Shown here one piece after another: positions 1-64,000 of a stretch of 64,000 bases of DNA. Numbering within the stretch: position 1 is the stretch's first letter; every line of letters begins with the position of its first letter. Below the pieces are notes generated by a model that worked only from the letters and a program-made list of their open reading frames with translations, did no database searches and had not been told where the DNA came from. The position numbers were made by a program, and so were the translations under genes. The DNA is from an uncultured Actinomycetes bacterium (lineage in GTDB: Bacteria > Actinomycetota > Thermoleophilia > RBG-16-64-13). The stretch covers positions 1,440,001 through 1,504,000 of the forward strand of contig CAWJDT010000001.1 in the NCBI GenBank assembly GCA_963841735.1, written 5' to 3'.

Positions 1-4
1 TGTC

Positions 5-601
5 GTGGGGGAGGCGGCCAACGGTGAGGAGGCCAAGGCGTTGGTGCAGAGCCTGTTGCCCGACGTGGTGCTCATGGATGTGCGCATGCCGGGAACCGAT
101 GGGCTGCAGGCGGCGACTTTCATCCTTTCAGCGCCCGAACTGGCCGGGGTCCGAGTGGTAATTCTGACCACGTTCGATGTGGACGACTACATCTTCAAGG
201 CTCTGGAGATGGGAGCAAGTGGCTTCTTGCTCAAGGACGCCGACCCCGAGGAGATCGTCCGCGCCATTCGGGCGGCAGCAGCAGGCGACGCCGTTCTCTC
301 TCCCACAGTCACTCGGCGCCTGATCGCCGACTATGCCCACAGGCCACGCCGACCAGCGCTCGAGGCCGGTGCTCTTGACGCCCTCACCGAGCGTGAGCGG
401 GAGGTGATGGCTCTGGTGGCCCGAGCACTCTCCAACGAGGAGATAGCCGCGCAGCTCTTCATGAGCCCACTCACTGCTAAGACCCACGTCAGCCGGATAC
501 TGGCCAAGCTCAGCGCGCGCGACCGGTCGCAACTGGTGGTGCTGGCCTACGAGCTGGGCCTGGTAGAACCCGGTGAGCCCCGCCAAGACGACAGCAACTA
601 G
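5..601 (+). CDS. NarL/LuxR-family DNA-binding response regulator (5'-truncated at window edge)
   Basis: Receiver motifs DVVLMDVRMP and GFLLKD; C-terminal LuxR HTH LTEREREV...TAKTHVSRILAKL. Confidence 0.95.
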   Translation: MGEAANGEEAKALVQSLLPDVVLMDVRMPGTDGLQAATFILSAPELAGVRVVILTTFDVDDYIFKALEMGASGFLLKDADPEEIVRAIRAAAAGDAVLSPTVTRRLIADYAHRPRRPALEAGALDALTEREREVMALVARALSNEEIAAQLFMSPLTAKTHVSRILAKLSARDRSQLVVLAYELGLVEPGEPRQDDSN

Positions 602-630
602 GCGGCAGCGATGCGGCTGCGACGCCAAAG

Positions 631-670
631 TACTCCGTGGGGAGTAGGCAAATATCTCCCGTAGGCCGAT
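631..670 (+). promoter_or_regulatory. Putative response-regulator operator upstream of the ABC operon
   Basis: Palindrome TACTCC-gtgg-GGAGTA at 631-646 with a degenerate second copy at about 653-670, between the regulator and the ABC genes. Confidence 0.45.
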
Positions 671-761
671 TCCGCGGCGTCACATCCCTGGTAGCCTCCA
701 ATAGCCGCTTCGCAAGTCGCGGCGGCTTCTTCTCTAGCCATACATCTCTCAAGGGAGGTTC

Positions 762-1739
762 GTGCCCGTGCCAGTCACATCAACAGCGGTCGAAGAGGGT
801 AGCAGGAGGCCGTCGAGTCCCGAGGAGGGACACCCAGTCGTTCTCTCGACTCACGGCTTGACAAAAGACTTCAAGAATCTTCGCGCGGTGGATGATCTCA
901 ATCTCACCGTAAACAAAGGGGACGTCTTCGGCTTTCTGGGCCCCAACGGCGCCGGTAAGACGACGACCATCCGGATGATGTTCGGCCTCATCTACCCGAC
1001 CGAGGGTCACGTCGAGGTCCTAGGCCGGAAGGTGCCGGCGCAGCGCCAAGATGCCCTGCGGCACATGGGCGGTTTCGTAGACGACCCCATGTTCTACGGC
1101 AACATGACCGCGCGCCGGAATCTGCGCTTGCTGGGGAGCATGAATCGTCCCGTGACCGAGGAGCGCATCACGGAGGTGCTGGAGATCGTGGGTTTGTCCG
1201 ACAGGGCAGGCTCCAAGGCTGGGGGTTACTCCCACGGCATGCGGCAGCGACTCGGCATCGCCCTTGCCCTCATCCACAACCCCGAACTCATCATCCTGGA
1301 TGAGCCCACCAGCGGGCTCGACCCTGCCGGCATGAAAGACGTGCGCGAGCTCATCCGCAATCTGGCGACCGCGGGCACCACTGTCTTTCTTTCGTCCCAC
1401 CTGCTCCACGAGGTCGAGCTGGTGGCGAATCGCGCCGCCGTGGTGACCCGGGGCCGTTTGCTTAGGCAGGGGCCGGTATCGGAACTGCATCCGGACAGCA
1501 CCGCGGTGAAGATCAAGACCAGCGATCAGGCGCGGGCCTGGGAGATCCTGCGGCCGCTGCTGACTGCCGCGGACATCCGGCAAGACGAGGACTACATCGT
1601 GGTCCTGGACGACGGCAATGGCCGCGCTTCGGGACTGGTGCGCAGACTGGTGATGGACGGCGTCGACATCGAAGCGATGGTCCCCGCCTTCGAGCAGGGC
1701 CTGGAAGACATGTTTCTAGAGCTTACGGCCAAGGAGTAG
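762..1739 (+). CDS. ABC transporter ATP-binding protein (BcrA-like exporter)
   Basis: Walker A GPNGAGKT, signature YSHGMRQR, Walker B IILDEP, H-loop SSH. Confidence 0.95.
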   Translation: MPVPVTSTAVEEGSRRPSSPEEGHPVVLSTHGLTKDFKNLRAVDDLNLTVNKGDVFGFLGPNGAGKTTTIRMMFGLIYPTEGHVEVLGRKVPAQRQDALRHMGGFVDDPMFYGNMTARRNLRLLGSMNRPVTEERITEVLEIVGLSDRAGSKAGGYSHGMRQRLGIALALIHNPELIILDEPTSGLDPAGMKDVRELIRNLATAGTTVFLSSHLLHEVELVANRAAVVTRGRLLRQGPVSELHPDSTAVKIKTSDQARAWEILRPLLTAADIRQDEDYIVVLDDGNGRASGLVRRLVMDGVDIEAMVPAFEQGLEDMFLELTAKE

Positions 1740-1741
1740 AC

Positions 1742-2566
1742 GTGGGACACGTTAGACGAGAATTCACCAAGCTTCTCTTTCAGAAGCGCACGTACATCGG
1801 CTGGGGAGGCCTGTTCCTGCTCCCGTTCATCTTTGGGCTGGCCTTCAAGCTCACCACCGGGCCGGGACCGCACGGGGAAAGCGGCGATGCGCTGGGCGCG
1901 ATGATGATGCAGGGAGTGAAGAGCAACGGTCTGTACTTGGGTCTCCTGGCCCTCCTCATGCTCGCCACTTTCCTTCTGCCTCTGCTGGCATCCATGGCAG
2001 GATCGCAGACGGTCGCGGGCGAAGCCGAGAAGGGCACCCTGCGGACCACGTTGATGCAGCCGGTGAGACGCAGCGGATTGCTGGTTTCGAAATGGGTGGT
2101 TGCCAATATATACATGGCCGTCGGCCTTGCCATCCTGGGCGTCTCTTCGCTCGCAGCCGGAGCTGCTTTCTTCGGACTGCACCCCTTGGGTATCGTGTCG
2201 GGGGGGAGCATGAGTGCCGGAGCAAGCGTGCTGTGGTCGCTGGCGGGGTACGCGTACGTGATGGCGGGCATGCTGGCGGTGGTTTCGCTGGCGGTGCTGC
2301 TCTCTGCTGTCACCGAGTCAAGCCTCACCGCCGCGGCAGGTGCGCTGGTGACGGTGATCGTCATGCTGGTGTTGGGCAGCCTAAGCGTGTTCGACTTTCT
2401 GCAGCCCTACTTGATCACGAGCCACCTGTCGGCCTGGGGCAACTTCTTCGAGCGCCCGCTGGATCTGGCGCCCATTTGGAAGGGCCTGGTCTGCTTCGGT
2501 GCCTGGGGTGCCGGCACGCTGGGTCTGGCGTTGTGGCGCTTCAGCAAGAAGGACATCAGCTCGTAG
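1742..2566 (+). CDS. ABC-2 type exporter permease
   Basis: About six hydrophobic segments, GEAEKGTLR...PVRR motif, starts 2 nt after the ATPase. Confidence 0.9.
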   Translation: MGHVRREFTKLLFQKRTYIGWGGLFLLPFIFGLAFKLTTGPGPHGESGDALGAMMMQGVKSNGLYLGLLALLMLATFLLPLLASMAGSQTVAGEAEKGTLRTTLMQPVRRSGLLVSKWVVANIYMAVGLAILGVSSLAAGAAFFGLHPLGIVSGGSMSAGASVLWSLAGYAYVMAGMLAVVSLAVLLSAVTESSLTAAAGALVTVIVMLVLGSLSVFDFLQPYLITSHLSAWGNFFERPLDLAPIWKGLVCFGAWGAGTLGLALWRFSKKDISS

Positions 2567-2635
2567 GATTGAGGCGGAGAGAAAGCGACCGCCAAAAGAG
2601 AGCGGCCTGGCACTGAAGACACGGATCGGAGGGCC

Positions 2636-2713
2636 ACCGAGGGGGGCGTGAGGGTCGGAGAAAAGCTTTGCGTACTCGCTGTGCTTTTCGGAGACCCTCA
2701 CGCCCCCCTCGGT
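2636..2713. terminator. Long inverted repeat, probable bidirectional terminator
   Basis: Perfect 21-bp arms ACCGAGGGGGGCGTGAGGGTC (2636-2656) and 2693-2713, inner GAAAAGC/GCTTTTC stem, between convergent genes. Confidence 0.7.
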
Positions 2714-2716
2714 CAC

Positions 2717-4633
2717 TCAGAAGTTCATCTCGAAGTGGAACACTCCCTCGTTCAGCGTACTGGTGACCTTCATGCCGCTGTGGTTGATGACAGCCTGCAT
2801 GGGCTTGTTGGCGCGCATCACCTCGGCCGTGAACCCGGCGATACCGTTGCGCTTGGCGATCATGGCAAGGTGCTTCATGATGAAACCGCCGATGCCTTGC
2901 TTCTGCCAGTCGTCGCGTACCACGAAGGCTACCTCGGCGCGGTTGGTCTTCACATCGAGATAGTAGCGGCCGATGGCGATGATCTCCTCACCGTGAGCCT
3001 CGGGCACCGTGCCCACGATCGCCACTTCGCTACGGTGGTCGACGTAGACGAAGTTCTGCAGCTGCTTCCTAGGTATGCGCTTCATGTGTGACATGTAGCG
3101 GTAGTAGACGGTCTCCTGGGACAGTGAGTAGAAGAGGTCGCGTGTGGCGGGCTCGTCTGTGGGATTCATAGACCGGAAGCCGATGAGCGTGCCGTCGTCC
3201 AAGAGCATCGTGGTGCGGACTTCCTTGGGTCCGACGAGGAGGCGGCCTTCCACGTCCGCCATCTCAGGCCGCACCCACTTGTACTCCACGGCCTTGGAGA
3301 GCAATTCTTCGCGGAAGTCGGGATGGGCGATGGTGATGAGGGCCATGGCCCTTTCTTGCACGCTTTTGCCATGTAGATAGGCGATGCCGTGCTCGGTCAC
3401 CACGTAGTGCACGGCCCCCCGGGTGGTCACCACGCCTGCCCCCGGTTTGAGAGTGGCGACGATGCGAGAGGCCTTGCCGCCCACAGCCGTCGACGGCAGA
3501 GCGATGATGGCCCGGCCGCCCGCGGAGCGGCCGGCGCCTTGGTTGAAGTCGGCCTGGCCCCCGATGCCCGAGTAGAAACTCGAACCTAGAGAGTCGGCGC
3601 ACACCTGGCCGGTGAGGTCGACTTCGAGCGCCGTGTTGATGGCTACCATTTTGTTCTGCTGACCGATGACGAAGGGGTCGTTGACGTATTCAGTGGGGTT
3701 GAACGAGAAAAGCGGGTTGTTGTCCACGTAGTCGTACAGCTTCTTGGTGCCCATGGCGAAGGTCGTGACGATCTTGCCCCGGTCGGTAGACTTCTGCGCG
3801 CCCGTTATCACACCAGCATCAGCCAGGATGGTGATGGCTTCGGTGATGACCTCGGTATGAATGCCCAGGTCTTTCTTATCTTTGAGGCACATGGCCACTG
3901 CGTGGGGGATCCGGCCAATGCCTATCTCCAGGGTCGACCCATCCTCCACTAGCGAGGCGACATGTTCACCGATGGCCTGGGTGATTGGCCGGGCATCTTC
4001 CGCCCAGGCTCCCGTTTGCACATCGTCTATGAAGCCGGCGTATGCAGTCTCTATGAGGGGCTCGTCCACCGGTACCAAGATATCGAGATCGAAGATGCTG
4101 ACGAGGCTGTCGCCCATGGTCCACGGCATCTGCGGGTTGACCTGCGCGATCACAAGGCCGGCATTGGCCGTGGCCGACTTGACAATATCCACCGAAACGC
4201 CCAGGCTGCAGCGCCCCTGTTGGTCGGGCTGCGTCACCTGGATAAGGGCGACATCGATAGGCATCTCTCCACTGGCGAACAGGGAGGGGATGTCGGAGAA
4301 CGAGATGGGGGTGTAGTCCCCGTATCCCTCTTGGATCATGTTGCGGACGTTGGCCGATATGAAGAACGTGTTAACCGAGAAGTAGTCGGCCAGTTCCTTG
4401 TAAGCATAGGGAGCGTCACCCAGAGTCAGGGACGACAGCACTTGGGTGTCGGCGAGTTCGGTGTGACGCGCGACCAAGGCTCGTATCAAAGTCAGGGGCT
4501 GCGCTACCCCGCTGCCTATGAAGATCCTCTGCCCTGGTCTGATCTTGGACACCGCCTGTTCGGCGGTCATGGTCATGCTGGCGTATTTCTTCTGCCAGTC
4601 GGCTTCGTAGTCGTGTTTGGGGAAGGCGGTCAT
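2717..4633 (-). CDS. Acetyl-CoA hydrolase/4-hydroxybutyrate CoA-transferase family protein fused to a C-terminal GNAT domain
   Basis: GIGRIP, GIHTE (catalytic Glu), SGIGGQADF, VVTEHG; C-terminal Pat-type GNAT EVAFVVRDDWQKQGIG. Confidence 0.9.
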   Translation of the reverse strand: MTAFPKHDYEADWQKKYASMTMTAEQAVSKIRPGQRIFIGSGVAQPLTLIRALVARHTELADTQVLSSLTLGDAPYAYKELADYFSVNTFFISANVRNMIQEGYGDYTPISFSDIPSLFASGEMPIDVALIQVTQPDQQGRCSLGVSVDIVKSATANAGLVIAQVNPQMPWTMGDSLVSIFDLDILVPVDEPLIETAYAGFIDDVQTGAWAEDARPITQAIGEHVASLVEDGSTLEIGIGRIPHAVAMCLKDKKDLGIHTEVITEAITILADAGVITGAQKSTDRGKIVTTFAMGTKKLYDYVDNNPLFSFNPTEYVNDPFVIGQQNKMVAINTALEVDLTGQVCADSLGSSFYSGIGGQADFNQGAGRSAGGRAIIALPSTAVGGKASRIVATLKPGAGVVTTRGAVHYVVTEHGIAYLHGKSVQERAMALITIAHPDFREELLSKAVEYKWVRPEMADVEGRLLVGPKEVRTTMLLDDGTLIGFRSMNPTDEPATRDLFYSLSQETVYYRYMSHMKRIPRKQLQNFVYVDHRSEVAIVGTVPEAHGEEIIAIGRYYLDVKTNRAEVAFVVRDDWQKQGIGGFIMKHLAMIAKRNGIAGFTAEVMRANKPMQAVINHSGMKVTSTLNEGVFHFEMNF

Positions 4634-6744
4634 TGCGCACCTCCTTCGCTCAACTGAATCCGCGCGTCTGCCGCCACCGAGTCTTCGCCCGGCCTGCCCA
4701 CGATGAACGGGTTGATGTCGAGTTCTTCGATCTGCGGGAAGTCGGTGACCAACTGGCTGATGCGTTGCAGAGCCTCACCGATGGCTGCCAGGTTGACTCC
4801 CTGTTCGCCGCGGACGCCCTCGAGCAGCTTGTACGACCGGGTGCCCATGAGCATGTTCATGGCTTCGCTCGAAGTGATCGGGGCCAGGTGGAACGTGACA
4901 TCCTTCATCACTTCCACGAAGATACCTCCCAGCCCGAACATAAGCATTGGACCGAACTGCGGGTCGCGGGTCATGCCCAAGATGACCTCGCGGCCCTTGG
5001 GCACCATGCGCTCCAGGTATACCCCTTCCAGCAAGGCGTCGGGAGCTTTGCGGTTGATGCGGAGCATCATCAACTCGAATGCGTCGGCAACCTCTTGGGC
5101 ACTGCTTAGATTGAGCTTCACGCCGCCGATGTCCGACTTGTGGATGATGTCAGGCGAGACGATCTTCATAGCGAGGGGATAGCCCAGACGGGGGGCCGCC
5201 TCGGTGGCTTCTTCCACGGTGCTTACCAGGCGGCCGTCTGGCACTACAAAGTCGTAGGCCCGCAGGATGTCCTTGGCCTTGACTTCGCCCACGTAGGTGC
5301 GTCCCGTACGGAGCTGCCGGGTGATGACACGCTCCACCCTGCGCCGGTTGACGGGATAGCGAGCCACTATACGGGGCGGGCGCTGCCGCCAGGCTGCGTA
5401 TTCCACCATGGCTTTGAGAGCCGCCACTGCTCGCTCCGGCGAGGGGTAGTCGGGCAGGTTGTGGGCCACCAACTCATCACGGCCCGGCAAGATGTCCTCG
5501 CCCCCCATGAAGGTGGCAAGCACCGGCTTCTCGCCCCTGACGGACGCGGCGATGGCCCGGGCCGTCTCGGCCGGTTTGGTCATGGCCTGGGGCGTGAGGA
5601 TGATGAGCACGGCGTCGACGTTAGGGTCGTCCTGTGCGGCCTCGACGGCCATGGCGTAGCGCGAGGGGTCGGCGTCACCAAGGACGTCGATGGGGTTGCC
5701 AACACTAGCGGCCGCCGGCAGCTTGCTCCGTAGGGCGGTGGCGACCGACTCGTCTAGTACAGTGACTCTGAGGCCGGCCGACTCCACCGCGTCGGCGGCC
5801 ATGATGCCCGGGCCGCCTGCGTTGGTGATGATCGCCACCCGGTTGCCCTTGGGTAGCGGCTGCATAGCAAGGGCCGTGGCCAGGTCGAACAGGCCTTCGA
5901 AGGTGTCGGCGCGAATGACGCCGGCTCGTTTGAAGGCGGCCCCGTAGGCGATGTCGGCGCCGGCCAGAGCCCCGGTGTGCGACGATGCGGCTTTCGAGCC
6001 GGCGGTTGTGGTACCGGCCTTGAGTATGACCACCGGCTTGACGGCTGCCACCGATTCGGCAACTCGAATGAACTCATCCCCGTTGCCTATGCTTTCCAGA
6101 TAGCCCACGATGACTTTGGTCTTGTCGTCATCAGCAAAGGCTGAGAGGAAGTCGATCTCGTCGAGGTCGGCCTTGTTGCCGATGCTGAGCAGGGTGGCCA
6201 GGCCCAGCTTGCGGGCGGCGGCCCAGTCGAGGATGGCCGCGCACAGAGCGCCCGACTGCGAGAGCACCGAGATGCCCCCTGTCAGGGGCATGTGGTTGGC
6301 GAATGTGGCGTTCATCTTGTGGTGGGTGTTGATGAGCCCCAGGCAGTTCGGGCCCATGAGGCGCGCGCCCGCCTGGCGGCAAAGACCGGCGATCTCGCGC
6401 TCCAGCTGAGCCCCGTCCTCGTCGACTTCTTTGAAGCCGGCGGTGATGATGACCACCGCCTTGGCTTCGGCCTTGAGTGAGCTGATGACCGCTCCCCTAA
6501 CCGCGGTGGTGGGCACGGCGATCACGCTCAGGTCGATGGGTTTGCCCCATTCCTCCAGGCTTGTGTAGAATCGCTGTCCCATTAGTTCGCCCCCAGAGGG
6601 GTTCACGGGAACGATATCACCTTCGAATTCCCCCTCGATTAGGTTGGCCACCACGGCATAGCCGACCTTCCCCAACGTACGTGAAGCCCCCATGACCGCG
6701 ACGGTCTTAGGGTAGAGCAGGCATTCAAGCATTTGAAAAACCAC
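4630..6744 (-). CDS. Acyl-CoA synthetase (ADP-forming), fused alpha/beta subunits
   Basis: CoA-binding N-terminus, GPNCLG, SQSGA, phospho-His SHTGA, NPIDVLGDA, ATP-grasp HKSDIGGV and DINP; 4-nt overlap with the next gene. Confidence 0.92.
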   Translation of the reverse strand: MVFQMLECLLYPKTVAVMGASRTLGKVGYAVVANLIEGEFEGDIVPVNPSGGELMGQRFYTSLEEWGKPIDLSVIAVPTTAVRGAVISSLKAEAKAVVIITAGFKEVDEDGAQLEREIAGLCRQAGARLMGPNCLGLINTHHKMNATFANHMPLTGGISVLSQSGALCAAILDWAAARKLGLATLLSIGNKADLDEIDFLSAFADDDKTKVIVGYLESIGNGDEFIRVAESVAAVKPVVILKAGTTTAGSKAASSHTGALAGADIAYGAAFKRAGVIRADTFEGLFDLATALAMQPLPKGNRVAIITNAGGPGIMAADAVESAGLRVTVLDESVATALRSKLPAAASVGNPIDVLGDADPSRYAMAVEAAQDDPNVDAVLIILTPQAMTKPAETARAIAASVRGEKPVLATFMGGEDILPGRDELVAHNLPDYPSPERAVAALKAMVEYAAWRQRPPRIVARYPVNRRRVERVITRQLRTGRTYVGEVKAKDILRAYDFVVPDGRLVSTVEEATEAAPRLGYPLAMKIVSPDIIHKSDIGGVKLNLSSAQEVADAFELMMLRINRKAPDALLEGVYLERMVPKGREVILGMTRDPQFGPMLMFGLGGIFVEVMKDVTFHLAPITSSEAMNMLMGTRSYKLLEGVRGEQGVNLAAIGEALQRISQLVTDFPQIEELDINPFIVGRPGEDSVAADARIQLSEGGAQ

Positions 6745-6906
6745 GTCCTCTCGAAATCAACAAAGCCTAGCTGGTAAGTCTATCTGGTCCGCATAGCGCG
6801 GCCGCAACTGTTGCGCGAGGCGCAAGCGATGATTCATGATACTACGACAATGGGCTAGAATGGCCCCCAGCATGGTTCATCTAGGCGACCGTCGACCTGG
6901 CTGAGG

Positions 6907-8248
6907 GTGGTGCCGGTGCGGAATGTGCTTAAAAGCTTGGGAGTCGCCGTCGCGGTTGTCGCTCTGTGCGGGCCGCTGATCTTCTGGCCGGCCGACGAAG
7001 CGAGGCCTGCCACTCTCGATCTCTCGCAGGTCACGGTGACCGTACCTCCTGTAGTCGTGGTAGCCACCGATCTCCCCGATTCACAGACCACCACCACTAC
7101 TACCACCACCACCGAGGTATCGGTTGAAACCGTTACCACCACCACGAGCACGACCGAACTCACTCGGGAGATAACCATCGCCGCCGTCGGGGACGTTCTG
7201 CCACATGTCGGCATCCTCAGTTCGGCTCGAGACTCAATTACTGGCGAGTATGACTTCTGGCCCATGTTTCGCCCCATCGCCCCCTATTTGGCCAATGCCG
7301 ACTACACGGTCGCCAACCTGGAGACTAGGCTGGCCGGTCCCGCGACCGGGTACACGGGATACCCCATGTTCAACTCGCCCATCGAACTTGCGCAGGCGCT
7401 GAAGAAGGCGGGTGTTGACCTCGCCGCGACCGCCAACAACCACTCCCTTGACAGGGGATGGCCCGGGATCGTGGGCACGCTCGATCGCCTGGACCAGGTG
7501 GGTGTCGCTCACGTGGGCACCTACCGCTCCATGGCCGAGAAGCGGACTCCGTTGGTGGTCGACATCGATGGGATCAAGGTGGGCTTCATCAATTACGCTG
7601 ACTGGCTGAACGACCAGGAGCCGCCCAAAGAGCAACGCGGCCTATGCCGTCAACACCCTCGACGTGGACGAAGTGGCCGGGGAGGCTATGCTGGCACGCA
7701 TGTGGGGCGCGGAAGTGGTGATCGCCATCCTGCACTACGGGGAGGAATACGGACGTCAGCCGAGTGCTGAGCAGATCAAGGTCTCACAAGGGACGGTCGA
7801 CTATGACGGTCTTCTCTCCCGGGGAGTGGACGTGATCATTGGCGCTCATCCGCACGTGGTGGAGCCCATAGCTCACCTGCTGCAATACGCCGCCTGGAAG
7901 GCCAACGACACCTACGTGGTCTACTCCCTGGGCAACTTCGTCTCGGCTCAGCGCCAGCGCTACACCGACAGCGGGCTTATCGCCTACATCCACATCCAGA
8001 AGACCGGCCTGCGGGTCAACGTCACTGGAGTCAGCTATCTGCCTGTATACGTGCAGCGCTCTGTGACGCAGTATCCGGTGCAGTACCGTATTCTGCCGGT
8101 GTTGCCTGGACTCAATCCGGGCAGCGACGTGCCCCTCAGCCTGGCCGACGATCAGCGGATGGACCAGGTATGGGAGGAACTGGGGCCGATGCTCTATCGT
8201 CCCGACGAGAGCATCAAGCCGCTGGATCCGGCCGAACTCGGCCTCTAA
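6907..8248 (+). CDS. CapA/PgsA-family metallophosphatase-like protein (frameshift near 7635)
   Basis: AVGD, NLET, ANNHSLD, H-x-G-x-EY, GAHPHV, YSLGNF across ORFs 6907..7770 and 7664..8248; N-terminal anchor and Thr-rich linker. Confidence 0.85.
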
Positions 8249-8302
8249 ATTTGCACATGCCCATGTTTACTGCGTCACCGGTTCTGGTAGCATCCCCAGA
8301 CC

Positions 8303-8692
8303 ATGCTTGAACTAGAGAGGAACAGTCCCATCGAGGCCATCGCCCTCAGTGAGTTCTTCGCCCGCTGCGGCTGGGAGGAGAGCGAGGCGGCCACCAAGCT
8401 CGAGTGGGCGCTTGCTGCGTCCGACGAGTGGGTCGTCTGCAGGCTCGACGGGCAGTTGATCGGATTCGGCCGCTTGTGCAGGCTGGACCCGGTGAAGCGA
8501 GTGGTCTTCGATGTGCTTGTTGACCCTCGTTTCAGGGAGACCGGGCTTGGGCACGAGATCGTCCGTTTGTTGACCGAGAATGCGGACAACCTGGAGGGAG
8601 TGCCGGCGTTCAAGGCGCCCCTTGCTTCTCCTCAGGCCTATCTCGGACGATCGTGTGAGCTCTTACTCAGGTGCTGCTCCGCGAGACAGAGT
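8303..8692 (+). CDS. Small GNAT acetyltransferase-like domain, in frame with the downstream dehydrogenase
   Basis: GQLIGFGRL...[18 protein letters not shown] resembles GNAT motif A; 3' end uncertain. Confidence 0.6.
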
Positions 8693-9709
8693 ATGAGCGG
8701 ACACAGGGTCATCTGCATCCCCGGCGACGGCATCGGTCCGGAGATCATGGCCGCCGCGAAGGTGGCGGTGTCTGCTGCCGGAGCTGCCATTGAGTGGGTG
8801 GACATGGACGCCGGGGCCGGAGTGATCGAGAAGTACGGCACCCCGCTGCCCGAAGCGGTGATCGAGGCCATCCGGGTGACGGGAGTGGCTCTCAAGGGGC
8901 CCGTCACCACTCCGGTGGGATCCGGTTTTCGCAGTGTGAACGTGGCCTTGCGGAAGGCTCTGGACTTGTACGCGAATCTGCGGCCGGCCGCCAATATGCC
9001 CGGCATCCGGTCCCGCTACGAGGGGATCGATCTGGTCATCGTGCGCGAGAATACCGAAGACCTCTACGCCGGTATCGAGCGGATGGCCGACCCGGACACG
9101 GCCGAATCGGTGAAGATCATCACTCGCAAGGGCAGTGAACGGATCGCCCGCTTCGCGTTCGAGTACGCCCGCAGGGAGGGCCGCCAGAGGGTCACTGCTG
9201 TACACAAGGCCAACATCATGAAGATGTCCGACGGCCTGTTCTTGGAGGTATCGCGCCAGGTGGCTCAGGGCTTCCCCGAGGTGGAGTTCGACGACCGCAT
9301 AGTCGACAACATGTGCATGCAACTCGTGCAGTATCCGGAGGCCTACGACGTGCTCCTTTGCCCCAATCTGTACGGGGACATAATCAGCGATCTGTGCGCG
9401 GGACTGGTGGGCGGTCTAGGCGTGGCGCCGGGAGCCAACATCGGCGAAGGCATCGCCGTCTTCGAGGCTGTACACGGCTCGGCTCCCGACATCGCCGGGC
9501 AGGACCGGGCGAATCCTACCGCGCTGGTGCTTTCGGCGGTGGCCATGCTCAGTCACCTGGGCGAAGTGAAGGCTGCCCGGGCTCTCTTGGAGGGCACGCG
9601 CGCTGTGATCAGTGCCGGCGACCGGGTCACGGCCGATCTGGGCGGCACGGCGGGCACCATGGAAATGGGCGAAGCCATCGCCGAAGAGGCCGGCAGGCAG
9701 GCAGGCTGA
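8693..9709 (+). CDS. Isocitrate/isopropylmalate dehydrogenase family (NAD-dependent IDH-like)
   Basis: [53 protein letters not shown]; ATG at 8693. Confidence 0.9.
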
Positions 9710-9725
9710 CGGACCGGGTGCCCGA

Positions 9726-11471
9726 TCAGGCCGGGGGCAGCCCCTCAGCGCCCCAGCCTCGTTTGATCCAGTAGATCCTTACTCGTCTGCGCAGTTCCTC
9801 GCGGTCCACCGCGGGGGCCTTGTCGGTCGGCTCGCGGAAGAAGCGCTCGGCCACGGTGTCGTCGGCTGGGGTCATGCCAAAAGCGAAGTTGAGCCGGCGG
9901 ATGCGGGTGAGGATATCGGTCGACAGCTCCTCCAACTGTTCTTTGGTGACGGGGCCGCCGTTCAGTTGCGCGACCGCCGATGTCAGCCGGTCCCAAGTGA
10001 GAAGATCGCGGTAGAAGCGGCACATGGTTAGGCTGTCCATCAGCAGCATGCGGTCTTCCCAGTCGATGTAGGTCTGGACGTAGGCATCATCATCGAGGCC
10101 TTCCAGCAATCCACCGAGCTCCGGTTTGTAGAAAGTGGCACGTAGATGACAGGCACCACGGACGCTCAGCGCGTAGCCGAGTGACATGCTCTTGAGCCTG
10201 CGGGGATCATAGCCGGCGGGGTCCATGCCCTTGGAAGTGATGGACCACTCGCTCATGCCCAGCGCCGCCAGGGCTTCATCCATCCCCCGGGCCAGTATCT
10301 CCCCGGTGGGAGTGGATCGGGTAGCTATGGCCTCGAGTAGGGCGGCTATGGCCTCGACGTCTCCGGGGGCGGGGCCGTCGTCCAGCCGGCCCAACTGCTT
10401 CGCCTTGATGGCGACGGCGACCAGATTCCCGCCGGTTATGGTATCCAGCCCCAACAGGTTGCAGCGCTCACTCAGCTTGGCCACGTCCCTGGCGTGTTTC
10501 ACCATGCAGGAGCCGCCGAAGGTGTAGATGGTCTCGTATTCGGGGGCGTGCAGCTCGCGACCAGTCTCCGGTCCTTCAGTAAGAATGAGGCGCTTGCGGC
10601 AGCGTAACGGGCAGGGGGGGCAGGTGTCGTGCTTGATCTCGGCCCACTCCGTCCAGTGTTCGGCCTCCAAGGTGGCCCGGTGAGGGGCCGCCCCCTTGCT
10701 GAAGAAGTCGGTGGGGAAGGTGCCGGCTTCGTTGAGTAGGGCTACCATGACCGGGGTGCCGTATTTGTGGTAGGTGGTGGCCGTGGGGGAATCCACAGCC
10801 AGCTTGGAGATCTCGCGCCTGGTCTGTGCGAAGTGCTCCTCGGTCTCCAACTTGGCCGCGCCGGGCGAGGTGACGGTCACGGCCTTGAGCAGCTTGCTGC
10901 CGAACACCGCTCCCAGACCTCCTCGGCCCAGGGTGTGAGCCCGCTCGTGCATCACGCATGCCGAGTGCACCAGCTTCTCACCGGCAACGCCTATGCAGAG
11001 CACCGCCGAGCGCTTCTCCAGCGTGGGCAGCAGGGCGTCCTCCGCGACTAGAGTGTCCTTGCCCCACAGCTCCGTCGCCGGCGACAGGGTCGCCCCTCGC
11101 TCGTCTATGTGCAGGCGCACCGGCTCGCGGGCCGTCCCCTTGATCACCACGGCGTCCCAGCCGGTTTCGCAGAAGGCACGGGCGAATGACCCACCGCAGT
11201 AGGTCTCCAGCCAGATGCCGGTGAGCGGACTCCTGGTGAAAGCAGCGAACCGGTCTGAGCCCGACATAGCGTAGGCCGCGAGGCGGCTGGGCGTCAGAGC
11301 GATGATGTTCTCGGGTGAGAGGGCATCGGCTCGCGGATCCAGGTATGCCTCCAGCAGACTGATCCCGAGCACCTTTCCGCCCAGCCCGAGGGCGCCTGGA
11401 GGGCTGAGGGGCTCTATGTGCGCTAGGCCTGTGGAAAGATCGACCACAAGGATCTTCCCTACGTCACCCAT
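9726..11471 (-). CDS. aor: Tungsten-containing aldehyde:ferredoxin oxidoreductase family protein
   Basis: RSPLTG, GRGGLGAVFGSK, EYET, GLDTI, RGACH, DSLTMC. Confidence 0.88.
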   Translation of the reverse strand: MGDVGKILVVDLSTGLAHIEPLSPPGALGLGGKVLGISLLEAYLDPRADALSPENIIALTPSRLAAYAMSGSDRFAAFTRSPLTGIWLETYCGGSFARAFCETGWDAVVIKGTAREPVRLHIDERGATLSPATELWGKDTLVAEDALLPTLEKRSAVLCIGVAGEKLVHSACVMHERAHTLGRGGLGAVFGSKLLKAVTVTSPGAAKLETEEHFAQTRREISKLAVDSPTATTYHKYGTPVMVALLNEAGTFPTDFFSKGAAPHRATLEAEHWTEWAEIKHDTCPPCPLRCRKRLILTEGPETGRELHAPEYETIYTFGGSCMVKHARDVAKLSERCNLLGLDTITGGNLVAVAIKAKQLGRLDDGPAPGDVEAIAALLEAIATRSTPTGEILARGMDEALAALGMSEWSITSKGMDPAGYDPRRLKSMSLGYALSVRGACHLRATFYKPELGGLLEGLDDDAYVQTYIDWEDRMLLMDSLTMCRFYRDLLTWDRLTSAVAQLNGGPVTKEQLEELSTDILTRIRRLNFAFGMTPADDTVAERFFREPTDKAPAVDREELRRRVRIYWIKRGWGAEGLPPA

Positions 11472-11522
11472 GTCTGCCTCCTAGGGATGCGAGACGCCTC
11501 CCTAAAGCGGTAGCCGTCTGCG

Positions 11523-12836
11523 CTAGCCGTTCGCCGCGGACGCGGTCACTTGGGCCAGCGTCTCTTCAAAGATGTCCAGTCCGCGAGCCAGCGTCTCATC
11601 CTCGATAGTGAGCGGGACCAGGACGCGGACCACGTTATGGTAGGTGCCGGCTCCCACGTTGATCACGCCGTTCGCGTACAGCGCCGCGCGGAAGGCCTTG
11701 GCGAAGTCGCCCGCCGGCTTCTTGCTCGCCGGATCCTCCACGAGTTCGATGGCCGCCATGGCCCCGATGCCGCGCACGTCGCCGATCATCGGGTAGGTCT
11801 TTTGCAGGGCCCGGAAGCGGGCGCGGATGCGGTCGCCCAGAACAGTGGCCCGTTGCAGCAGTCCCTCGCTCTCAATGATGTCGAACACCGCCAGTCCAGC
11901 CCGGCAGGCCGTCGGATTGCCGCCGAAGGTCGTACCCACACCGCTCGGGTGAACGGTGTCCATGATCTCCTGTCTGCCGGTGATGCCCGCAATGGGGAAG
12001 CCGGCGCCCAAGGCCTTTGCGGTGGCCATCAGGTCGGGGGCGACGCCCCAGTGCTCCATTCCGAACCATCTGCCGGTCCGGCCGATACCTGTCTGGATCT
12101 CGTCGGCAATGAGCAGGATGCCGTGGTCCTCACAGATCTTCTTGATCTTGCCCATGTATTCCGGGGGAGGCACGATGAACCCGCCCTCACCTTGCACCGG
12201 CTCGGCAAGGACCGCGGCCACATCTTCGGCGGCCACGTGTTTGTCGAAGGCGTTTTGCAGAAAGTTCGCGCATTCACACTCGCAGCCCGGGTAGGACAGA
12301 GCCAGCGGGCAGCGGTAACAGTACGCATAGGGGATGCGGTAGATATCGGACGCATACGGACCGAAACCGACCTTGTAGGGACTGACCTGCGAGGTGAGGC
12401 TAAGGGTCATGTAGGTGCGCCCATGGAACCCGTCTTCGAAGGCGATGATCGACTTGCGGCCGGTGGCGTAGCGCGCCACCTTGACGGCATTCTCGACGGC
12501 CTCCGCACCTGAATTGACAAAGAAGGTGCGTTTGGCCGAATCGCCGGGCGCCACCTGGTTCAGCTTCTCTGCCAAGCGCAGATAAGACTCGTAGCCCACC
12601 AGCCCGAAACAGGTATGCGAGTACAGCTCGGCCTGCTCCTTGACCGCGGCGACCACCTTGGGATGACAGTGCCCTACATTCAGCACGCCGATGCCGGCGG
12701 CGAAGTCCACGTATTCCCGGCCGTCCACGTCGGTTACGAGCGCGTTCTTCGCTCTTGCCACATAGACAGGAGCCGCGGCGGCGACCCCGCGGGGGATGTT
12801 CGCAGCCCGGAGGGCGGTGATCGAAGCGTTGTCCAT
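11523..12836 (-). CDS. gabT: 4-aminobutyrate aminotransferase (class III PLP)
   Basis: DFAAGIGV, NSGAEAVENAVK, FHGRT, EPVQGEGG, DEIQTG, AK (PLP Lys); ATG 12836 with GGAGGA SD. Confidence 0.88.
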   Translation of the reverse strand: MDNASITALRAANIPRGVAAAAPVYVARAKNALVTDVDGREYVDFAAGIGVLNVGHCHPKVVAAVKEQAELYSHTCFGLVGYESYLRLAEKLNQVAPGDSAKRTFFVNSGAEAVENAVKVARYATGRKSIIAFEDGFHGRTYMTLSLTSQVSPYKVGFGPYASDIYRIPYAYCYRCPLALSYPGCECECANFLQNAFDKHVAAEDVAAVLAEPVQGEGGFIVPPPEYMGKIKKICEDHGILLIADEIQTGIGRTGRWFGMEHWGVAPDLMATAKALGAGFPIAGITGRQEIMDTVHPSGVGTTFGGNPTACRAGLAVFDIIESEGLLQRATVLGDRIRARFRALQKTYPMIGDVRGIGAMAAIELVEDPASKKPAGDFAKAFRAALYANGVINVGAGTYHNVVRVLVPLTIEDETLARGLDIFEETLAQVTASAANG

Positions 12837-12993
12837 GACTCCTCCAGTACTGAGAGCACCGCGACGTAGCGTGCCTGGTTCAATGGGCCGGTGTTGCCGT
12901 GAGGGTACCATGACGTAGACGCTCGCGCCTTGAATAGCCCTGCATCTTGAGTAAACTTGTTAGCTGTCCCCCGCAATCGCCGAGGAGTTCATC

Positions 12994-14673
12994 TTGAAGA
13001 GCACCAGTCAAAGCGTCTATTCGGGTCCTACGCGGGCACCTCACCGTTCGCTTCTGCGCGCGCTGGGAGTAGGCCGTGGGGACGCCGGCAGGCCACTCAT
13101 AGGTGTTGCGAACTCGTACAACGAGCTCATACCCGGCCACATGCATCTGAACACGCTCGCTCAGCACGTGAAGTTCGGTGTGTACCAAGCCGGGGGCATG
13201 CCGCTCGAATTCAATGTCATAGGAGTCTGCGACGGTTTGGCCATGGGCCACGAGGGCATGCACTACTCTCTGGTCTCGCGCGAGGTCATTGCCGACTCGG
13301 TGGAAATCATGGCCAAGGCCCATGCCCTTGACGCCTTGGTCTTCGTCACCAACTGCGACAAGATCGTGCCGGGCATGGTCATGGGTGCCGCCCGCCTCGA
13401 TATCCCCGCGGTGGTGGTGTCCGGCGGACCGATGCTGGCGGGTGACTACGAAGGCAAGAAGGTCAGCCTTTCTCAGATCTTCGAGGGAGTGGGCCGTTAC
13501 TTCAAAGGCGACTTGTCCGAAGAAGGCCTGGCCGAGATGGAGGATTCGGTCTGTCCCACCTGCGGCTCGTGTGCTGGGCTGTTTACAGCCAACTCCATGA
13601 GCTGCGTGACGGAGGCCCTAGGGCTGTCGCTTCCTGGCGACGCTACCATTCCGGCTGTCTATTCGGCCCGCCTTCCCTTGGCGCGCCAGAGTGGAGTGGC
13701 CGCAGTCGAAGCGGCCCGCAAGGGTTGGACGGTTCGTCGCTTCATCACCGAAGCCAGTGTCCGCAATGCGCTTGCGGTCGATGCCGCTCTGGGTTGCTCC
13801 AGCAACACGGTTCTGCACCTGATGGCCATCGCCACCGAAGCTAACGTTGCACTGAAGCTTGAGACTTTCAACGAGGTGGCCGACCGCACACCGAACATCG
13901 TGAAACTGTCTCCGTCGGGCACCAACCATATGGAAGACCTGCATCGGGCCGGCGGGGTCATGGCTGTGATGAAGCGGTTAGCCGAAGCCGGACTGGTGGA
14001 CGGCGCGGTCCCGACAGTCGCTGGCGTGGATATGACCATGCAGTACGAGGCCGCCGTCATCCGGGACGAGGAGGTCATCAGGCCTCTGGATCGACCCTAC
14101 CGCTCCACTGGTGGCCTGGCCATGCTCTTTGGCAATCTGGCCCCACGGGGTGCTGTAGTCAAGGAATCGGCAGTGCTTCCAGAGATGCTGGTGCATGAAG
14201 GTCCGGCCGTGTGTTTTGACGACGAGGCCAGCATCATGGAGGCCATCGAGAAGGATAGGGTCAAGCCGGGCTCTGTGGTCGTGATCCGCTATGTGGGTCC
14301 CAAGGGCGGTCCGGGCATGCCCGAGATGCTCACTCCCACTTCGGCGTTGGCCGGAGCGGGGCTGGACCACAGCGTCGCTCTCATCACCGACGGCCGCTTC
14401 AGTGGAGCTAGTCGGGGGGCCAGCATCGGTCACGTGGCTCCCGAAGCGCTCGACGGAGGTCCTATCGCTCTGGTCGAAGACGGGGACCTTATCAGCATCG
14501 ACATCCCCAAGCGGATCCTCACCCTCAAGATCACCGACGAAGAGATGGACCGGAGGAAGACGGCGTGGCAGCGCCCGGCTCGACAGTATTCGGGCGTGCT
14601 GCGCCGCTATGTAGCCTTCGTCTCCGGGGCGGAGACCGGGGCGGTACTGGGCGACGGAGTCTCCGACTCCTGA
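12994..14673 (+). CDS. ilvD: Dihydroxy-acid dehydratase
   Basis: [50 protein letters not shown]. Confidence 0.97.
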
Positions 14674-14778
14674 CGTCTCTCCCCAGGCGGTCTCTACGAT
14701 CTCCCGGAGGCTCTATCGGACCCGATTGAGGGTCCGGTGTCCGGGCAAACGCGGTTGTAAAGGATAGCGGAACGCACC

Positions 14779-16464
14779 ATGAAAGCATCCACAGTGATCC
14801 TGGAAGCGCTTAAGCGCGAAGGGGTCGACACGATATTCGGGTTTCCGGGAGGGCAGGTCATCCCTCTCTACGATGCCCTGTACGAATTTGACATCAATCA
14901 CATACTGGCAAGGCATGAGCAGGGGGCCGGCCACATGGCCGACGGCTATGCTAGGGCTTCCGGCAAGGTGGGAGTCTGCTTGGCTACGTCCGGGCCGGGC
15001 GCGACCAATCTGGTCACGCCCATCGCCAACGCCTATATGGACAGTGTGCCCATGGTGGCCATCACCGGACAGGTGAGCCGTCATCTCATCGGCCTGGATT
15101 CGTTCCAAGAGGCCGATATCACCGGGATAACCTTGCCGGTGGTCAAGCACAGCTACTTGGTTAAAGACGCCAAGGATCTGCCTCGCATCATCCGGGAGGC
15201 CTTCCATATCGCCGGCACGGGTCGTCCCGGCCCGGTGCTCATAGACATCCCGGTGGACGTCACCAAGGAAGACATGGACTACGACCCCGACGATGTGCCG
15301 GCTCTGCACCTGCCCGGCTACAAGCCGAACGTCAAGGGTCATCCCAAACAGATCCGCGAGGCCGCTCGAGTCATCGCCGCGGCCGAGCGTCCGGTCATCT
15401 ATGCCGGGGGAGGGGTGATCATCGCCGACGCTTCCGAAGAACTGCGCGCGGTGGCCTTCTACGGTCACATCCCGGTGACCACCACACTCAATGGCAAGGG
15501 CTGCTTCCCCGAAGACCATCACCTCGCCATGGGTATGCTGGGCATGCACGGCACTCCCGCCGCCAACTACGCCATCAGCAAGTCCGACCTCATCATCGCG
15601 GTGGGCGTGCGTTTCGACGACCGGGTTACGGGCAATCTCCAGGCCTTCGCTCCCGAAGCCCAGTTCATCCACATCGATCTGGACCCGGCCGAGATCTCCA
15701 AGAACGTGGCCATCGACGTGCCCATCGTCGGCGATGCCAAGAAGGTGTTGACGGCGCTCCTGCCCGAGCTCAAGAAGCTCGATCTTTCTCCCGACCGGCA
15801 TCTTCCCTGGATGGAGCAGGTGGAGACCTGGAAGCGCGACCACGCTCTGGCGGTGCGTCCCTCAGACGACGGCGAGATCATGCCGGAGTATGCGGTGAAC
15901 AAGATATGGGAGGTCACCAAGGGCGAGGCCATCATCACCACCGAGGTCGGTCAGCATCAGATGTGGGCGGCACAGTACTACCTTGCCCGGCATCCCCGTC
16001 GGTTCATCAGCTCGGGCGGTCTGGGCACCATGGGTTTCGGCTTTCCGGCTGCCATCGGAGCGCAGGTGGCCTGTCCCGGTTCCCTTGTGGTCGATATCGC
16101 GGGCGACGGGTCCTTCCAGATGACGCTGCAGGAGTTGGCCACGGCGGTGCAGTACGACCTGCCGGTGAAGGTGTGCATCCTCAACAATCAGTACCTGGGC
16201 ATGGTGCGCCAATGGCAGGAACTCTTCTGGAACAAGCGGTACAGCAACACCTGCATCGAATGCCAGCCTGACTTTGTGAAGCTGGCCGAAGCCTACGGGG
16301 CCGAAGGCTACCGGGCGACGGATCCCAATGAGCTGGAGGACGTGCTGCGCACGGCGCTGGCCACCGACCGACCCGCCGTCATCGACATCCGGGTCAACCG
16401 CGAGGCCAACGTGTTTCCCATGATCCCGGCCGGCGGAACCGTGCACGACATGATGGAGCGCTAG
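14779..16464 (+). CDS. ilvB: Acetolactate synthase large subunit
   Basis: RHEQGA, TSGPGATN, GQHQMW, SGGLGTMGFG, ThDP motif GDGSFQM...NN. Confidence 0.97.
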   Translation: MKASTVILEALKREGVDTIFGFPGGQVIPLYDALYEFDINHILARHEQGAGHMADGYARASGKVGVCLATSGPGATNLVTPIANAYMDSVPMVAITGQVSRHLIGLDSFQEADITGITLPVVKHSYLVKDAKDLPRIIREAFHIAGTGRPGPVLIDIPVDVTKEDMDYDPDDVPALHLPGYKPNVKGHPKQIREAARVIAAAERPVIYAGGGVIIADASEELRAVAFYGHIPVTTTLNGKGCFPEDHHLAMGMLGMHGTPAANYAISKSDLIIAVGVRFDDRVTGNLQAFAPEAQFIHIDLDPAEISKNVAIDVPIVGDAKKVLTALLPELKKLDLSPDRHLPWMEQVETWKRDHALAVRPSDDGEIMPEYAVNKIWEVTKGEAIITTEVGQHQMWAAQYYLARHPRRFISSGGLGTMGFGFPAAIGAQVACPGSLVVDIAGDGSFQMTLQELATAVQYDLPVKVCILNNQYLGMVRQWQELFWNKRYSNTCIECQPDFVKLAEAYGAEGYRATDPNELEDVLRTALATDRPAVIDIRVNREANVFPMIPAGGTVHDMMER

Positions 16465-16466
16465 CC

Positions 16467-16952
16467 ATGAAGCATACTCTTTCAGTGCTGGTGGAGAACA
16501 AACCGGGCGTGCTGACTCGGGTGGCCGGGCTCTTTGCCAGGCGCGGGTTCAACATCGACAGCTTGGTGGTCGCGGAGACCGAGAACCTGGAGCTGTCACG
16601 CATGACCATCACGGTGGACGAGCGCGACCAGTCTGTGGAACAGCTGACGAAGCAGCTACACAAGCTCATCAACGTTCTAAAGATCACGTCTCTCGATCCC
16701 GACTCCAGCGTGGAGAGGGAACTGCTGCTCATCAAAGTCAAGGGCGACACCGTCTCGCGGGCCGAGATCATGCAGATCGTGGAGATCTTCCGGGCCAAGA
16801 TCGTGGATGTGGGCAGCGAGGTGATGGTGATCGAGATGACCGGCGCGCGCGAGAAGGTGAGCGCCTTCATCGAACTGCTCCAACCGTTCGGAGTGGTGGA
16901 GCTCATGCGTACCGGACGGCTTGCCATGAGCCGGGGTTTGCGGGCCACCTAG
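16467..16952 (+). CDS. ilvN: Acetolactate synthase small (regulatory) subunit
   Basis: ACT domain VENKPGVLTRVAGLFARRGFNI; follows ilvB. Confidence 0.97.
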   Translation: MKHTLSVLVENKPGVLTRVAGLFARRGFNIDSLVVAETENLELSRMTITVDERDQSVEQLTKQLHKLINVLKITSLDPDSSVERELLLIKVKGDTVSRAEIMQIVEIFRAKIVDVGSEVMVIEMTGAREKVSAFIELLQPFGVVELMRTGRLAMSRGLRAT

Positions 16953-17140
16953 GAGGCTGCCGAAGAACGAAGCCACGCCGTCAAGACACGCTGGCCGACG
17001 CGATAGCACGTCCTCGCCGGCGATCGTGCCCTGACGACGCATCGTCACTATTCAGCAGTCTATAGCGACTCTGGGAGCCGGTCGGGCTCCCGATTGTGTT
17101 ACCGTCTTAGAACGCATCGAGACAGAAGGAGCAGACAAAC

Positions 17141-18139
17141 ATGCTATACGACAAGGACGGAGATCTGGGTCTTCTCGAAGGGAAGACCGTGGCAGTTATA
17201 GGCTTCGGTAGCCAAGGGCACGCGCATTCGCAGAACCTCAGGGACAGTGGGGTCAAAGTCGTAGTGGCCGAAGCTCCGGGCACGCCGGCATGGGATAGGG
17301 CAGCAGCGGCGGGCTTCGAGGTGTTGACGGCGGATGCCGCAGCAGCTGTGGCCGACGTCATAATGATGGTCGTGCCCGATCAGACGCAGAAAGTGGTCTA
17401 CGACACCGCTATTCGCCAGAATCTAAAAGACGGCGACATGCTCATGTTCGCTCATGGGTTCAACATCCACTACAGCCAGATCATCCCGCCGGCAGGCGTG
17501 GACGTGACCATGGTGGCCCCCAAGGGCCCGGGTCATCTGGTGCGGCGGGTCTACACCGAGGGCGGCGGCGTGCCGGCCGTGGTGGCCGTCTACCAGGACG
17601 CTACCGGCAAAGCCCGAGACCGTGCTCTGGCCTATGCCAAGGGCATCGGCTCCCTGCGCGCCGGCGTCATCGAGACTACCTTCAAGGAAGAGACCGAGAC
17701 CGACCTGTTCGGTGAGCAGGCGGTGCTGTGTGGCGGGGTGAGCGAGCTCATCCGCGCCGGTTTTGAGACTTTGGTGGACGCGGGCTACCAGCCGGAAGTG
17801 GCCTACTTCGAGTGCCTGCACGAACTGAAGCTGATCGTCGACCTTATCCATGAGCACGGCATCAGTGGGATGCGCTACTCGATCTCCGACACCGCCGAGT
17901 ATGGTGACATGACTCGGGGCAAGCGCATCATCAGCGAAGAGGTCCGCGAAGAGATGGGGTACATCCTCGAGGAGATCCAGACCGGCGAGTTCGCCAGGGA
18001 GTGGATCCTGGAGAACATGGCCGGCCGTCCGGTCTACAACGCCATCAAGCGCGAAGAATCTGAGCACGAGATCGAGATAGTGGGCCGGCAGCTGCGCGCC
18101 ATGATGCCCTGGCTGGGCAAGAGCGGCAAGCTGGAGTAG
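17141..18139 (+). CDS. ilvC: Ketol-acid reductoisomerase
   Basis: [37 protein letters not shown]; AAGGAG SD. Confidence 0.97.
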
Positions 18140-18196
18140 TAGGCACCCTGCTCGGCCGCCCGGGCGAGTGCCGGGCGGCGCGAGGTGTCGTCTTGA

Positions 18197-18227
18197 GTCG
18201 GGCCCGCAGCGCTGCTGCGGGCCCGAC
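18197..18227. terminator. GC-rich hairpin between convergent ilvC and LysR
   Basis: Perfect 14-bp stem GTCGGGCCCGCAGC/GCTGCGGGCCCGAC with 3-nt loop. Confidence 0.6.
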
Positions 18228-18310
18228 CTGCGCTCCGGCCTCGGCCGCGCCGGCCAGCCATCCAAGACTGTAGGTGCCGGACCGTGCCTCGCCGCCCTGT
18301 GGCGAGGCCA

Positions 18311-19285
18311 CTAACCGGGGAGAGCAGAGCCCGGCGCGGCGTCCTCATTGTCGGTCGGCGCTGGTGTCAACGGTCCGATGTTACCTGGGACCGGGTACTT
18401 CATGCGCTCTACCACCCGGGCACGCACGTGTGCCATCAGCATCTGCGCGGACCGGGTGTGAGACCGGTCTTTGCTACGAATGAGGTTGAGGTCACGGGTG
18501 AGGCCACCCTTCACCTCCAGCGTGGCCAGACCTTCCCGGCCCAATCCACTGAGGGCCAGGTTGGGTAGTAGCGATACGCCAAGACCTTGGCGAACGAAAT
18601 TCTTGAGTGACTCGATTGAGCCTGCCTGGTAAGCAACCCGGGGCTCAAAACCGGCCCGGCGGCAGGCATCGACTGTCTGGGTCGTCAGGTTGAAGGCGTT
18701 GGTGGGCATCACGAAGTCGTCGAAGGCGAGCTCCGACAAGTCGATCATCCTGCGCTCCGCGAGACGATGTCTGGGTGAGGTGATGACAAGCACTTCCTCA
18801 CTGCCCAAAGGGACGACGTCCAGGCTTTGGGGTGACCCCGGCGCCGTGACCACGGCAAAATCTAGAGAGCCGCTGTAGACCCGGTGTTGCAGTTCCAGAT
18901 CTCCGCCTTCGGCCACCTCGACTCGCACCCGCGGGAAGGCCTCGTTAAATGAGGCCAGCAGGGTGGGCACCAGGTAGGCTGCCACCGAGGGGTTGGCGCC
19001 CAACCGGACGTCACCGGTCTCGACGCCCGACCGGTCCTGCAGCAGCCGCACCGCCTCGCTGGCCCGGGAGAGGACCGAGCGGGCCAGTGGCAGAAAGATC
19101 TCGCCATCGGAGGTGAGGCTTATCCGCCTACCCTTGCGGTGAAACAGCTGTGTGCCGAGTTCCTCTTCCAGGCGTCGCATCTGGTAGCTTAGGGCCGGTT
19201 GCGTGACGTGGACGACTGCGGCTGCGCCCGTGAAGCTCAGCGTCTCGGCGATGGTGACGAAGTACCTTAGCTGGGTCAGTTCCAT
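18311..19285 (-). CDS. LysR-family transcriptional regulator
   Basis: MELTQLRYF...SFTGAA...VTQPALSYQMRRLEEELG HTH plus substrate-binding domain. Confidence 0.96.
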   Translation of the reverse strand: MELTQLRYFVTIAETLSFTGAAAVVHVTQPALSYQMRRLEEELGTQLFHRKGRRISLTSDGEIFLPLARSVLSRASEAVRLLQDRSGVETGDVRLGANPSVAAYLVPTLLASFNEAFPRVRVEVAEGGDLELQHRVYSGSLDFAVVTAPGSPQSLDVVPLGSEEVLVITSPRHRLAERRMIDLSELAFDDFVMPTNAFNLTTQTVDACRRAGFEPRVAYQAGSIESLKNFVRQGLGVSLLPNLALSGLGREGLATLEVKGGLTRDLNLIRSKDRSHTRSAQMLMAHVRARVVERMKYPVPGNIGPLTPAPTDNEDAAPGSALPG

Positions 19286-19292
19286 GTCTACG

Positions 19293-19358
19293 ATAAAAAT
19301 AGCCTATAGTACAGATAGAAACAACGTATTGGAATTATGGGTAGTTCGTGTGTATATT
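19293..19358 (+). promoter_or_regulatory. Tandem LysR T-N11-A boxes overlapping a divergent sigma70-like promoter
   Basis: ATA-N9-TAT at 19293-19307 and 19315-19329; TTGGAA (19329-34) N18 TATATT (19353-58); AT-rich patch. Confidence 0.7.
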
Positions 19359-19364
19359 GCAAAT

Positions 19365-19485
19365 CGCTGAGCACTGATATACCGCTATCCAGGGAACCCC
19401 CCCTCCCAGATGGTGGCAGTGTTGAGCAGCTTTCCCGCAGCATAGTCGACTCCTCCCCCAACGGAGCCGGCTATGCTACTTTTTT
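19365..19485 (+). ncRNA. Candidate small RNA: two stem-loops with C-rich loops, ending in an intrinsic terminator
   Basis: Hairpin 1 about 19367-19427 (loop ACCCCCCC); hairpin 2 19439-19477 (AGCATAGTCGACTCC/GGAGCCGGCTATGCT, loop TCCCCCAAC) then T6 at 19480-85; promoter upstream. Confidence 0.6.
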
Positions 19486-19550
19486 GGGCAAAATCGCCCA
19501 GGGGCGGCCTCTCGTGAACATCCGAGGTTTCATGGTGTCGGAGCCTTCAC

Positions 19551-20525
19551 ATGTATAGGTGCATCGGCGGTTTGGCGAACACGATATCCAAATCGGTCAG
19601 GGGCCTCCGGGGAGGTGGTGCCGGCAGCCGACGGGTGCGTCTGCTCGCTCAGATCGGTCTGGGCCTGGCTGGAGTCATCTGGGGGGCCAACTTCGTGTTG
19701 GTGAAGGTGGCCATGGAAGATATGCCGCCCCTCTATTACCTGGGGTTGCGTTTCCTGGTGGGCGCTGTGGTGCTCGCTCCCTTTAGTGTGAGACGGCTGA
19801 AGAGACTCGATCGACGCAGCTGGATGCTGGGCTGCGGGATAGGGGCGCTGCTGTTTGCCGGCTTCGTGTTGCAGACCGTGGGGCTCCGCTCTACCTCGCC
19901 GGGCATCTCAGGCTTCCTGACCAGCCTTTATGTGCTCATGGTTCCTCTGATCCTAGGAGTGGCGACGGGCCGGTGGCCATCGCCTATGGTGGGGCTGGGG
20001 GTGGTGGTGGTAGCCGCCGGACTGGCGGTGCTATCTCTCTATGGCGAGGCTGCATTCGGTCTGGGAGAGCTCCTCACCTTGCTTGCCACAGTCTTCTGGG
20101 CCCTCCACATCCTGGGGGTGGGATACGCCTCCACCAGGATCAGCGCTATCGCGCTCGTGCAGATCCAGCTTACTGTTTGCGCCGTTCTGTCGTTGGCCTG
20201 TGCCTTTGCCATCGAGCGGCCTCAGCTCTTTCCCGGCTGGGAGGCCACGGGAGCCGTGCTCTGGACCGGGATCATGGGGGGAGTGGTGGCATATCTGCTG
20301 ATGGCTTTGGGACAGCGGTACACGCCACCTACACTTGCGGGGATCCTCATGAGTCTGGAGGCGGTCTTCGCTCTCATCGTGTCGATGATCATCGGCTACG
20401 ACACTCTGACAACGCGGACTGTGATCGGTTTCGTTCTGATGTTTGCCGGTACCACTGCAGCTCGAATCGGGTCAGAGAAGAGGACACCGGAGCTGGCGGC
20501 AGAGCCCGCGCCGCCGGGGCCTTAG
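19551..20525 (+). CDS. EamA/DMT-family transporter (true start possibly further downstream)
   Basis: IWGANFVLVK, about ten TM segments in two EamA repeats, LEAVFA. Confidence 0.92.
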   Translation: MYRCIGGLANTISKSVRGLRGGGAGSRRVRLLAQIGLGLAGVIWGANFVLVKVAMEDMPPLYYLGLRFLVGAVVLAPFSVRRLKRLDRRSWMLGCGIGALLFAGFVLQTVGLRSTSPGISGFLTSLYVLMVPLILGVATGRWPSPMVGLGVVVVAAGLAVLSLYGEAAFGLGELLTLLATVFWALHILGVGYASTRISAIALVQIQLTVCAVLSLACAFAIERPQLFPGWEATGAVLWTGIMGGVVAYLLMALGQRYTPPTLAGILMSLEAVFALIVSMIIGYDTLTTRTVIGFVLMFAGTTAARIGSEKRTPELAAEPAPPGP

Positions 20526-20531
20526 CTTCGC

Positions 20532-21248
20532 TCAGCTTCGTCCTGCGGCCGCTCTCGCGACAAAGGCGGCTACCTTCGTGGCTACAGCTTCGTAGGCGCC
20601 TTCGGGTTCCTTCCCCGAGGAACGAGGCAAGGCTAAGGAGTGGTCTCCCCCTTCGACCACGTATAACTCACCGGGCACGACTAGACAGGGGAGGGCGGGA
20701 CGCAATAGTTCCAGGTTGCAGAACGGATCGTGGCTGCCTATACAGAACAGGCTGGGGATGTCGATGTGCCGGAGGGGTTTGAGGTTGATGCGGTCGGGGC
20801 GACCAGGCGCGTGCAGCGGGTAGCCGAGTTCCACGAGACCCGCGGCGTCCACGCCGTCTCCCTCCGACCGACGCGAGACCATCTCGGCGGCTACCCGCCC
20901 GCCCAGAGATTTGCCCCCCACGAAGACGGGGACGCCCGCTACATAGAAGCCGCTTGCGAGCCGGGCGTAGGCGGCTCTAAAAGCGGCCTCCAGCACCACG
21001 GCCGAGTCCGGGGAGTCGGCGCCGCTCTCCGCATAGGCGAAGTTGAAGCGGAGCACCGCGATGCCGGCCGTGTCCGCCAGACGAGCGGCAAGATAGGCTA
21101 GAAGGGAGTGGTCCACGTCATTGTTGGACCCGTGCGCAAGGAGAAGAGCGGCGTTCGGGGCGGTGCCGGCCGGGGTGTCCAGCTTCGCGGTCACGTCGAC
21201 CGCACCGAGGACGTCAATCTTGAAGCTTCTCGAGGGGGATCGAGGCAT
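20532..21248 (-). CDS. Alpha/beta hydrolase (KANSL3/Abhydrolase_11-like)
   Basis: LLAHG, nucleophile GGKSLGGR, GYPLH, GSHDPF, GGDHS. Confidence 0.85.
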   Translation of the reverse strand: MPRSPSRSFKIDVLGAVDVTAKLDTPAGTAPNAALLLAHGSNNDVDHSLLAYLAARLADTAGIAVLRFNFAYAESGADSPDSAVVLEAAFRAAYARLASGFYVAGVPVFVGGKSLGGRVAAEMVSRRSEGDGVDAAGLVELGYPLHAPGRPDRINLKPLRHIDIPSLFCIGSHDPFCNLELLRPALPCLVVPGELYVVEGGDHSLALPRSSGKEPEGAYEAVATKVAAFVARAAAGRS

Positions 21249-21334
21249 CCACGCTCTCCTTCTGTGGGGTCAGGGACATGGCCAAACAACGAACTATGTG
21301 TAATATACGTGTACAAGCCTCAAGGGAGGGCACA

Positions 21335-21574
21335 TTGGAACGGATCATCGGCAATCTTGACAAGGCCAAGCTAAAGCTGGACGAGGCCTTCTTCTACCTT
21401 GACGAGATCGAGGAGCTCATCCAAGAAGATGAGCTGAGCGAGACGGCTGGCTCCAAAGTCACCCAGGCCACCGAGCGGCTCACTGCCGAACTCTCTGCGC
21501 TGAGCGGCAGGGTGGCAGAGTTGCAGGATATCCTGGCCGCCCTTGACCAACAAGAGGCATCTGCCGGCGAGTAG
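21335..21574 (+). CDS. Small acidic helical hypothetical protein (79 aa)
   Basis: GGAGG SD before TTG 21335, TAATAT -10 at 21301, heptad-like acidic sequence, hairpin downstream. Confidence 0.65.
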   Translation: MERIIGNLDKAKLKLDEAFFYLDEIEELIQEDELSETAGSKVTQATERLTAELSALSGRVAELQDILAALDQQEASAGE

Positions 21575-21719
21575 TTTGTCGGGGTCTGGGCGGGCGCGGT
21601 CGCAGCGGTTCTAGCCTCGGAGGGCGAGGCGGATCTAGCGGGTCGCCCTCCTTCTTGGTGAGCGTTTGCACGACTCAGGCAGGAGTTGCTTTCTGTGCCA
21701 AAGAGAACGGCTCGCTACC

Positions 21720-23210
21720 CTAGTTGTGCTCGTGGTGCTCAGGGATGTACTCCTCCAGAACGGGAAAATCGCGGAGTTGCTTGTCGATGGCAGCCTTCAT
21801 GAACGAGTCGACCCACCAGAACACGTTCTGCGTACGCACGTTCCGTCGCAACCGCCTCATCCGGTAGCGGCGCTCGCCGGAAGTCATGTGGAAGGCAGCG
21901 TAGAGGGCGTCGGCAGTCTGTTCCACGTCGTATGGGTTGACCACCACAGCGCCCTGCCCCATCTGGGCGGCGGCTCCGGCGAACTGGCTGAGCACCAGCA
22001 CCGAATCCTCGTCGAGGCTGCATGCGCAGAACTCCTTGGCTACTAGGTTCATCCCGTCCTTGAGTGGAGTCACCAGGCCGATACTGGCCATCCGGTAGAA
22101 GGCCAACAGCTCGGTCTGCGAGAGGCTGCGGAAGAAGTAATGTACCGGCACCCAACCGACCTCGCCCAAGCGTCCGTTCACCTCTCCTACGAGTTGCTCG
22201 ATCTCCAGTTTGAGCTCGTCGTACCTCTGGATGCCCTCGCGGCTGGGCACTACCACTTGGAACAGATTGACGCGCCTCCGCACTTCCGGAAAACGCTCGA
22301 TAAGGCTGGCAAAGGCTCGGATCCGCTGGGGGATGCCCTTCGTGTAGTCAAGCCGATCCAGCCCCAGAACTATCTGGCGTCCTTCGAATCGGGAGCGGAT
22401 GACGTGGACTCGTTCTTCTACCTGAGGGTCCGCGGCCGACTTGGCGAAGGCGGCGGCGTCTATGCCTATGGGGAACGAGCCGACCCGCATCTCCCTGCCG
22501 CCGATCTTCACCACGTGCAGATGGCCTTCGGCGGTTATGCGGGCGTTCTTCACCAGGGTGCGGACGCACTGGATGAAGTTGCGGCGATCGCGTTGGGTCT
22601 GGAATCCCACCAGGTCATGGTCGAGCAACGACGTGAGCACTGCGCTGCGTTCTGGCAGCTTCATGAAGATATCCGGTGCGGGGAAAGGAATGTGTAGGAA
22701 GAATGCCAGATTGGCACAGTGCCCAGCCTCGCGAAGGTGGTGGGCGACGTCCATCAGCTGGTAGTCGTGCACCCAGACAAAGTCCTCCCCCAAGCATTCG
22801 GCGGCAATGACTTCGGCGAACTTGCGATTGACCTTGGTGTAGGCTTGCCAGTATGCGGGCTCGAATTCGCACCGTGTCTGAAGGTCGTGGAAGAGAGGCC
22901 ACACGCTCTCGTTGGAATACCCGTGGTAGTAGTTCTCCACCTCTTCGGGACTCAGCGAGACGGGCTTTAGATCATAGCCGGCGTCTCGCGAAGCGCTCTT
23001 GAATATCTTGGACATTTCCGGGACTTCCTCGGTGACCCCCGACCAGCCTATCCACATGCCCCCCCTATCGCGTAGCACCGGAAGCAGAGCTGTCACGAGT
23101 CCGCCGGAGCCCGGCTTGAGCGTCCAGTGGCCATTGTCTTGCTTCTTCTCGAGCACGTAGGGGAGCCTGTTGGAGACCACAATCAGTCTTCCGGTCGATC
23201 TAGCGGCCAC
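21720..23210 (-). CDS. otsA: Trehalose-6-phosphate synthase (GT20)
   Basis: [47 protein letters not shown]. Confidence 0.96.
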
Positions 23211-23246
23211 TCACCCTCCTAGGTGGGGTGCTGGGGCGACAGACGC

Positions 23247-24533
23247 TCACAGACCCTGGTAGTTGGCGCTGCCCTGGCTAAGCTCGATGCGGTCCTCGTT
23301 TCCGTGCCTAAGGGCCAGAATGAGCGTGAGATACTCCCGCAGGTGGCGGGTGGTGAGGAAGTTGTGCCGCACCAATTCGCGCGCGTTCTGGCCGATCTGA
23401 TGAATGCGCCGGCGATCGGAAAGCAGGTAGCGGATGCGCATCGCTGCCCCTTCGGGGGTGTCCACAAGGAAGCCGGTGCGGTGGTCCACCAACTGAAGCC
23501 GAATGCCCCCGGTGTTGCCGCCAATGACCGGTTTGCCCTTCCACATGGCCTCGGTCACCGTGAGGCCGAAGCCCTCGCGGATAGACTTCTGGAGCACGAT
23601 GTCGGCCGCCGACTGCAGGGCGCCTATGAACCGGTCGCCATAGTGCTCCGCGGAGAGAATGTGGATGTCGGGGTCGCCTTCCGCGGCTGCGTAGACCTCA
23701 GCCAGGACGGCCGCGCCCTCGGGATCGTCCGCTGCGCTACCTCCTACCAGCACCAACTGCAGGCTGGGCACGAACTCTGTGGCCAAGCGATAGGCCCGGA
23801 TCACTCCCACGGGATCTTTGAACCGGTCGAAGCGGGATACCTGAAGCAACAGGGGCCGGCGCGGATCGATTCCGCACTCCTTGAAGACCTTGCGCACTTC
23901 CTTCGACCTGTACGGAAGGTTCTTCTCACTGAGTGGATCGATGCTCGGCGGGATAAGGTAGACCGGGTGCGGCATGGTCTGGGCGAAGGCGTCGAGCGAG
24001 AAGATGCTGGCGTCATAGCCCATCACGAATTCGCGCACGTAGTTCCAGACCGGCCGGTAGGGGTGGCTTAGGTCGATGTGGCATCGCCAGATCCACTTTC
24101 CTGTTCTGTCAGGGAAATGGCCGAGTAGGGGAGCGGGCTGCGGATCGTGGATGAAGACCACGTCGGCTTCCTGAAGGATAGGACGCATGCGCTCCGCGTT
24201 GGCAGCGTTCACTCTCTCGTATTCGCTCAGGAGGTTTGGGGGGATCCGTAGTGCCTTTCCTTGAAGCGCATTGTGGAAGGACTTGGTGCAGGCGAAGAAG
24301 TCCTCGTTGCCCTCGATTACCTCCCAGCTGGCGTCGAGCTCGAGCGCCCGCATCAAGGGGACCAGCGATTCCAGTATCTCGGCGACTCCTCCTCCTACAC
24401 GGGTGGAGTTGACGTGAACGACCCGTAGGCCGGCCAGCGGCTCGGCGAGTTGGCGGAGCTGTTCTACGGCGTCCCGACCGGCGTGCTCGGCATATCGGTC
24501 CAGCAAGTCTTGACTTTGGGCCGGGGTGGTCAT
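23247..24533 (-). CDS. treT: Trehalose synthase TreT-type glycosyltransferase (GT4)
   Basis: HVNSTRVGGGVAEIL, HNALQG, HDPQP, WRCHID, SRFDRFKDP, EGFGLTVTEAMWK. Confidence 0.9.
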   Translation of the reverse strand: MTTPAQSQDLLDRYAEHAGRDAVEQLRQLAEPLAGLRVVHVNSTRVGGGVAEILESLVPLMRALELDASWEVIEGNEDFFACTKSFHNALQGKALRIPPNLLSEYERVNAANAERMRPILQEADVVFIHDPQPAPLLGHFPDRTGKWIWRCHIDLSHPYRPVWNYVREFVMGYDASIFSLDAFAQTMPHPVYLIPPSIDPLSEKNLPYRSKEVRKVFKECGIDPRRPLLLQVSRFDRFKDPVGVIRAYRLATEFVPSLQLVLVGGSAADDPEGAAVLAEVYAAAEGDPDIHILSAEHYGDRFIGALQSAADIVLQKSIREGFGLTVTEAMWKGKPVIGGNTGGIRLQLVDHRTGFLVDTPEGAAMRIRYLLSDRRRIHQIGQNARELVRHNFLTTRHLREYLTLILALRHGNEDRIELSQGSANYQGL

Positions 24534-25225
24534 GCCGGTACTCCCGCGGCAGCCGACATGCTTGCAGCCTCGGGCGTCGGGGCGACGAAGTAGTCGGTCA
24601 CCACCTGGGCGAGCCTTTCTCTAAGCACTGAAAGCGACTCGAAGTACGGATCGACCGCGCCGATCAGATCACAAAGTGCGGCGTATTTGGTGCCGAGACC
24701 CATGAGCCACGCTCGGAAGTCGTCTACCGCAATGGGCTCTCGACGCCGAGCATCGATGAAGTGATAGAAGACACTGCCAAGCGACAACTTGGGAAGTATC
24801 TCTACGAGGTCCCGCGGGTTGGTGAGGCGTCTGCTGGTGTCGAAAACAACTATCACAGACCGGACGAAGTGGAACTGGTGATCAGCTCGCGCGAACAGCA
24901 TCAACTCGGTCTCATCCAGCCTTTCTTCGATGACTTCCAGCAGCTCTCTTCGCAGGTGTTCAAGGTCTGAGAAGTCGGCGGGGTCGATGACGGCCAGACG
25001 TTCCGCGGTAGGGGCGTCATGCAGAGCCCTGCCGCACCAGGTTGCGAAGTCGTTGTTGTATTCGCGGTCGGAGAACTGGGGGCGGAGGAGCGTTCCCCAG
25101 AAATGCTGATAGATACAGCCAGGGTGGATGTCGCGCACGCAATCGCGCAATTCTCGAAGTGTCTGAGCCCTACGCCCGGTGGCGATCGTGGCCAATGAGC
25201 AATCCTTGACAACAAAGTCGATCAT
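24530..25225 (-). CDS. DUF5752-like TreT-associated protein with internal duplication
   Basis: Two repeats, CIYQHF..NDFATW and SVFYHF..DDFRAW; 4-nt overlap with treT. Confidence 0.75.
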   Translation of the reverse strand: MIDFVVKDCSLATIATGRRAQTLRELRDCVRDIHPGCIYQHFWGTLLRPQFSDREYNNDFATWCGRALHDAPTAERLAVIDPADFSDLEHLRRELLEVIEERLDETELMLFARADHQFHFVRSVIVVFDTSRRLTNPRDLVEILPKLSLGSVFYHFIDARRREPIAVDDFRAWLMGLGTKYAALCDLIGAVDPYFESLSVLRERLAQVVTDYFVAPTPEAASMSAAAGVPA

Positions 25226-25243
25226 GGGGGTGCCTCCTGGGTA

Positions 25244-26084
25244 TTAAGTGAGTCTACCCGTTTGAGAGATGTTCAACCCTGGGAAGAGACGAAGGCTTCC
25301 AGAAAGGTGGCGGTGGAGTCGCAATCCGGAAGCATGTATTCGGCCTTGGTGCTCCATGCCGGTTGGCCTACGACTATCGTTTACCCCCCAGCCTCGCGCG
25401 GCCACGAACATGTCTTCGTCGGTCAGATCGTCCCCGATACACACCGGGCAAGTGTCGGTTCGTCCCAAACGCATTTGACCCAGCAGCCAGAGCATCGCTC
25501 TACCCTTCCCCCAGTCAACGGCGGGACGCAGCTCGTGCACCATCTTGCCGCCGGTCCAGTCTTAGGCCCGGTGCAGACCCCGCCACCTGTCGCACCGTCT
25601 CAGCCACGAGGGGTTGCTGCTCTTTGTCCACCATCCGGTAGTGCACCGACAGCGACCGCTCTTTGGCCTCGACAAAGGCACCGTCGATCGAGCGGAGGCG
25701 GTGCTCCAGCTCTGCGGCAGCCAGTTCCAGCTGGCCGTCTTCTGCTCCCACCTCGAGCTCGATGTTCGATCCTGGAGGCCCCACGACTCGGTAGCCGTGG
25801 TCGCCGGCATAGGAGACCCCGGCGATGTTGACCTTCCGGCGCAGGTCGGCCAGGTCACGCCCCGATATGAGACACACGAGGTGGTTGCCGGCGAGGGCCG
25901 CGAGCACCTTCATCGTTCGCTCCGGAACTTTCGCCAGTTCGGGGCGTGAGGCAAGGGGCGCCAAGGTGCCGTCCAAATCAAGGAAGAACGAAGGCTCGCG
26001 CGGTCCTATTCGCTCGCCTATACGCGAGAGACTATCAAGGGCCAAAGGTATAGTTAGGTCACTCACTGGCTTAGATACTCTCAC
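25244..26084 (-). CDS. otsB: Trehalose-6-phosphate phosphatase (frameshifted near 25545, possibly again near the 3' end)
   Basis: HAD motif FLDLDGTL, ISGR, SVHYR, ELRP..WGKG, IGDDLTDED over two ORFs. Confidence 0.88.
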
Positions 26085-26272
26085 ATGAAGGTCCGAATTT
26101 CATGCGAAGGTTGCATAAATGTTGATACCCATGCGCCGACGGGATGATGTATTATGGAATAGCATCGATAGGAAGCTCTCCCCGCGACGTGCAGAGTGCT
26201 TCATCTACTCGTCCGTCCGCTGGTGCATCCGAACGTATGCAGTAGTAGCCACTGGTATCTGTGGAGGACATG

Positions 26273-26636
26273 ATGAGCACGGCAAGGCTGTATGTCGGCA
26301 ACCTCTCCTACGGCACCACCAAAGAGACCCTAGAGAAGGCGTTCGCTGAGCACGGTGAGGTGGTGGCGGTAAACATCATCACCGACCGCCAGACCGGACG
26401 TCCGAAGGGCTTTGCCTTTGTCGAGATGAGCACGCCCGAAGCGGCAGAAGCAGCCAAAGCTGCGCTCAACGGAGCCGACATCGACGGACGCACCATTAAC
26501 GTCGATAGCGCCAGGGAGCAGGAGCAGCGTCGGCCGGGTGGCTTTGGCGGTGGCGGTGGTTGCGGCGGTACGGTGGCGGCGGCGGCTACGGCGGCGGCAG
26601 TCGCGGTGGCAGGGCGGCGGCGGGTCGCGCTGGTAG
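26273..26636 (+). CDS. RRM RNA-binding protein with Gly-rich tail (indels in tail)
   Basis: RNP2 LYVGNL, RNP1 KGFAFVEM; tail ends CGCTGGTAG like the paralog at 50276. Confidence 0.9.
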
Positions 26637-26703
26637 ACCGGCGCCGATCGGCGTGAGCCGCGCCCGCGGGATACGGGTGAGCGTCGCAGTAGGTGGAAAT
26701 TAC

Positions 26704-26734
26704 GGGGCGCCGGGAGACCGGCGCCCCTCTTGTT
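26704..26734. terminator. Hairpin terminator
   Basis: GGGGCGCCGG-GAGA-CCGGCGCCCC followed by a T-rich tail, between convergent genes. Confidence 0.7.
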
Positions 26735-28775
26735 CTATGAGGGCCGAAGCAGAGTTCTCTGAGCCGCGCGGGGTCGCCGGTGGGGGCCGCGCAGGTGGAG
26801 CGACTGCACACCCACGCGGTGGCTTGGGGACTCGCGTCCGGTTCGTGGCCCGCGAGCAGGGGGTTCGTCGAGGCTGCCCCGGGGGGCCGCGCAGCTAAGA
26901 CCAGATCTGGCCGAAACGGTTCGTTGACCACGGCAAGCAGTCCGCCTGGTCTCTTCGGCGGCGGGCTCTCCTATGATCGCTACCTCTACAGTGCCTGTCT
27001 CGGCCAGTAGCTGAGCATAGAGCCAACCGCCGAACATCATGGGGGCGCGGGCGGCAAAGGCTGGACCGGTGTTCAGGGTGCGAGCGGCCAGGTCGCGGTA
27101 GCGGGTTTCACCTGTGAACGATGCCATTTTCAGGAGTGTCGTCGCCGCCAGGGAGTTGCCGCAGGCAGTGGGGCTGTCCTGCAGGGAACGGGGCCGGAGG
27201 ATGAGGGTTTCGTGATCGTCGCTGGTGTCGTAGAACCCCCCGTCAGGTCTTGAGAAGTGCTCGATCAGCGCGTCCGTGAGTCCCCAGGCGGCCTCAAACC
27301 ACTCATCGGCGAAAGTGCACTGGTAGAGGGCGAGAAAGCCATCTATGGCGCCGGCGTAGTCTTCAAGATAGCCGTTGCCCAAGGCCCTGCCCGACTTCCA
27401 GGAATGCCTGAGCCGGTGTCTCGCCACCATCAAGTGTTCGGCAAGAAAGCGGCCGGTCTTCTCGGCCGCCGCGCGATAGCGGTCCGAGGGTAGGGCTCGG
27501 GCTGCCTCGGAGAAAGCCGCCAGCGCCAGCCCGTTCCACCCAGCTATCACCTTCTCGTCGCGGGCGGGCGGCTCCCTTCGCTCGCGGGCTGCCAGCAGTT
27601 TTCCTCGGGCGACCATGAGCCTCTCACCGGGGGATGTCGCGGCAGTACTCTGTGACCCCGCGTCCAGGTGCAGGATGTTAACGCCCTCGAAGTTGCCGGC
27701 ACTGCTCACGCCGTAGGTCTCGATGAACTCATCGGCCTCTTTGTCGTTCAGGATGGCGCGAACCTGATCGAGCGTCCACACGTAGAACCTTCCCTCTTGT
27801 CCCTGGGAATCGGCGTCCTCAGAGCTGTAGAAGCCCCCCGTGGGCGCTATTCATGCGGCGCTGCAGGTAGTCGAGTGTTTCTTCGACGATGGTTCGGTAG
27901 CGGGGCCGCCCCGTCAGTTGCCAGGCGTGCAGATAGCACCTCGCTAGTTGGGCGTTGTCGTACAGCATCTTTTCGAAGTGAGGTACGAGCCAGCGTTCAT
28001 CGACGGCGTAGCGGTGAAAGCCGCCGCCGAGGTGATCGTAGATGCCTCCCGCGGCCATAGCGTCGAGAGTGGACCAAATCTCAGGCTCCGGTTGAGCTTT
28101 ACCTAATAGGGCCTGACGGAAGAGCAGGTAATCGAGTACGAGCGGCTGAGGGAACTTGGGGGCCTCACCCCAGCCTCCGTAAATCGGGTCGAAAGAAGCG
28201 TGTAGTGACCGATCCGCCTCGGTCAGCATCAGCTGTGGGGATTCGGCCCGCGAGCCATCCTGGCCGGGGGCGGTCTGCTCTTGCTGAAGCTGCTTGAGTA
28301 TGGAGGCAGCGCCTTGTCTCAGTTCATCCCGGCGGTCAGTCCAGGCGCCGGCGATTGCTGTGAGCACCTGGCGAAAGGAGGGCGTCCCGGGCCGGGGGGC
28401 GGGGGGGAAGTAGGTACCTCCATAGAACGGTACGGTGTTGGGATCGAGCCAGACGCTTAGGGGCCATCCCCCGCGACCGGTGAGAGTCACGACGGCCTGC
28501 ATGTAGATGGAGTCCAGGTCGGGTCTCTCCTCGCGGTCGACCTTGATGCACACGAAATGGGCGTTTAGGAGTTCGGCGGTGCTGGGGTCAACAAACGATT
28601 CGCGCTCCATCACGTGGCACCAGTGGCAGGCCGAGTACCCTATGCTGAGAAAGATGGGCACGTCTTCGGCCTGGGCTCTCGCCAAGGCCTCGGGACCCCA
28701 GGGGTACCAGTCGACCGGGTTGTCGGCGTGCTGCAGAAGGTAGGGGCTCGATTCCGCGGCGAGGTGGTTGGGCAT
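26735..28775 (-). CDS. Thioredoxin-domain protein, YyaL/SSP411 family (2-3 frameshifts)
   Basis: [55 protein letters not shown]; ATG 28775 with AAGGAG SD. Confidence 0.9.
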
Positions 28776-28886
28776 GTCGCTCTCCTTCCGTGAAGCGCAG
28801 GAGCGATACTCTACTACCCTCTCTTGGATACAATGAACCAACAGTATGTTGCAGCAGTGCATCCCTAGGCGCTTATGGAGGCAGGC

Positions 28887-29009
28887 ATGCCGAGGTTCGC
28901 GGGCAAGAGGTCCCATCACATCTGGTGGGAGTTGGCGATTCTGATAGTGCTGGTCGTGGTGGTGCTTGTTGTGCTGGAACTCACCGGCACCGCCCATATC
29001 TTTACCTAA
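28887..29009 (+). CDS. 40-aa single-pass membrane microprotein (not in ORF track)
   Basis: GGAGG SD then [40 protein letters not shown]; stop lies just before the SD of the next gene. Confidence 0.7.
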
Positions 29010-29020
29010 CAAGGAGGCGC

Positions 29021-29535
29021 GTGGTGGCCAAGGCTAGCGAGATCCTCGGCAGACCCCTGGTGATACGCGAAGGTGGCCGGGCGGTCGGCAAGGTCAAAGA
29101 CTTAGTGGTGGACGAATACGGCAAGCGTGTCCTGGGCTTTGTAGTCTCAGAGGGGCTGTTCAAGACCACCCGGGTGGCGTTGTACGCCAGCGTGCAGACC
29201 ATCGGGCCCGACTCAGTGATCATCGGCACCGTCGACGGCGTGGTCAAAGCTGTCGATGCGCCCGATATCAGCAGCGTCTTGGACAAGAATCAGAAGATCC
29301 GGGGTATCAAGGTCCAGACGACGGGCGGCAAGGATCTGGGTGAGGTCAACGACTTCGAGTTCGACGAGAGTAGCGGAGTGGTTTTGGGCTATGAGCTCTC
29401 CGGTGGTCTTTTCGCCGACGTCTTCGGTGGCCGCTCGTTTCCTTCCCTACCCCGGCGTCCCTCGAGCTGGGAAAAGACGTGGCCTTTGTCGGCCCCGAAG
29501 CGGAAGAGACGGTCCACAAACGCTCGGAGAGCTGA
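29021..29535 (+). CDS. Tandem PRC-barrel protein (frameshift near 29440)
   Basis: Two PRC repeats ([26 protein letters not shown]); AAGGAGG SD before GTG. Confidence 0.85.
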
Positions 29536-29614
29536 GGGCCACTTCGCAGGCAGTGGCGGCAGCGTGCCGGCGCGGGGTACGCTCGTGCTCCTTGGCTCGG
29601 CGGGGAGCCCAGAG

Positions 29615-31264
29615 CTAGGTTGCCGCGATGAGTCGGGACCGTAGGTTGTAGAGCATCTGGGCCACTTCGCCGCGGTTGGCGTAGCTCGAGGTGTTCCAGC
29701 TTGCCAGTGTGCCCGCTGGGCCGGTGATGCCGTCTAGCAACCCGTTGTACTCGGCGGTGCGGATGTTCTGCCCGTGGGTCGGATCGGTGTAGCTGAGCAC
29801 TCCCGTCCAGCCGATAGGCGGGGTCGCGAGCGCTTCTTCGCGGTCGCCCGCTCGGACGATCATGGTGATCAACTGCTTGCGAGTGATGTTGTTGAACGGT
29901 CTGAACGTGTGGTCCGTGTAGCCTATCGTGAGGCCCGTAAACGCGGCTTTAGCAACGTAGTGGTAGGCATACAGCTCTCCGTCTACGTGGGTGATGGTGG
30001 ATGCATCCACGAAGGTGCATATGTCACTTAGCGTGGCCGTGTAACCCGCCGGCCGGTAGCTCGCCATGGTGATTATGATCATCTTGGCGAATTGTTGCCG
30101 CAAAGCCAGGTTGAGGGGCCGGAAGTAGCCGTCTTCGTACCCTTCGATGATCCCTTGGGCGGCGATGTCGTTGATGGCTACGGAGTACTGGTTGCCGGTG
30201 GGTACGTCTGGGAAGAGCGGGGCCTCTGAGGTAGGCACTGCGAAATACAGCCCTGTGGTGCCGAACCAAGCCAGCCCGGAGGCGGAGAGTTCTGGGGATT
30301 GGGGAGTGTCGGACACCGTGGAGATCTTGGTTGTGTTGCTGGTAGTGGAGTTGTAGCACATGATGGCCGGCGCATTGGTGGTCTGCCAGGCCACGTAGTC
30401 GGCGTTCACCGAGGGGTTGATGTTGCCCTTGGCGTCGGCGGTGAGCGCGGTGGTGATTCCCGTCCCGATGTCGTAGAGCTGGGTCTGATAGGTGAGCGAG
30501 GTGTCGGGAGCCTCCGCTGTCCATACATCACCCGAGGCCCACACCACTCGGCCCGAGTCGATGCGCGGATGCTCGTTGGCCCTAGTGCCAGCACCGCTAG
30601 AGGCGATGGTCACCGCCGTGTTGGAGAGCAGGTTGTAGAGAACTATCTCCGTAGCGTTGCCGCCGGGGACGCTTTTGACGCAGACCATGTAGTCGCCCCA
30701 GATGTCCGGCTGGCGGTACTGATCGCCAGGCAAGAGCAGCTTGGTCACCTCGGAGTCCACGGTGTATAGGTAGATGCCCGGCGCGGCGCTCCCGCCCTGC
30801 ATGTCCTTCTCCCAAACGACTCGGCCGCCATCCATGCGCGGGCTCCAGTCATTCCAGTCTCCCTCGTCAATGTTGTGGGTGACCTGTGTGACCGCACCCG
30901 TGCCCGTGTTGTACAAGTAGATGTCGTCGTAGCCGCCGGCCCTGGCTGCCTGGTATGCCACCCAGGGATCGTCAGCGCAGGGATTGTAGTAGGGGCCGGT
31001 GATCCCCGTGGCCGGAATCAGCGTGTTGAGGCCGCTATTCAGGTTGAAGACGTATGTCTTGGCGTAGCTGCCCGCAGCGGTGCCTGTCCAGGGCACGAAA
31101 CTGCCGTCGGTGGACACGAACGTGGGAGTCGCATCCAGGACCGGCAAGGGGATAGCCCGCACCTGCCATGCGTCGTCGGCCGCGAAGGCGGTCCCTCCAA
31201 GGCCGAGCGTTAGCGTCGTCGCGCACACTGCGACGAGCAGTGGGATAAGCGTCTTCCTTCTCAC
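29615..31264 (-). CDS. Secreted beta-propeller-repeat protein with C-terminal SLH domains
   Basis: Signal peptide ending AFA; repeats DIYLYN..TG..QVT and P.I.G..VVW; SLH FPDVP...GIIEGYEDGYFRP. Confidence 0.85.
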   Translation of the reverse strand: MRRKTLIPLLVAVCATTLTLGLGGTAFAADDAWQVRAIPLPVLDATPTFVSTDGSFVPWTGTAAGSYAKTYVFNLNSGLNTLIPATGITGPYYNPCADDPWVAYQAARAGGYDDIYLYNTGTGAVTQVTHNIDEGDWNDWSPRMDGGRVVWEKDMQGGSAAPGIYLYTVDSEVTKLLLPGDQYRQPDIWGDYMVCVKSVPGGNATEIVLYNLLSNTAVTIASSGAGTRANEHPRIDSGRVVWASGDVWTAEAPDTSLTYQTQLYDIGTGITTALTADAKGNINPSVNADYVAWQTTNAPAIMCYNSTTSNTTKISTVSDTPQSPELSASGLAWFGTTGLYFAVPTSEAPLFPDVPTGNQYSVAINDIAAQGIIEGYEDGYFRPLNLALRQQFAKMIIITMASYRPAGYTATLSDICTFVDASTITHVDGELYAYHYVAKAAFTGLTIGYTDHTFRPFNNITRKQLITMIVRAGDREEALATPPIGWTGVLSYTDPTHGQNIRTAEYNGLLDGITGPAGTLASWNTSSYANRGEVAQMLYNLRSRLIAAT

Positions 31265-31439
31265 TGCACACCCCCGGGGCCGGAGAACGCCTGCGGTGGT
31301 CTAGCTACCGATCGCTCTCGTCTCATATTGGTCTCTGCTCTTATTGGTCCCTCTTCGCCATTATCCTGCTACGTGGCCTGCGAATCGGCCCCGTAATGGC
31401 GGGTTGGGTAGCTGTGGAGGGTGGTGCCGCGACAGCGGT

Positions 31440-33336
31440 CTAAAAGCGCATAGCTCTGACGTAATGCTCCTGAAAGGTTGGGTCGTTGGCCAACTCCACA
31501 TACTGCACCTTGTCTGCCACCCAGGCGGCCTCTCGGCGCTTGCTTCCTACTCAGCAGGGCAAAACGGGCGCCGTCGCCGGCGGCGTTGCCAACGGAGGTC
31601 ACTCGGTCGGGTGGGCAGTCGGGCAGCATTCCGATGGCCAGCGCATGATATTTGTCTATGTAGGTGCCGAATGCCCCGGCCAGGACGACGCGGTCGGGCT
31701 GGTCGATGCCATACCTTTGGAGCAGGATGTCGGCGCCGGCCCGGAGGGCGGCCTTGGCCAGTTGAAGAGCGCGGATGTCCTTTAGCGATACGGTGATAGC
31801 GCGGCCTATGGCCGTCTCCTCGGGCTTGGCGATCACGAATCTGCGAGGCCTGCCCTTTTCTAGGATGATGCGGTTGTTCACCAAGTCGGGAGCGAAGCCC
31901 CCATCGGGGAGGATGACTCCGGCTCTATACATCTCGGCCGCCGCCTCGATGATGCCCGAGCCGCATATGCCGAGAGCCGCGCCTTCGCCGGCCGCCTGCT
32001 CTGTCTGCCAGTCCTCGCGGCCGATGACCTTGAAGCGTACTTCGAGGGTGCCTGGGTCGATGCGGACCCGCTCGATGGCGCCGGGGGCGGCCCGCATGCC
32101 GAATTCTATATGCGACCCCTCCAGGGCCGGTCCGGTGGCGCAAGACGTGGAAAGCATCCGCCGCCGGTTACCCAGCACCAGTTCACCGTTGGTGCCGATA
32201 TCGATGATCAGGATGACCTCGTCATGCAGGTAGGGCTCTTCGGCGATCAGCACCCCCACGTTGTCGGCCCCCACAAATCCGGCTTCCACCGGCAGAACAT
32301 GCAGACGGCAGCCCGGGTGAAACGCAAGACCGACGGCGGAGGCCTGTATGTCGACCGGTCCGCGCACGGCGGGCACGAAGGGCGCGGCACCCAGGTAGCG
32401 GGCGTCGATACCGAGGAAGAGGTGGTGCATGGCGGTGTTGCCGACCATGACCACATCGAAGATGTCGCCCAGGGCGGCACCACAGCTCCGCACGGCCTGT
32501 TCCGCCAATCCGTTGACTTCGTCTGCCACCACGCGCTGCAATTCGGCAAGGCCGCTTTCGTTGTGGATAGTGTGATGCAACCGGGCGATCACGTCGTCTC
32601 CGAAAGCCACTTGGGGGTTCATGGACGATTCTGTGGCAAGCACCTCTCCGCTCTGCAAATCAGTCAGGTAGGCAGCTATCGTGGTCGTGCCGATGTCCAC
32701 AGCTAGTCCGAGGAGGCGGACGTCGGTGCCTGCAGCGCGCACGTCCACGACCACCCCCCCTGTCTCCCCGGGTTGCCACACCACGATGTCCAAGTCCCAT
32801 TTGGCTCCACGCGCGATGCCCGGCAGGGTCTTAAGGATCTCGTAGTCTAGGGTCACTCCGGCAAGGCCGTGCTCTCGCTCCAGTGCAGCCACGATGCGTT
32901 CGGTGTCGGCCAGAGGATCGTCCAGGGTGGGGGCGGTGAGCGTCACCCGGTAGCGCTTCACCGCGGGATCGACGGGTACGGTACGCGCTCCGGCCTCTTT
33001 GCGGACCACCGGCCGATTGCGGCGGCTCTCCTGGGGCACGAAGACCCGGACGTCGCTTCTCACCAGCGTCTGGCAGGCCAGCCGAGTGCCCGCGGCCAGG
33101 GCATCCCTATCCAAGGCCTGGCGTTCTATCTCCGTTGGAGGGGAAGTACCCTCGGCGGCCGACTCGATGAGCACCCGGCATTTCTTGCAGGTGCCCTTGC
33201 CACCGCAGGAACTCTCTATCTCCACCCCGAGGCTGCGGGCCGCGGACAGCAGATCTTGTCCGATCGCGGCCATGCCTCTTCTGCCCGAAGGCTGGAAGGT
33301 GAGCGTGGGATCTATCCCCTTGCCTGGCCCTGCCAC
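31440..33336 (-). CDS. ASKHA-type reductive activator of corrinoid proteins with N-terminal 2Fe-2S domain (RACo/AcsV-like; frameshift near the 3' end)
   Basis: CGGKGTCKKC..RLAC, VDIGTTT, GFVGAD, IDIGTNGE, GPALEG, GICGSG, LAGAFG, GNAA; GTG 33336 with GAGGAG SD. Confidence 0.88.
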
Positions 33337-33356
33337 AGGTTCTCCTCTCGCACGTG

Positions 33357-33950
33357 CTATTCGATGTCCAGTCGCGCTGCTTCTTCGGGCGCCTGCTGCT
33401 TGAGCAGCTCGAAATCGGCATACTGGGTGAGGATGTTGAAGCTTGCTAGGAGGTCGGCGAAATCCAGGTCGCCCCGGGAGTAATGGTCGTATAGGCTCAT
33501 GTAGTCTACGTACCAGGACTCTTCGGCAAGCTCCTCCATTCCAATGGACGTCAGGGAGCTCATCTCCTTCTGTTCGGCGGCGGTGAGCTCCGATCGCTGC
33601 CACCCGAACACCACTAGTCTCTGAATGTACTCTTCCTTGAGGTCTTCCACCTCGGTCCGGATCGCGTCCGGCTGCGGATTGTCTTCCAGCAGGCCGACGA
33701 GTCTCTGCATGAGTTCGGACCAAGTATCGATCGCCCCAGTGGCAACGGCGGCCGCGGTGACTCGGGGCTCGGCAGTAGTGGCGGCAGCCGCGGCAACGGG
33801 CGGCCGCATTGTCGAGGATCCGCCCGAGGGAATCGAGCCGCACCCGGTCACCAGCGGAACCATGGTGAGCAGCCCGCAGGCCAAGATAGCGCCGACTACC
33901 AGGGCGAGGCGCCGACGGTCAAGTGGCCGGGAGGGCTTGGATGTGATCAC
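33357..33950 (-). CDS. Hypothetical lipoprotein
   Basis: Hydrophobic leader with VTGC lipobox, acidic helical body, overlaps upstream stop. Confidence 0.65.
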   Translation of the reverse strand: MITSKPSRPLDRRRLALVVGAILACGLLTMVPLVTGCGSIPSGGSSTMRPPVAAAAATTAEPRVTAAAVATGAIDTWSELMQRLVGLLEDNPQPDAIRTEVEDLKEEYIQRLVVFGWQRSELTAAEQKEMSSLTSIGMEELAEESWYVDYMSLYDHYSRGDLDFADLLASFNILTQYADFELLKQQAPEEAARLDIE

Positions 33951-35251
33951 CGGGTGACTCCATGGTCGGAGGGGACGCTCGTTCGACGAGACTGGTCCAT
34001 GGTATCAACCGATGCAACGATCTCGTGGCGGAGCTTCAGTTTCAGGACACGCTCCACAGCGTCGTCCAGCCGGGCTTGATCCAGATCCCCGGACTGTACG
34101 GCCGCCGTTATGGCGTCGATCAGGGCCAGATTCTGCTCCAGCGTTCCCGTGGATATAAGTAGGTCGCAGCCTGCCTTGAGCGCGGCCACGGCGAGTCCGC
34201 CTAGGCCGGTGTTCCCTGTGGCGCTGGTGCCCTTCGCCGCAGCCATGCTCAGGTCATCGGTGATCACTATCCCCGTGAACCCCAAATCTTGGCGGAGCAG
34301 ACCATCGACTACCAGCGTCGACAACGAGGCCGGTATGTCCGGGTCGTACGCGCCGGCGATGATATGGGCCACCATGACTCCCTCGACGCCGGCAGCGATG
34401 GCGGCTTGGAACGGGGGGAGGTGGATGGTGTCGAAAGCGGTCTTGTCCGCGTCTGAGACGACGGTCTCCCCGTGGGTGTTGCCGGTGGCGCTCCCGTGTC
34501 CAGGGAAGTGTTTGATCACCGCAATCAGTCCTTGCGCCTCGAAGGCCTCGGTGACGCCCCGGACGTAGTTGGAGACAAGGGTGGGGTCACCCCCGAAGGT
34601 CCGGTCGTAGAGGAACGAGTTTCGGTCGGATACCACGTCGGCCACGGGGGCAAGGTTCATGTTCACGCCCAAGCTAAGAAGTCCAAGAGCCGTCTCGGTG
34701 GCCAGCCGCTCCGTCTCCGCCACGGTGGATTCTTCGCCCAGGGTGCGGGCGGAGGGGAGATCCGGCACGCCCTCGTGGATGCGTTGCACCGATCCACCTT
34801 CCTGGTCGACAGCGATCAGGAGACCCACCGGTAACCCACCGGTCGCCGCCGCCCCCTGGAGAGCCGCGGTCAGCGCGCGCAGCTGGTCGGTTCCGTCCAC
34901 GTTATAACCCAGAAGGAGGAGCCCGCCCGGGGGCCCAGCTTTCAGCAGAGCGGAGGTCGACTCGGTCAAGGCGGTGCCGGAGAAGCCAAGAAGGAGTACT
35001 TGGGCGGCCTTCTGGCGGAGGGTCATGCCGGCCAGAATCTCTTTAGTGGGAGAAAGCGTTGTGGTGGTGGGGGCGATGGTCGTGGGCGCAGAAGTCACGG
35101 CCGTGGTGGCGGGGGCTGCCGCCGGGCGGTCGGTAGACGAAGGAGAGCACCCGGGTCCCGACATGGTCAAGAACAGCACCACTAGCGAGGCCACAAGCGC
35201 GCCTCCTAAGAGGCGGGTCTTGGTTTGACGACGATCCACGCTCAAGAGCAT
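33947..35251 (-). CDS. Exported glycoside hydrolase family 3 (beta-N-acetylhexosaminidase, NagZ-like)
   Basis: AVDQEGG, NLAPVADV, RTFG, KHFPGHG, ITDDLSM; leader and Thr-rich linker. Confidence 0.9.
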   Translation of the reverse strand: MLLSVDRRQTKTRLLGGALVASLVVLFLTMSGPGCSPSSTDRPAAAPATTAVTSAPTTIAPTTTTLSPTKEILAGMTLRQKAAQVLLLGFSGTALTESTSALLKAGPPGGLLLLGYNVDGTDQLRALTAALQGAAATGGLPVGLLIAVDQEGGSVQRIHEGVPDLPSARTLGEESTVAETERLATETALGLLSLGVNMNLAPVADVVSDRNSFLYDRTFGGDPTLVSNYVRGVTEAFEAQGLIAVIKHFPGHGSATGNTHGETVVSDADKTAFDTIHLPPFQAAIAAGVEGVMVAHIIAGAYDPDIPASLSTLVVDGLLRQDLGFTGIVITDDLSMAAAKGTSATGNTGLGGLAVAALKAGCDLLISTGTLEQNLALIDAITAAVQSGDLDQARLDDAVERVLKLKLRHEIVASVDTMDQSRRTSVPSDHGVTR

Positions 35252-35269
35252 ACCGCGGAAGGGGGTTGC

Positions 35270-35761
35270 TCAGGGATCGAGAACCAGAGGGGTCAACCGG
35301 TCGCAGGTCCAGCCCACAAGCTCGGCGCAGTGGTCTCGCCGCTCTTCGCTATCGTGGAACAGCTTGCGCCCATTGGGAGTGCTGAGGTCGTGGCCGGTGA
35401 TGTCGCCGCAGCGGACGGCCTCAAACTGTTGGCCGAACCCGCGAATGAGCCCCTGCAGGCCTTCGGATAGGGGGGGCTTGTCCGGGTCCGGCGTGGGTTG
35501 GTTGGCGGCGGCGTGTCCCGTCCGCTCGTACTCGCACAGCCCGAGAGCCAGCGTCGCTCCCGTGAGTGCTCCGCAGGTCTCGCCCATAGTGACTAGGCCA
35601 CCTCCGAAGAACCGGCCCATTTTTGCCAACTCCGGATCGTATCCACGCACCAGCAGCGCATAGCGCGTGACTGCTTGGGCGCAGTTGATGTGGCCAGGGC
35701 CCTGGTCGGCGAAGCGGGCCAAGACGTCGGCCTTGGCTTCATCGGGTGGCATCTGGGTCAT
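35270..35761 (-). CDS. C_GCAxxG_C_C family putative redox protein
   Basis: NCAQA, FGGG, TCGALTG, later C..I and C motifs. Confidence 0.85.
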   Translation of the reverse strand: MTQMPPDEAKADVLARFADQGPGHINCAQAVTRYALLVRGYDPELAKMGRFFGGGLVTMGETCGALTGATLALGLCEYERTGHAAANQPTPDPDKPPLSEGLQGLIRGFGQQFEAVRCGDITGHDLSTPNGRKLFHDSEERRDHCAELVGWTCDRLTPLVLDP

Positions 35762-35763
35762 TA

Positions 35764-36969
35764 TCAGCAGCCCTCCTCCAGGTTGACCAGCAGGCGAAGC
35801 AGTAGGGCCGCGCTTGAGCCCACGGCGATTATGCAGCCGATGACGATGATACCCAGGCTAAAACTGGCTCGCTGACCCACGTAGCCGAGAACGGTCGGAA
35901 GAAGGCCCCCCCCGAACAGGAACGCCAACGGGGGACCCGTGGCGTTGGCCAAACTACGGTAGGTGGGTTGGACGATGCGCGACAGGGCCGCGAAAGCCGG
36001 CGGAAAGAAACAGACCGCCAGCCCGGCCATGAGGACCACGCTGACCTTCAGCCCAACTCCCGACAGGCTGCCCACGAGGATCATCGCCCCGCCGGTGAGA
36101 AACAAGAACAGTCCAATCGCCTTCTTCTCCCCGATGCGGGACGTGATCCACCCGGAGATGAACACGGTGACAAGCGGTGCGATGTTGGCCAGGCCTAGGA
36201 GGGTGTTGGCCCCATCGGGGGTCATGCCTCGCTCGTTGTGGAGGTACAGCGGCAACATTGTGTAGACGCCCACCTGCGCGCCCATGCCCAAGGCGAAGAG
36301 GAAGATCATCACGTAGAACGAGCGGGTGCGTATCACCGGCCCCAGGAATGCTCGGTTTGGCGGGTCACCCGGGAACGCTCCGACTCCACCGGTAAACAGC
36401 CAGAAGATCAGGCCTAGCAGGGCGCTCAGGCCCGCGATCCAGAGAAGAGCTGTGTTCCAGGCGAACCATTTGAGCAGGAGCACCGCGATGAGCGGTCCTG
36501 CCACCAGGCTCAGGGGCGGGCCCAATTGCTGGATGGAAAGGGCTTTGCCCCAGTCCTCCTTGCGGACCATGGCCGTGATGGTGGCTACCGATGATGGGAG
36601 GTGGAGCCCGGCGCTTATACCAAGGAAGACGAATACCACCAATAGCGCCCACAGTGAATTGGCGAAATATGCTCCCGCAAGAGAGGCGGCGGTTGCGAAT
36701 AGGGATATGACGATGGCCCCGCGATGCTTGACTCGGCTGGACACGAAGCCGGCGGCCAGTGAGCCGAACAGCGACCCGAAAGCGCCCGCCAGGAAGAGCG
36801 AGCCACCTTGGCTGGCGGTGAGAACGAAACGCGGGTCGGCCTCGATGGCGGGCATCAAGGGCGAGAAGATGAAGCGCGAGACAAAGGTCATCAGAAAGAG
36901 CACGGTCATAAACACGATGGTGCCTACTACCGTGCGAAGGGGTTGGGGAGTGGGACAGGCTTTGGCCAT
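35764..36969 (-). CDS. MFS transporter
   Basis: About twelve TM segments; motif-A-like GFVSSRVKHR and GWITSRIGEK. Confidence 0.9.
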   Translation of the reverse strand: MAKACPTPQPLRTVVGTIVFMTVLFLMTFVSRFIFSPLMPAIEADPRFVLTASQGGSLFLAGAFGSLFGSLAAGFVSSRVKHRGAIVISLFATAASLAGAYFANSLWALLVVFVFLGISAGLHLPSSVATITAMVRKEDWGKALSIQQLGPPLSLVAGPLIAVLLLKWFAWNTALLWIAGLSALLGLIFWLFTGGVGAFPGDPPNRAFLGPVIRTRSFYVMIFLFALGMGAQVGVYTMLPLYLHNERGMTPDGANTLLGLANIAPLVTVFISGWITSRIGEKKAIGLFLFLTGGAMILVGSLSGVGLKVSVVLMAGLAVCFFPPAFAALSRIVQPTYRSLANATGPPLAFLFGGGLLPTVLGYVGQRASFSLGIIVIGCIIAVGSSAALLLRLLVNLEEGC

Positions 36970-36991
36970 GAACTCTCTCCTTATCGGTGCG

Positions 36992-37792
36992 TCACGTGTA
37001 GATGTCCCTCCGCGCGAAGGCCGTCACCGCGCCTGCGGCCAGCACGCACGCGCCGGTGAGCATCAGCAGCACGGCTGTCCAGGGGAAGCCTCCCTCCAGG
37101 GGGCTGCCCAGGTGGTGGAACAGGGAGAACACTCCGGCGGGTTCCATGACCTTGGTCGCCTTGGCCAGGCTGTCGATCACGTACATGGCCACCAGTATGG
37201 CGGCAGGTACGACCGTGGCCAGCACCGCCCGTCGTGCGAGCGTTGAGATCAGCAGGCCGAGGGTGCCAAAGAGGAGACAGAATGGCCACAGCGCGGCCAG
37301 ACCGACGGCCAGATGGCCGGGGCTCAGGTCTACTCCCGCGATGGGTACGGCTATCAAGGTGATCACCCATGTGATGGCCAACACTCCGGCCAGCGAGATC
37401 GCCATGGTCACGGCCGCTCCTACTATCACTCGCCAGCGTGGCAGCGGGTTGCTGAGAAGGAGGTCAAAGGTCTTGCGCTCCTCACTCCCGGCGACCGCTC
37501 GCGTGCCTATGGCTATGGCCATAAAGGGGAGGGCCACGGGGACGATGGCGTTCATAAGCTCGAGGTCCAGCCACCGCTCGACGGTGATAGGACCCTGGAG
37601 ATCGCCCAGGAATCCCAGAAGGTAGTCGGGCGCGTTCTTCACATAGTCGTCAAGGAGGGCGCCCATGCTGGGGAAGAGGGCGACGTAGAGCGCTCCCAGA
37701 GCGCCCAGCGCACACCCCCATATGAGAAGCCCGCGCCAGCGGTTGCGCAGCTCGTGGGAGACGATGGTCCACGTCCCTTTCACGCCTGCCAT
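36992..37792 (-). CDS. ABC-2 exporter permease
   Basis: Starts MAGVKGTW at 37792; GSEERKTFDLLLSNPLPR; about six TM segments. Confidence 0.85.
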   Translation of the reverse strand: MAGVKGTWTIVSHELRNRWRGLLIWGCALGALGALYVALFPSMGALLDDYVKNAPDYLLGFLGDLQGPITVERWLDLELMNAIVPVALPFMAIAIGTRAVAGSEERKTFDLLLSNPLPRWRVIVGAAVTMAISLAGVLAITWVITLIAVPIAGVDLSPGHLAVGLAALWPFCLLFGTLGLLISTLARRAVLATVVPAAILVAMYVIDSLAKATKVMEPAGVFSLFHHLGSPLEGGFPWTAVLLMLTGACVLAAGAVTAFARRDIYT

Positions 37793-38683
37793 TGCTCCCT
37801 CTTGTCGTAGTAGCCGAGGAAGACCTCGTCCAGACTGGGATTCTCTACGCTCATGTCCACGAGGGTATGTTTTGCCGCCAGTTTGATGACCGCGTCCATG
37901 CCGTCCAAGAGCCGCAGGGATATCGTCGCCCCGCGCGCCTCGACGTCGCTCACGCCTGGTAGACCGGCGAACGGCGCCGCGTCCACAGGAGCGGCGAAGA
38001 TCATGGTGACCTGCTTGCGGCGTTTCTCCAGCAGTGAAGAGGTGGTTTCGACCGCCGCCAGTCGGCTCGCCCGCACGATACGCCACCCGGTCGCACACGC
38101 GCTCCACCTCCGACAGCACGTGGGACGACAGGAACACCGTGCGCCCTTCGTCTCTGGCCTCGCGCACGATTTGCAGGAAGTTGTCCTGCACCAGGGGGTC
38201 CAACCCGGTGGTCGGCTCATCCAGGATGAGCAGCGCGGGTCGATGGAAGAGGGCCTGTATGAGGCCGATCTTCTGCCGGTTGCCCCGGCTCAGGCGTCCC
38301 ATGGGCAGGTCTAGGTCGAGATCGAGTCGGGCCGCCAGTTGCGGTGCCACCCCCAGATCGTCCACGCCGCGCAGCCGGCCGAAGTAGGACAGCAGCTCCC
38401 GACCGGTCATGCGCGGTTCGAGTCCGAACTCCCCGGGCAGGTAGCCGACAGCACGGCGCACCGCGACGCTGTCGCGGTGCGCGTGCATCCCCAGTATGTG
38501 AGCGGATCCACTGCTGGGATGCAGAAGGTCGAGCAGAAGCCGGATGGTAGTGGTCTTGCCGGCTCCGTTGGGCCCGATGAAGCCAAATACCTCGCCCGGC
38601 CGTACTTCCAGGTCGAGGCTTTCGATGCCCGGTCGGCGGCCGTATCTCTTGGTGAGGCTCTCTGTCAGCACCGCCGGGGGCAT
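37780..38683 (-). CDS. ABC transporter ATP-binding protein (frameshift near 38085)
   Basis: GPNGAGKT, LSRGNRQK, ILDEP, SSH; C-terminus PSLDEVFL lies in ORF 37780..38220. Confidence 0.9.
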
Positions 38684-38698
38684 AGGCAGACCTTCGTC

Positions 38699-39570
38699 TC
38701 AGGTTGTTTCGTTGGGCAGCAGCGGCCGAAAGAATAGATTGTACTGGTGATCGCCGCTGGTCCACAAGGTGATCTGGGTGGCCTGCGCCAGGAGGGGCTG
38801 CAACTCGGTGAGATCGGCGCCGGAGACTACCACGGCTCTGTATCCCTCGGGCATGACCGGGGCGCCCAGAGTGCTCAGGTCGCCAAGCGGCCAGGTCAAC
38901 TCGTTCGGCTGGGACATCGCCGGGGTTCGAAGGGATGCTGGGGTCGACGGCGGCGCTGAAGACCTTCACCGCCGTGTAGGCGTACGGTTGCCACTTGATC
39001 TCGCCCGGTTCGTAGTCGGTGAGGACGCCCAACTTGCCCACCAGCTCGTTGATGGCGGCCCTGGCCTGTTGTTGTTCCATGGTGAGTCCGCCGGCGCCCA
39101 GCTCCGCGCCTAGGGCATAGATGCTGGTGCTAAAGGTCTGGCCATCGGCGCTGATCAGGACGGTGGTTGTGTTCATGTCGGTGATCCCGGGCTGGCCGTA
39201 GCCAACGCCATTTGCGAACAGACCGGCTTCTCTGGCTGCCGAGAGGATCTCCTGGATGGCGTCTTCAGAGATACGGGTGGTTTGCAGATTGGGCATGGCC
39301 GGCCCTGGATAGATCTCGATCATCGGTCCGGTGACGATGACCGTGCCATCGCCGTAGAGCGTGAACTGCGGCAAGGCAGTCAGATTGTATGAGATGGGGA
39401 CGAACCCACCTCCGGCCGAGACCTGGAGTACGATCTGGTCTTTGCCGGTGGGGTGCGGGGTCGAAGTCTCCCCCCGAACCGCCGCCACAGGCTCCGAGAG
39501 TGAGCAGGAGCGTTGTGAGCAGGACGGCCGTCGAAACGGCGCGGCCTGGTAAGGAAACTGAGCGGGACAT
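38699..39570 (-). CDS. Hypothetical lipoprotein (two frameshifts)
   Basis: Lipobox LGAC; continues LQVSAGGGFVP..PQFTLYGDG in a second frame; ends FRPLLPNETT in a third. Confidence 0.7.
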
Positions 39571-39731
39571 CGCAAAACCCCCTGTCATTGGTTACCGTCG
39601 TCGATGCGACGTTTGTCCCCCGGGACGGCGTTCCGCAACCGGCCCTGGAGCGCATCTGGCCAGCCGGACTTGAAGACCGGCGTTTCTGCCCTTAGCATAG
39701 GCAATTCACGCACCACAACACAGGGGGCATC

Positions 39732-40897
39732 ATGCTCTACAGGGCTTTCGGATCGACAGGAGCGCAGACCTCCATCCTCGGCTTTGGCTGCATGCGGCTG
39801 CCGCTGCTCGACGCACAGACCAACCACATCGATGTTCCGTTGGCCACGCAGATGCTCCGATACGCCATCGACCAGGGAGTCAACTACGTAGACACGGCCT
39901 ATCCCTATCACTCCGCTTCGTTTGATGGCTCTCCCGGCGCCAGCGAAGGCTTTCTGGGCGAGGCGCTTCAGGGTGGATATCGGGAGAAAGTGTTGGTGGC
40001 CACCAAGCTGCCGGGCTGGCATGTGAAGTCTCGAGCCGACATGGACAGGATCCTCGCCGGCCAGCTGGAGCGACTGCGTTCGCGACTGCATCGACTGCTA
40101 CTTGATGCACGGCCTGAACGGCTCTGAGTTCGAGCGGCTGGTGGGACTTGGCGCCCTCGAGTTCCTCGACGCCGCCAAGGCGGCGGGCACGATCCGTTTC
40201 GCCGGCTTCTCCTTCCACGACGAGGCTCCGGCCTTCGCTCCCATCGTCGATGCCTACGATTGGGACTTCTGCCAGATCCAGTACAACTTCATGGACATGG
40301 AGTATCAGGCAGGAGCCGCTGGGCTTGCCCACGCGGCGGCGAAAGGGCTGGCCGTGGTGGTGATGGAGCCGCTCAAAGGCGGTCGGCTGGCGGGGACGGT
40401 GCCGGCCCCCATCCAGGCTGTGTGGGACGAAGCGTGCCGTCACAAGGACTCCGGCAGAGTGGGCACTCCGTTTTGTGTGGGACGACCCCCGGGTGAGCCT
40501 GTTGCTCAGTGGCATGTCGACCATGGAGCAGGTAGTCGAGAACGTGGAGATCGCCTCTCGAGCGCGTCCGCAAAGTCTTAGTCCGGCAGATCTTGAGCTT
40601 ATCGAGCGAGTGCGGCAGGCATACAAGGAGCGCACCGTGGTGGACTGCACCGGTTGCCGCTACTGCATGCCTTGTCCGCAAGGCATAGACATTCCCATGG
40701 TGTTCTCCTGCCTGAACAACGCATCACTGTTCGATGCCCCTGGCGAGGAGTTGCGCAACTACAACATAGAGGTCAAGATCGGGCATACGGCTCCGGCTTC
40801 GGCGTGCGCGGAGTGCGGCCAGTGTGAAGAGGCCTGTCCCCAGCAGATAGGGGTGAGCCAGGAGATGAAGAAGGTCGTGGAGATCTTCGAGGCCTAG
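39732..40897 (+). CDS. Aldo/keto reductase with C-terminal 4Fe-4S domain (two frameshifts)
   Basis: LGFGCMRLP, YVDTAYPY, ATKLP, GFSFHD, MEPLKGG, CTGCRYCMPCP, CAECGQCEEACP. Confidence 0.9.
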
Positions 40898-40905
40898 GAG
40901 TCAGT

Positions 40906-41418
40906 GTGAGACGCGAGGTCAAGGGCTCTCAGAATGTCAGCCGGATGTGTTTGGTCTGCGGCGTGGAGAACGCAGCTGGTCTGAAGGCCCGCTTCTTCGA
41001 GGTGGACAACGGTGAATTGGTGGGGGTCTTTCGGCCCCTAGTCGAGCATCAAGGCTATCCTGGCCGCATGCACGGGGGATTGGTGTCGGCCATTCTTGAC
41101 GAGACCATCGGCCGTGCTGTCAGCATCAGCGAAGAGCAGACTTGGGGGGTGACAATCGAGTTCACCATCAAGTTCCGCAAGCCGGTGCCCCTGGATCGCG
41201 AAGTCAAGGCCGTCGGGCGGATCACCCGCGACTCGCGCCGCGTATTTGAGGGGACAGGTGAGATAGTGCTCGATGACGGCACCGTCGCGGCTGAGGCTCA
41301 GGGCAAGTACTTGAAGATGCCCATCGACGAGATCGCCTCCTTCGACTTCAGCGATAACGAATGGTTTGCGGATGTTCTTCCCTTGCCGGATAGCGTGGAC
41401 GTGGGTAGCGAGGGCTGA
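40906..41418 (+). CDS. PaaI-family (hotdog) thioesterase
   Basis: CLVCG..N..GL, HQGYPGRMHGG, ILDE, FRKPVP. Confidence 0.88.
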   Translation: MRREVKGSQNVSRMCLVCGVENAAGLKARFFEVDNGELVGVFRPLVEHQGYPGRMHGGLVSAILDETIGRAVSISEEQTWGVTIEFTIKFRKPVPLDREVKAVGRITRDSRRVFEGTGEIVLDDGTVAAEAQGKYLKMPIDEIASFDFSDNEWFADVLPLPDSVDVGSEG

Positions 41419-41483
41419 CGGGTTTCGGCCGGCGGGCTTGGGGCCGTGATACTGTAAATGAGTTAGGCCGGAGTCTTTCGCCG

Positions 41484-42645
41484 ATGTCTCCGGAGACGCT
41501 GACTCCGCACCGGGAGGTGGGTGACGTGGACACGGGCCATAGTTGGGTTCCGTTCGATCTGCTGGAAGCATTCATGGCGGACGTCTTCAAGGGCGTGGGT
41601 GTGCCCGACGAGGAGGCCCGTGTCTGCGCCGATGTGCTCATCGACGCCGACAAACGCGGCATCGACTCGCACGGCGTGGGCCGCCTCAAGACCATCTACT
41701 ACGACCGCATCGTCAAGGGCGGCATCCAGAAGCCGGTGACGCAGTTCGAGGTCGTGCGCGACCACAAGGCCACCGCGGTGGTCGACGGTCATGACGGCAT
41801 GGGGATGGTCATCGGCAAGCGCTGCATGCAGATGGCCATCGACAAGGCCCGGGACCACGGTCTGGGCATGGTGGTGGCCCGCAATTCCACCCACTACGGC
41901 TTCGCCGCCTACTACCCCCTGATGGCTGTCGACGCCGGCATGATCGGACTCACCGGCACCAACGCCCGTCCGTCTATCGCCCCCACCCATGGGGTGGAGA
42001 ACATGCTGGGCACCAACCCGCTGGTCTTCGCCATGCCCACCGACGAGCCGTTCCCGTTCACCAACGACTACGCCACCTCCGTCATCCAGCGGGGCAAGAT
42101 CGAGCAGTGGGCCCGGGAGGGCAAGGACTGCCCGGAGGGCCTGGTCATCAACGAGCGGGGCGAGTCGGCCACCGACTCCGTGCAGATCCTCAAGGATCTG
42201 GTCAAGGGCACCGCGGCCTTGGCTCCCATCGGCGGCCTCACCGAGGAGACCGGCGGCTACAAGGGCTACGGCTTTGCCACTGTGGTCGAGATCCTGTCGG
42301 CGGCCTTCTCGCAGGGAGCCTTCTTGAAGCAGCTCAGGCGGCAAGGATGCAGAAGGCAAGGACATCCCCATCCCCATCGGCCACTTCTTCCTGGCCATCG
42401 ACATCGAGTGCTTCACCGATCTCGCGGAGTTCAAGAAGACCACGGGCGACATCCTGCGCGCGCTGCGCGCCTCCACGAAGGCTCCGGGCAAGGAGCGCAT
42501 CTACACCTGCGGCGAGAAGGAGTATCTCGCCGGGCAGAAGCGCGAGGGCAAGGGCGTCCCGTTGGTGGCCGAGACCCAGCGAGAGCTGCTCACCATGCGC
42601 GACGAACTGGGCTTGGACTACGTGTTTCCGTTCGAGCGCGAGTAG
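41484..42645 (+). CDS. Ldh_2 (type 2 malate/L-lactate dehydrogenase) family oxidoreductase (frameshift near 42336)
   Basis: RGIDSHG, NSTHYG, GTNP, DYATS, GGYKGYG, C-terminal IYTCGEKE. Confidence 0.9.
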
Positions 42646-42654
42646 CGCGTCGAG

Positions 42655-44038
42655 CTAGGCGGTCGGGTCGGTGACTCGGCCCAGGAACAAGAGCGCTCCG
42701 GTCGCGGGGTCGCGCAGAGCGAAAATGAACGGGCGGTCGATCTTGAGCGGCACCACTTCCACCGGGGCGGAGGTCAACCTCATGACGACGGCTGTGGCGG
42801 CGGCAGCCTCAGTGCCCTCTTCATCCACCGCGATGTAGGCTTCGTGGATGACGTCGCTGATATACAGCCTCTCCTGGGCGGTCATGCCCGAGAAATCGGC
42901 CGTGAGGGGGTCGAAGGCGCTGGTCATTCCCAGTGCTTTGAGGATGTCATTCAGGCCGGCCTGCGTGCGGAACTCGAACTTGGGCATGGTCAGATTGACT
43001 TGAGTGCCCTCGCTTAGCCCGTCTATGGCTTCGTCGATGAGTCCGGTGGCCAGGTTGCTCTCTACCTCGGCAAAGCGCCCGCTCATCGGGGACGATCAGC
43101 AGCATGGATAGTTCATCGCGTAGATAGGGGAGTTCGATCGCCTGCCAGCCGTTTCCGGTGGCATACGGAAACGAGGACTCCTGGTTCATCATGGGGGCGG
43201 TGACCTTCTGGCCGGCCAGAGTGGTGAACTGCCTGTCGGTCGTCAATCGGGGATCGAACTGGTTGGCCCAGGTGGCGTCCAGGTAGACGGCGTTTACCAG
43301 CACCAGCCGGGTGAGGGAGTCGAGCGTGCCCTCGGGGATGAGTTCCGGGATCTTGTCGTTGGTCTCACCGGCCACCCACTGGTTGATGGCTTTGCGGGCG
43401 GCCTCGGCGGCGGTCTTGTAGTCCACCAGGCGGACGCCGGCGCCGTAGTTGGCGGCCAGAGTGTCGAGGAAGAGCTGCTCGAAGACCAGGTCTTTCTGGG
43501 CCCAGAGGCTGTTGGCGGTCTTGACGAGCACGCCCTCATCGGCGCCCTCTGCGTTCTTGCCCTGCCAGCTCCTTGATTCGAGGGCGACGTCGAGGGAGTT
43601 GAAGGCTTGGTGCAGCGCGTCGCCGGCAAGGGTGAAGTGGAGTGTGGCCGCCATCTCGTCGGCGGTGGTCCCGGCAGCTCCCGCGTAGGTCATGGCTAGG
43701 GCCGTGACGACGCTGGCGGGTGAGAAGACGAGGTTTGCCGTTCGCCGACCTGGCCCGCGAGTACGCCGTACATGTCGGCGCCGAAGTTCTGGAGGCTTTG
43801 CGCCGCGGCTTCCACGTCGGTCTGCGAGGCCGAAGCCGCGAGACGAGATAGCGTCGGACATGGCCAGGAAGGTGCCGTCGGGCGCGGCCCCTACTGTGGA
43901 CGCGGTGGTGTCGGCGCCGCCCCCGCTCCCGCCGCCGCCAGGCTCACCGCCGCAGGAGACGGCGACCAAAGGAAGCGCCGCCAGCGACAGAGCGATGGCG
44001 AGCGTGATGGCGCGTGAGCGACGACTGGCGGTCTTCAT
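42655..44038 (-). CDS. Serpin, lipoprotein-anchored (frameshifted)
   Basis: Lipobox VAVSC; NLVFSPAS, AGAAGTT, INQWV..T...I, LVNAVY, MPKF, hinge DEEGTEAAAAT, DRPF. Confidence 0.92.
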
Positions 44039-44058
44039 GTTGCCCCCTATCGATGCCC

Positions 44059-45214
44059 CTATCCGTGACTCAGCTTGGACACCTTCGCAGACAGGACGGT
44101 TCCGGGCGCTAAGCTTCCTCTGGTGAAAGCCAGGCGGGCGCCTACGCGGCCGCACCCGCCGGGTCTCAGACGGCAGGTGCTGGAGTCGAACCGAGCTCCG
44201 CCGGTTCCGAGCCCATCCATGAACATTCCGAATGGACCTGGATTCTCCGTGATGGCCTTCTGTAGTTCGGTGAAAGGCAAGGGCGAGTCTGGAGCTTCGA
44301 TCGCAAGGGGCTGGTTGATGCTGTCGAGCCACATGCTTCCGCTGATATCGATGCCCAGAAGGCCGTCAGGGTCTTCTCCGGGCGGAGGGGAGACGTGGGC
44401 CGCGACCGCCATCTTCCGCACCTGAGAGTCATCGCAGCCCACCCAGAGGTCGATCGTGAGGCCCTGCAGCATGCTTTCTAACTGGGCCATGACCTCTTCG
44501 AATTCGGCCGGGGATGGCGCGAAGCCCGGGCTCATTTGGGAAGCCAGGGTCCCCGTGGGGTCGACGAGGCTAAGGAACTTCTTGTTCTGCATGAGTGCGA
44601 AAACGTCGACGAACATCTTCCTGAGGTCGGGAGAGCCGGCCATATGAACGGTTTTGACCCCGGCCAAGTCTTCCTCGCCGACTACGCTGAGGTCTTGGAA
44701 CCAGGTCACAGGATCGAACTCCAAATCAGTGAGCAGTTGCTCCATCTCCTTGGGGTCGACTGGAGCGGTCGAGCCTGCGAACATCTGCATGGCCTCGGAG
44801 GGCATCTCGTACCAACTGTCGGCGTAGCTCAGCCAGAAGCCGCTCTCTCGGAATCTCATGCCCATTTCCATGGGCAGTCCCTGCCAGGTCGAGCGAAACG
44901 GTGTACTCAGCAGCCATGGGGTCATCCGTATAGGCGAAGGTGCCGGAGACTGCCATCCCGTCAAGCAGCAGTTGCGCGATCTGCATGCCTTCCGCCGGGA
45001 TCTGGGACTCGTCGGCGTCGAACGTCAGCCCCAAGTCGAAGCCGCCGCTGGCAGCGGTCATGTTGTATGAGGCAGATAAGGCTGCTGCGAGGATGTCTTC
45101 GGGGGAGTCGCTGACTCTCGTGGCACGGCTGGAGGTGGTGCCGCAGGCGGCCGCGCTCAGGATAAGCGCAAAGGCAACAAGGACGGTGATGATGAGGGAA
45201 AGCCTGCTGCGCAT
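44059..45214 (-). CDS. Lipoprotein with LppX/LolA-like beta-rich domain (frameshift near 44875; 3' end uncertain)
   Basis: Lipobox AAAC; VVGEEDLAGVKTVH, DLWVG..D..VRK, IEAP pattern; paralogous to the C-terminus of the next gene. Confidence 0.65.
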
Positions 45215-45312
45215 CGAGTCTCCTTTAGTGTCGGGCGACTTGGGGAAACGCATTCTCACACACGTATCCGCTGGCACGTGTGTTGATTATAGTGGTTGGC
45301 CCAGAAAGGCAA

Positions 45313-45345
45313 CGAGGCGCGGCGCCCGATCGGCGCCGCGCCTCG
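45313..45345 (-). terminator. Hairpin downstream of the zinc-ribbon gene
   Basis: Perfect 14-bp stem CGAGGCGCGGCGCC/GGCGCCGCGCCTCG. Confidence 0.6.
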
Positions 45346-45377
45346 CGCGTTGTGCTTGGTGGTCGGGTATTAGAAGC

Positions 45378-46741
45378 CTAGAAGCCGCCACCTAGGATCA
45401 TCCCGAGGAGCCCTGAGTCTGACGACAGCGCATCCTGCAGGTCGGCGTATGACAGGGGCGATTCGGGCGCTGTAATGGTGGGCGGCTGGCCGCTCGCCAG
45501 GGTGACCGACGCAGTGAGTGTGACGCTCTTGAACATCGAGGAGACGTCGCTCAGCGAGCTGCCCAAGTCACCGGACGCATCCGCGGCCGAGGGCACGATC
45601 TTCATAGTGATCGCGAGCTTGCGGAGCGAATTGTCCTCCTTTGACAGCCACAGGTCCACAGTGGCGTTCTGTAGCATGGCGTCCAGCTGGGTCTGTAGGT
45701 CTGGCGAGCTCCTCGGCGGTGGGTGCGGTGATGTCCAGGCCCGAACTGTCTCCCAGCGGACCCGGCAGCGTTCAGCAGGTTCTGGCCCTCCGGGCTCTGC
45801 ATGAGCACGGTGACGTCGGTGATCATCTTGACCAGGTCGGGGGTGCCGCTGAGATGGACCGAATTCACACCGTCGATCTTCTCACTGCCGACCTCCTTGA
45901 GGTCCTTGAGCCACGCAGAGGGATCAACTGCGAGATTGGTGAGAACATCCTTGATGGCGCCTACGTCCGGCACAGTGCCTGAGTCGGTCAAGCTCTGCAT
46001 CGTGTCGGGGTCGGTCTCATACCACTGGCCGCTGAAGAGAATATAGGGCTTGCCATCCAGAAGCCGGACACCTGCGTCGATACCCTGCCCGAACAGCGAG
46101 GCCGCGACAGTCAGGTCGACCGCAGTTGGTGACTGACTGGTCGCGAAAGTGCCCGAAGCAGTGATGGGGCCTGCAAAGAGCCCAGCCATCTGCTGGTCTT
46201 CGGCCGACATTGCACTTGTGTCGGTTTCGAGTGTGACGGCGATATCGTACGAGCCCGACGCGTTGGCGGCGTTCTCAGAGTTGGCCCAGGAAGCCGCGAG
46301 CCTCTCCTGTGCGTTGGCGTACGAACCGCCACCGCCATCGCCACCGCCGGACACCTGGTCCCAGAACACCACAAAGATCAAGATCGCTGCGATCGCGAGA
46401 ACTAGCACCGAGGCAGCTATGCCTATCCACAGGCCCTTACTACTCTTCTTGGGCGTCTGCCAGGCCGCATTCGGATAGCCACCGCCCGGGGCGTAGACCG
46501 GCTGCTGGTATCCCTGCGGGGGGTAGGTGGGCGGAGTAAACGCCTGGGGTGTAGCCGGTACCGGAGGCGGGGTCGCCGCCGGAGGTGTAGTCGGTACCGG
46601 GGGCGGGGTCGCCGCCGGAGGCTGGGTGCCCTCCGGGGGAGTGGCCGCTGCGGGAGCCGCCTGCTCCGCTACGGTGCCGCAGACACCGCAGAACTTCTGG
46701 GCATCACTTAGAGGGCTGCCGCACTTGCTGCACTGGGCCAT
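45378..46741 (-). CDS. Zinc-ribbon / Pro-rich / single-TM protein with LppX-like ectodomain (frameshifted near 45700-45750)
   Basis: CSKCG..FCGVCG, PPAATPPPVP repeats, TM GLWIGIAASVLVL, VGSEKIDGVNSVH. Confidence 0.75.
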
Positions 46742-46848
46742 AAGAACCTCCTTACAAGCTTTGGGCGCCCTCCCTGTCGAGGCGCACAGACTCATAGAGT
46801 ATAGCTCCGGAGGTGCCTGTTCGACCAACCTTTGGGAGCGGGGCCGTG

Positions 46849-48075
46849 CTATTCTCGGGCCATTGCGGTCTCGATAGCCTCCACTGTCTTGGGGATGGCC
46901 GCCGTGAGCACCTCGGCCCCTTGGGGAGTGATGAGGATGTCGTCCTCGACGCGCACCCCCACACCCTGCTCGGGCAAATAGACGCCCGGCTCCACCGTGA
47001 GCACCATCCCTGTCGCAAGAGGGCCGTCCGGCGTGACGTCATGGACCTCCGCGCCGATGTGGTGACCGATGCCGTGGATAAAGTAGTCTCCATATCCTGC
47101 CCGGGTGATGACCTGATGCGCAGCGTTCTGCAGGTCGGTGAACGTAGCCCCAGGACGGGCGACGGCGATGGCGGCCAGGTTGGCCTCGAGGACCACCTGG
47201 TAGAGGCCTCTTTGCTCGGTGGTGAACTTGCCCCCGGCTGGAAGAGTGCGGGTGACATCGGAGACGTATCCGCCATAGGCGGCGGCATAGTCGATGACGA
47301 TCAACTCACCGTTTTCGACCACCTTGTCGTTGTCGACATAGTGCAATATGGTCCCGTTGACGCCGGAGCCGACTATGGGCTCGAAGGCGGCCTCTCCACC
47401 GTGAGCGCGGAACTCCGCTGTCATGGTCTCGGCGATTTCTCCCTCGGACACGCCTGGGCTTATAAGGCGTAGCGCGGTGTCGAAAGCCGCCTGCGAGATG
47501 GACACAGCCTGCTTGATGAGGTCAAGCTCGGCGGGGGATTTCACCGCGCGCATGCCCGGTAGTAGCTGGGTGCAGTCTTCGAGGGAGATGCCCGGTATCC
47601 GTTCGCAGACCTTCTTGAAGACGGCCAAGTCGGGGGAGACATCGGCCGGGTAGGCTGCGAAGGTGTGGAGGCAGGCCAGACGCTTGGTGCGCCGCGCGGC
47701 CTCGGTTAGGCGCGCCGGCAGGCGGGTCGAGCGGGTAATGCTGGTGAAGCCGGTCTTGGTCTTGAGGGCGGAGTCCAGGGCGGCTCGATCGCCGAACCAG
47801 CGCTCGCTCTCCGGATCGCGGGGCCGGAGGAAGAGGGTGATAGTGCTCTCGGGGTCCTCGGCGCTGGGGTCGAACAGCACGGCCGCGCCGCTTTCGCGCT
47901 CGATGCCGGTGAGGTGCCAGAAGGACCGGTCGGTCTTCCAGCGACCATGTAGTGAACCTGTGCCCACCTCGGTGCCGGCGAAGACTACCGCGGCCGCGCC
48001 CTCCAGAGCCCGCAGCACCGCGGCGCGTCGTTCGGCGTACTCAGCTACAGTGATGGCCGGGCCGGGGGTTTCCAT
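46849..48075 (-). CDS. pepP: Xaa-Pro aminopeptidase (M24B)
   Basis: MRAVKS, LHY, D..A...GYVSDVTRT, HGIGHHIGAEVHD, TVEPG, VRVEDD. Confidence 0.88.
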   Translation of the reverse strand: METPGPAITVAEYAERRAAVLRALEGAAAVVFAGTEVGTGSLHGRWKTDRSFWHLTGIERESGAAVLFDPSAEDPESTITLFLRPRDPESERWFGDRAALDSALKTKTGFTSITRSTRLPARLTEAARRTKRLACLHTFAAYPADVSPDLAVFKKVCERIPGISLEDCTQLLPGMRAVKSPAELDLIKQAVSISQAAFDTALRLISPGVSEGEIAETMTAEFRAHGGEAAFEPIVGSGVNGTILHYVDNDKVVENGELIVIDYAAAYGGYVSDVTRTLPAGGKFTTEQRGLYQVVLEANLAAIAVARPGATFTDLQNAAHQVITRAGYGDYFIHGIGHHIGAEVHDVTPDGPLATGMVLTVEPGVYLPEQGVGVRVEDDILITPQGAEVLTAAIPKTVEAIETAMARE

Positions 48076-48123
48076 TGCCCGATGTTAGCACTCCACTGGA
48101 TTATCATGGTCTTTGCAGGCCGT

Positions 48124-48160
48124 GCCAGCCAGCCAGCCAGCCAGACAGCCAGACAGACAG
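48124..48160 (+). repeat. Tetranucleotide simple sequence repeat
   Basis: (GCCA)5-GACA-GCCA-GACA-GACA-G, nine G(C/A)CA units between pepP and the radical SAM gene. Confidence 0.85.
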
Positions 48161-48169
48161 GGGACCCAC

Positions 48170-49330
48170 GTGCGCCAGCTTGATAGATCTATTGGGATGT
48201 TCTTTCTGAGGAGTCTGCGGGTGAGCCTCGCCAGACCGAGTCAGGCCCTGCAGTTCGCGCGCGTCCTGTGTTGGCAGGCTGGGGCCGCCAAGGTCAGGGC
48301 CGCTTGGCTTAGGCGCGGGGTGACCGTGCCGCCCATCATCATCTTCAGCATCACCCGGCAGTGCAATCTGAACTGCACCGGGTGTTACGCCTTCGCGCTG
48401 CCTCGGGCGGGTGAAGACGCCCCTTCCGGCCCGGCGGGGCATGAGGAACTGAGTGCCGCTAAGCTCGAGAGCATAGTGGCCGAGGCCGTCGAGCTAGGTG
48501 TCTCCTTCTTCGTGATCGCCGGGGGCGAACCCCTCATGCGCTCTGAGATGCTCGACATCGCTGGGCGCTTTCCGCGCGTCACGTTCCTTGTGTTCACAAA
48601 CGGCTTGCTTCTCGACGAGGTCATGGCGGCCAGACTAGCCCGGCTGAGGAACGTGGTCTGCCTCATCAGTCTCGAAGGAAACGCCGCGGAGACCGACGGC
48701 AGGCGGGGAGCGGGTACCCACGAACGGCTGATGCGAGCGATGTCGCTGCTTCAGGGCCGGCATCTCTTTTTTGGCTGCTCTGTGACTCTCACCCGCTCCA
48801 ATCTCGACACTGTGCTCGGTGACGACTTCATCCGGGGCCTGACCAAGGTCGGATGCCATCTATTCCTTCTTCCCGAGTACACCCCGGTGGACGAGACTAC
48901 CGACGACTGGGCGCTCTCCGAACCACAGCGCGAGCAGGTGGTCTCCCGCCTGCGCGGACTCCGCCGGCGTCACCGCGCGGCGGTGGTCGTGGCCGTGCCC
49001 TGGGACGAAGAGCTGGTGGGGGGGTGCCTGGCGGCGGGCCGGGGCTTCGTGCACGTCAACGCCCGTGGCGACGTAGAGCCATGCCCGTTTGCGCCCTACT
49101 CGGATGTAAATCTAAAGGGGTCGGCTCTGGTCGAAGCGCTGCGCTCGCCGTTTTTGGCCGGCCTTCGGGCCATGCCGGAAGCTTCTTCGGAGGCCGGCGG
49201 AGGATGCGCGCTTTGGAAGAACCGGGCGCAGGTGGAGGAGGTTCTCGGCGGTATACTTGATGGCGGCGGTGCGTACCTGCGCACAGAGTTGAAAGTGCCA
49301 ACAAGCCCGGAAGGAGAACCGAATGGCTAG
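48170..49330 (+). CDS. Radical SAM protein with C-terminal SPASM/twitch-like domain (start uncertain: 48113, 48170 or 48197)
   Basis: CNLNCTGC, AGGEP, FTNG, ISLEG, GGCLAAG..H....GDVEPCPF. Confidence 0.9.
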   Translation: MRQLDRSIGMFFLRSLRVSLARPSQALQFARVLCWQAGAAKVRAAWLRRGVTVPPIIIFSITRQCNLNCTGCYAFALPRAGEDAPSGPAGHEELSAAKLESIVAEAVELGVSFFVIAGGEPLMRSEMLDIAGRFPRVTFLVFTNGLLLDEVMAARLARLRNVVCLISLEGNAAETDGRRGAGTHERLMRAMSLLQGRHLFFGCSVTLTRSNLDTVLGDDFIRGLTKVGCHLFLLPEYTPVDETTDDWALSEPQREQVVSRLRGLRRRHRAAVVVAVPWDEELVGGCLAAGRGFVHVNARGDVEPCPFAPYSDVNLKGSALVEALRSPFLAGLRAMPEASSEAGGGCALWKNRAQVEEVLGGILDGGGAYLRTELKVPTSPEGEPNG

Positions 49331-50045
49331 CTGTACTAGTTGCGGTAGCCCTATCGCTGAAGGCCAAGCTTTCTGCGGTGCATGTGGACGGCCGGTGGGC
49401 GCCGGAGCAGTTGCGCCCGCGGCTCCTCCCGCACCCCCGTTGCCGCCGGCGGCCATGGCCGCTCCAGCGGTCCCGCCTCAGCCGCAATATCAGGCGCCGC
49501 CGGTACCCTATGGCCAGCCTGTCTACGGTCCTGGGCCGGGCTACCCACCTGGACCCTGGCAGCAGCCGCGCAAGAGCAATAAGGGCCTGTGGATAGGCAT
49601 AGCGGCCTCGGTGCTGGTTCTCGCGGTCGCGGCGGTCTTGGTCTTTGTGGTGTTCTGGGGCCAGATCTCCGGCGGCGGCGGACCGGAGCAGGTCGCGCAG
49701 AAGCTTCTTAGTGCCATGGAGGACAAGGACATCGACGCGTTCTTCGACGTCCTATCTCCGGGCGCCATCGAAGAGCTCACTGGCGGTTTCATCGGCGCGG
49801 ACTTAGCCAAGGAGATGTTCAAGGAGGAGCTCTTTACGTACGAATCGATGAAGTTCGAGGACGTGAAGATGGTGTCTGAGATCTCGGGCGATGAGGCCAC
49901 GGTCTCGGTTACCGGGGGCACTGTGACCATCACCGAAGACGGGGAGACCACCACCGAAGACGTGAGGTACTCGGATACTCCTGTGGAGTTCTATCTCATT
50001 CGACAGGACGGCAAGTGGTACCTAGATCCATCCACGTTCAACTAG
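49323..50045 (+). CDS. Zinc-ribbon / Pro-rich / single-TM protein with NTF2-like ectodomain
   Basis: CTSCG..FCGACG, TM GLWIGIAASVLVL, GPEQVAQ...LIRQDGKWYL; 8-nt overlap with the radical SAM stop. Confidence 0.75.
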   Translation: MASCTSCGSPIAEGQAFCGACGRPVGAGAVAPAAPPAPPLPPAAMAAPAVPPQPQYQAPPVPYGQPVYGPGPGYPPGPWQQPRKSNKGLWIGIAASVLVLAVAAVLVFVVFWGQISGGGGPEQVAQKLLSAMEDKDIDAFFDVLSPGAIEELTGGFIGADLAKEMFKEELFTYESMKFEDVKMVSEISGDEATVSVTGGTVTITEDGETTTEDVRYSDTPVEFYLIRQDGKWYLDPSTFN

Positions 50046-50088
50046 ACGAGCTCGAGTAGACGGCATCTCTATACTCTGGAGCTGTCTG

Positions 50089-50118
50089 GGTCGGGCGGCT
50101 TGAAATGGCCGCCCGACC
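50089..50118 (+). terminator. Hairpin after the zinc-ribbon gene
   Basis: GGTCGGGCGGC/GCCGCCCGACC 11-bp stem. Confidence 0.55.
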
Positions 50119-50123
50119 TACTC

Positions 50124-50151
50124 TTGACAAACCGGCCTTCATATTTATAAT
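50124..50151 (+). promoter_or_regulatory. Consensus sigma70/SigA promoter of the RRM gene
   Basis: TTGACA (50124-29) N16 TATAAT (50146-51). Confidence 0.85.
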
Positions 50152-50275
50152 GCGCGCCAACATACGATAGGAATTTTCTTCAGGCGCAGCGCCGAGCTCC
50201 CCGATCTCCCCGCTCAGTCTCCAGTCTCTCCCTTTCGTTTGTGGGTTAGGTAACCTTTTGTTCTTGGAGGCTGCA

Positions 50276-50644
50276 GTGAGTTCTTCAAAACTGTACGTGG
50301 GCAACCTCAGCTACAGCACCACCGAAGCGAGCATCCGGGCTCTCTTTGAGGCCCAGGGCTCTGTGGTGTCAGTGAATCTCATCACCGACCGCGACTCGGG
50401 CCGTGCCAAAGGCTTTGGGTTCGTGGAGATGGGGTCGCCCGAGGAAGCTCAGAAGGCGAAGGATGCCCTCGACGGCACTGACCTCGACGGCCGCTCACTC
50501 AAGGTTGACACTGCCAAAGAGCAGGCGCCGCGTGCGCCGCGTTCCGGCGGCTACGGCGGTGGCGGCGGCTACGGCGGTGGCGGCGGCGGCTACGGTGGTG
50601 GTGGCGGTCGCGGCGGCTACAGCGGCGGCGGCAATCGCTGGTAG
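50276..50644 (+). CDS. RRM RNA-binding protein with Gly/Tyr-rich tail
   Basis: LYVGNL, KGFGFVEM, GGYGGGG repeats; GGAGG SD before GTG 50276. Confidence 0.95.
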   Translation: MSSSKLYVGNLSYSTTEASIRALFEAQGSVVSVNLITDRDSGRAKGFGFVEMGSPEEAQKAKDALDGTDLDGRSLKVDTAKEQAPRAPRSGGYGGGGGYGGGGGGYGGGGGRGGYSGGGNRW

Positions 50645-50670
50645 TACTCGTCTGACCTCGACGAAACGAG

Positions 50671-50703
50671 AGACGCCGGCCGCGGGGGGCCGGCGTCTTT
50701 TTT
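50671..50703 (+). terminator. Intrinsic terminator
   Basis: AGACGCCGGCC/GGCCGGCGTCT stem followed by a T-run. Confidence 0.85.
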
Positions 50704-50848
50704 GTTGCCGTATGCCTTCGGGAGAACGGGCCGGGGGGCCGTTAGGGCGGCGAGTCTTCTCGCTACAGCGCTTGGCCCTTAGAATGGGTGAGACGGCAAG
50801 GCGAAGTGGTGAAAGCCCAGGAGGCAGTTTTGACCCTACAGAGCACGA

Positions 50849-53064
50849 ATGGATAGCGATTTGGACAGCAGTGCTCTCGTGGCTCCAGTGCCCGAACTCC
50901 CCCGCGAGGACTATCCGGTGGAGTGGTGGTTCTTCCAGGGCGGGTTCACCAGGCCGGGTGGAGCCCAATACGAGTACATGGTCTCGTTCTTCCGCATCAC
51001 GGTATCGCGGGCGCATGAGCCGCAGCAAAACGGTCACAGCCTTCTAGTCACGCTGCTTGAGGTCGCGACCGGCAAGAACTACACGCTCAGCCGGGTGGAC
51101 GATCTCGTTGTGAGCGGCATGGTCAGACGCGTCGAGCTTCTGGACGACATCGGAGATCGACAGAGAACTGCAGCAAGTGCTCTACAGAGAGATCGAGAGG
51201 CACGGTCCTCCCCGGCCGATCAAGCTGGGCAAGGCTCCTGTGGAGATGCTCCAAGACCGGCTCAAGGTCTCTTGGGACGACTTTGCGCTTGAGCAGGTCG
51301 GCAGCACCTTCTTTGTCGACTTCGCCGTTCCCGACTGGGAGCTGCAGGTCTCTCTGTGTTTGGAGCCGGAATACCCGCGCATGCTCGTGCAAAGAGAAGA
51401 CGAGCCCGACTCTCTCACCGGGGGGCTTATGCTGGCCAGCTATCCGCGCATGGCCGTTAGCGGCCGAGTGAACGGGGAGGAGCTGGGAGGTACAGGCTGG
51501 TTTGACCACCAGTGGGGCGATTTCGGCTGGTTCGTCACCGGTCCTTTGACAAAGGACTACGTGGGTTGGGACTGGTTCGGCATCAACCTCGACGATGGCA
51601 CCGACATCATCATCTCAGCAGTCAAGCAGATGCGGGCGGATCGGGAGCTCAGGTCCCGGGCCTTCGTGCGTTCGCCCAGCGGGGACACGGCGGAGTATGA
51701 GGAACTACAGATCACCCCGCTTAGGTACTGGGAGAGCCCTCGCAGCCACACCCGCTACCCCATCGAGTGGCGTATCCAGATACCCGCGCTCGACTTGGAC
51801 GCCGTCTACAGGCCGCTCATAGACGACCAGGAGATAGCTCTGCTGGGGGTCGCGCGGGCGGTCTGGGAGGGGGCCGGAAGGCTTGCGGGCACCATGGGCG
51901 GCCGGGACATTTCGGGCCGCGCGAGAGGCGAGTTCTACGGATACGGGTACATCTTCGACTTCCAGGACTTCATCCAGCGGCTGGTGGACAAGGTGGACAA
52001 GCACCTGGATGAGTTTCTTCCCCGGCGATTCGACGAAGCCGACGTGGCCAAGTTCGTCGGTGAGCCCCATTGGCGGCACGAACCCGAGGCCTATACCGAA
52101 CTGCTGGCCACTCCCGTCTGGGACCTTATCTCGCGCAAGGGCAAGAGGTGGAGGCCGGTCTTCGGTATCCTCATGGGCGAGGCGCTTGGGGCCGCGACGG
52201 AGCACTACGAGAAGTCCACCTGTCTGGCGGAGTTTGTCCACTCGGGCGCTCTGATCATCGACGACATCCAGGATGATTCGCTGCTCCGCCGTGGGGAGCC
52301 GTGCATCCATCTCAAGTACGGGGTCGATGTGGCCATCAGCGCCGGCAACACCCTGTACTTTCTCCCCTCCATCGACCTGCTCCACCACCCGCACCTGGAC
52401 GATCTTCAGAAGCTGCGTGTCCACGAGATCATGATGGACACATACCTGCAGGCGCACTTCGGGCAGACCGTGGACATCTACTACTCGAAGTACCTGACCC
52501 GGGAGAACCTGGAATCGTGGCTTGAGGGGCCGCTAGAGGACAAGATCCTGCAGCTTTACGATTTCAAGACCGCCGCGATGCCTCGCGGGCTGGCGCAGAC
52601 CGCCGCGCTGGTGGCCAGGGCGGATGCTGAACGTGACCCAGGCGTGTGTCGACTTCTCCCGAGCGTTTGCCGTGTCCTTCCAGATCATCGACGACGTGCA
52701 CAACTTCAGCGACTCGCCCGAGTGGCGGAAGGTCCGCGGGGAGGACCTGGCCGGCGGCAAGTTGACCTACGCTATCGTCCGGGCGATCCGCCTGCTGGAG
52801 AATGCCGACGGGGGTGACGGCGCGAGACGGGATCGGTTGGTCGAGATCCTGTGCTCCCCCGAACTGCGCAAAGACCCGCGGGTGCTCCAAGAGGGCATCG
52901 CTTTGGTGAGGGAGTCAGGTGCGCTCGAAGAGTGTCGGGAGACGGCCAGGCAGATGAGCATGGAGGCCAACGAGCGCTTCGGCGACGCTATCCCCAGCTG
53001 CGAGCCCAAGATCATGCTCAGCATGCTCTGCGTCAAGATGCTCGACCTGGCCTTCGACACTTAG
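50849..53064 (+). CDS. CrtC/AttH lipocalin-like domain fused to a trans-polyprenyl diphosphate synthase (frameshifts near 51160 and 52625)
   Basis: EWWFFQG, GWFDHQWG, WDWFGINLDDG, W.SP.S..RYP..W, DQE, WEG; then GKRWRP, DDIQD..LRRG, GQ..D, KT, FQIIDDVHN, EDL..GK. Confidence 0.85.
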
Positions 53065-53087
53065 GCCCCGGATCCAGGAGGTCTCAC

Positions 53088-53900
53088 ATGTCTCTTCAAG
53101 GTTTCAGCGTACCTCTGTCTCCGGAAGGCCGGGCCGCTCTCACGCCTGTGCCTCCCTGGCATTACGCCGGCGACCTGCTGCTGGTCGACTTCGCCGCCGA
53201 TCCCGCCGCCGTCGAGGCGGTGCTGCCCCGCGGTCTGGAGCTCGACCCCGCCGATCCCGGCGGGTGCGTGGCCTTGTTCGTCGCCTGGCAGTACACCAGC
53301 GAGACCGGGGAGGAGTATCTCGACCCGGCCCGCAGCCAGTACAACGAGTTCATCCTGCTGGTGAACGCTCTCTACCGCGGCGAAGCTGTCTGCACCTGCC
53401 CCTACATCTACGTGGACAAAGACAACGCCATGGCCCGCGGTTGGATCCAGGGCTGGCCCAAGAAGGGCGGCGAGATCCACACCACCCGGGCCTTCCCGCT
53501 GGCGGCCAAGGCTGCTCCTCGGGTGGAGCCGGGCGGCCGCTTCGGTGGCACTCTTTCGGTCAACGGCCGGCGTATCGCCGAGGCGGTAGTGGAGTTGGAG
53601 AAGGTCTCCGCCGATCCGGTGTACTTCGGTAAGCGCCCGGCGGTCAATCTGCGCTACTTCCCACAGCTGGCCGGAGCCGGCAAGGCGAAACCGCCCGTGT
53701 GTGAGTTGGTGAGGTCGCTACTGGGCGGGGCTCAGCGCACGGAAATATGGGAAGGGGCGGCTGATCTCAGATTCTTCGCCTCTCCCGACAACGAGCTCGA
53801 CGCCTTCCGGCCGGTCGCGGTGCGCCGCGGTTATCGCTACAGCATGACCATGACCATCGCCGACCTAGAGGTGCTGGAGGAGCTAAAGAGGGTCGGGTAG
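53088..53900 (+). CDS. Acetoacetate decarboxylase-fold protein (ADC/MppR-like)
   Basis: PPWHY, QYNE, YIYVD, GWIQGWPKK (Schiff-base Lys position); AGGAGG SD, 23 nt after the upstream stop. Confidence 0.85.
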   Translation: MSLQGFSVPLSPEGRAALTPVPPWHYAGDLLLVDFAADPAAVEAVLPRGLELDPADPGGCVALFVAWQYTSETGEEYLDPARSQYNEFILLVNALYRGEAVCTCPYIYVDKDNAMARGWIQGWPKKGGEIHTTRAFPLAAKAAPRVEPGGRFGGTLSVNGRRIAEAVVELEKVSADPVYFGKRPAVNLRYFPQLAGAGKAKPPVCELVRSLLGGAQRTEIWEGAADLRFFASPDNELDAFRPVAVRRGYRYSMTMTIADLEVLEELKRVG

Positions 53901-54078
53901 GGAGGCCTGGGTCTGCCCTGGTTGGCGTAGGTGGAGCTCGACGCCGGCTTCCGTAGTAACCGTTAGGTAGAGAGTAAGACAGTCCGGGATGTGGTTGGGG
54001 CCGGCAGGTGGTCTCGAGGCTGCTGGGGCGGTCTATACTAGGAATGGATTTCCTCAGGCGAAAGGCGGATGGCAACAC

Positions 54079-55131
54079 ATGCAGCGCATGATCCTTGGCA
54101 GGACCAATCTGGATGTCTGCCGTCTTGGGTTCGGAGGCATCCCGATCCAGAGGCTGAGCGAAGCGGAAGCGGTGGAGACCGTCGGCCATGCACTCGCGCA
54201 GGGGATCGACTTCATCGACACCTCCCGCGGCTACAGCACCAGCGAGCGGCGCATCGGCTTGGCCTTGAAGCAGGCCGGCATGGGCGCCGACGGCCGCGAC
54301 AGCGCCGGCGGCCGCTCCGTGGTGCTCGCCTCCAAGTCCCAATCCAAGACTGCGGACAAGATGCGGGCCGACCTGGAGACCAGCCTTGAGGAACTCCAGC
54401 GGCACTACATCGACATCTACAAATGCCACTTCGTGGCCAACCTCGCCGACTACCAGACGGTGACGTCTCCCGGGGGCGCGCTTGAGGCCCTGAGCAAGGC
54501 CAAGGACGAGGGCCTGATAGGTCACATCGGCATCACCAGTCACAGCCTGGACGTGCTTGATCGGGCTCTCGACGACGAACTTTTCGACGTCATCATGGTC
54601 TGCTTCAGCTTTCTCGAACCCAAGGCCAAGGAAGAGATCATCCCGAAAGCGCACCAGAAGAACGTCGGCGTGCTCGCCATGAAGCCGTTTTCCGGCGGAG
54701 TGATCGAAGACGCCCGGCTGGCCCTGAAGTACGCTCTCTCGGAGCCCGGAGTCCTGGTGCTCGCCGGAGTGGAGCATACGGATCTGCTGGACGAGAACTG
54801 GAGGGTGTTCCAGGAAGGCGCGTCGCTCACCGAGGGCGAGCAGCGGGAGATCGCCGCGCTGCAGCAGAGCTACGACAAGGTGTTCTGCCGCCGCTGTAAC
54901 TACTGCCAGCCCTGCTCGGAAGGCATCGCCATCCAGGCCGTCCTGGGCGTGCGGTCCATGATGAAACGCATGGGAAGAGACCTCTTGCTGAAGGGACGGT
55001 TCGGGGAAGACCTCGTCAAAGCCAGGAACTGCACGGAGTGCGGCGAGTGTATGACCCGCTGTCCCTACGAATTGTCCATCCCCGACCTTATCAGGGAGAA
55101 CCTGCGTTGGGTGGACGAGCAGGCGGAGTGA
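54079..55131 (+). CDS. Aldo/keto reductase with C-terminal 4Fe-4S domain
   Basis: LGFGGIPIQR, IDTSRGY, GITSH, MKPFSGG, CRRCNYCQPC, CTECGECMTRCP. Confidence 0.92.
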   Translation: MQRMILGRTNLDVCRLGFGGIPIQRLSEAEAVETVGHALAQGIDFIDTSRGYSTSERRIGLALKQAGMGADGRDSAGGRSVVLASKSQSKTADKMRADLETSLEELQRHYIDIYKCHFVANLADYQTVTSPGGALEALSKAKDEGLIGHIGITSHSLDVLDRALDDELFDVIMVCFSFLEPKAKEEIIPKAHQKNVGVLAMKPFSGGVIEDARLALKYALSEPGVLVLAGVEHTDLLDENWRVFQEGASLTEGEQREIAALQQSYDKVFCRRCNYCQPCSEGIAIQAVLGVRSMMKRMGRDLLLKGRFGEDLVKARNCTECGECMTRCPYELSIPDLIRENLRWVDEQAE

Positions 55132-55224
55132 GTCAGGAACCCGCCAACTGGCCAGCCCAAGACTGACCAGCCGGGGGAAGCGAGTCCACCCTCGGCGGCC
55201 TAGGCCTACGGATGAAGGCACGAA

Positions 55225-55650
55225 CTAGTCTCTACTCGAAGTCCAGAGTTCGCGAAGAAGCTCCAGCAGTCTCGCGGGCGGGTCGTTCCTACCCACGAAG
55301 TGGTCTGCTCCCGATCGCAAGGCCTGTTCTCGGGTCTCGGGGAGCCCGCTCATGGCTATCACCGTGCATCCGGAGAGGTGAGCTCTCATCTGGGGCAGCA
55401 CCCCCGCAGCGTCGAGGCCGGGGAGCTCCCAGTCGATGAGCATCACGTTGACATCCCGGTTCTTGAGGAGCACGAGGACCTCGGTGGCGTCCTCCGCCTC
55501 CAGGATGGTGCAAGGGGCGGTAGTCGCCATCTCGGGCGCGTCCTGCTCCGCCTCCCAGTGGTCGGAGACTTCCAGGAGCGCGATGCGCAGGGCCGCTCTG
55601 ATCTCCCTGTTGTCGTCGGCTACCAGGATGAGCACGTTCTCCTCCGTCAT
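55225..55650 (-). CDS. Stand-alone receiver-domain protein (atypical)
   Basis: ILVADD, MLIDWELPG, IAMS, GADHFV; no output domain. Confidence 0.8.
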   Translation of the reverse strand: MTEENVLILVADDNREIRAALRIALLEVSDHWEAEQDAPEMATTAPCTILEAEDATEVLVLLKNRDVNVMLIDWELPGLDAAGVLPQMRAHLSGCTVIAMSGLPETREQALRSGADHFVGRNDPPARLLELLRELWTSSRD

Positions 55651-55823
55651 TGAGCGGGCTTGCTCTTGTCTCTGGGCTTACTATGGCCTGACAAGGAGGA
55701 TGCGCCCACATGCAGGTGGATAGTCCCGACCTGGCCGGTTGGGGAGTCTTGACCGAAGGGTGCTGTGGTACCGAAGGGAGCCTGAGGGGAGGTGTCGGGC
55801 GCTCGCCGGGCTCTAGCCGGGCT

Positions 55824-58061
55824 CTAGCCGCGGTCGGTCGTGGGCGACCAGGTCACCATGACCTTTGTTCCTTGGGCCGGTGCGGATTGCACGGTGAGCG
55901 TGCCTCCGAACGACTCCGCCCGCTCGCGCATGATGCCGAGTCCCAACTGACCCGCTCCGCTGCTGGCCGGATCGAATCCTCTACCGTCGTCCTCGATGCT
56001 CAGATGGACTCCGGTGTCTGAGCAGGTGAGCTGCACGCGGGCTTTGCTGGCGCCCGAATGCTTGGCGACGTTGTTGAGCGCTTCTTGCGCTATGTAGTAA
56101 AGGGCCACGCGCGCCTCCGGCGGGATGGCCGAGCAGCCTTCGTCTGTCTCCACCTCCACCGGGATGCGAGCCCGGCCTACGGCGGCCTCTCCCAATTGCC
56201 TCAGCAGGTCGGGCAACTGGGCGTCGGCCAGTGCGGCCGGTCGCAACTCCAGCAACAGGGTGCGCATCTCGGCCAGAGCTCCCCGGGTGAGCACCCGCAG
56301 CTCTTCCAGTCGCCGTCTGCCATCGTCCGGGTTGCGCTCGTAGATGCGGGGCAGGACCTCGGCGATCAGGCTCACCGAGAACAGTGTCTGGCTGACGGCG
56401 TCGTGTAGATCGCGGGCCAGGCGCTGCCGCTCCCGGCCGGCGGCCGACTCGTCGGCCTGTTCGTAGAGACGGGAGTTCTCGATGGCGATGGCCAGCTGGT
56501 CGGCCAGGGTCTGGGCGGCGGATACGTCGTGTCCGTCGAGAGGTTGAGCGCTCCGGGCGGTGATGTCGAGGACTCCCACCAGGCTGTCCTTGATCCGGAT
56601 GGGGACCGCGATCTCCGCGTAGCGGCCGGTCTCGCCTGGCACGCCCAGGAGTGAATGCTCACCGGTAGATGCCACCGCGCTGATGGCCGGCAGACAGACC
56701 GGCTCTCTCAAATCGACCGCCGTCGGCTCACCGCACTCAGCGTCTTCCTCACAGGTTAGGAGGTCACCGCGGAGGTCTCCGGTGTTGCCGGTGAGCAGAA
56801 GCACCCGTACGCTCTGGTAGTCGAAGGTGGACACCAGCGATCGGGCCACGTAGGGCACCAGTTGCTTCAGGTCGAGAATGGCGCTGATGTGTCGCCCGGC
56901 TTCGTTGATGGCGCGCAGGTGGTCGGTGCGGCGCTCGAGGTTTCTCACCAAGTCGCGCAGGCGCGCGGTCATGCGGTTGAAGGCTCCGGCCAGGGTGCCG
57001 ATCTCGTCGTGTTGGCCTACGTCGGCCTCGAGGTCGAGCTCTCCCGCCGCGATGCGGCCGGCTGTGTTCCCCAACTGGGCCAGGGGACGGACGATGCGCC
57101 GGGTAAGGGCGATCCCCGCCAGGATGGCCAGTATGGCCGCCAAGATAGCGACCCCGCTGGTTATGGTCAACGCGATCCGGGTGGGCCCCAGGGCCTCCGC
57201 CTGCTCCTGCTCGGCGATCAGGGCGACCTTGAGCCCGGGGATCCAGTCATACACGCCGATGACCGAGTCTCCCGCGTAGCCCCGGTAGGTGGCGGAGCCA
57301 TCCCGGCCACGTCCTATGGCGGCATCGGTGCCTTCAGTGCGGATGTAGGTGTCGGGTATGGAGTAGCCCGGCTGGCGGAGATAGGTGAGCAGCCGGTAGT
57401 TGGATCCCACCAGGTAAGTCTCGCCGGTCTCCCCGAGTCCGGCGCGCTCGATCATGATCGCGTTGAGACCACTCAGGTCCGCGCGCCCGGCGATGACTCC
57501 GATGGTCTCCCCGCCTTCCAGCACAGGCGCGCTGGCTACGATGGTCATCTTGCCCAGGGAGAGCGAGTACGAGGGCTCCTGCAGGTACTTGCCCTTGAGC
57601 CCTTGGACGAAGTAGTCGTTCAGTCCGACGCGCTGACCCTCGTGGCTTTGGTCCGTAGAGATGAGCACCACGCCGTCCTTGTCCATGAAGAACACTTCCT
57701 CGAACAGCCCCATGCGGATAACCGCCCAGAGGAAGCGCTCCTGTACCTGGTTGTAGGTTCCCCCACGGCGCGATTCTTCCGGAACCCCAAGGGTGAGCGC
57801 GCGGAGGTCGCGGGGGATCTCGGTGAACGAGAGCACGATATCCAGACTAAGCCTGAGACCGTCGGTCCAGGTCAAGATCTCCTGCATCTTGAGCGTAGCC
57901 ACCGATTTCAGCTGGCCCACCACGCGATTGTGGGCGTCGCGAGATCCCACGACCGATGTGACAATGCTGATGGCGAGCGCGGTGAGCACCACGCTCATAG
58001 TGAGGAAAAGCAGCAGCCTGCTCCGGATGCTGAGTGAGCGGGGGAGGGAGAGGCGCTTCAC
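55824..58061 (-). CDS. Sensor histidine kinase (TM-Cache-TM-HAMP-GAF-HisKA_3-HATPase)
   Basis: ERQRLARDLHDAVSQ, QEALNNVAKHS, DDGRGF, GLGIMRER, HAMP DEIGTLAGAFNRM, GAF end LADQLAIAIEN. Confidence 0.93.
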   Translation of the reverse strand: MKRLSLPRSLSIRSRLLLFLTMSVVLTALAISIVTSVVGSRDAHNRVVGQLKSVATLKMQEILTWTDGLRLSLDIVLSFTEIPRDLRALTLGVPEESRRGGTYNQVQERFLWAVIRMGLFEEVFFMDKDGVVLISTDQSHEGQRVGLNDYFVQGLKGKYLQEPSYSLSLGKMTIVASAPVLEGGETIGVIAGRADLSGLNAIMIERAGLGETGETYLVGSNYRLLTYLRQPGYSIPDTYIRTEGTDAAIGRGRDGSATYRGYAGDSVIGVYDWIPGLKVALIAEQEQAEALGPTRIALTITSGVAILAAILAILAGIALTRRIVRPLAQLGNTAGRIAAGELDLEADVGQHDEIGTLAGAFNRMTARLRDLVRNLERRTDHLRAINEAGRHISAILDLKQLVPYVARSLVSTFDYQSVRVLLLTGNTGDLRGDLLTCEEDAECGEPTAVDLREPVCLPAISAVASTGEHSLLGVPGETGRYAEIAVPIRIKDSLVGVLDITARSAQPLDGHDVSAAQTLADQLAIAIENSRLYEQADESAAGRERQRLARDLHDAVSQTLFSVSLIAEVLPRIYERNPDDGRRRLEELRVLTRGALAEMRTLLLELRPAALADAQLPDLLRQLGEAAVGRARIPVEVETDEGCSAIPPEARVALYYIAQEALNNVAKHSGASKARVQLTCSDTGVHLSIEDDGRGFDPASSGAGQLGLGIMRERAESFGGTLTVQSAPAQGTKVMVTWSPTTDRG

Positions 58062-58084
58062 ATCACGAGGGAGGCTGCGGTCTT

Positions 58085-59075
58085 CTACGGCTCGACCGGG
58101 CTGAACTGCATGGTGTAGCCGGGTCGTTCGGCGTTGAAGGCATCCACCATGAGTTGCTGCCAGCGAGCAGCATCGATCCATCCTACCGGGACTTGGGGGG
58201 TATCAATGAGAGGCGCGACCGCGTGAACGGCCAGTTGCTGGAACTCGAACCCGTTGTTCGGGCGCCCAGGTCTCGAGTATCTCGGCGGCCTCATTCTGGT
58301 GCTCGAGGGCGTACCGCCAACCGTCATAGCTCGCCTGGACGAAGCGCTTCACCAGGGTCGGTTGCTGGGAGACGGTGCTATCGAGTGTGATGAGCAGGCC
58401 CTCATAGCCACCGATGCCGTAGTCGGACGGGAAGATGTTGTCCACGGGATAGCCGGCCACCTCGGCCCTGATGGGCTCGTCCTGAGCGTAGCCCAGCCAC
58501 GCATCCACAGTGCCGTCGTATAGCAGCGACATCTGGTCGGGCGTGACGTCCACGGTGGTGACCGAGGCGGGATCCACTCCGGCTGCCGTGAGGGTTTCGC
58601 GCAGAATGTTCTTCCAGTAGGTGGTGGTGGTGCCTACCCGTTTGCCCGCCAGGTCGACGGGTTTTCGGATATCCGAGCCGGCAAGAGAGAAGATCACCAG
58701 GGGAGGTATCTGGAACGCGGACATGACCGCCACAGCCGGTTGCCCGGCCATGACCAGGTCGCGTTGTTCGGCGAATGAGCAGATGGCGAAGGTGGCGGCA
58801 CCGTTCAGTAGCTGCTCCCGGGCGGGCGCGCTCGGGGGTCCGCCCTCTAGGATGGTAACGTCGAGGCCTTGGTCTTCGTAGAAGCCTTTGGCCGCGGCCA
58901 CGTAGTAGCCCACGAACTCGGCCTCGTGGTACCAGTTGAGTTGCAGGGTCACGTCGGCGGCGGGTTGCGCTTCGCCACAGCCGGCCGCGACGCCTGCGAC
59001 CAGCGCCAGGCCGATAGCCAGGGCCAAAATGAGGGCGGGGACTCTGGCCGTGAGGGTGGTGGCGTTACGCCTCAT
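58085..59075 (-). CDS. NMT1/THI5-like substrate-binding lipoprotein (frameshift near 58260)
   Basis: Lipobox AAGC; LQLNWYHEAEFVGYYVAAAKGFY..GLDV, DLAGKRVG, FVQASYDGWRYA; ATGA overlap with the response regulator. Confidence 0.85.
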
Positions 59076-59710
59076 TTCACCAGTCCTTCGTGGATGGCCA
59101 TCGACACCGCCTCGGTGCGGCCGGACGCGCCGAGCTTCATTAGGATGTTGCTCACGTGGAACTTCACAGTCGAACGGCTGACGAAGAGCTTTGTGGCCAT
59201 CTCCGGATTGCTCAGCCCATCGACCATGAGTCTTAGGATCTCGAGTTCTCGGTCGGTGAGGCCATGGTCGGTCTGCTCTGGGTTTGTGGCGGCCTTGATG
59301 AGCACCTGGGCTGCTTCGGGCGCCAGCGTGGGCCGGCCGGCATGGGCGGCATGTATGGCCCGGGCCAGCTCGTCGGCCGAGACGTTCTTGAGCAGGTAGC
59401 TGATGGCTCCGGCCTTGAGGGCCGCCTGCACCAGGTCCTCCTCCTTGTAGCTGGTGAGCGCGATGACCTGCACGTGCGGACATTGTTCGCGGATGAGCTT
59501 GGTGGTCTGGGCGCCGTCGAGGTCGGGCATCATCAGGTCCATGAGCACCACGTCAGGGGCGAAGTCCCGGCACTTGGCCACTGCCTCGGTGCCGCCGCCG
59601 GCTTCGCCGACGAACTCCAGGTCGTCGTACGCCATCAAGAAGGCGGAAAGCCCGCTGCGCACCACGGCGTGGTCGTCAACGATCATCACACGCACCGGTT
59701 GCTGATCCAT
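59072..59710 (-). CDS. NarL/LuxR-family response regulator
   Basis: VDDHAVVRSG, DVVLMDLMMP, YLLKN, LTDRELEI..TVKFHVSNI. Confidence 0.96.
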   Translation of the reverse strand: MDQQPVRVMIVDDHAVVRSGLSAFLMAYDDLEFVGEAGGGTEAVAKCRDFAPDVVLMDLMMPDLDGAQTTKLIREQCPHVQVIALTSYKEEDLVQAALKAGAISYLLKNVSADELARAIHAAHAGRPTLAPEAAQVLIKAATNPEQTDHGLTDRELEILRLMVDGLSNPEMATKLFVSRSTVKFHVSNILMKLGASGRTEAVSMAIHEGLVK

Positions 59711-59794
59711 TGTCCTCCCTGCGCCCTATTGTCCAAGAATGCCGTCGCTCAAGAATACATTGCGGCAGCTTCGGCCGCTACGGGGTGCGACTCG

Positions 59795-59870
59795 GCAGGG
59801 CCTACCGACGCACTTGGGGTCCCGCTGGCTCCGCAGGGCCTACCGACGCACTTGGGGTCCCGCTGGCTCC
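59795..59870. repeat. Perfect 38-bp tandem duplication
   Basis: GCAGGGCCTACCGACGCACTTGGGGTCCCGCTGGCTCC at 59795-59832 and 59833-59870. Confidence 0.95.
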
Positions 59871-60015
59871 GCCTCACGGCAACCAGGGCTCCCCAACTGG
59901 CCAGGCTGAATACCCTCCGGCCGGTCAGACAAATACCCCCCTCCTGCCTGATTCGGCGCGGCTTCCGAGTGACGAAACTTAGAGGCAGCAAAACGCACCG
60001 TCTGGAGGGACGACA

Positions 60016-61181
60016 ATGAGCACGTTCAGGAACATCTTTCGCAGAAAGCTTCGTGCCTTTCTCACCATCTTCGGCATCACCATCGGGGTGTTCGCGCTGG
60101 TGGTCATGGGCGGGATGGCCGAGAAGATCAACCTCATGATCAGTGGCGGCACCCAGTACTACAGCGACAAGGTCTTGGTCGAAGACGCCTCCAACATGAC
60201 CGGCAGTCTCAGCAGCACCCCGGTCTCGGTGGACCGCATCGGCGACATCGAGGCCGTGGCCGGCGTGGCCCGGGCTTCGGCCGGCATCTGGATGACCCTC
60301 GACCCGGACGCGGGCATGAGCATGGCGATGCCCCAAGGCCATCACGGGCAGCGATGGGCGCGAGATCGGCTACGAGACCTTTCCCCTCAAGATGGCTGAA
60401 GGCCGCGACCTGAACGGGCGACGACCGGGGCAAGGCCGTGTTGGGCTGCGATGTCGCCAAGGCCATGGGGGCCGGGGTGGGCAAGACCGTCGAGATCCGT
60501 GGACGGCAGTTCGAAGTGGTCGGCATCTATGACAAGACCCTGACCGCTCCCGACAGCACGGTCACGGTCACGCTGGCAGACGCGCAGGAGATGTTCTTCG
60601 CTCAACTGCCGGCCATGATCCAGACCCAGATCCGGCCTGAGCAGTTGGCCACTCAGATCACCGTGTACCCGGAGCCCGGCATAGACGCCGACCAGCTGGC
60701 TTCGACCATCCAGGACGCGGTGGCCGGCGTGAAGGCAACCGGTCCGCAGGCTTTCATCGACATGTTCAAGAGCGCGACCAAGATCTTCAACGGCATCATC
60801 TTCGGAGTGGCCCTCATCTCTCTCTTCGTTGGCGGCCTCTCGGTGGTCAACACCATGACCATGTCGGTGTACGAGCGCACCCGCGAGATCGGCATCCGCA
60901 AGGCCATCGGCGCCTCGCACCGGCAGATCGTGGGGCAGTTCCTGGGCGAGTCGGCCCTCATCGGGTTCCTAGGCGGAGCGACCGGCCTTGTGCTGGGGTG
61001 GGTCACCACCCTGGCGGTGAATGCAGTCACGAGCGGCAGCGGCACGGTGCTCTTCCTGGTCACCCCGCGCCTGGCGATCGGCTCGTTGGTCTTCGCGGTG
61101 GTGCTCGGAGTGGGCAGTGGCTTCTATCCCTCGCTGCACGCGGCCCGGCTGAAGCCGGTCATGGCCCTGCGCTACGAGTGA
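60016..61181 (+). CDS. MacB/FtsX-type ABC permease (frameshifts near 60335 and 60415)
   Basis: RKLRAFLTIFGITIGV, NTMTMSVYERTREIGIRKAIGA, QFLGES, P..HAARLKPV.ALRYE. Confidence 0.9.
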
Positions 61182-61267
61182 GGCGCACGGCAATGCATGC
61201 CAAAGAAACAGCACAAGACTTTGAGAGATTCGGATCGACCAAAGACTCGACTGAAGGGATGGCGACG

Positions 61268-62015
61268 ATGAAAAGCATGGTGAGCGCAACCGGACTGGCC
61301 AAGCGCTATGAGTTGGGCAAAGAGAACTACGTGGATGCCCTGCAGGGGCGTGGCGGTGGATATCAAAGCGGGCGAGATGGTGGCCATCATGGGGCCATCG
61401 GGATGCGGCAAGTCCACACTGCTGCACGTGCTCGGCTGCCTGGACAACGCCGATGCGGGCGAGATCTGGCTGAACGGGCGCAGGATCGACGACATGGGCG
61501 CCGGCGCCATCACCAAGCTGCTGCGCGACGAGATCGGCTTCATCTTCCAGGGATTCAACCTGGTGCAAGGCATGACGGCCCTGGAGAACGTGGCCCTGGC
61601 CGCCGAGTACGCGGGCAAGAAGCGGCGTGAAGCTCAGAATGCCGCCCGCGAGGCCCTGGAGCGCGTGGGGCTGGGCGACCGCGTGGACCACCGGCCCAAC
61701 GAGCTCTCGGGCGGCCAGCAGCAACGGGTGGCCATCGCCCGGGCGCTGGTGAACGATCCGCTGGTGATCTTCGGCGACGAGCCCACCGGCAACCTCGACA
61801 GTGCCAGCTCGGCCGAAGTCATCGACATGATGCGCGAGATCAACCTGACCACGGGGCGGACCTTCATCCTGGTGACGCACGATGCCGGCGTGGCCGAGGC
61901 CTGCGACCGGGTGATCCACATGCGCGACGGCCTGGTGATCGGAGACGAGACGGACGTACCGGACTGGGAGATGGTCGCCAGCCTCGCCGGGACGGCCGAG
62001 CCGGTCGCCGCGTAG
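61268..62015 (+). CDS. LolD/MacB-type ABC ATP-binding protein (frameshift near 61343; start approximate)
   Basis: GPSGCGKST, FIFQ.FNL, LSGGQQQR, DEPTGNLD, VTHD. Confidence 0.92.
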
Positions 62016-62039
62016 GCGCAAGGAGCGCACCCGCACCAG

Positions 62040-62101
62040 CATCCCGTATGCGCCCCAGGTCGAGGACTGGGTTCTCCCCAGTGAAGAGCGCATACGGGAT
62101 G
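62040..62101. terminator. Long hairpin after the ABC operon
   Basis: Perfect 14-bp arms CATCCCGTATGCGC/GCGCATACGGGATG with inner ACTGGG/CCCAGT stem. Confidence 0.6.
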
Positions 62102-62219
62102 ACGTCAGGCTCTTGGTGGAGTAGCGGCGGGGCCGCTCTCGTCGAGCTGTCTCTCGACTGTGGCTCCCCTGGTAGTATTCTGGCGACTAGGGGATAGCTA
62201 GAGATAGTGGAGGAAAAGG

Positions 62220-63305
62220 ATGTATCGCATCGACCTGCGCAAGCCGGATGGGCGGCGGCTGATGCTCTATTCCCGCTCTCCGATCGCCGAGGGCTTGATT
62301 GCACCGAGTCCGAGCGCTGAGAGGGTCATGCCCAACCCGCACATGCGCTGGCATCCCTTGCGCGGGGAGTGGGTGGCATATGCCGCTCACCGGCAAGCGC
62401 GGACCTTCTTACCGCCTCCGGATTTCGATCCCCTCAGTCCCACTGTGGATCCGGCTCAGCCCACGGAAGTGCCCGCCGGTGAGTACGATGTGGCGGTCTT
62501 CGAGAACCTCTTTCCCACCTTCGCCGAGAGCGCTCACGATGCCCCCAGCTCCATGCTACCCACGGCGCCGGCCCGGGGCGCATGCGAGGTGGTGGTCTAC
62601 ACCCAGGACCCGAGCGAGTCGCTGGGCTCCCTTCCCCTGGATCACGTCGCTCTGTTGGTGGACGTTTGGGCCGATCGCACCACGGAGCTCGGCTCGCGAG
62701 AGGACGTGAAGTATGTGTTCCCGTTTGAGAACCGGGGCGTGGAGGTGGGGGTGACCCTGCATCATCCCCATGGGCAGATCTACGCCTATCCGTTCGTGCC
62801 GCCGGTGATGGCGAAGGAGCTCTCGTGCCAGCAGGCGTTCTATGCGGAGCACGGCAAGGGCCTGCTGGCCGAGCATACCCGGCAGGAACTCGAAGAAGGC
62901 AGGCGGATCCTCTATCACGGGCCGCACTGCGTTGCTTACGTACCGGCGTGTTCGCGCGGGGCCTACGAGATCTGGGTGGTGCCCGTGTCCGGGGCGCCGT
63001 TCCTAGCCGATCTTGCCCCTGAGGAACGGCTGGACCTGGCAAGGGCGCTCAAGACGGCGCTGCTGAAGCTCGATGGCCTGTGGGGCCGGCCGATGCCGCT
63101 CATCATGGCCTTTCATCAGGCGCCCACCGACGGGGCGGCGTATCCGGAGGCGCACGCTCATATCCAGATCTATCCGTGGATGCGGATGGAGGGTCGGGTC
63201 AAGTACCTGGCCGGCAGCGAGATCGGCGCGGGCGTCTTCACGGCCGATACTTTGCCCGAGGACAAAGCGGCCGAACTCCAAGCCGTGCAGGTGGACATTG
63301 GCTGA
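62220..63305 (+). CDS. galT: Galactose-1-phosphate uridylyltransferase
   Basis: RWHPLRGEWV, R..R, VFEN.FP, CEVVVY, FENRG..VG.TL.HPHGQ. Confidence 0.93.
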   Translation: MYRIDLRKPDGRRLMLYSRSPIAEGLIAPSPSAERVMPNPHMRWHPLRGEWVAYAAHRQARTFLPPPDFDPLSPTVDPAQPTEVPAGEYDVAVFENLFPTFAESAHDAPSSMLPTAPARGACEVVVYTQDPSESLGSLPLDHVALLVDVWADRTTELGSREDVKYVFPFENRGVEVGVTLHHPHGQIYAYPFVPPVMAKELSCQQAFYAEHGKGLLAEHTRQELEEGRRILYHGPHCVAYVPACSRGAYEIWVVPVSGAPFLADLAPEERLDLARALKTALLKLDGLWGRPMPLIMAFHQAPTDGAAYPEAHAHIQIYPWMRMEGRVKYLAGSEIGAGVFTADTLPEDKAAELQAVQVDIG

Positions 63306-64000
63306 GGAAGACCGCGTGGGCGCCGGGTCACACGCGGGAGCAGATGCCGGGGCGTATCCAGGAGTAGGTACTGGGGTGCAGGCCGGGGCGCGGGCCGGCT
63401 CCTTCGACCAGGTCTTCGGACGTTCGCCCGACGCGGTCGCGGAAGCGCCCGGCCGGGTGAATCTCATAGGCGAGCACACCGACTACAACGAAGGCTTCGT
63501 GCTTCCGACTCCCATTCCGCAGAAGACCCAGGCCGAAGTGGCCAGGCGGCGTGGAAGTGTGGGCAAGCCGGATCGGCGGGGCGACATTGTGACGGTGGCG
63601 AGTGTCACACTGGGGGAGACGGAGAGCTACGTATTGGGCGCCGAACGGCCGACCGGTAGGTGGATCGACTATGTGCAGGGGCTGACCCGGGCGCTGCGTG
63701 AGACGGGCCACCGCCTGACCGGGTTCGACCTTCGGCTGGCTTCGGACGTGCCTGTGGGCAGTGGACTTTCGTCGAGTGCGGCACTGGAGGTCTCGGTGCT
63801 GCGGGCTCTGCGCGAGGCCTTCTCTCTGTCGATAGATGACGTCCTGCTGGCTCGCTTGGGACAGAAGGCGGAAAACGACCACGTGGGGGCGCCCGTGGGG
63901 CTGATGGATCAGCTGGTCTCGAGTTTGGGTCGGGAGGGCGAGGCGCTTCTAATGGACATGCGCAGTCTGGCGGTGGAGCCGGTGCCGCTGCCCCTGTCGG
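63298..64000 (+). CDS. galK: Galactokinase (3'-truncated at window edge; not in ORF track)
   Basis: Open frame from TTG 63298: APGRVNLIGEHTDYNEG, VPVGSGLSSSAALE, AEN..VGAPVGLMDQ. Confidence 0.93.
   Translation, partial: MAEEDRVGAGSHAGADAGAYPGVGTGVQAGARAGSFDQVFGRSPDAVAEAPGRVNLIGEHTDYNEGFVLPTPIPQKTQAEVARRRGSVGKPDRRGDIVTVASVTLGETESYVLGAERPTGRWIDYVQGLTRALRETGHRLTGFDLRLASDVPVGSGLSSSAALEVSVLRALREAFSLSIDDVLLARLGQKAENDHVGAPVGLMDQLVSSLGREGEALLMDMRSLAVEPVPLPLS

Follow-up and report, generated by a model that had tools for sequence, protein, structure and literature searches.

A covarying small RNA predicted to be transcribed divergently from a LysR-type regulator gene in an uncultured order of Actinomycetota

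What is made from the 265-nt spacer between a LysR-type regulator gene and an EamA-family transporter gene, a spacer that contains two operator-like boxes, a promoter, two hairpins and a run of six U residues (U6)? The spacer lies in a 64-kb stretch of DNA, which was analysed as a whole and is called the window here. A first-pass annotation had read the arrangement as a LysR-controlled promoter that makes a short non-coding transcript of 6C-like architecture, and had named an attenuator or riboswitch leader of the EamA exporter as the alternative. The regulator, the operator, the promoter, the RNA and the terminator are all found inside 1.2 kb, and the coordinates of the features are collected in Table 1.

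Table 1 Features of the LysR-RNA-EamA locus in the window (positions are those of the window)
Feature	Position	Strand	Basis or remark
LysR-type transcriptional regulator (LTTR) gene, 324 aa	18311..19285	-	Divergent from the RNA; Pfam HTH_1 2.7e-24 and LysR_substrate 4.5e-48
LysR box 1, ATA-N9-TAT (T-N11-A)	19293..19307		Candidate regulatory site, centre ~-66 from the predicted start
LysR box 2, ATA-N9-TAT	19315..19329		Candidate activation site, centre ~-44; abuts the -35 hexamer
RNA promoter, -35 TTGGAA, 18-nt spacer, -10 TATATT	19329..19358	+	Consensus scan, 9/12 matches
Candidate LysR-gene promoter, TTGCAA-N17-CATAAT	19334..19362	-	Consensus scan only; back to back with the RNA promoter
Predicted small RNA, ~120 nt	19366..19485	+	From the first conserved base (G, 8 nt past the -10) through the U-tract
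Hairpin 1	19366..19427	+	Lower stem near-invariant, G.G and A.A mismatches included; upper stem covarying
Hairpin 2, predicted intrinsic terminator	19439..19485	+	14-bp stem 19439-19477, then U6 19480-19485
EamA-family transporter gene	19551..20525	+	Pfam EamA 3.5e-35; begins 65 nt past the U-tract

Both of the ATA-N9-TAT boxes that the annotation had pointed out are present, 22 bp apart from start to start, and this two-box pattern occurs once in the window against 0.00 occurrences expected from 100 shuffles. In the relatives, box 1 retains its outer half-sites and varies in its interior; box 2 together with the -35 hexamer forms a near-invariant block across the order, and the placement of the boxes upstream of the RNA promoter, with box 2 overlapping its -35, is conserved as well. 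The 19-nt core of the box 2 block has one exact site in the window's genome. A second operator-like site with three mismatches on contig C7 was judged to be a chance match; the DNA around it is AT-rich and unlike the rest of the genome. Near position 85.1 kb (L163:1300-1640), this contig of the window's genome (G000) is strongly AT-rich, compared with a GC content of ~62% for the window, and it may be mis-binned; the reported contamination of the assembly is 2.33%. Boxes near -66 and -44 are the usual arrangement of the regulatory and activation sites of LTTRs. The motif, the position of the two boxes and their conservation suggest binding by the LysR protein, although the motif is one of low information content. 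The definition of the LTTR box as T-N11-A and the divergent bidirectional architecture are described in the literature (PMC11495319).

The TTGGAA-N18-TATATT promoter was also found where it had been proposed, and it was picked by a consensus scan of positions 18300-20600 that returned four promoter-like sites against 0.3 expected. At 54 of the 57 loci that were compared (one per genome), the regular expression TTGNNN-N17-19-TANNNT matches at a fixed distance from the RNA; the promoter is visible by eye at the remaining three, with one deviation each. The -10 elements (TANNNT) agree with what we take to be the actinobacterial promoter consensus. As for the candidate promoter of the LysR gene on the opposite strand, its -10 overlaps a conserved ATTAT beside the -35 of the RNA promoter, and its -35 part is not conserved.

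Sequence conservation extends from box 2 as far as the T-run and not beyond. We placed the predicted start of the RNA at G19366, because the conservation of the RNA sequence begins exactly there. The two hairpins described by the annotation, with ACCCCCCC as the apical loop of hairpin 1 (19396-19403) and UCCCCCAAC as the loop of hairpin 2 (19454-19462), are indeed present before the EamA gene and are followed by U6. When positions 19355-19490 were folded, the minimum free energy (MFE) was -54.2 kcal/mol with a z-score of -4.67, and none of 200 shuffled sequences was as stable. Hairpin 2 is a GC-rich stem-loop with a U-run directly 3' of it, which is the criterion for an intrinsic terminator. 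A terminator scan missed it because its 9-nt loop is longer than the limit of 8 in the scan. At least four T residues occur within 10 nt past the GGCTAT of its 3' arm at 54 of the 57 loci, a rough count since the counted stretch still takes in the last bases of the stem, and the T-run is down to three in some distant genera. The possibility that the RNA is a coding sequence was considered and dropped, on the grounds of 1-5-nt indels between copies and compensatory changes in the stems; the 73-aa and 57-aa open reading frames across the RNA match no Pfam family.

The fold is supported by covariation among the relatives, a check that the annotation had proposed. A first alignment of 20 copies, from which the covariance model was built, yielded 35 consensus pairs, and compensatory changes occurred at 11 of these. 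An independent MAFFT alignment contained 60 copies (57 primary and three extra, with a weak match in genome G021 left out), and RNAalifold placed 26 pairs on it, with 96.3% of the cells pairing. Two-sided changes were seen at 15 of these 26 pairs, in 149 cells. Column shuffles of this alignment never reached any of five measures (0/500); the shuffle test is inflated by the kinship of the sequences, but two further observations are independent of that. When the partners were moved by 1-3 columns, pairing fell to 27-46%, and the pair types were balanced between Watson-Crick alternatives (GC 26 and AU 24; CG 24 and UA 22; UA 39 and CG 19).

The changes were distributed differently over the two hairpins. 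All five pairs in the upper stem of hairpin 1 had compensatory changes (one of them, for example, is GC in 26 copies but AU in 24), and so did 8 of the 13 pairs in hairpin 2, where 97.9% of the cells pair. The lower stem of hairpin 1, with the G.G and A.A mismatches in it, was almost constant, and variation in the pairs of helices 1 and 2 was limited to one side or to 2 of 60 copies. The C-runs of both loops were invariant in all 60 copies. These computations show that the RNA forms a structured family with a fold supported by covariation.

The distribution of the RNA is narrow. BLASTN with the spacer picked up 19 of 24 further members of the family and none of 16 genomes of other families. 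The covariance model, which scores the window copy at 139 bits, found a copy in 57 of the 61 genomes of the order, itself a single family, with all 19 genera represented. The RNA was present in 23 of 25 family members in a sample of the class, which also held 125 genomes from ten other families without it, and in none of 148 genomes of other families in a sample of the phylum. It is a single-copy element in the window's genome, but there are three copies in genome G024, two in G070 and a weak second match in G021. A pattern scan of the prokaryotic species, each represented by one genome, gave 69 stretches, of which 32 were confirmed by the covariance model; the other 37, all from other phyla and not confirmed by the model, were set aside as chance matches. 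Every one of the 32 confirmed records is a metagenome-assembled genome, and the labels they carry are Thermoleophilia, Gaiellales, Actinomycetota, Actinomycetes, actinobacterium and, once, Coriobacteriia. The RNA is therefore specific to one uncultured actinobacterial order.

Genomes of the order that lack the RNA were inspected individually. The LysR orthologue of G003 is cut at residue 96 by the end of a contig, and therefore the RNA would fall beyond the contig. Genomes G004 and G043 are 58-59% complete. In G071, which is 96% complete, there is no LysR match at E 1e-30 either. When the unfiltered model was run beside the LysR paralogues of the genomes without the RNA, nothing credible appeared, the best score being 20.4 bits.

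Which neighbour does the RNA keep? For the count, one RNA-oriented locus per genome (57) and three extra copies were taken, and the window's proteins were located by TBLASTN. A LysR orthologue with 44-63% identity was upstream of and divergent from the RNA at every primary locus (57/57), the distance from the LysR start to the start of the model being 67-320 nt with a median of 89. The EamA gene was on the same strand no more than 400 nt downstream at 38 of the 57; at 12, the next same-strand gene encodes a soluble 238-aa protein with no Pfam family, and at seven other genes lie downstream. One locus in the window's own genus (L030) has a convergent alpha/beta hydrolase gene next to the RNA. 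Because LysR is retained at 57 of 57 loci and EamA at 38 of 57, the conserved unit is LysR, operator, promoter and RNA, rather than RNA and exporter, and this agrees with the LysR-sRNA module that the annotation had preferred to an exporter leader. The EamA gene is a facultative neighbour outside the conserved unit, frequent yet dispensable.

Several further observations concern the neighbourhood. The order ketol-acid reductoisomerase, LysR, RNA, EamA and Abhydrolase_11 (17141-21248 of the window) is shared by most genera of the order. Here the LysR gene and ilvC are convergent, whereas ilvY of E. coli is divergent from ilvC. The gene for the 238-aa protein (L019:1836-2558 on the plus strand; also at L020, L138, L140, L141, L143-L147, L149 and L150) replaces EamA in several genera, and the proteins of the 12 loci are about 75-95% identical; its ribosome-binding region is often G-rich, and a near-consensus promoter stands ahead of it at 8 of the 12. 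This gene was considered as a target of the RNA, but duplex energies of the whole RNA are not meaningful. The extra copies of the RNA, L063 and L066 in G024 and L064 in G070, have no adjacent LysR gene and adjoin genes for an FtsX-type permease, an MFS transporter and an alpha/beta hydrolase; L063 retains the LysR-box and promoter sequence. This copy and the joint lack of RNA and LysR match in G071 are hints that transcription of the RNA may depend on the regulator.

The regulator itself matched no NCBIfam equivalog at the cut-off, and the best models, those of GltC, CidR and CynR, reached about half of their cut-offs. Its nearest relative in the PDB by sequence is an OxyR (E 1.5e-35). The redox-sensing cysteine pair of OxyR is Cys199 and Cys208 in E. 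coli numbering. In the LysR protein of the window, the position that matches Cys199 in an alignment by eye is Asn, the single conserved Cys is residue 208 (89% of 56 orthologues), and the NCBIfam OxyR model scored 140.5 bits against a cut-off of 329. Homology to the OxyR/OxyS pair was dropped, as the regulator is without the sensing cysteine and falls far under the cut-off of the OxyR model.

Comparison with known RNA families was the check set beforehand, and it returned neither a 6C nor a riboswitch match. Infernal with all 4227 models of Rfam 15 found nothing at the RNA in the window region, the 6C and riboswitch models included; the sole match in the region was an irrelevant snoRNA model with an E-value of 8.7 inside the LysR coding sequence. 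Five diverse relatives run against Rfam 15 likewise gave nothing at the RNA, and no 6C at E up to 1. The 6C model RF01066, which has a gathering score of 47 bits, did not match positions 19000-19900 at E up to 10 nor the whole genome of the window at E up to 1, and none of 151 genomes of the class scored above its cut-off, a comparison of poor sensitivity as the C. glutamicum control was below it too. In the published literature, at the level of titles and abstracts, we found no description of this RNA or of an LTTR-divergent sRNA in Actinobacteria; the order is uncultured, and the module appears to be new for the lineage, as the annotation had put it.

Public sequencing runs, including three RNA libraries, matched only in small shares (0.04-0.06 of words). 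Contigs from three RNA libraries and from one doubtful library carry relatives' copies over ~19388-19495, and a few contigs lie over the LysR start. One 301-nt contig covers the promoter and 58 nt past the terminator. Every such contig continues into unlike sequence, carry-over of DNA is possible, and contigs reveal neither the ends nor the level of a transcript.

The loops were also considered in relation to the base composition of the genome. G and C runs are depleted in the window's genome: 7409 G5 runs were observed against 17613 expected and 1477 G6 runs against 5555, and G7/C7 runs are about 7-fold depleted (252 observed, 1752 expected). The C7 in the RNA loop is a rare word because of this depletion. 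Duplex energies against both loops were computed in a target scan over 2290 crude gene calls, in which the LysR start was mis-called, but its ranking is not discriminating: a high score goes to any Shine-Dalgarno sequence that is rich in G. Exact matches to the complements of the loops located 2-15 nt ahead of plausible starts are few, only two to five sites per motif; a MacB/FtsX-type permease, NrdR, a GGDEF response regulator, an MFS transporter and a prepilin peptidase are among these sites, and we regard them as leads only.

Our preferred interpretation, which we hold with moderate confidence, is that the locus encodes an sRNA that is activated by LysR, ends at the terminator and acts in trans. 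Together with the divergent LysR gene it would make up a two-gene module, and it would work like 6C RNA without being a member of that family. As judged from motif, position and conservation, the LysR protein would bind the T-N11-A boxes near -66 and -44 and would activate the TTGGAA-N18-TATATT promoter, with transcription starting probably at ~19366. The transcript is predicted to form a long hairpin at its 5' end and a terminator hairpin after it, which is the step that covariation supports computationally, and hairpin 2 with U6 would stop most of the transcription. By analogy with 6C RNA, the invariant C-rich loops may then pair with G-rich ribosome-binding regions and repress translation. 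A trans-acting repressor is proposed because the exposed C-runs are invariant, G7/C7 words are rare and 6C RNA provides a precedent.

The near-invariant mismatched lower stem of hairpin 1 is a feature that a purely base-pairing sRNA does not account for, and it may mark a protein site. One could go further and suppose that the RNA stands alone as a protein-binding molecule, which sequesters or scaffolds its partner via the invariant lower stem or the C-rich loops. Two observations would suit such a role: the lower stem retains its pairs and its G.G and A.A mismatches, in contrast to the freely covarying upper stem, and the target scan singled out no mRNA target. However, the gene neighbourhood points to no partner protein except LysR, and the invariance of a 5'-terminal stem could also reflect promoter-proximal or stability constraints. 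The C-rich loops of 6C RNA, moreover, have a base-pairing role that is documented in the passages of the mycobacterial study drawn on here (PMC6486639). We consider a purely protein-binding RNA unlikely.

Could the RNA instead be only a cis-acting 5' leader of EamA, an attenuator or riboswitch in which the LysR-controlled promoter serves the exporter and hairpin 2 is a conditional terminator overridden by a ligand or a protein? The RNA is on the EamA strand and ends 65 nt before the gene that follows it at two-thirds of the loci, and in the window's genus no promoter was seen in the spacer between the terminator and EamA, where the regular expression TTGACA-N16-18-TANNNT matches none of the loci. 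An LTTR gene divergent from an exporter gene is also a common architecture according to the portions of the source cited above (PMC11495319). Against this, 19 of the 57 loci keep LysR and the RNA without an adjacent EamA, 12 of them being followed by the soluble protein and one by the convergent gene. A separate near-consensus TTGACA-N17-TAGCAT promoter stands just past the RNA terminator at 11 of the 57, three of these preceding EamA and eight the 238-aa gene. Sequence conservation in the terminator stem and loop resembles that of the other parts of the RNA, which is not so in typical expression platforms. Neither a competing antiterminator pairing in the MFE, centroid and consensus folds, to which the comparison was confined, nor an Rfam riboswitch match was found. 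We therefore regard a pure leader as quite unlikely.

In the same spacer (19486-19550 of the window) and in equivalent spacers of the same genus, a loosely conserved GAT(C/T)GGAG is seen in several genomes, ~25-30 nt upstream of the EamA ribosome-binding site. A look for an upstream open reading frame in these spacers of the window's genus found no conserved reading frame or leader peptide.

A trans-acting sRNA, which remains our preferred reading, leaves room for a contribution in cis. Since no promoter was seen before EamA in the window's genus, read-through may express the exporter there; more generally, and speculatively, some read-through from the LysR-controlled promoter might do so wherever EamA directly follows. 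The RNA may thus have a mixed cis and trans role in the window's own genus.

A bolder version, for which we would give little chance, is a closed regulator-RNA circuit, in which the lower stem would bind the LysR protein itself or an actinobacterial RNA chaperone and the C-rich loops would mimic the anti-Shine-Dalgarno sequence and throttle G-rich sites. If this were true, the RNA would be a transcription-factor-bound sRNA of an undescribed type, with loops that mimic the 16S anti-Shine-Dalgarno. Finally, that the locus is a DNA-level element, an operator or a terminator of a neighbouring gene that is not transcribed as a functional RNA, is hardly credible: the public runs gave no direct evidence of expression, but 149 cells with double changes keep Watson-Crick or G-U pairing on one strand, the promoter is conserved at a fixed distance, the T-run is on one strand only, and the locus terminates neither flanking gene because these diverge from or follow the RNA.

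To our knowledge, regulatory RNAs are almost unknown beyond a few cultured actinobacterial genera. The present RNA is a well-supported new family: it occurs in 57 genomes, shows strong covariation and is absent from Rfam. The order that carries it is represented solely by metagenome-assembled genomes, and the neighbouring gene probably encodes its transcription factor. As the module is compact, it is testable in a heterologous host despite the uncultured state of the organisms.

How does the module compare with known systems? Leader-derived sRNAs such as rnTrpL and SreA are terminated 5' leaders that also act in trans. A likeness to them would fit those loci at which EamA comes next and no separate promoter for it can be seen. 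Unlike these leaders, the present RNA is still there at loci whose downstream gene is a different or a convergent one, and no ligand- or ribosome-dependent switch is visible in it. Several sRNAs with C-rich seeds, among them RsaE/RoxS of Firmicutes, have unpaired C-rich loop motifs that are thought to target G-rich Shine-Dalgarno regions; the present RNA is unrelated to them in sequence and structure, the regulators are different, and there is no Rfam match.

A closer parallel in gene organisation is found in OxyR/OxyS and GcvA/GcvB of enterobacteria and VtlR(LsrB)/AbcR of alpha-proteobacteria. In each of these pairs an LTTR gene has an adjacent, divergent sRNA gene with LTTR boxes in its promoter, and the sRNA serves as the post-transcriptional arm of the regulator. 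The LysR gene described here is likewise adjacent to and divergent from the RNA gene, at 57 of 57 loci. It belongs to another phylum, however, and the RNA has no similarity in sequence or structure to those sRNAs, as judged from the lack of an Rfam match. OxyS, GcvB and AbcR use Hfq, whereas nothing of the kind is implied for this RNA. An LTTR-plus-sRNA module, known from Proteobacteria, would be extended to Actinomycetota by the present locus.

The resemblance to 6C RNA (RF01066; B11 of mycobacteria) lies in the RNA itself: both are small RNAs of the same phylum with two hairpins that carry C-runs in their apical loops. For mycobacterial 6C RNA, the portions of the study cited here describe experiments in which the C-rich loops pair directly with G-rich ribosome-binding sites with no chaperone, and they report that G-runs are under-represented in mycobacteria (PMC6486639), just as they are depleted in the window's genome. 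There are clear differences as well. The present RNA is ~120 nt long, compared with a model of 75 positions; its second C-rich loop is inside the terminator hairpin itself; and its first hairpin is long, with an invariant and mismatched lower stem. It is also linked to a LysR gene, a connection that the same portions of the 6C study do not mention (PMC6486639), and it is confined to one order whereas 6C RNA is widespread. The 6C-likeness that the first-pass annotation had proposed therefore stands as an analogy in the two hairpins with C-rich loops, but not as membership, given the lack of a match to RF01066 and the narrow distribution: the RNA is 6C-like in architecture and is not a 6C RNA. 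The comparison suggests that sRNAs with C-rich loops directed at rare G-runs have more than one origin among bacteria of high GC content.

What the first reader, a model, noticed from the sequence alone, without database searches (positions are those of the whole stretch)
50849..53064. Chimeric isoprenoid enzyme: CrtC/AttH lipocalin-like domain fused to a type III GGPPS-like prenyltransferase
Seen: the CrtC/AttH motifs (GWFDHQWG, WDWF.INLDDG, DQE, WEG) run into the prenyltransferase motifs (GKRWRP, DDIQDDSLLRRG, GQ..D, KT) inside one uninterrupted ORF (51177..52817), so the fusion is not created by the two flanking indels. The second Asp-rich motif is FQIIDDVHN (DDxxN), and the residues at -5/-4 before the first motif are small (G, A). 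Known: DDxxN is typical of eukaryote-like type III GGPP synthases; small residues there allow C20 or longer products; CrtC/AttH-fold enzymes include carotenoid 1,2-hydratase and kievitone hydratase, which act on prenyl double bonds; fungal chimeric terpene synthases use a similar N-terminal modifier plus C-terminal prenyltransferase layout. Inference: one enzyme that builds a polyprenyl chain and then hydrates or cyclises it. There is no crtB/crtI in the window, so a carotenoid role is not supported locally. I do not know of a characterised enzyme with this architecture.
Basis: partly seen in the sequence, partly recalled or inferred. Interest (0 to 1): 0.85.

Follow-up and report, generated by a model that had tools for sequence, protein, structure and literature searches.

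The report
AttH-barrel fused to prenyl diphosphate synthase
This gene encodes a two-part enzyme, a lipid-binding barrel of the AttH/carotenoid-hydratase type joined to an isoprenoid chain-building enzyme, that occurs in hundreds of bacterial species but has never been studied, so it could reveal a new way of making or handling isoprenoid lipids.

Summary
Window 50849-53064 (+) encodes one ~738-codon gene read in three frames. The middle ORF alone carries CrtC-N, Lipocalin_9 and polyprenyl_synt domains, so the indels do not create the fusion.

Each frame break is one extra base relative to an intact same-genus orthologue. All three segments have dN/dS 0.12-0.15 and no stops. A serpin, a MacB-like permease and a ValRS-like gene in the same assembly are also frame-broken, so assembly error is the likelier cause.

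The architecture is widespread:
- All 120 listed database homologues carry Lipocalin_9 plus polyprenyl_synt.
- At least 573 species genomes encode a relative.

No paper or solved structure describing it was found. The prenyltransferase has every catalytic motif. The barrel keeps every residue invariant in AttH-like proteins, and several are shared with kievitone hydratase. The genome has no phytoene/squalene synthase, so a carotenoid role is unlikely.

In 6 of 16 closest loci a MacB-type ABC or MMPL lipid exporter lies within 1.5 kb. The likeliest function is an enzyme that builds a chain of C20 or longer, which the barrel then hydrates, processes or hands off. This is inferred, not shown. It is a new variant of known bifunctional prenyltransferases.

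The parts
50849..51149 (+). Segment 1 of the gene (first frame): start codon, no signal peptide, EWWFF motif, first strands of barrel 1 and the start of the helical insertion
   Evidence: 100 codons, 76% aa identity to the G009 orthologue, dN/dS 0.15, no stop.
51148..51152 (+). Frame break 1: one extra base relative to the intact orthologue
   Evidence: nucleotide alignment with G009. Homologues read ...LLDDTEIDRE... across this point.
51150..52626 (+). Segment 2 (second frame): rest of the AttH/CrtC-type double barrel, conserved junction, first two thirds of the prenyltransferase
   Evidence: CrtC, Lipocalin_9, polyprenyl_synt in one ORF; 492 codons, 80.5% identity, dN/dS 0.12, no stop.
51504..51515 (+). 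DHQW motif. Asp and His are invariant in fusions and in stand-alone AttH-like proteins. It corresponds by motif to the H-x-W of CrtC.
   Evidence: CrtC residues from PMC4717167.
51564..51578 (+). GWDWF motif. Both Trp are invariant family-wide. The Asp is not conserved in the distant clade.
51822..51833 (+). DDQE motif. Gln-Glu is invariant, also in AttH 2ICH and kievitone hydratase.
51864..51872 (+). WEG motif (invariant Trp-Glu-Gly)
52260..52295 (+). First Asp-rich motif DDIQD followed by SLLRRG. Small residues (G, A) at -5/-4.
52625..52629 (+). Frame break 2: one extra base relative to the intact orthologue
   Evidence: Homologues read ...LVA(K/R)VD..V.QVCVDF... across it.
52627..53064 (+). 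Segment 3 (third frame): last third of the prenyltransferase, with the second Asp-rich motif DDVHN (52690-52704), GEDLAGGKLTY and the stop codon
   Evidence: 145 codons, 81% identity, dN/dS 0.12, no stop.
60016..62015 (+). Possible partner, weakly linked: MacB-like/FtsX permease (itself frame-broken, 60016-60399 and 60438-61181) and ABC ATPase (61308-62015), 7 kb downstream
   Evidence: The same gene pair lies within 1.5 kb of the fusion in L003, L009, L010 and L013.

Best explanation
Shown: the locus is one gene of about 738 codons. It belongs to a widespread, uncharacterised bacterial family of cytoplasmic two-domain proteins. An N-terminal AttH/CrtC-type double beta-barrel, with a family-specific helical insertion, is joined through a conserved junction to a C-terminal trans-isoprenyl diphosphate synthase that has all catalytic motifs.

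Inferred: the synthase condenses IPP onto an allylic diphosphate to give a chain of C20 or longer (small residues at -5/-4, DDxxN second motif). The hydrophobic omega-end of that product enters the cavity of the fused barrel. There the invariant Asp-His, Gln-Glu and Trp-Glu-Gly residues and the ring of invariant tryptophans protonate the terminal double bond. Water then adds (hydration), or the cation is quenched by ring closure, as in kievitone hydratase and CrtC. The resulting isoprenoid lipid is, in many relatives, passed on to MacB-type ABC, MMPL or LolA-like export proteins.

The two frame breaks in this copy are most likely assembly errors, so the organism probably makes the full-length protein.

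The confidence of 0.4 is for the whole statement, including the inferred hydration or cyclisation step. That the locus is a genuine member of this fusion family with a catalytically complete synthase I hold at about 0.9.
For: - Domains in one ORF.
- Intact homologues of 727-748 aa: all 120 listed carry Lipocalin_9 plus polyprenyl_synt, and 116 of them also CrtC-N.
- In 16 close and 53 distant family members the prenyltransferase residues K443, R446, D482, D483, D486, R491, R492, Q550, D553, K584 and D626 are invariant, and N629 is present in 63 of 69. Barrel residues E36, W37, W38, W228, D230, W251, W305 (52 of 53 distant), S307, E339, W350 and E372 are invariant or nearly so.
- The same barrel residues are invariant in an alignment of 4 fusions with 7 stand-alone AttH-like proteins.
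- D-x-Q-W-G, W-x-W-F, D-Q-E and (W/Y)-E-G line up with kievitone hydratase 7a0q and AttH 2ich.
- AF2 model: pLDDT 87.4, pTM 0.88. The N-domain matches 2ich (TMt 0.76) and kievitone hydratase 7a0t (TMt 0.71). The C-domain matches GGPPS 1wy0 (TMt 0.88).
- Domains folded as separate chains gave weak support: score 0.41, best of 3 controls 0.00. The mark was reached by 58 of 80 solved complexes and 2 of 110 mismatched pairs, but at 0.60 or under by only 7 of those 80 and by both mismatches that passed. Runs agree in at least 78% of contacts, and partner pLDDT is at least 83.
- CrtC hydrates terminal prenyl units of many non-carotenoid terpenes by Asp protonation with Trp stabilisation (PMC12402844 passages; PMC4717167 abstract and passages).
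- No SQS_PSY, no PcrB, and no geranylgeranyl reductase hit over the cut-off in the genome. No carotenoid, squalene or GGGP route was therefore found, and the only isoprenoid sources seen are the two trans-prenyltransferases. cis-Prenyltransferases were not searched.
- dN/dS 0.12-0.15 in all three segments.
- Other frame-broken genes in the assembly, including a ValRS-like gene.
Against: - No biochemical data exist for any member.
- I found no conserved counterpart of CrtC's essential Tyr266/Asp268. The stretch between the HQW and WDW motifs is 17 variable residues, and no CrtC sequence was available to align.
- D252 of GWDW is Asn in 44 of 53 distant members.
- The invariant barrel residues are the same in secreted or lipoprotein AttH relatives. 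Those cannot meet a cytosolic prenyl diphosphate, so the site is not tailored to this substrate.
- Neighbourhoods (MacB/ABC, MMPL, MlaC, LolA-like) and the known AttH-ABC association (PMC2954199 section 3.4) fit a carrier or hand-off role equally well.
- Most loci show no informative neighbour.
- The inter-domain prediction is only weak support.
- Chain length is unknown.
- The frame breaks could be real: no reads could be examined, and only 2 of 16 genomes of the genus carry the gene.
Confidence: 0.4

Rival explanations
1. Built-in lipid carrier. The barrel is not catalytic. It sequesters the growing or finished polyprenyl chain, speeds product release from the synthase, and hands the lipid to the membrane or to MacB-type ABC, MMPL, MlaC or LolA-like trafficking proteins.
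For: - The lipocalin-like fold is a ligand-binding fold (PMC2954199).
- Stand-alone AttH sits in operons with a lipoprotein-exporter-type ABC ATPase and a large permease.
- DUF2006 homologues are associated with LolD-like ABC transporters.
- 6 of 16 close loci have MacB/FtsX or MMPL within 1.5 kb, and L013 has MlaC too. 4 distant loci have LolA-like next door. The Streptomyces canus plasmid copy is divergent from an ABC pair.
- Small -5/-4 residues, as in long-chain synthases. From memory, such synthases need a carrier or detergent for turnover.
Against: - A passive carrier would not be expected to keep an invariant Asp-His, Gln-Glu, Trp-Glu-Gly and Ser across clades at about 25% identity.
- Part of that set is shared with a proven hydratase.
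- MacB-type exporters act on the periplasmic side, whereas the fusion has no signal peptide.
- 10 of 80 loci show such neighbours within 6 kb, and 70 do not.
Confidence: 0.3
2. The barrel performs another reaction on the product, for example removal of the diphosphate to give a polyprenyl phosphate or alcohol. That product would serve as a dedicated carrier lipid or membrane lipid.
For: - JGI names the domain 'predicted secreted hydrolase'.
- In 9 distant-clade loci a gene for a multi-pass membrane protein lies within 6 kb (within 200 bases in 8 of them). Its model best matches GT-C glycosyltransferases (PglB, STT3, AftA, Pmt4; E from 3e-4, TM about 0.35), and it has an ADDH motif after the first helix. 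GT-C enzymes use polyprenyl-phosphate sugars (recalled).
- UDP-glycosyltransferases are neighbours in 3 loci.
Against: - No known phosphatase motif or metal site was seen.
- All characterised relatives of the fold are hydratases.
- Known bacterial carrier lipids come from cis-prenyltransferases (recalled).
- The GT-C match has low TM-scores and concerns only the distant clade.
Confidence: 0.12
3. In this genome the gene is a recently inactivated pseudogene. The two extra bases are real and no full-length protein is made.
For: - There are two independent frame breaks in one gene.
- Neither lies in a long homopolymer.
- The gene is accessory: among the genomes searched it was found in 2 of 16 of the genus and in none of the 25 other genomes of the family and class.
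- rpoC, an IleRS-like gene, an aldehyde dehydrogenase and an 874-aa gene are intact in the same assembly.
Against: - There is no stop or other lesion in any of the three segments, and dN/dS is 0.12-0.15.
- At least three other genes with Pfam continuity across a frame change occur in the same assembly. Two are in this 64-kb window, and a ValRS-like gene that should be essential lies on contig C3.
- Genome completeness is 89.7% in only 8 contigs.
Confidence: 0.25
4. A carotenoid enzyme: a GGPP synthase (CrtE-like) fused to a genuine CrtC that hydrates lycopene-type carotenoids.
For: - There is a Pfam CrtC hit.
- Automatic names such as 'carotenoid 1,2-hydratase' are given to stand-alone relatives.
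Against: - No SQS_PSY (phytoene/squalene synthase) hit in the genome at 89.7% completeness.
- No crt genes among the 169 neighbours scanned by Pfam.
- The CrtE equivalog scores 57.8 bits against a cut-off of 460.
- The barrel is AttH-like, not CrtC-like.
Confidence: 0.03

Closest known systems
NE1406, putative AttH of Nitrosomonas europaea (PDB 2ICH; Pfam CrtC/Lipocalin_9, formerly DUF2006)
   Same: - Two orthogonally packed lipocalin-like barrels.
- phmmer E 6e-23 and Foldseek E 8.5e-19, TMt 0.76.
- Shared EWW, WxD(H/R)(Q/E)W, GWDW, NLDDG, DDQE and WEG motifs.
- Association with MacB/LolD-type ABC transporters in part of the loci.
   Different: - AttH-like proteins are stand-alone, about 350 aa, with a signal peptide or lipobox, and of unknown function.
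- Here the domain is cytoplasmic, carries a helical insertion of about 40-50 residues and is covalently joined to a prenyltransferase.
Kievitone hydratase of Nectria haematococca (PDB 7A0Q/7A0T)
   Same: - Same double-barrel fold (Foldseek E 5e-12, TMt 0.71).
- Motifs D-x-Q-W-G, W-x-W-F, D-Q-E and (W/Y)-E-G align.
- It hydrates the double bond of a prenyl group (recalled).
   Different: - 14% identity.
- It is a secreted fungal enzyme acting on a prenylated isoflavonoid.
- It has no prenyltransferase domain.
- I found no open paper on its catalytic residues.
Carotenoid 1,2-hydratase CrtC (Rubrivivax gelatinosus, Thiocapsa roseopersicina)
   Same: - Same Pfam family.
- Cofactor-independent hydration of a terminal isoprene unit.
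- Essential His-x-Trp and Trp-x-Trp motifs (PMC4717167, PMC12402844) have look-alikes here (HQW, WDW).
- It accepts non-carotenoid terpenes.
   Different: - No conserved counterpart of Tyr266/Asp268 was seen.
- The spacing between the HxW and WxW motifs is 17 residues here, against about 41 in CrtC numbering.
- No carotenoid pathway was found in this genome.
- I could not align a real CrtC sequence.
Stand-alone trans-isoprenyl diphosphate synthases: GGPPS of Pyrococcus horikoshii (1WY0), plant solanesyl diphosphate synthases (9K9C, 9JR6)
   Same: - All catalytic motifs are shared.
- TMt 0.88 to 1wy0.
- E 1e-36 to 1e-34 with the family profile.
- The -5/-4 residues are small, as in solanesyl synthase (A, S), and unlike 1wy0 (Y, S).
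   Different: - The second motif is DDxxN instead of DDxxD.
- About 12-16 extra residues lie between GQxxD and KT.
- There is an N-terminal barrel domain.
- No NCBIfam equivalog cut-off is reached.
Fungal bifunctional prenyltransferase-cyclases (variediene synthase 9E2H, copalyl diphosphate synthase PvCPS 8V0F/9Q3I, 7WIJ)
   Same: - One polypeptide with an N-terminal product-modifying domain and a C-terminal GGPPS-type prenyltransferase (positions).
- PvCPS pairs the prenyltransferase with a protonation-dependent (class II) cyclase (recalled), the closest mechanistic analogy.
   Different: - There the modifying domain is an alpha-helical class I or beta-gamma class II terpene cyclase. Here it is an all-beta double lipocalin.
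- These enzymes are eukaryotic, whereas this family is bacterial.

Membership tests
trans-isoprenyl diphosphate synthase (Pfam polyprenyl_synt PF00348) | Profile match above the curated cut-off | tested here: met
   107.1 bits (cut-off 27) in ORF2 and 32.6 bits in ORF3.
trans-isoprenyl diphosphate synthase (Pfam polyprenyl_synt PF00348) | First Asp-rich motif DDxxD with the following RRG; GKxxRP; GQxxD; KT; second Asp-rich motif; GK.T | tested here: met
   All are present in the window. They are invariant in 69 family members, except that the last residue of the second motif is Asn in 63 of 69.
trans-isoprenyl diphosphate synthase (Pfam polyprenyl_synt PF00348) | All-helical isoprenoid synthase fold | tested here: met
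   Model of orthologue P0003: TMt 0.88, rmsd 2.7 A to 1wy0.
trans-isoprenyl diphosphate synthase (Pfam polyprenyl_synt PF00348) | Condensation of IPP with an allylic diphosphate; product chain length | not testable with these tools
   Needs an enzyme assay.
Type III (eukaryote-like) GGPP synthase | Second motif DDxxN and small residues at -4/-5 (definition recalled, not from a call) | tested here: met
   DDVHN, and G, A at -5/-4.
Type III (eukaryote-like) GGPP synthase | Closest relatives are yeast or human GGPPS; C20 product | tested here: not met
   The best PDB matches are archaeal GGPPS 1wy0 and solanesyl synthases. Yeast 2dh4 and human 2q80 rank lower. GGPPS equivalogs score 49-80 bits against cut-offs of 460-500. 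The product is unknown.
AttH / CrtC-type double lipocalin (PF07143 + PF17186) | Both Pfam profiles above their cut-offs | tested here: met
   CrtC 25.7 bits (cut-off 22.5) and Lipocalin_9 90.5 bits (cut-off 26.2).
AttH / CrtC-type double lipocalin (PF07143 + PF17186) | Two-barrel AttH-like fold | tested here: met
   Foldseek 2ich E 8.5e-19, TMt 0.76-0.78.
AttH / CrtC-type double lipocalin (PF07143 + PF17186) | Family-invariant residues (EWW, W.DH, W.W, W.S, QE, WEG, E372) | tested here: met
   25 invariant columns are shared by 4 fusions and 7 stand-alone proteins.
AttH / CrtC-type double lipocalin (PF07143 + PF17186) | Secreted or lipoprotein, with an N-terminal signal sequence | tested here: not met
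   The N-terminus MDSDLDSSALVAPVPELPRED... has no hydrophobic segment. Stand-alone relatives P0125, P0129 and P0185 have one.
Carotenoid 1,2-hydratase CrtC proper | Essential His239-x-Trp241 and Trp283-x-Trp285 (PMC4717167, PMC12402844) | tested here: inconclusive
   HQW and WDW motifs are present and conserved in the close clade. Equivalence rests on motif order only, because no CrtC sequence was aligned.
Carotenoid 1,2-hydratase CrtC proper | Essential Tyr266 and catalytic Asp268 | tested here: inconclusive
   No conserved Tyr-x-Asp between HQW and WDW. Other invariant acids exist (D230, E339, E351).
Carotenoid 1,2-hydratase CrtC proper | Acts in a carotenoid pathway (phytoene synthase and desaturase present) | tested here: not met
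   No SQS_PSY hit in the genome, which is 89.7% complete. No crt neighbours.
Fungal chimeric prenyltransferase-terpene synthase | N-terminal alpha-helical class I (DDxxD/NSE) or beta-gamma class II cyclase domain | tested here: not met
   The N-domain is all-beta and matches only AttH and kievitone hydratase.
Fungal chimeric prenyltransferase-terpene synthase | C-terminal GGPPS-type prenyltransferase in the same chain | tested here: met

The most novel reading that the evidence does not exclude
The family is a new class of self-contained bacterial terpenoid synthase. An all-beta AttH-type barrel, not a helical terpene cyclase, carries out protonation-initiated chemistry (hydration or ring closure) on the far end of the polyprenyl diphosphate made by the fused synthase. 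This would give the first enzymatic function for the large AttH/DUF2006 family. It would also define a new isoprenoid envelope lipid that dedicated MacB, MMPL or LolA-like systems export.
Probability: 0.3. Interest if true: 0.8.

Novelty: new variant of a known kind. Interest (0 to 1): 0.6.

Why it matters
Bifunctional prenyltransferase fusions have so far been studied mainly in fungi, where the partner is a helical terpene cyclase. Here the partner is an AttH/CrtC-type double barrel. That fold has only two proven activities, both hydration of a prenyl double bond, and its large bacterial AttH branch has no known function.

The fusion physically ties that domain to a defined substrate source. 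This turns the open question 'what does AttH do?' into a simple in vitro experiment: IPP plus an allylic primer, full-length enzyme against the single domains. Cultured hosts and a Streptomyces plasmid copy are available for this.

If the barrel is catalytic, this is a new route to omega-hydroxylated or cyclised polyprenyl compounds, and a cofactor-free hydratase of biocatalytic interest. If it is a carrier, it would be a built-in product-release and hand-off device for long-chain prenyl synthases, linked to envelope lipid export.

Tried and rejected
Reads. The look-up of sequencing runs listed no run for the 2216-base stretch (none was listed, which is not the same as none exists). Read laying was therefore not used, and the two extra bases could not be checked against reads.

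Larger fused forms. A 'longer' search (1310-3740 aa) found none (weak evidence). The 1506-aa ORF in L066 was not followed up and may be an upstream ORF extension.

Split forms. The two best 'shorter' hits (P0121 of 389 aa, P0122 of 408 aa) end just after the conserved GYGY(I/L)FD junction. They look like truncated fusions, not true stand-alone genes.

Local context in the window. The radical SAM/SPASM-type gene (48113-49330), the Zn-ribbon/DUF4440 membrane protein, the RRM protein, the MppR-like ADC-family gene (53088-53900) and the aldo-keto reductase with a 4Fe-4S domain (53989-55131) give no isoprenoid link. Only the reductase is shared with the G009 locus. The radical SAM genes near the two copies are not orthologous.

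Carotenoid role. Rejected.

Programmed frameshifting. Rejected. It would need two +1 events at non-conserved sites that are absent from all intact homologues.

CrtC residue mapping. I could not obtain a genuine CrtC sequence to align, so the mapping of CrtC catalytic residues is by motif only.

Literature. Searches found no paper on the fusion. One search (7A0Q) found nothing, and one search found only a review listing. Supplementary files of PMC4717167 and PMC12402844 (alignments, docking figures) were not seen and could bear on the residue mapping.


Full report
WHAT IS IN THE SEQUENCE

Window 50849-53064 (+) holds three overlapping ORFs in three frames: 50849-51292, 51177-52817 and 52624-53064.

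Pfam finds all three domains in the middle ORF alone:
- the second half of the CrtC N-terminal lipocalin domain (25.7 bits, cut-off 22.5);
- Lipocalin_9 (E 1.3e-25);
- positions 2-166 of polyprenyl_synt (E 1.1e-30).

The first ORF supplies the start of the CrtC domain and the third the rest of polyprenyl_synt. The fusion is therefore real and does not depend on how the frame breaks are read.

THE FRAME BREAKS

An intact orthologue of 748 aa (P0003, 80% identical) lies in another genome of the same genus (G009). Aligned with it, the window has exactly one extra base at about 51148-51152 and one at about 52625-52629.

Read in their own frames, the three segments (100, 492 and 145 codons) have no stop. 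They are 76-81% identical to the orthologue, with dN/dS of 0.15, 0.12 and 0.12. The gene was therefore under purifying selection for essentially all of its divergence.

The same assembly has other genes whose Pfam profile continues across a frame change:
- a serpin (profile 20-230 in 42947-44332, profile 232-370 in 42655-43086, minus strand);
- a MacB-like permease (60016-60399 and 60438-61181);
- on contig C3, a class I aminoacyl-tRNA synthetase with ValRS-like motifs, spread over at least three frames.

By contrast, rpoC, an IleRS-like gene, an aldehyde dehydrogenase and an 874-aa gene are intact.

No sequencing run could be listed, so reads were not examined. I put about 0.7 on assembly error and 0.25 on a very recent pseudogene. 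Two programmed +1 shifts at sites not conserved in any homologue are not credible.

HOW COMMON THE ARCHITECTURE IS

- The protein search returned 383 hits. All 120 listed carry Lipocalin_9 and polyprenyl_synt, and 116 of them also the CrtC domain. Most are 715-760 aa.
- Sources name them 'polyprenyl synthetase family protein' or 'geranylgeranyl pyrophosphate synthase/predicted secreted hydrolase'.
- Of the 80 loci kept, 76 match from residue 36 or earlier to residue 578 or later. One starts at a contig end. Three archaeal loci match the prenyltransferase only.
- Hosts span Ignavibacteriota, Bacteroidota, Myxococcota, Planctomycetota, Verrucomicrobiota, Desulfobacterota, Alphaproteobacteria, Actinomycetota and Cyanobacteria. 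They include cultured strains: Bauldia litoralis, Desulfatitalea alkaliphila, Antarctobacter jejuensis and several Flavobacterium species.
- A 747-aa copy sits on a Streptomyces canus plasmid.
- There are two clades relative to P0003: about 33-50% identity (16 loci, which include the window's lineage) and about 24-28%.
- Among the genomes searched in the window's own genus, the gene was found in only 2 of 16. It was found in none of the 25 other genomes of the family and class, which have only a 28-32% identical stand-alone prenyltransferase. It is an accessory, probably transferred, gene.
- No larger fused form was found.
- The two best 'shorter' hits end just after the domain junction and look like truncated fusions.

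THE PRENYLTRANSFERASE HALF

Every catalytic element is present: GKRWRP, DDIQD followed by SLLRRG, GQTVD, KT, DDVHN and GK.T. Across 16 close and 53 distant members these residues are invariant, and the last residue of the second motif is Asn in 63 of 69.

The model of P0003 (pLDDT 87.4, pTM 0.88) superposes on Pyrococcus GGPPS 1wy0 (TMt 0.88), and on solanesyl, hexaprenyl and decaprenyl synthases.

The residues at -5/-4 are Gly and Ala. In the printed alignments, solanesyl synthase has Ala and Ser there, and 1wy0 has Tyr and Ser. By the classical rule (recalled), small residues there permit products of C20 or longer.

The family also has 12-16 extra residues between GQxxD and KT. No NCBIfam equivalog cut-off is approached. 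I conclude that this is an active trans-prenyl diphosphate synthase of unknown chain length. 'Type III GGPPS' is a resemblance in two features, not a membership.

THE BARREL HALF

It is much closer to AttH than to CrtC-type hydratases: phmmer E 6e-23 to 2ICH, against 2e-5 to 7A0Q. Foldseek identifies 7A0Q as kievitone hydratase (2ich TMt 0.76, 7a0t TMt 0.71).

Aligned with seven stand-alone AttH-like proteins, fusions of both clades share 25 invariant columns. These include E36-W37-W38, W228, D230-H231, W251, W253, W305, S307, Q338-E339, W350-E351-G352 and E372 (family-wide counts).

In the HMMER alignments, kievitone hydratase keeps D-x-Q-W-G, W-x-W-F, D-Q-E and Y-E-G.

For CrtC, the papers report essential His239, Trp241, Tyr266 and Asp268 (PMC4717167, abstract and passages) and Trp110, Trp283 and Trp285, with a cavity between the two barrels (PMC12402844, passages). 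The H-x-W and W-x-W motifs have look-alikes here. I saw no conserved Tyr-x-Asp in the 17 variable residues between them. I also had no CrtC sequence to align, so this point is open.

The fused domain differs from stand-alone relatives in three ways:
- It has no signal peptide, whereas the stand-alone proteins have signal or lipobox sequences.
- It has a helical insertion of about 40-50 residues (helices 96-129 in the model).
- It has a conserved junction GRARGEF.GYGYIFDF in the close clade.

The high pTM suggests a fixed arrangement of the two halves. Folding them as separate chains gave only weak support:
- score 0.41, best of 3 controls 0.00;
- the mark was reached by 58 of 80 solved complexes and 2 of 110 mismatched pairs, but at 0.60 or under by only 7 of those 80 and by both passing mismatches;
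- the runs agree in at least 78% of contacts, and partner pLDDT is at least 83.

WHAT ELSE THE ORGANISM HAS

The genome is 89.7% complete.
- It has one other prenyltransferase and no other CrtC domain.
- It has one UbiA-family gene.
- It has no SQS_PSY, no PcrB, and no geranylgeranyl reductase over the cut-off.

A carotenoid substrate for the barrel is therefore unlikely. The obvious isoprenoid at hand is the fused synthase's own product.

NEIGHBOURHOODS

No neighbour is conserved across the 80 loci, but a theme recurs.

Close clade:
- 6 of 16 loci have, within 1.5 kb, either a MacB/FtsX permease with an ABC ATPase (L003, L009, L010, L013) or an MMPL/RND protein (L007, in the same direction 40 bases upstream; L014).
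- L013 also has MlaC.
- In the window the same MacB-like/ABC pair lies 7 kb downstream.
- The Streptomyces canus plasmid copy is divergent from an ABC pair.

Distant clade:
- 4 loci have a LolA-like/DUF1329 gene next door, 3 of them with DUF1302.
- 9 have, within 6 kb (within 200 bases in 8), a multi-pass membrane protein without a Pfam match.
- 9 have an unknown protein of about 210 aa.
- 3 have UDP-glycosyltransferases.
- One has two methyltransferases.

A geranylgeranyl-reductase-like flavoprotein is near in 4 loci overall, and 12 bases upstream in Antarctobacter.

The multi-pass protein has an ADDH motif after its first helix. Its model (pLDDT 79.8) finds only GT-C glycosyltransferases at the top: PglB, STT3, AftA and Pmt4, with E from 3e-4 and low TM of about 0.35.

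Stand-alone attH in Burkholderia lies in an operon with a 'lipoprotein exporter' ABC ATPase and an 847-aa protein. The 2ICH paper notes the same association for the family (PMC2954199, section 3.4).

Caveats: ABC genes are common, L009 and L010 are related, and 70 of 80 loci show no such neighbour within 6 kb.

MOST LIKELY MECHANISM

Shown: a single cytoplasmic polypeptide with a complete prenyl diphosphate synthase and a complete AttH-type barrel.

Inferred: the synthase makes a chain of C20 or longer, whose omega-end enters the inter-barrel cavity.
- Best reading (0.4): the invariant acids and tryptophans protonate the terminal double bond and water adds, or a ring closes, as in the only two characterised relatives of the fold.
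- Nearly as likely (0.3): the barrel only binds the chain and passes it on to export machinery.
- Less likely (0.12): another reaction, such as dephosphorylation to a carrier lipid.

The closest analogy in layout and logic is the fungal prenyltransferase-cyclase fusions found among the PDB hits, but with an all-beta partner.

NOVELTY AND VERDICT

Both domain families are known, and the architecture already sits in databases under generic names. I found no paper and no solved structure that describes it. It is a new variant of a known kind, namely bifunctional prenyltransferase fusions.

Its mechanistic reading remains a reasonable but untested hypothesis, and 'type III GGPPS' is too specific. 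Interest 0.6: the fusion gives a direct experimental handle on the function of the AttH family and may define a new class of bacterial terpenoid enzyme.

Noticed in passing
window 42655-44332 (-): A serpin gene is split between two frames: Pfam profile 20-230 in 42947-44332 and 232-370 in 42655-43086. It is another frame break in this assembly. Serpins are uncommon in bacteria.
   Followed up: partly
window 60016-62015 (+): A MacB-like/FtsX permease is broken into at least two frames (60016-60399, 60438-61181) and is followed by an ABC ATPase (61308-62015). The same gene pair sits directly beside the fusion in four related loci.
   Followed up: partly
G000 contig C3, about 31936-34282 (-): A class I aminoacyl-tRNA synthetase with ValRS-like motifs is spread over at least three frames, with stops inside the profile match. 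This suggests indel errors in the assembly, since the gene should be essential.
   Followed up: partly
window 53088-53900 and 53989-55131 (+): An acetoacetate-decarboxylase-family gene scores best against the enduracididine enzyme MppR (225 bits, below the cut-off of 380). It is followed by an aldo-keto reductase fused to a 4Fe-4S dicluster domain. The reductase is also near the fusion in the G009 genome (70% aa identity).
   Followed up: partly
window 50258-50644 (+) and about 26271-26598: An RRM-type RNA-binding protein with a Gly-rich tail lies just upstream of the fusion. A second related copy seems to lie near 26.3-26.6 kb (nucleotide matches to the same G009 region).
   Followed up: no
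window 36992-38683 (-): One 563-aa ORF combines an ABC ATPase domain and an ABC-2 membrane domain. An overlapping 452-aa ORF (38217-39575) has no Pfam match. I did not check whether this is a natural fusion or another frame problem.
   Followed up: no
L022:11253-13037, L023:12215-13987, L033:10156-11970 and six further loci: A Myxococcota family of multi-pass membrane proteins of about 600 aa has no Pfam or NCBIfam match. It has an ADDH motif after the first helix and a model whose best PDB matches are GT-C glycosyltransferases. It lies within 200 bases of the distant-clade fusion in 8 loci.
   Followed up: partly
L023:9265-9912, L022:8191-8799, L025:12229-12942 and six further loci: A soluble protein family of about 210 aa with no family match is adjacent to the distant-clade fusion in 9 loci. 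Its function is unknown.
   Followed up: no
L071, L075, L076 (archaeal contigs): Stand-alone archaeal prenyltransferases (including a Woesearchaeota MAG) are 32-35% identical to the fused prenyltransferase domain. This is closer than the window genome's own housekeeping enzyme (about 30%).
   Followed up: no
L015:4169-5392 (Antarctobacter jejuensis): A geranylgeranyl-reductase-like flavoprotein ends 12 bases before the fusion gene on the same strand. Similar genes lie within 3 kb in three other loci. This hints that the product chain may be partly saturated in some hosts.
   Followed up: partly
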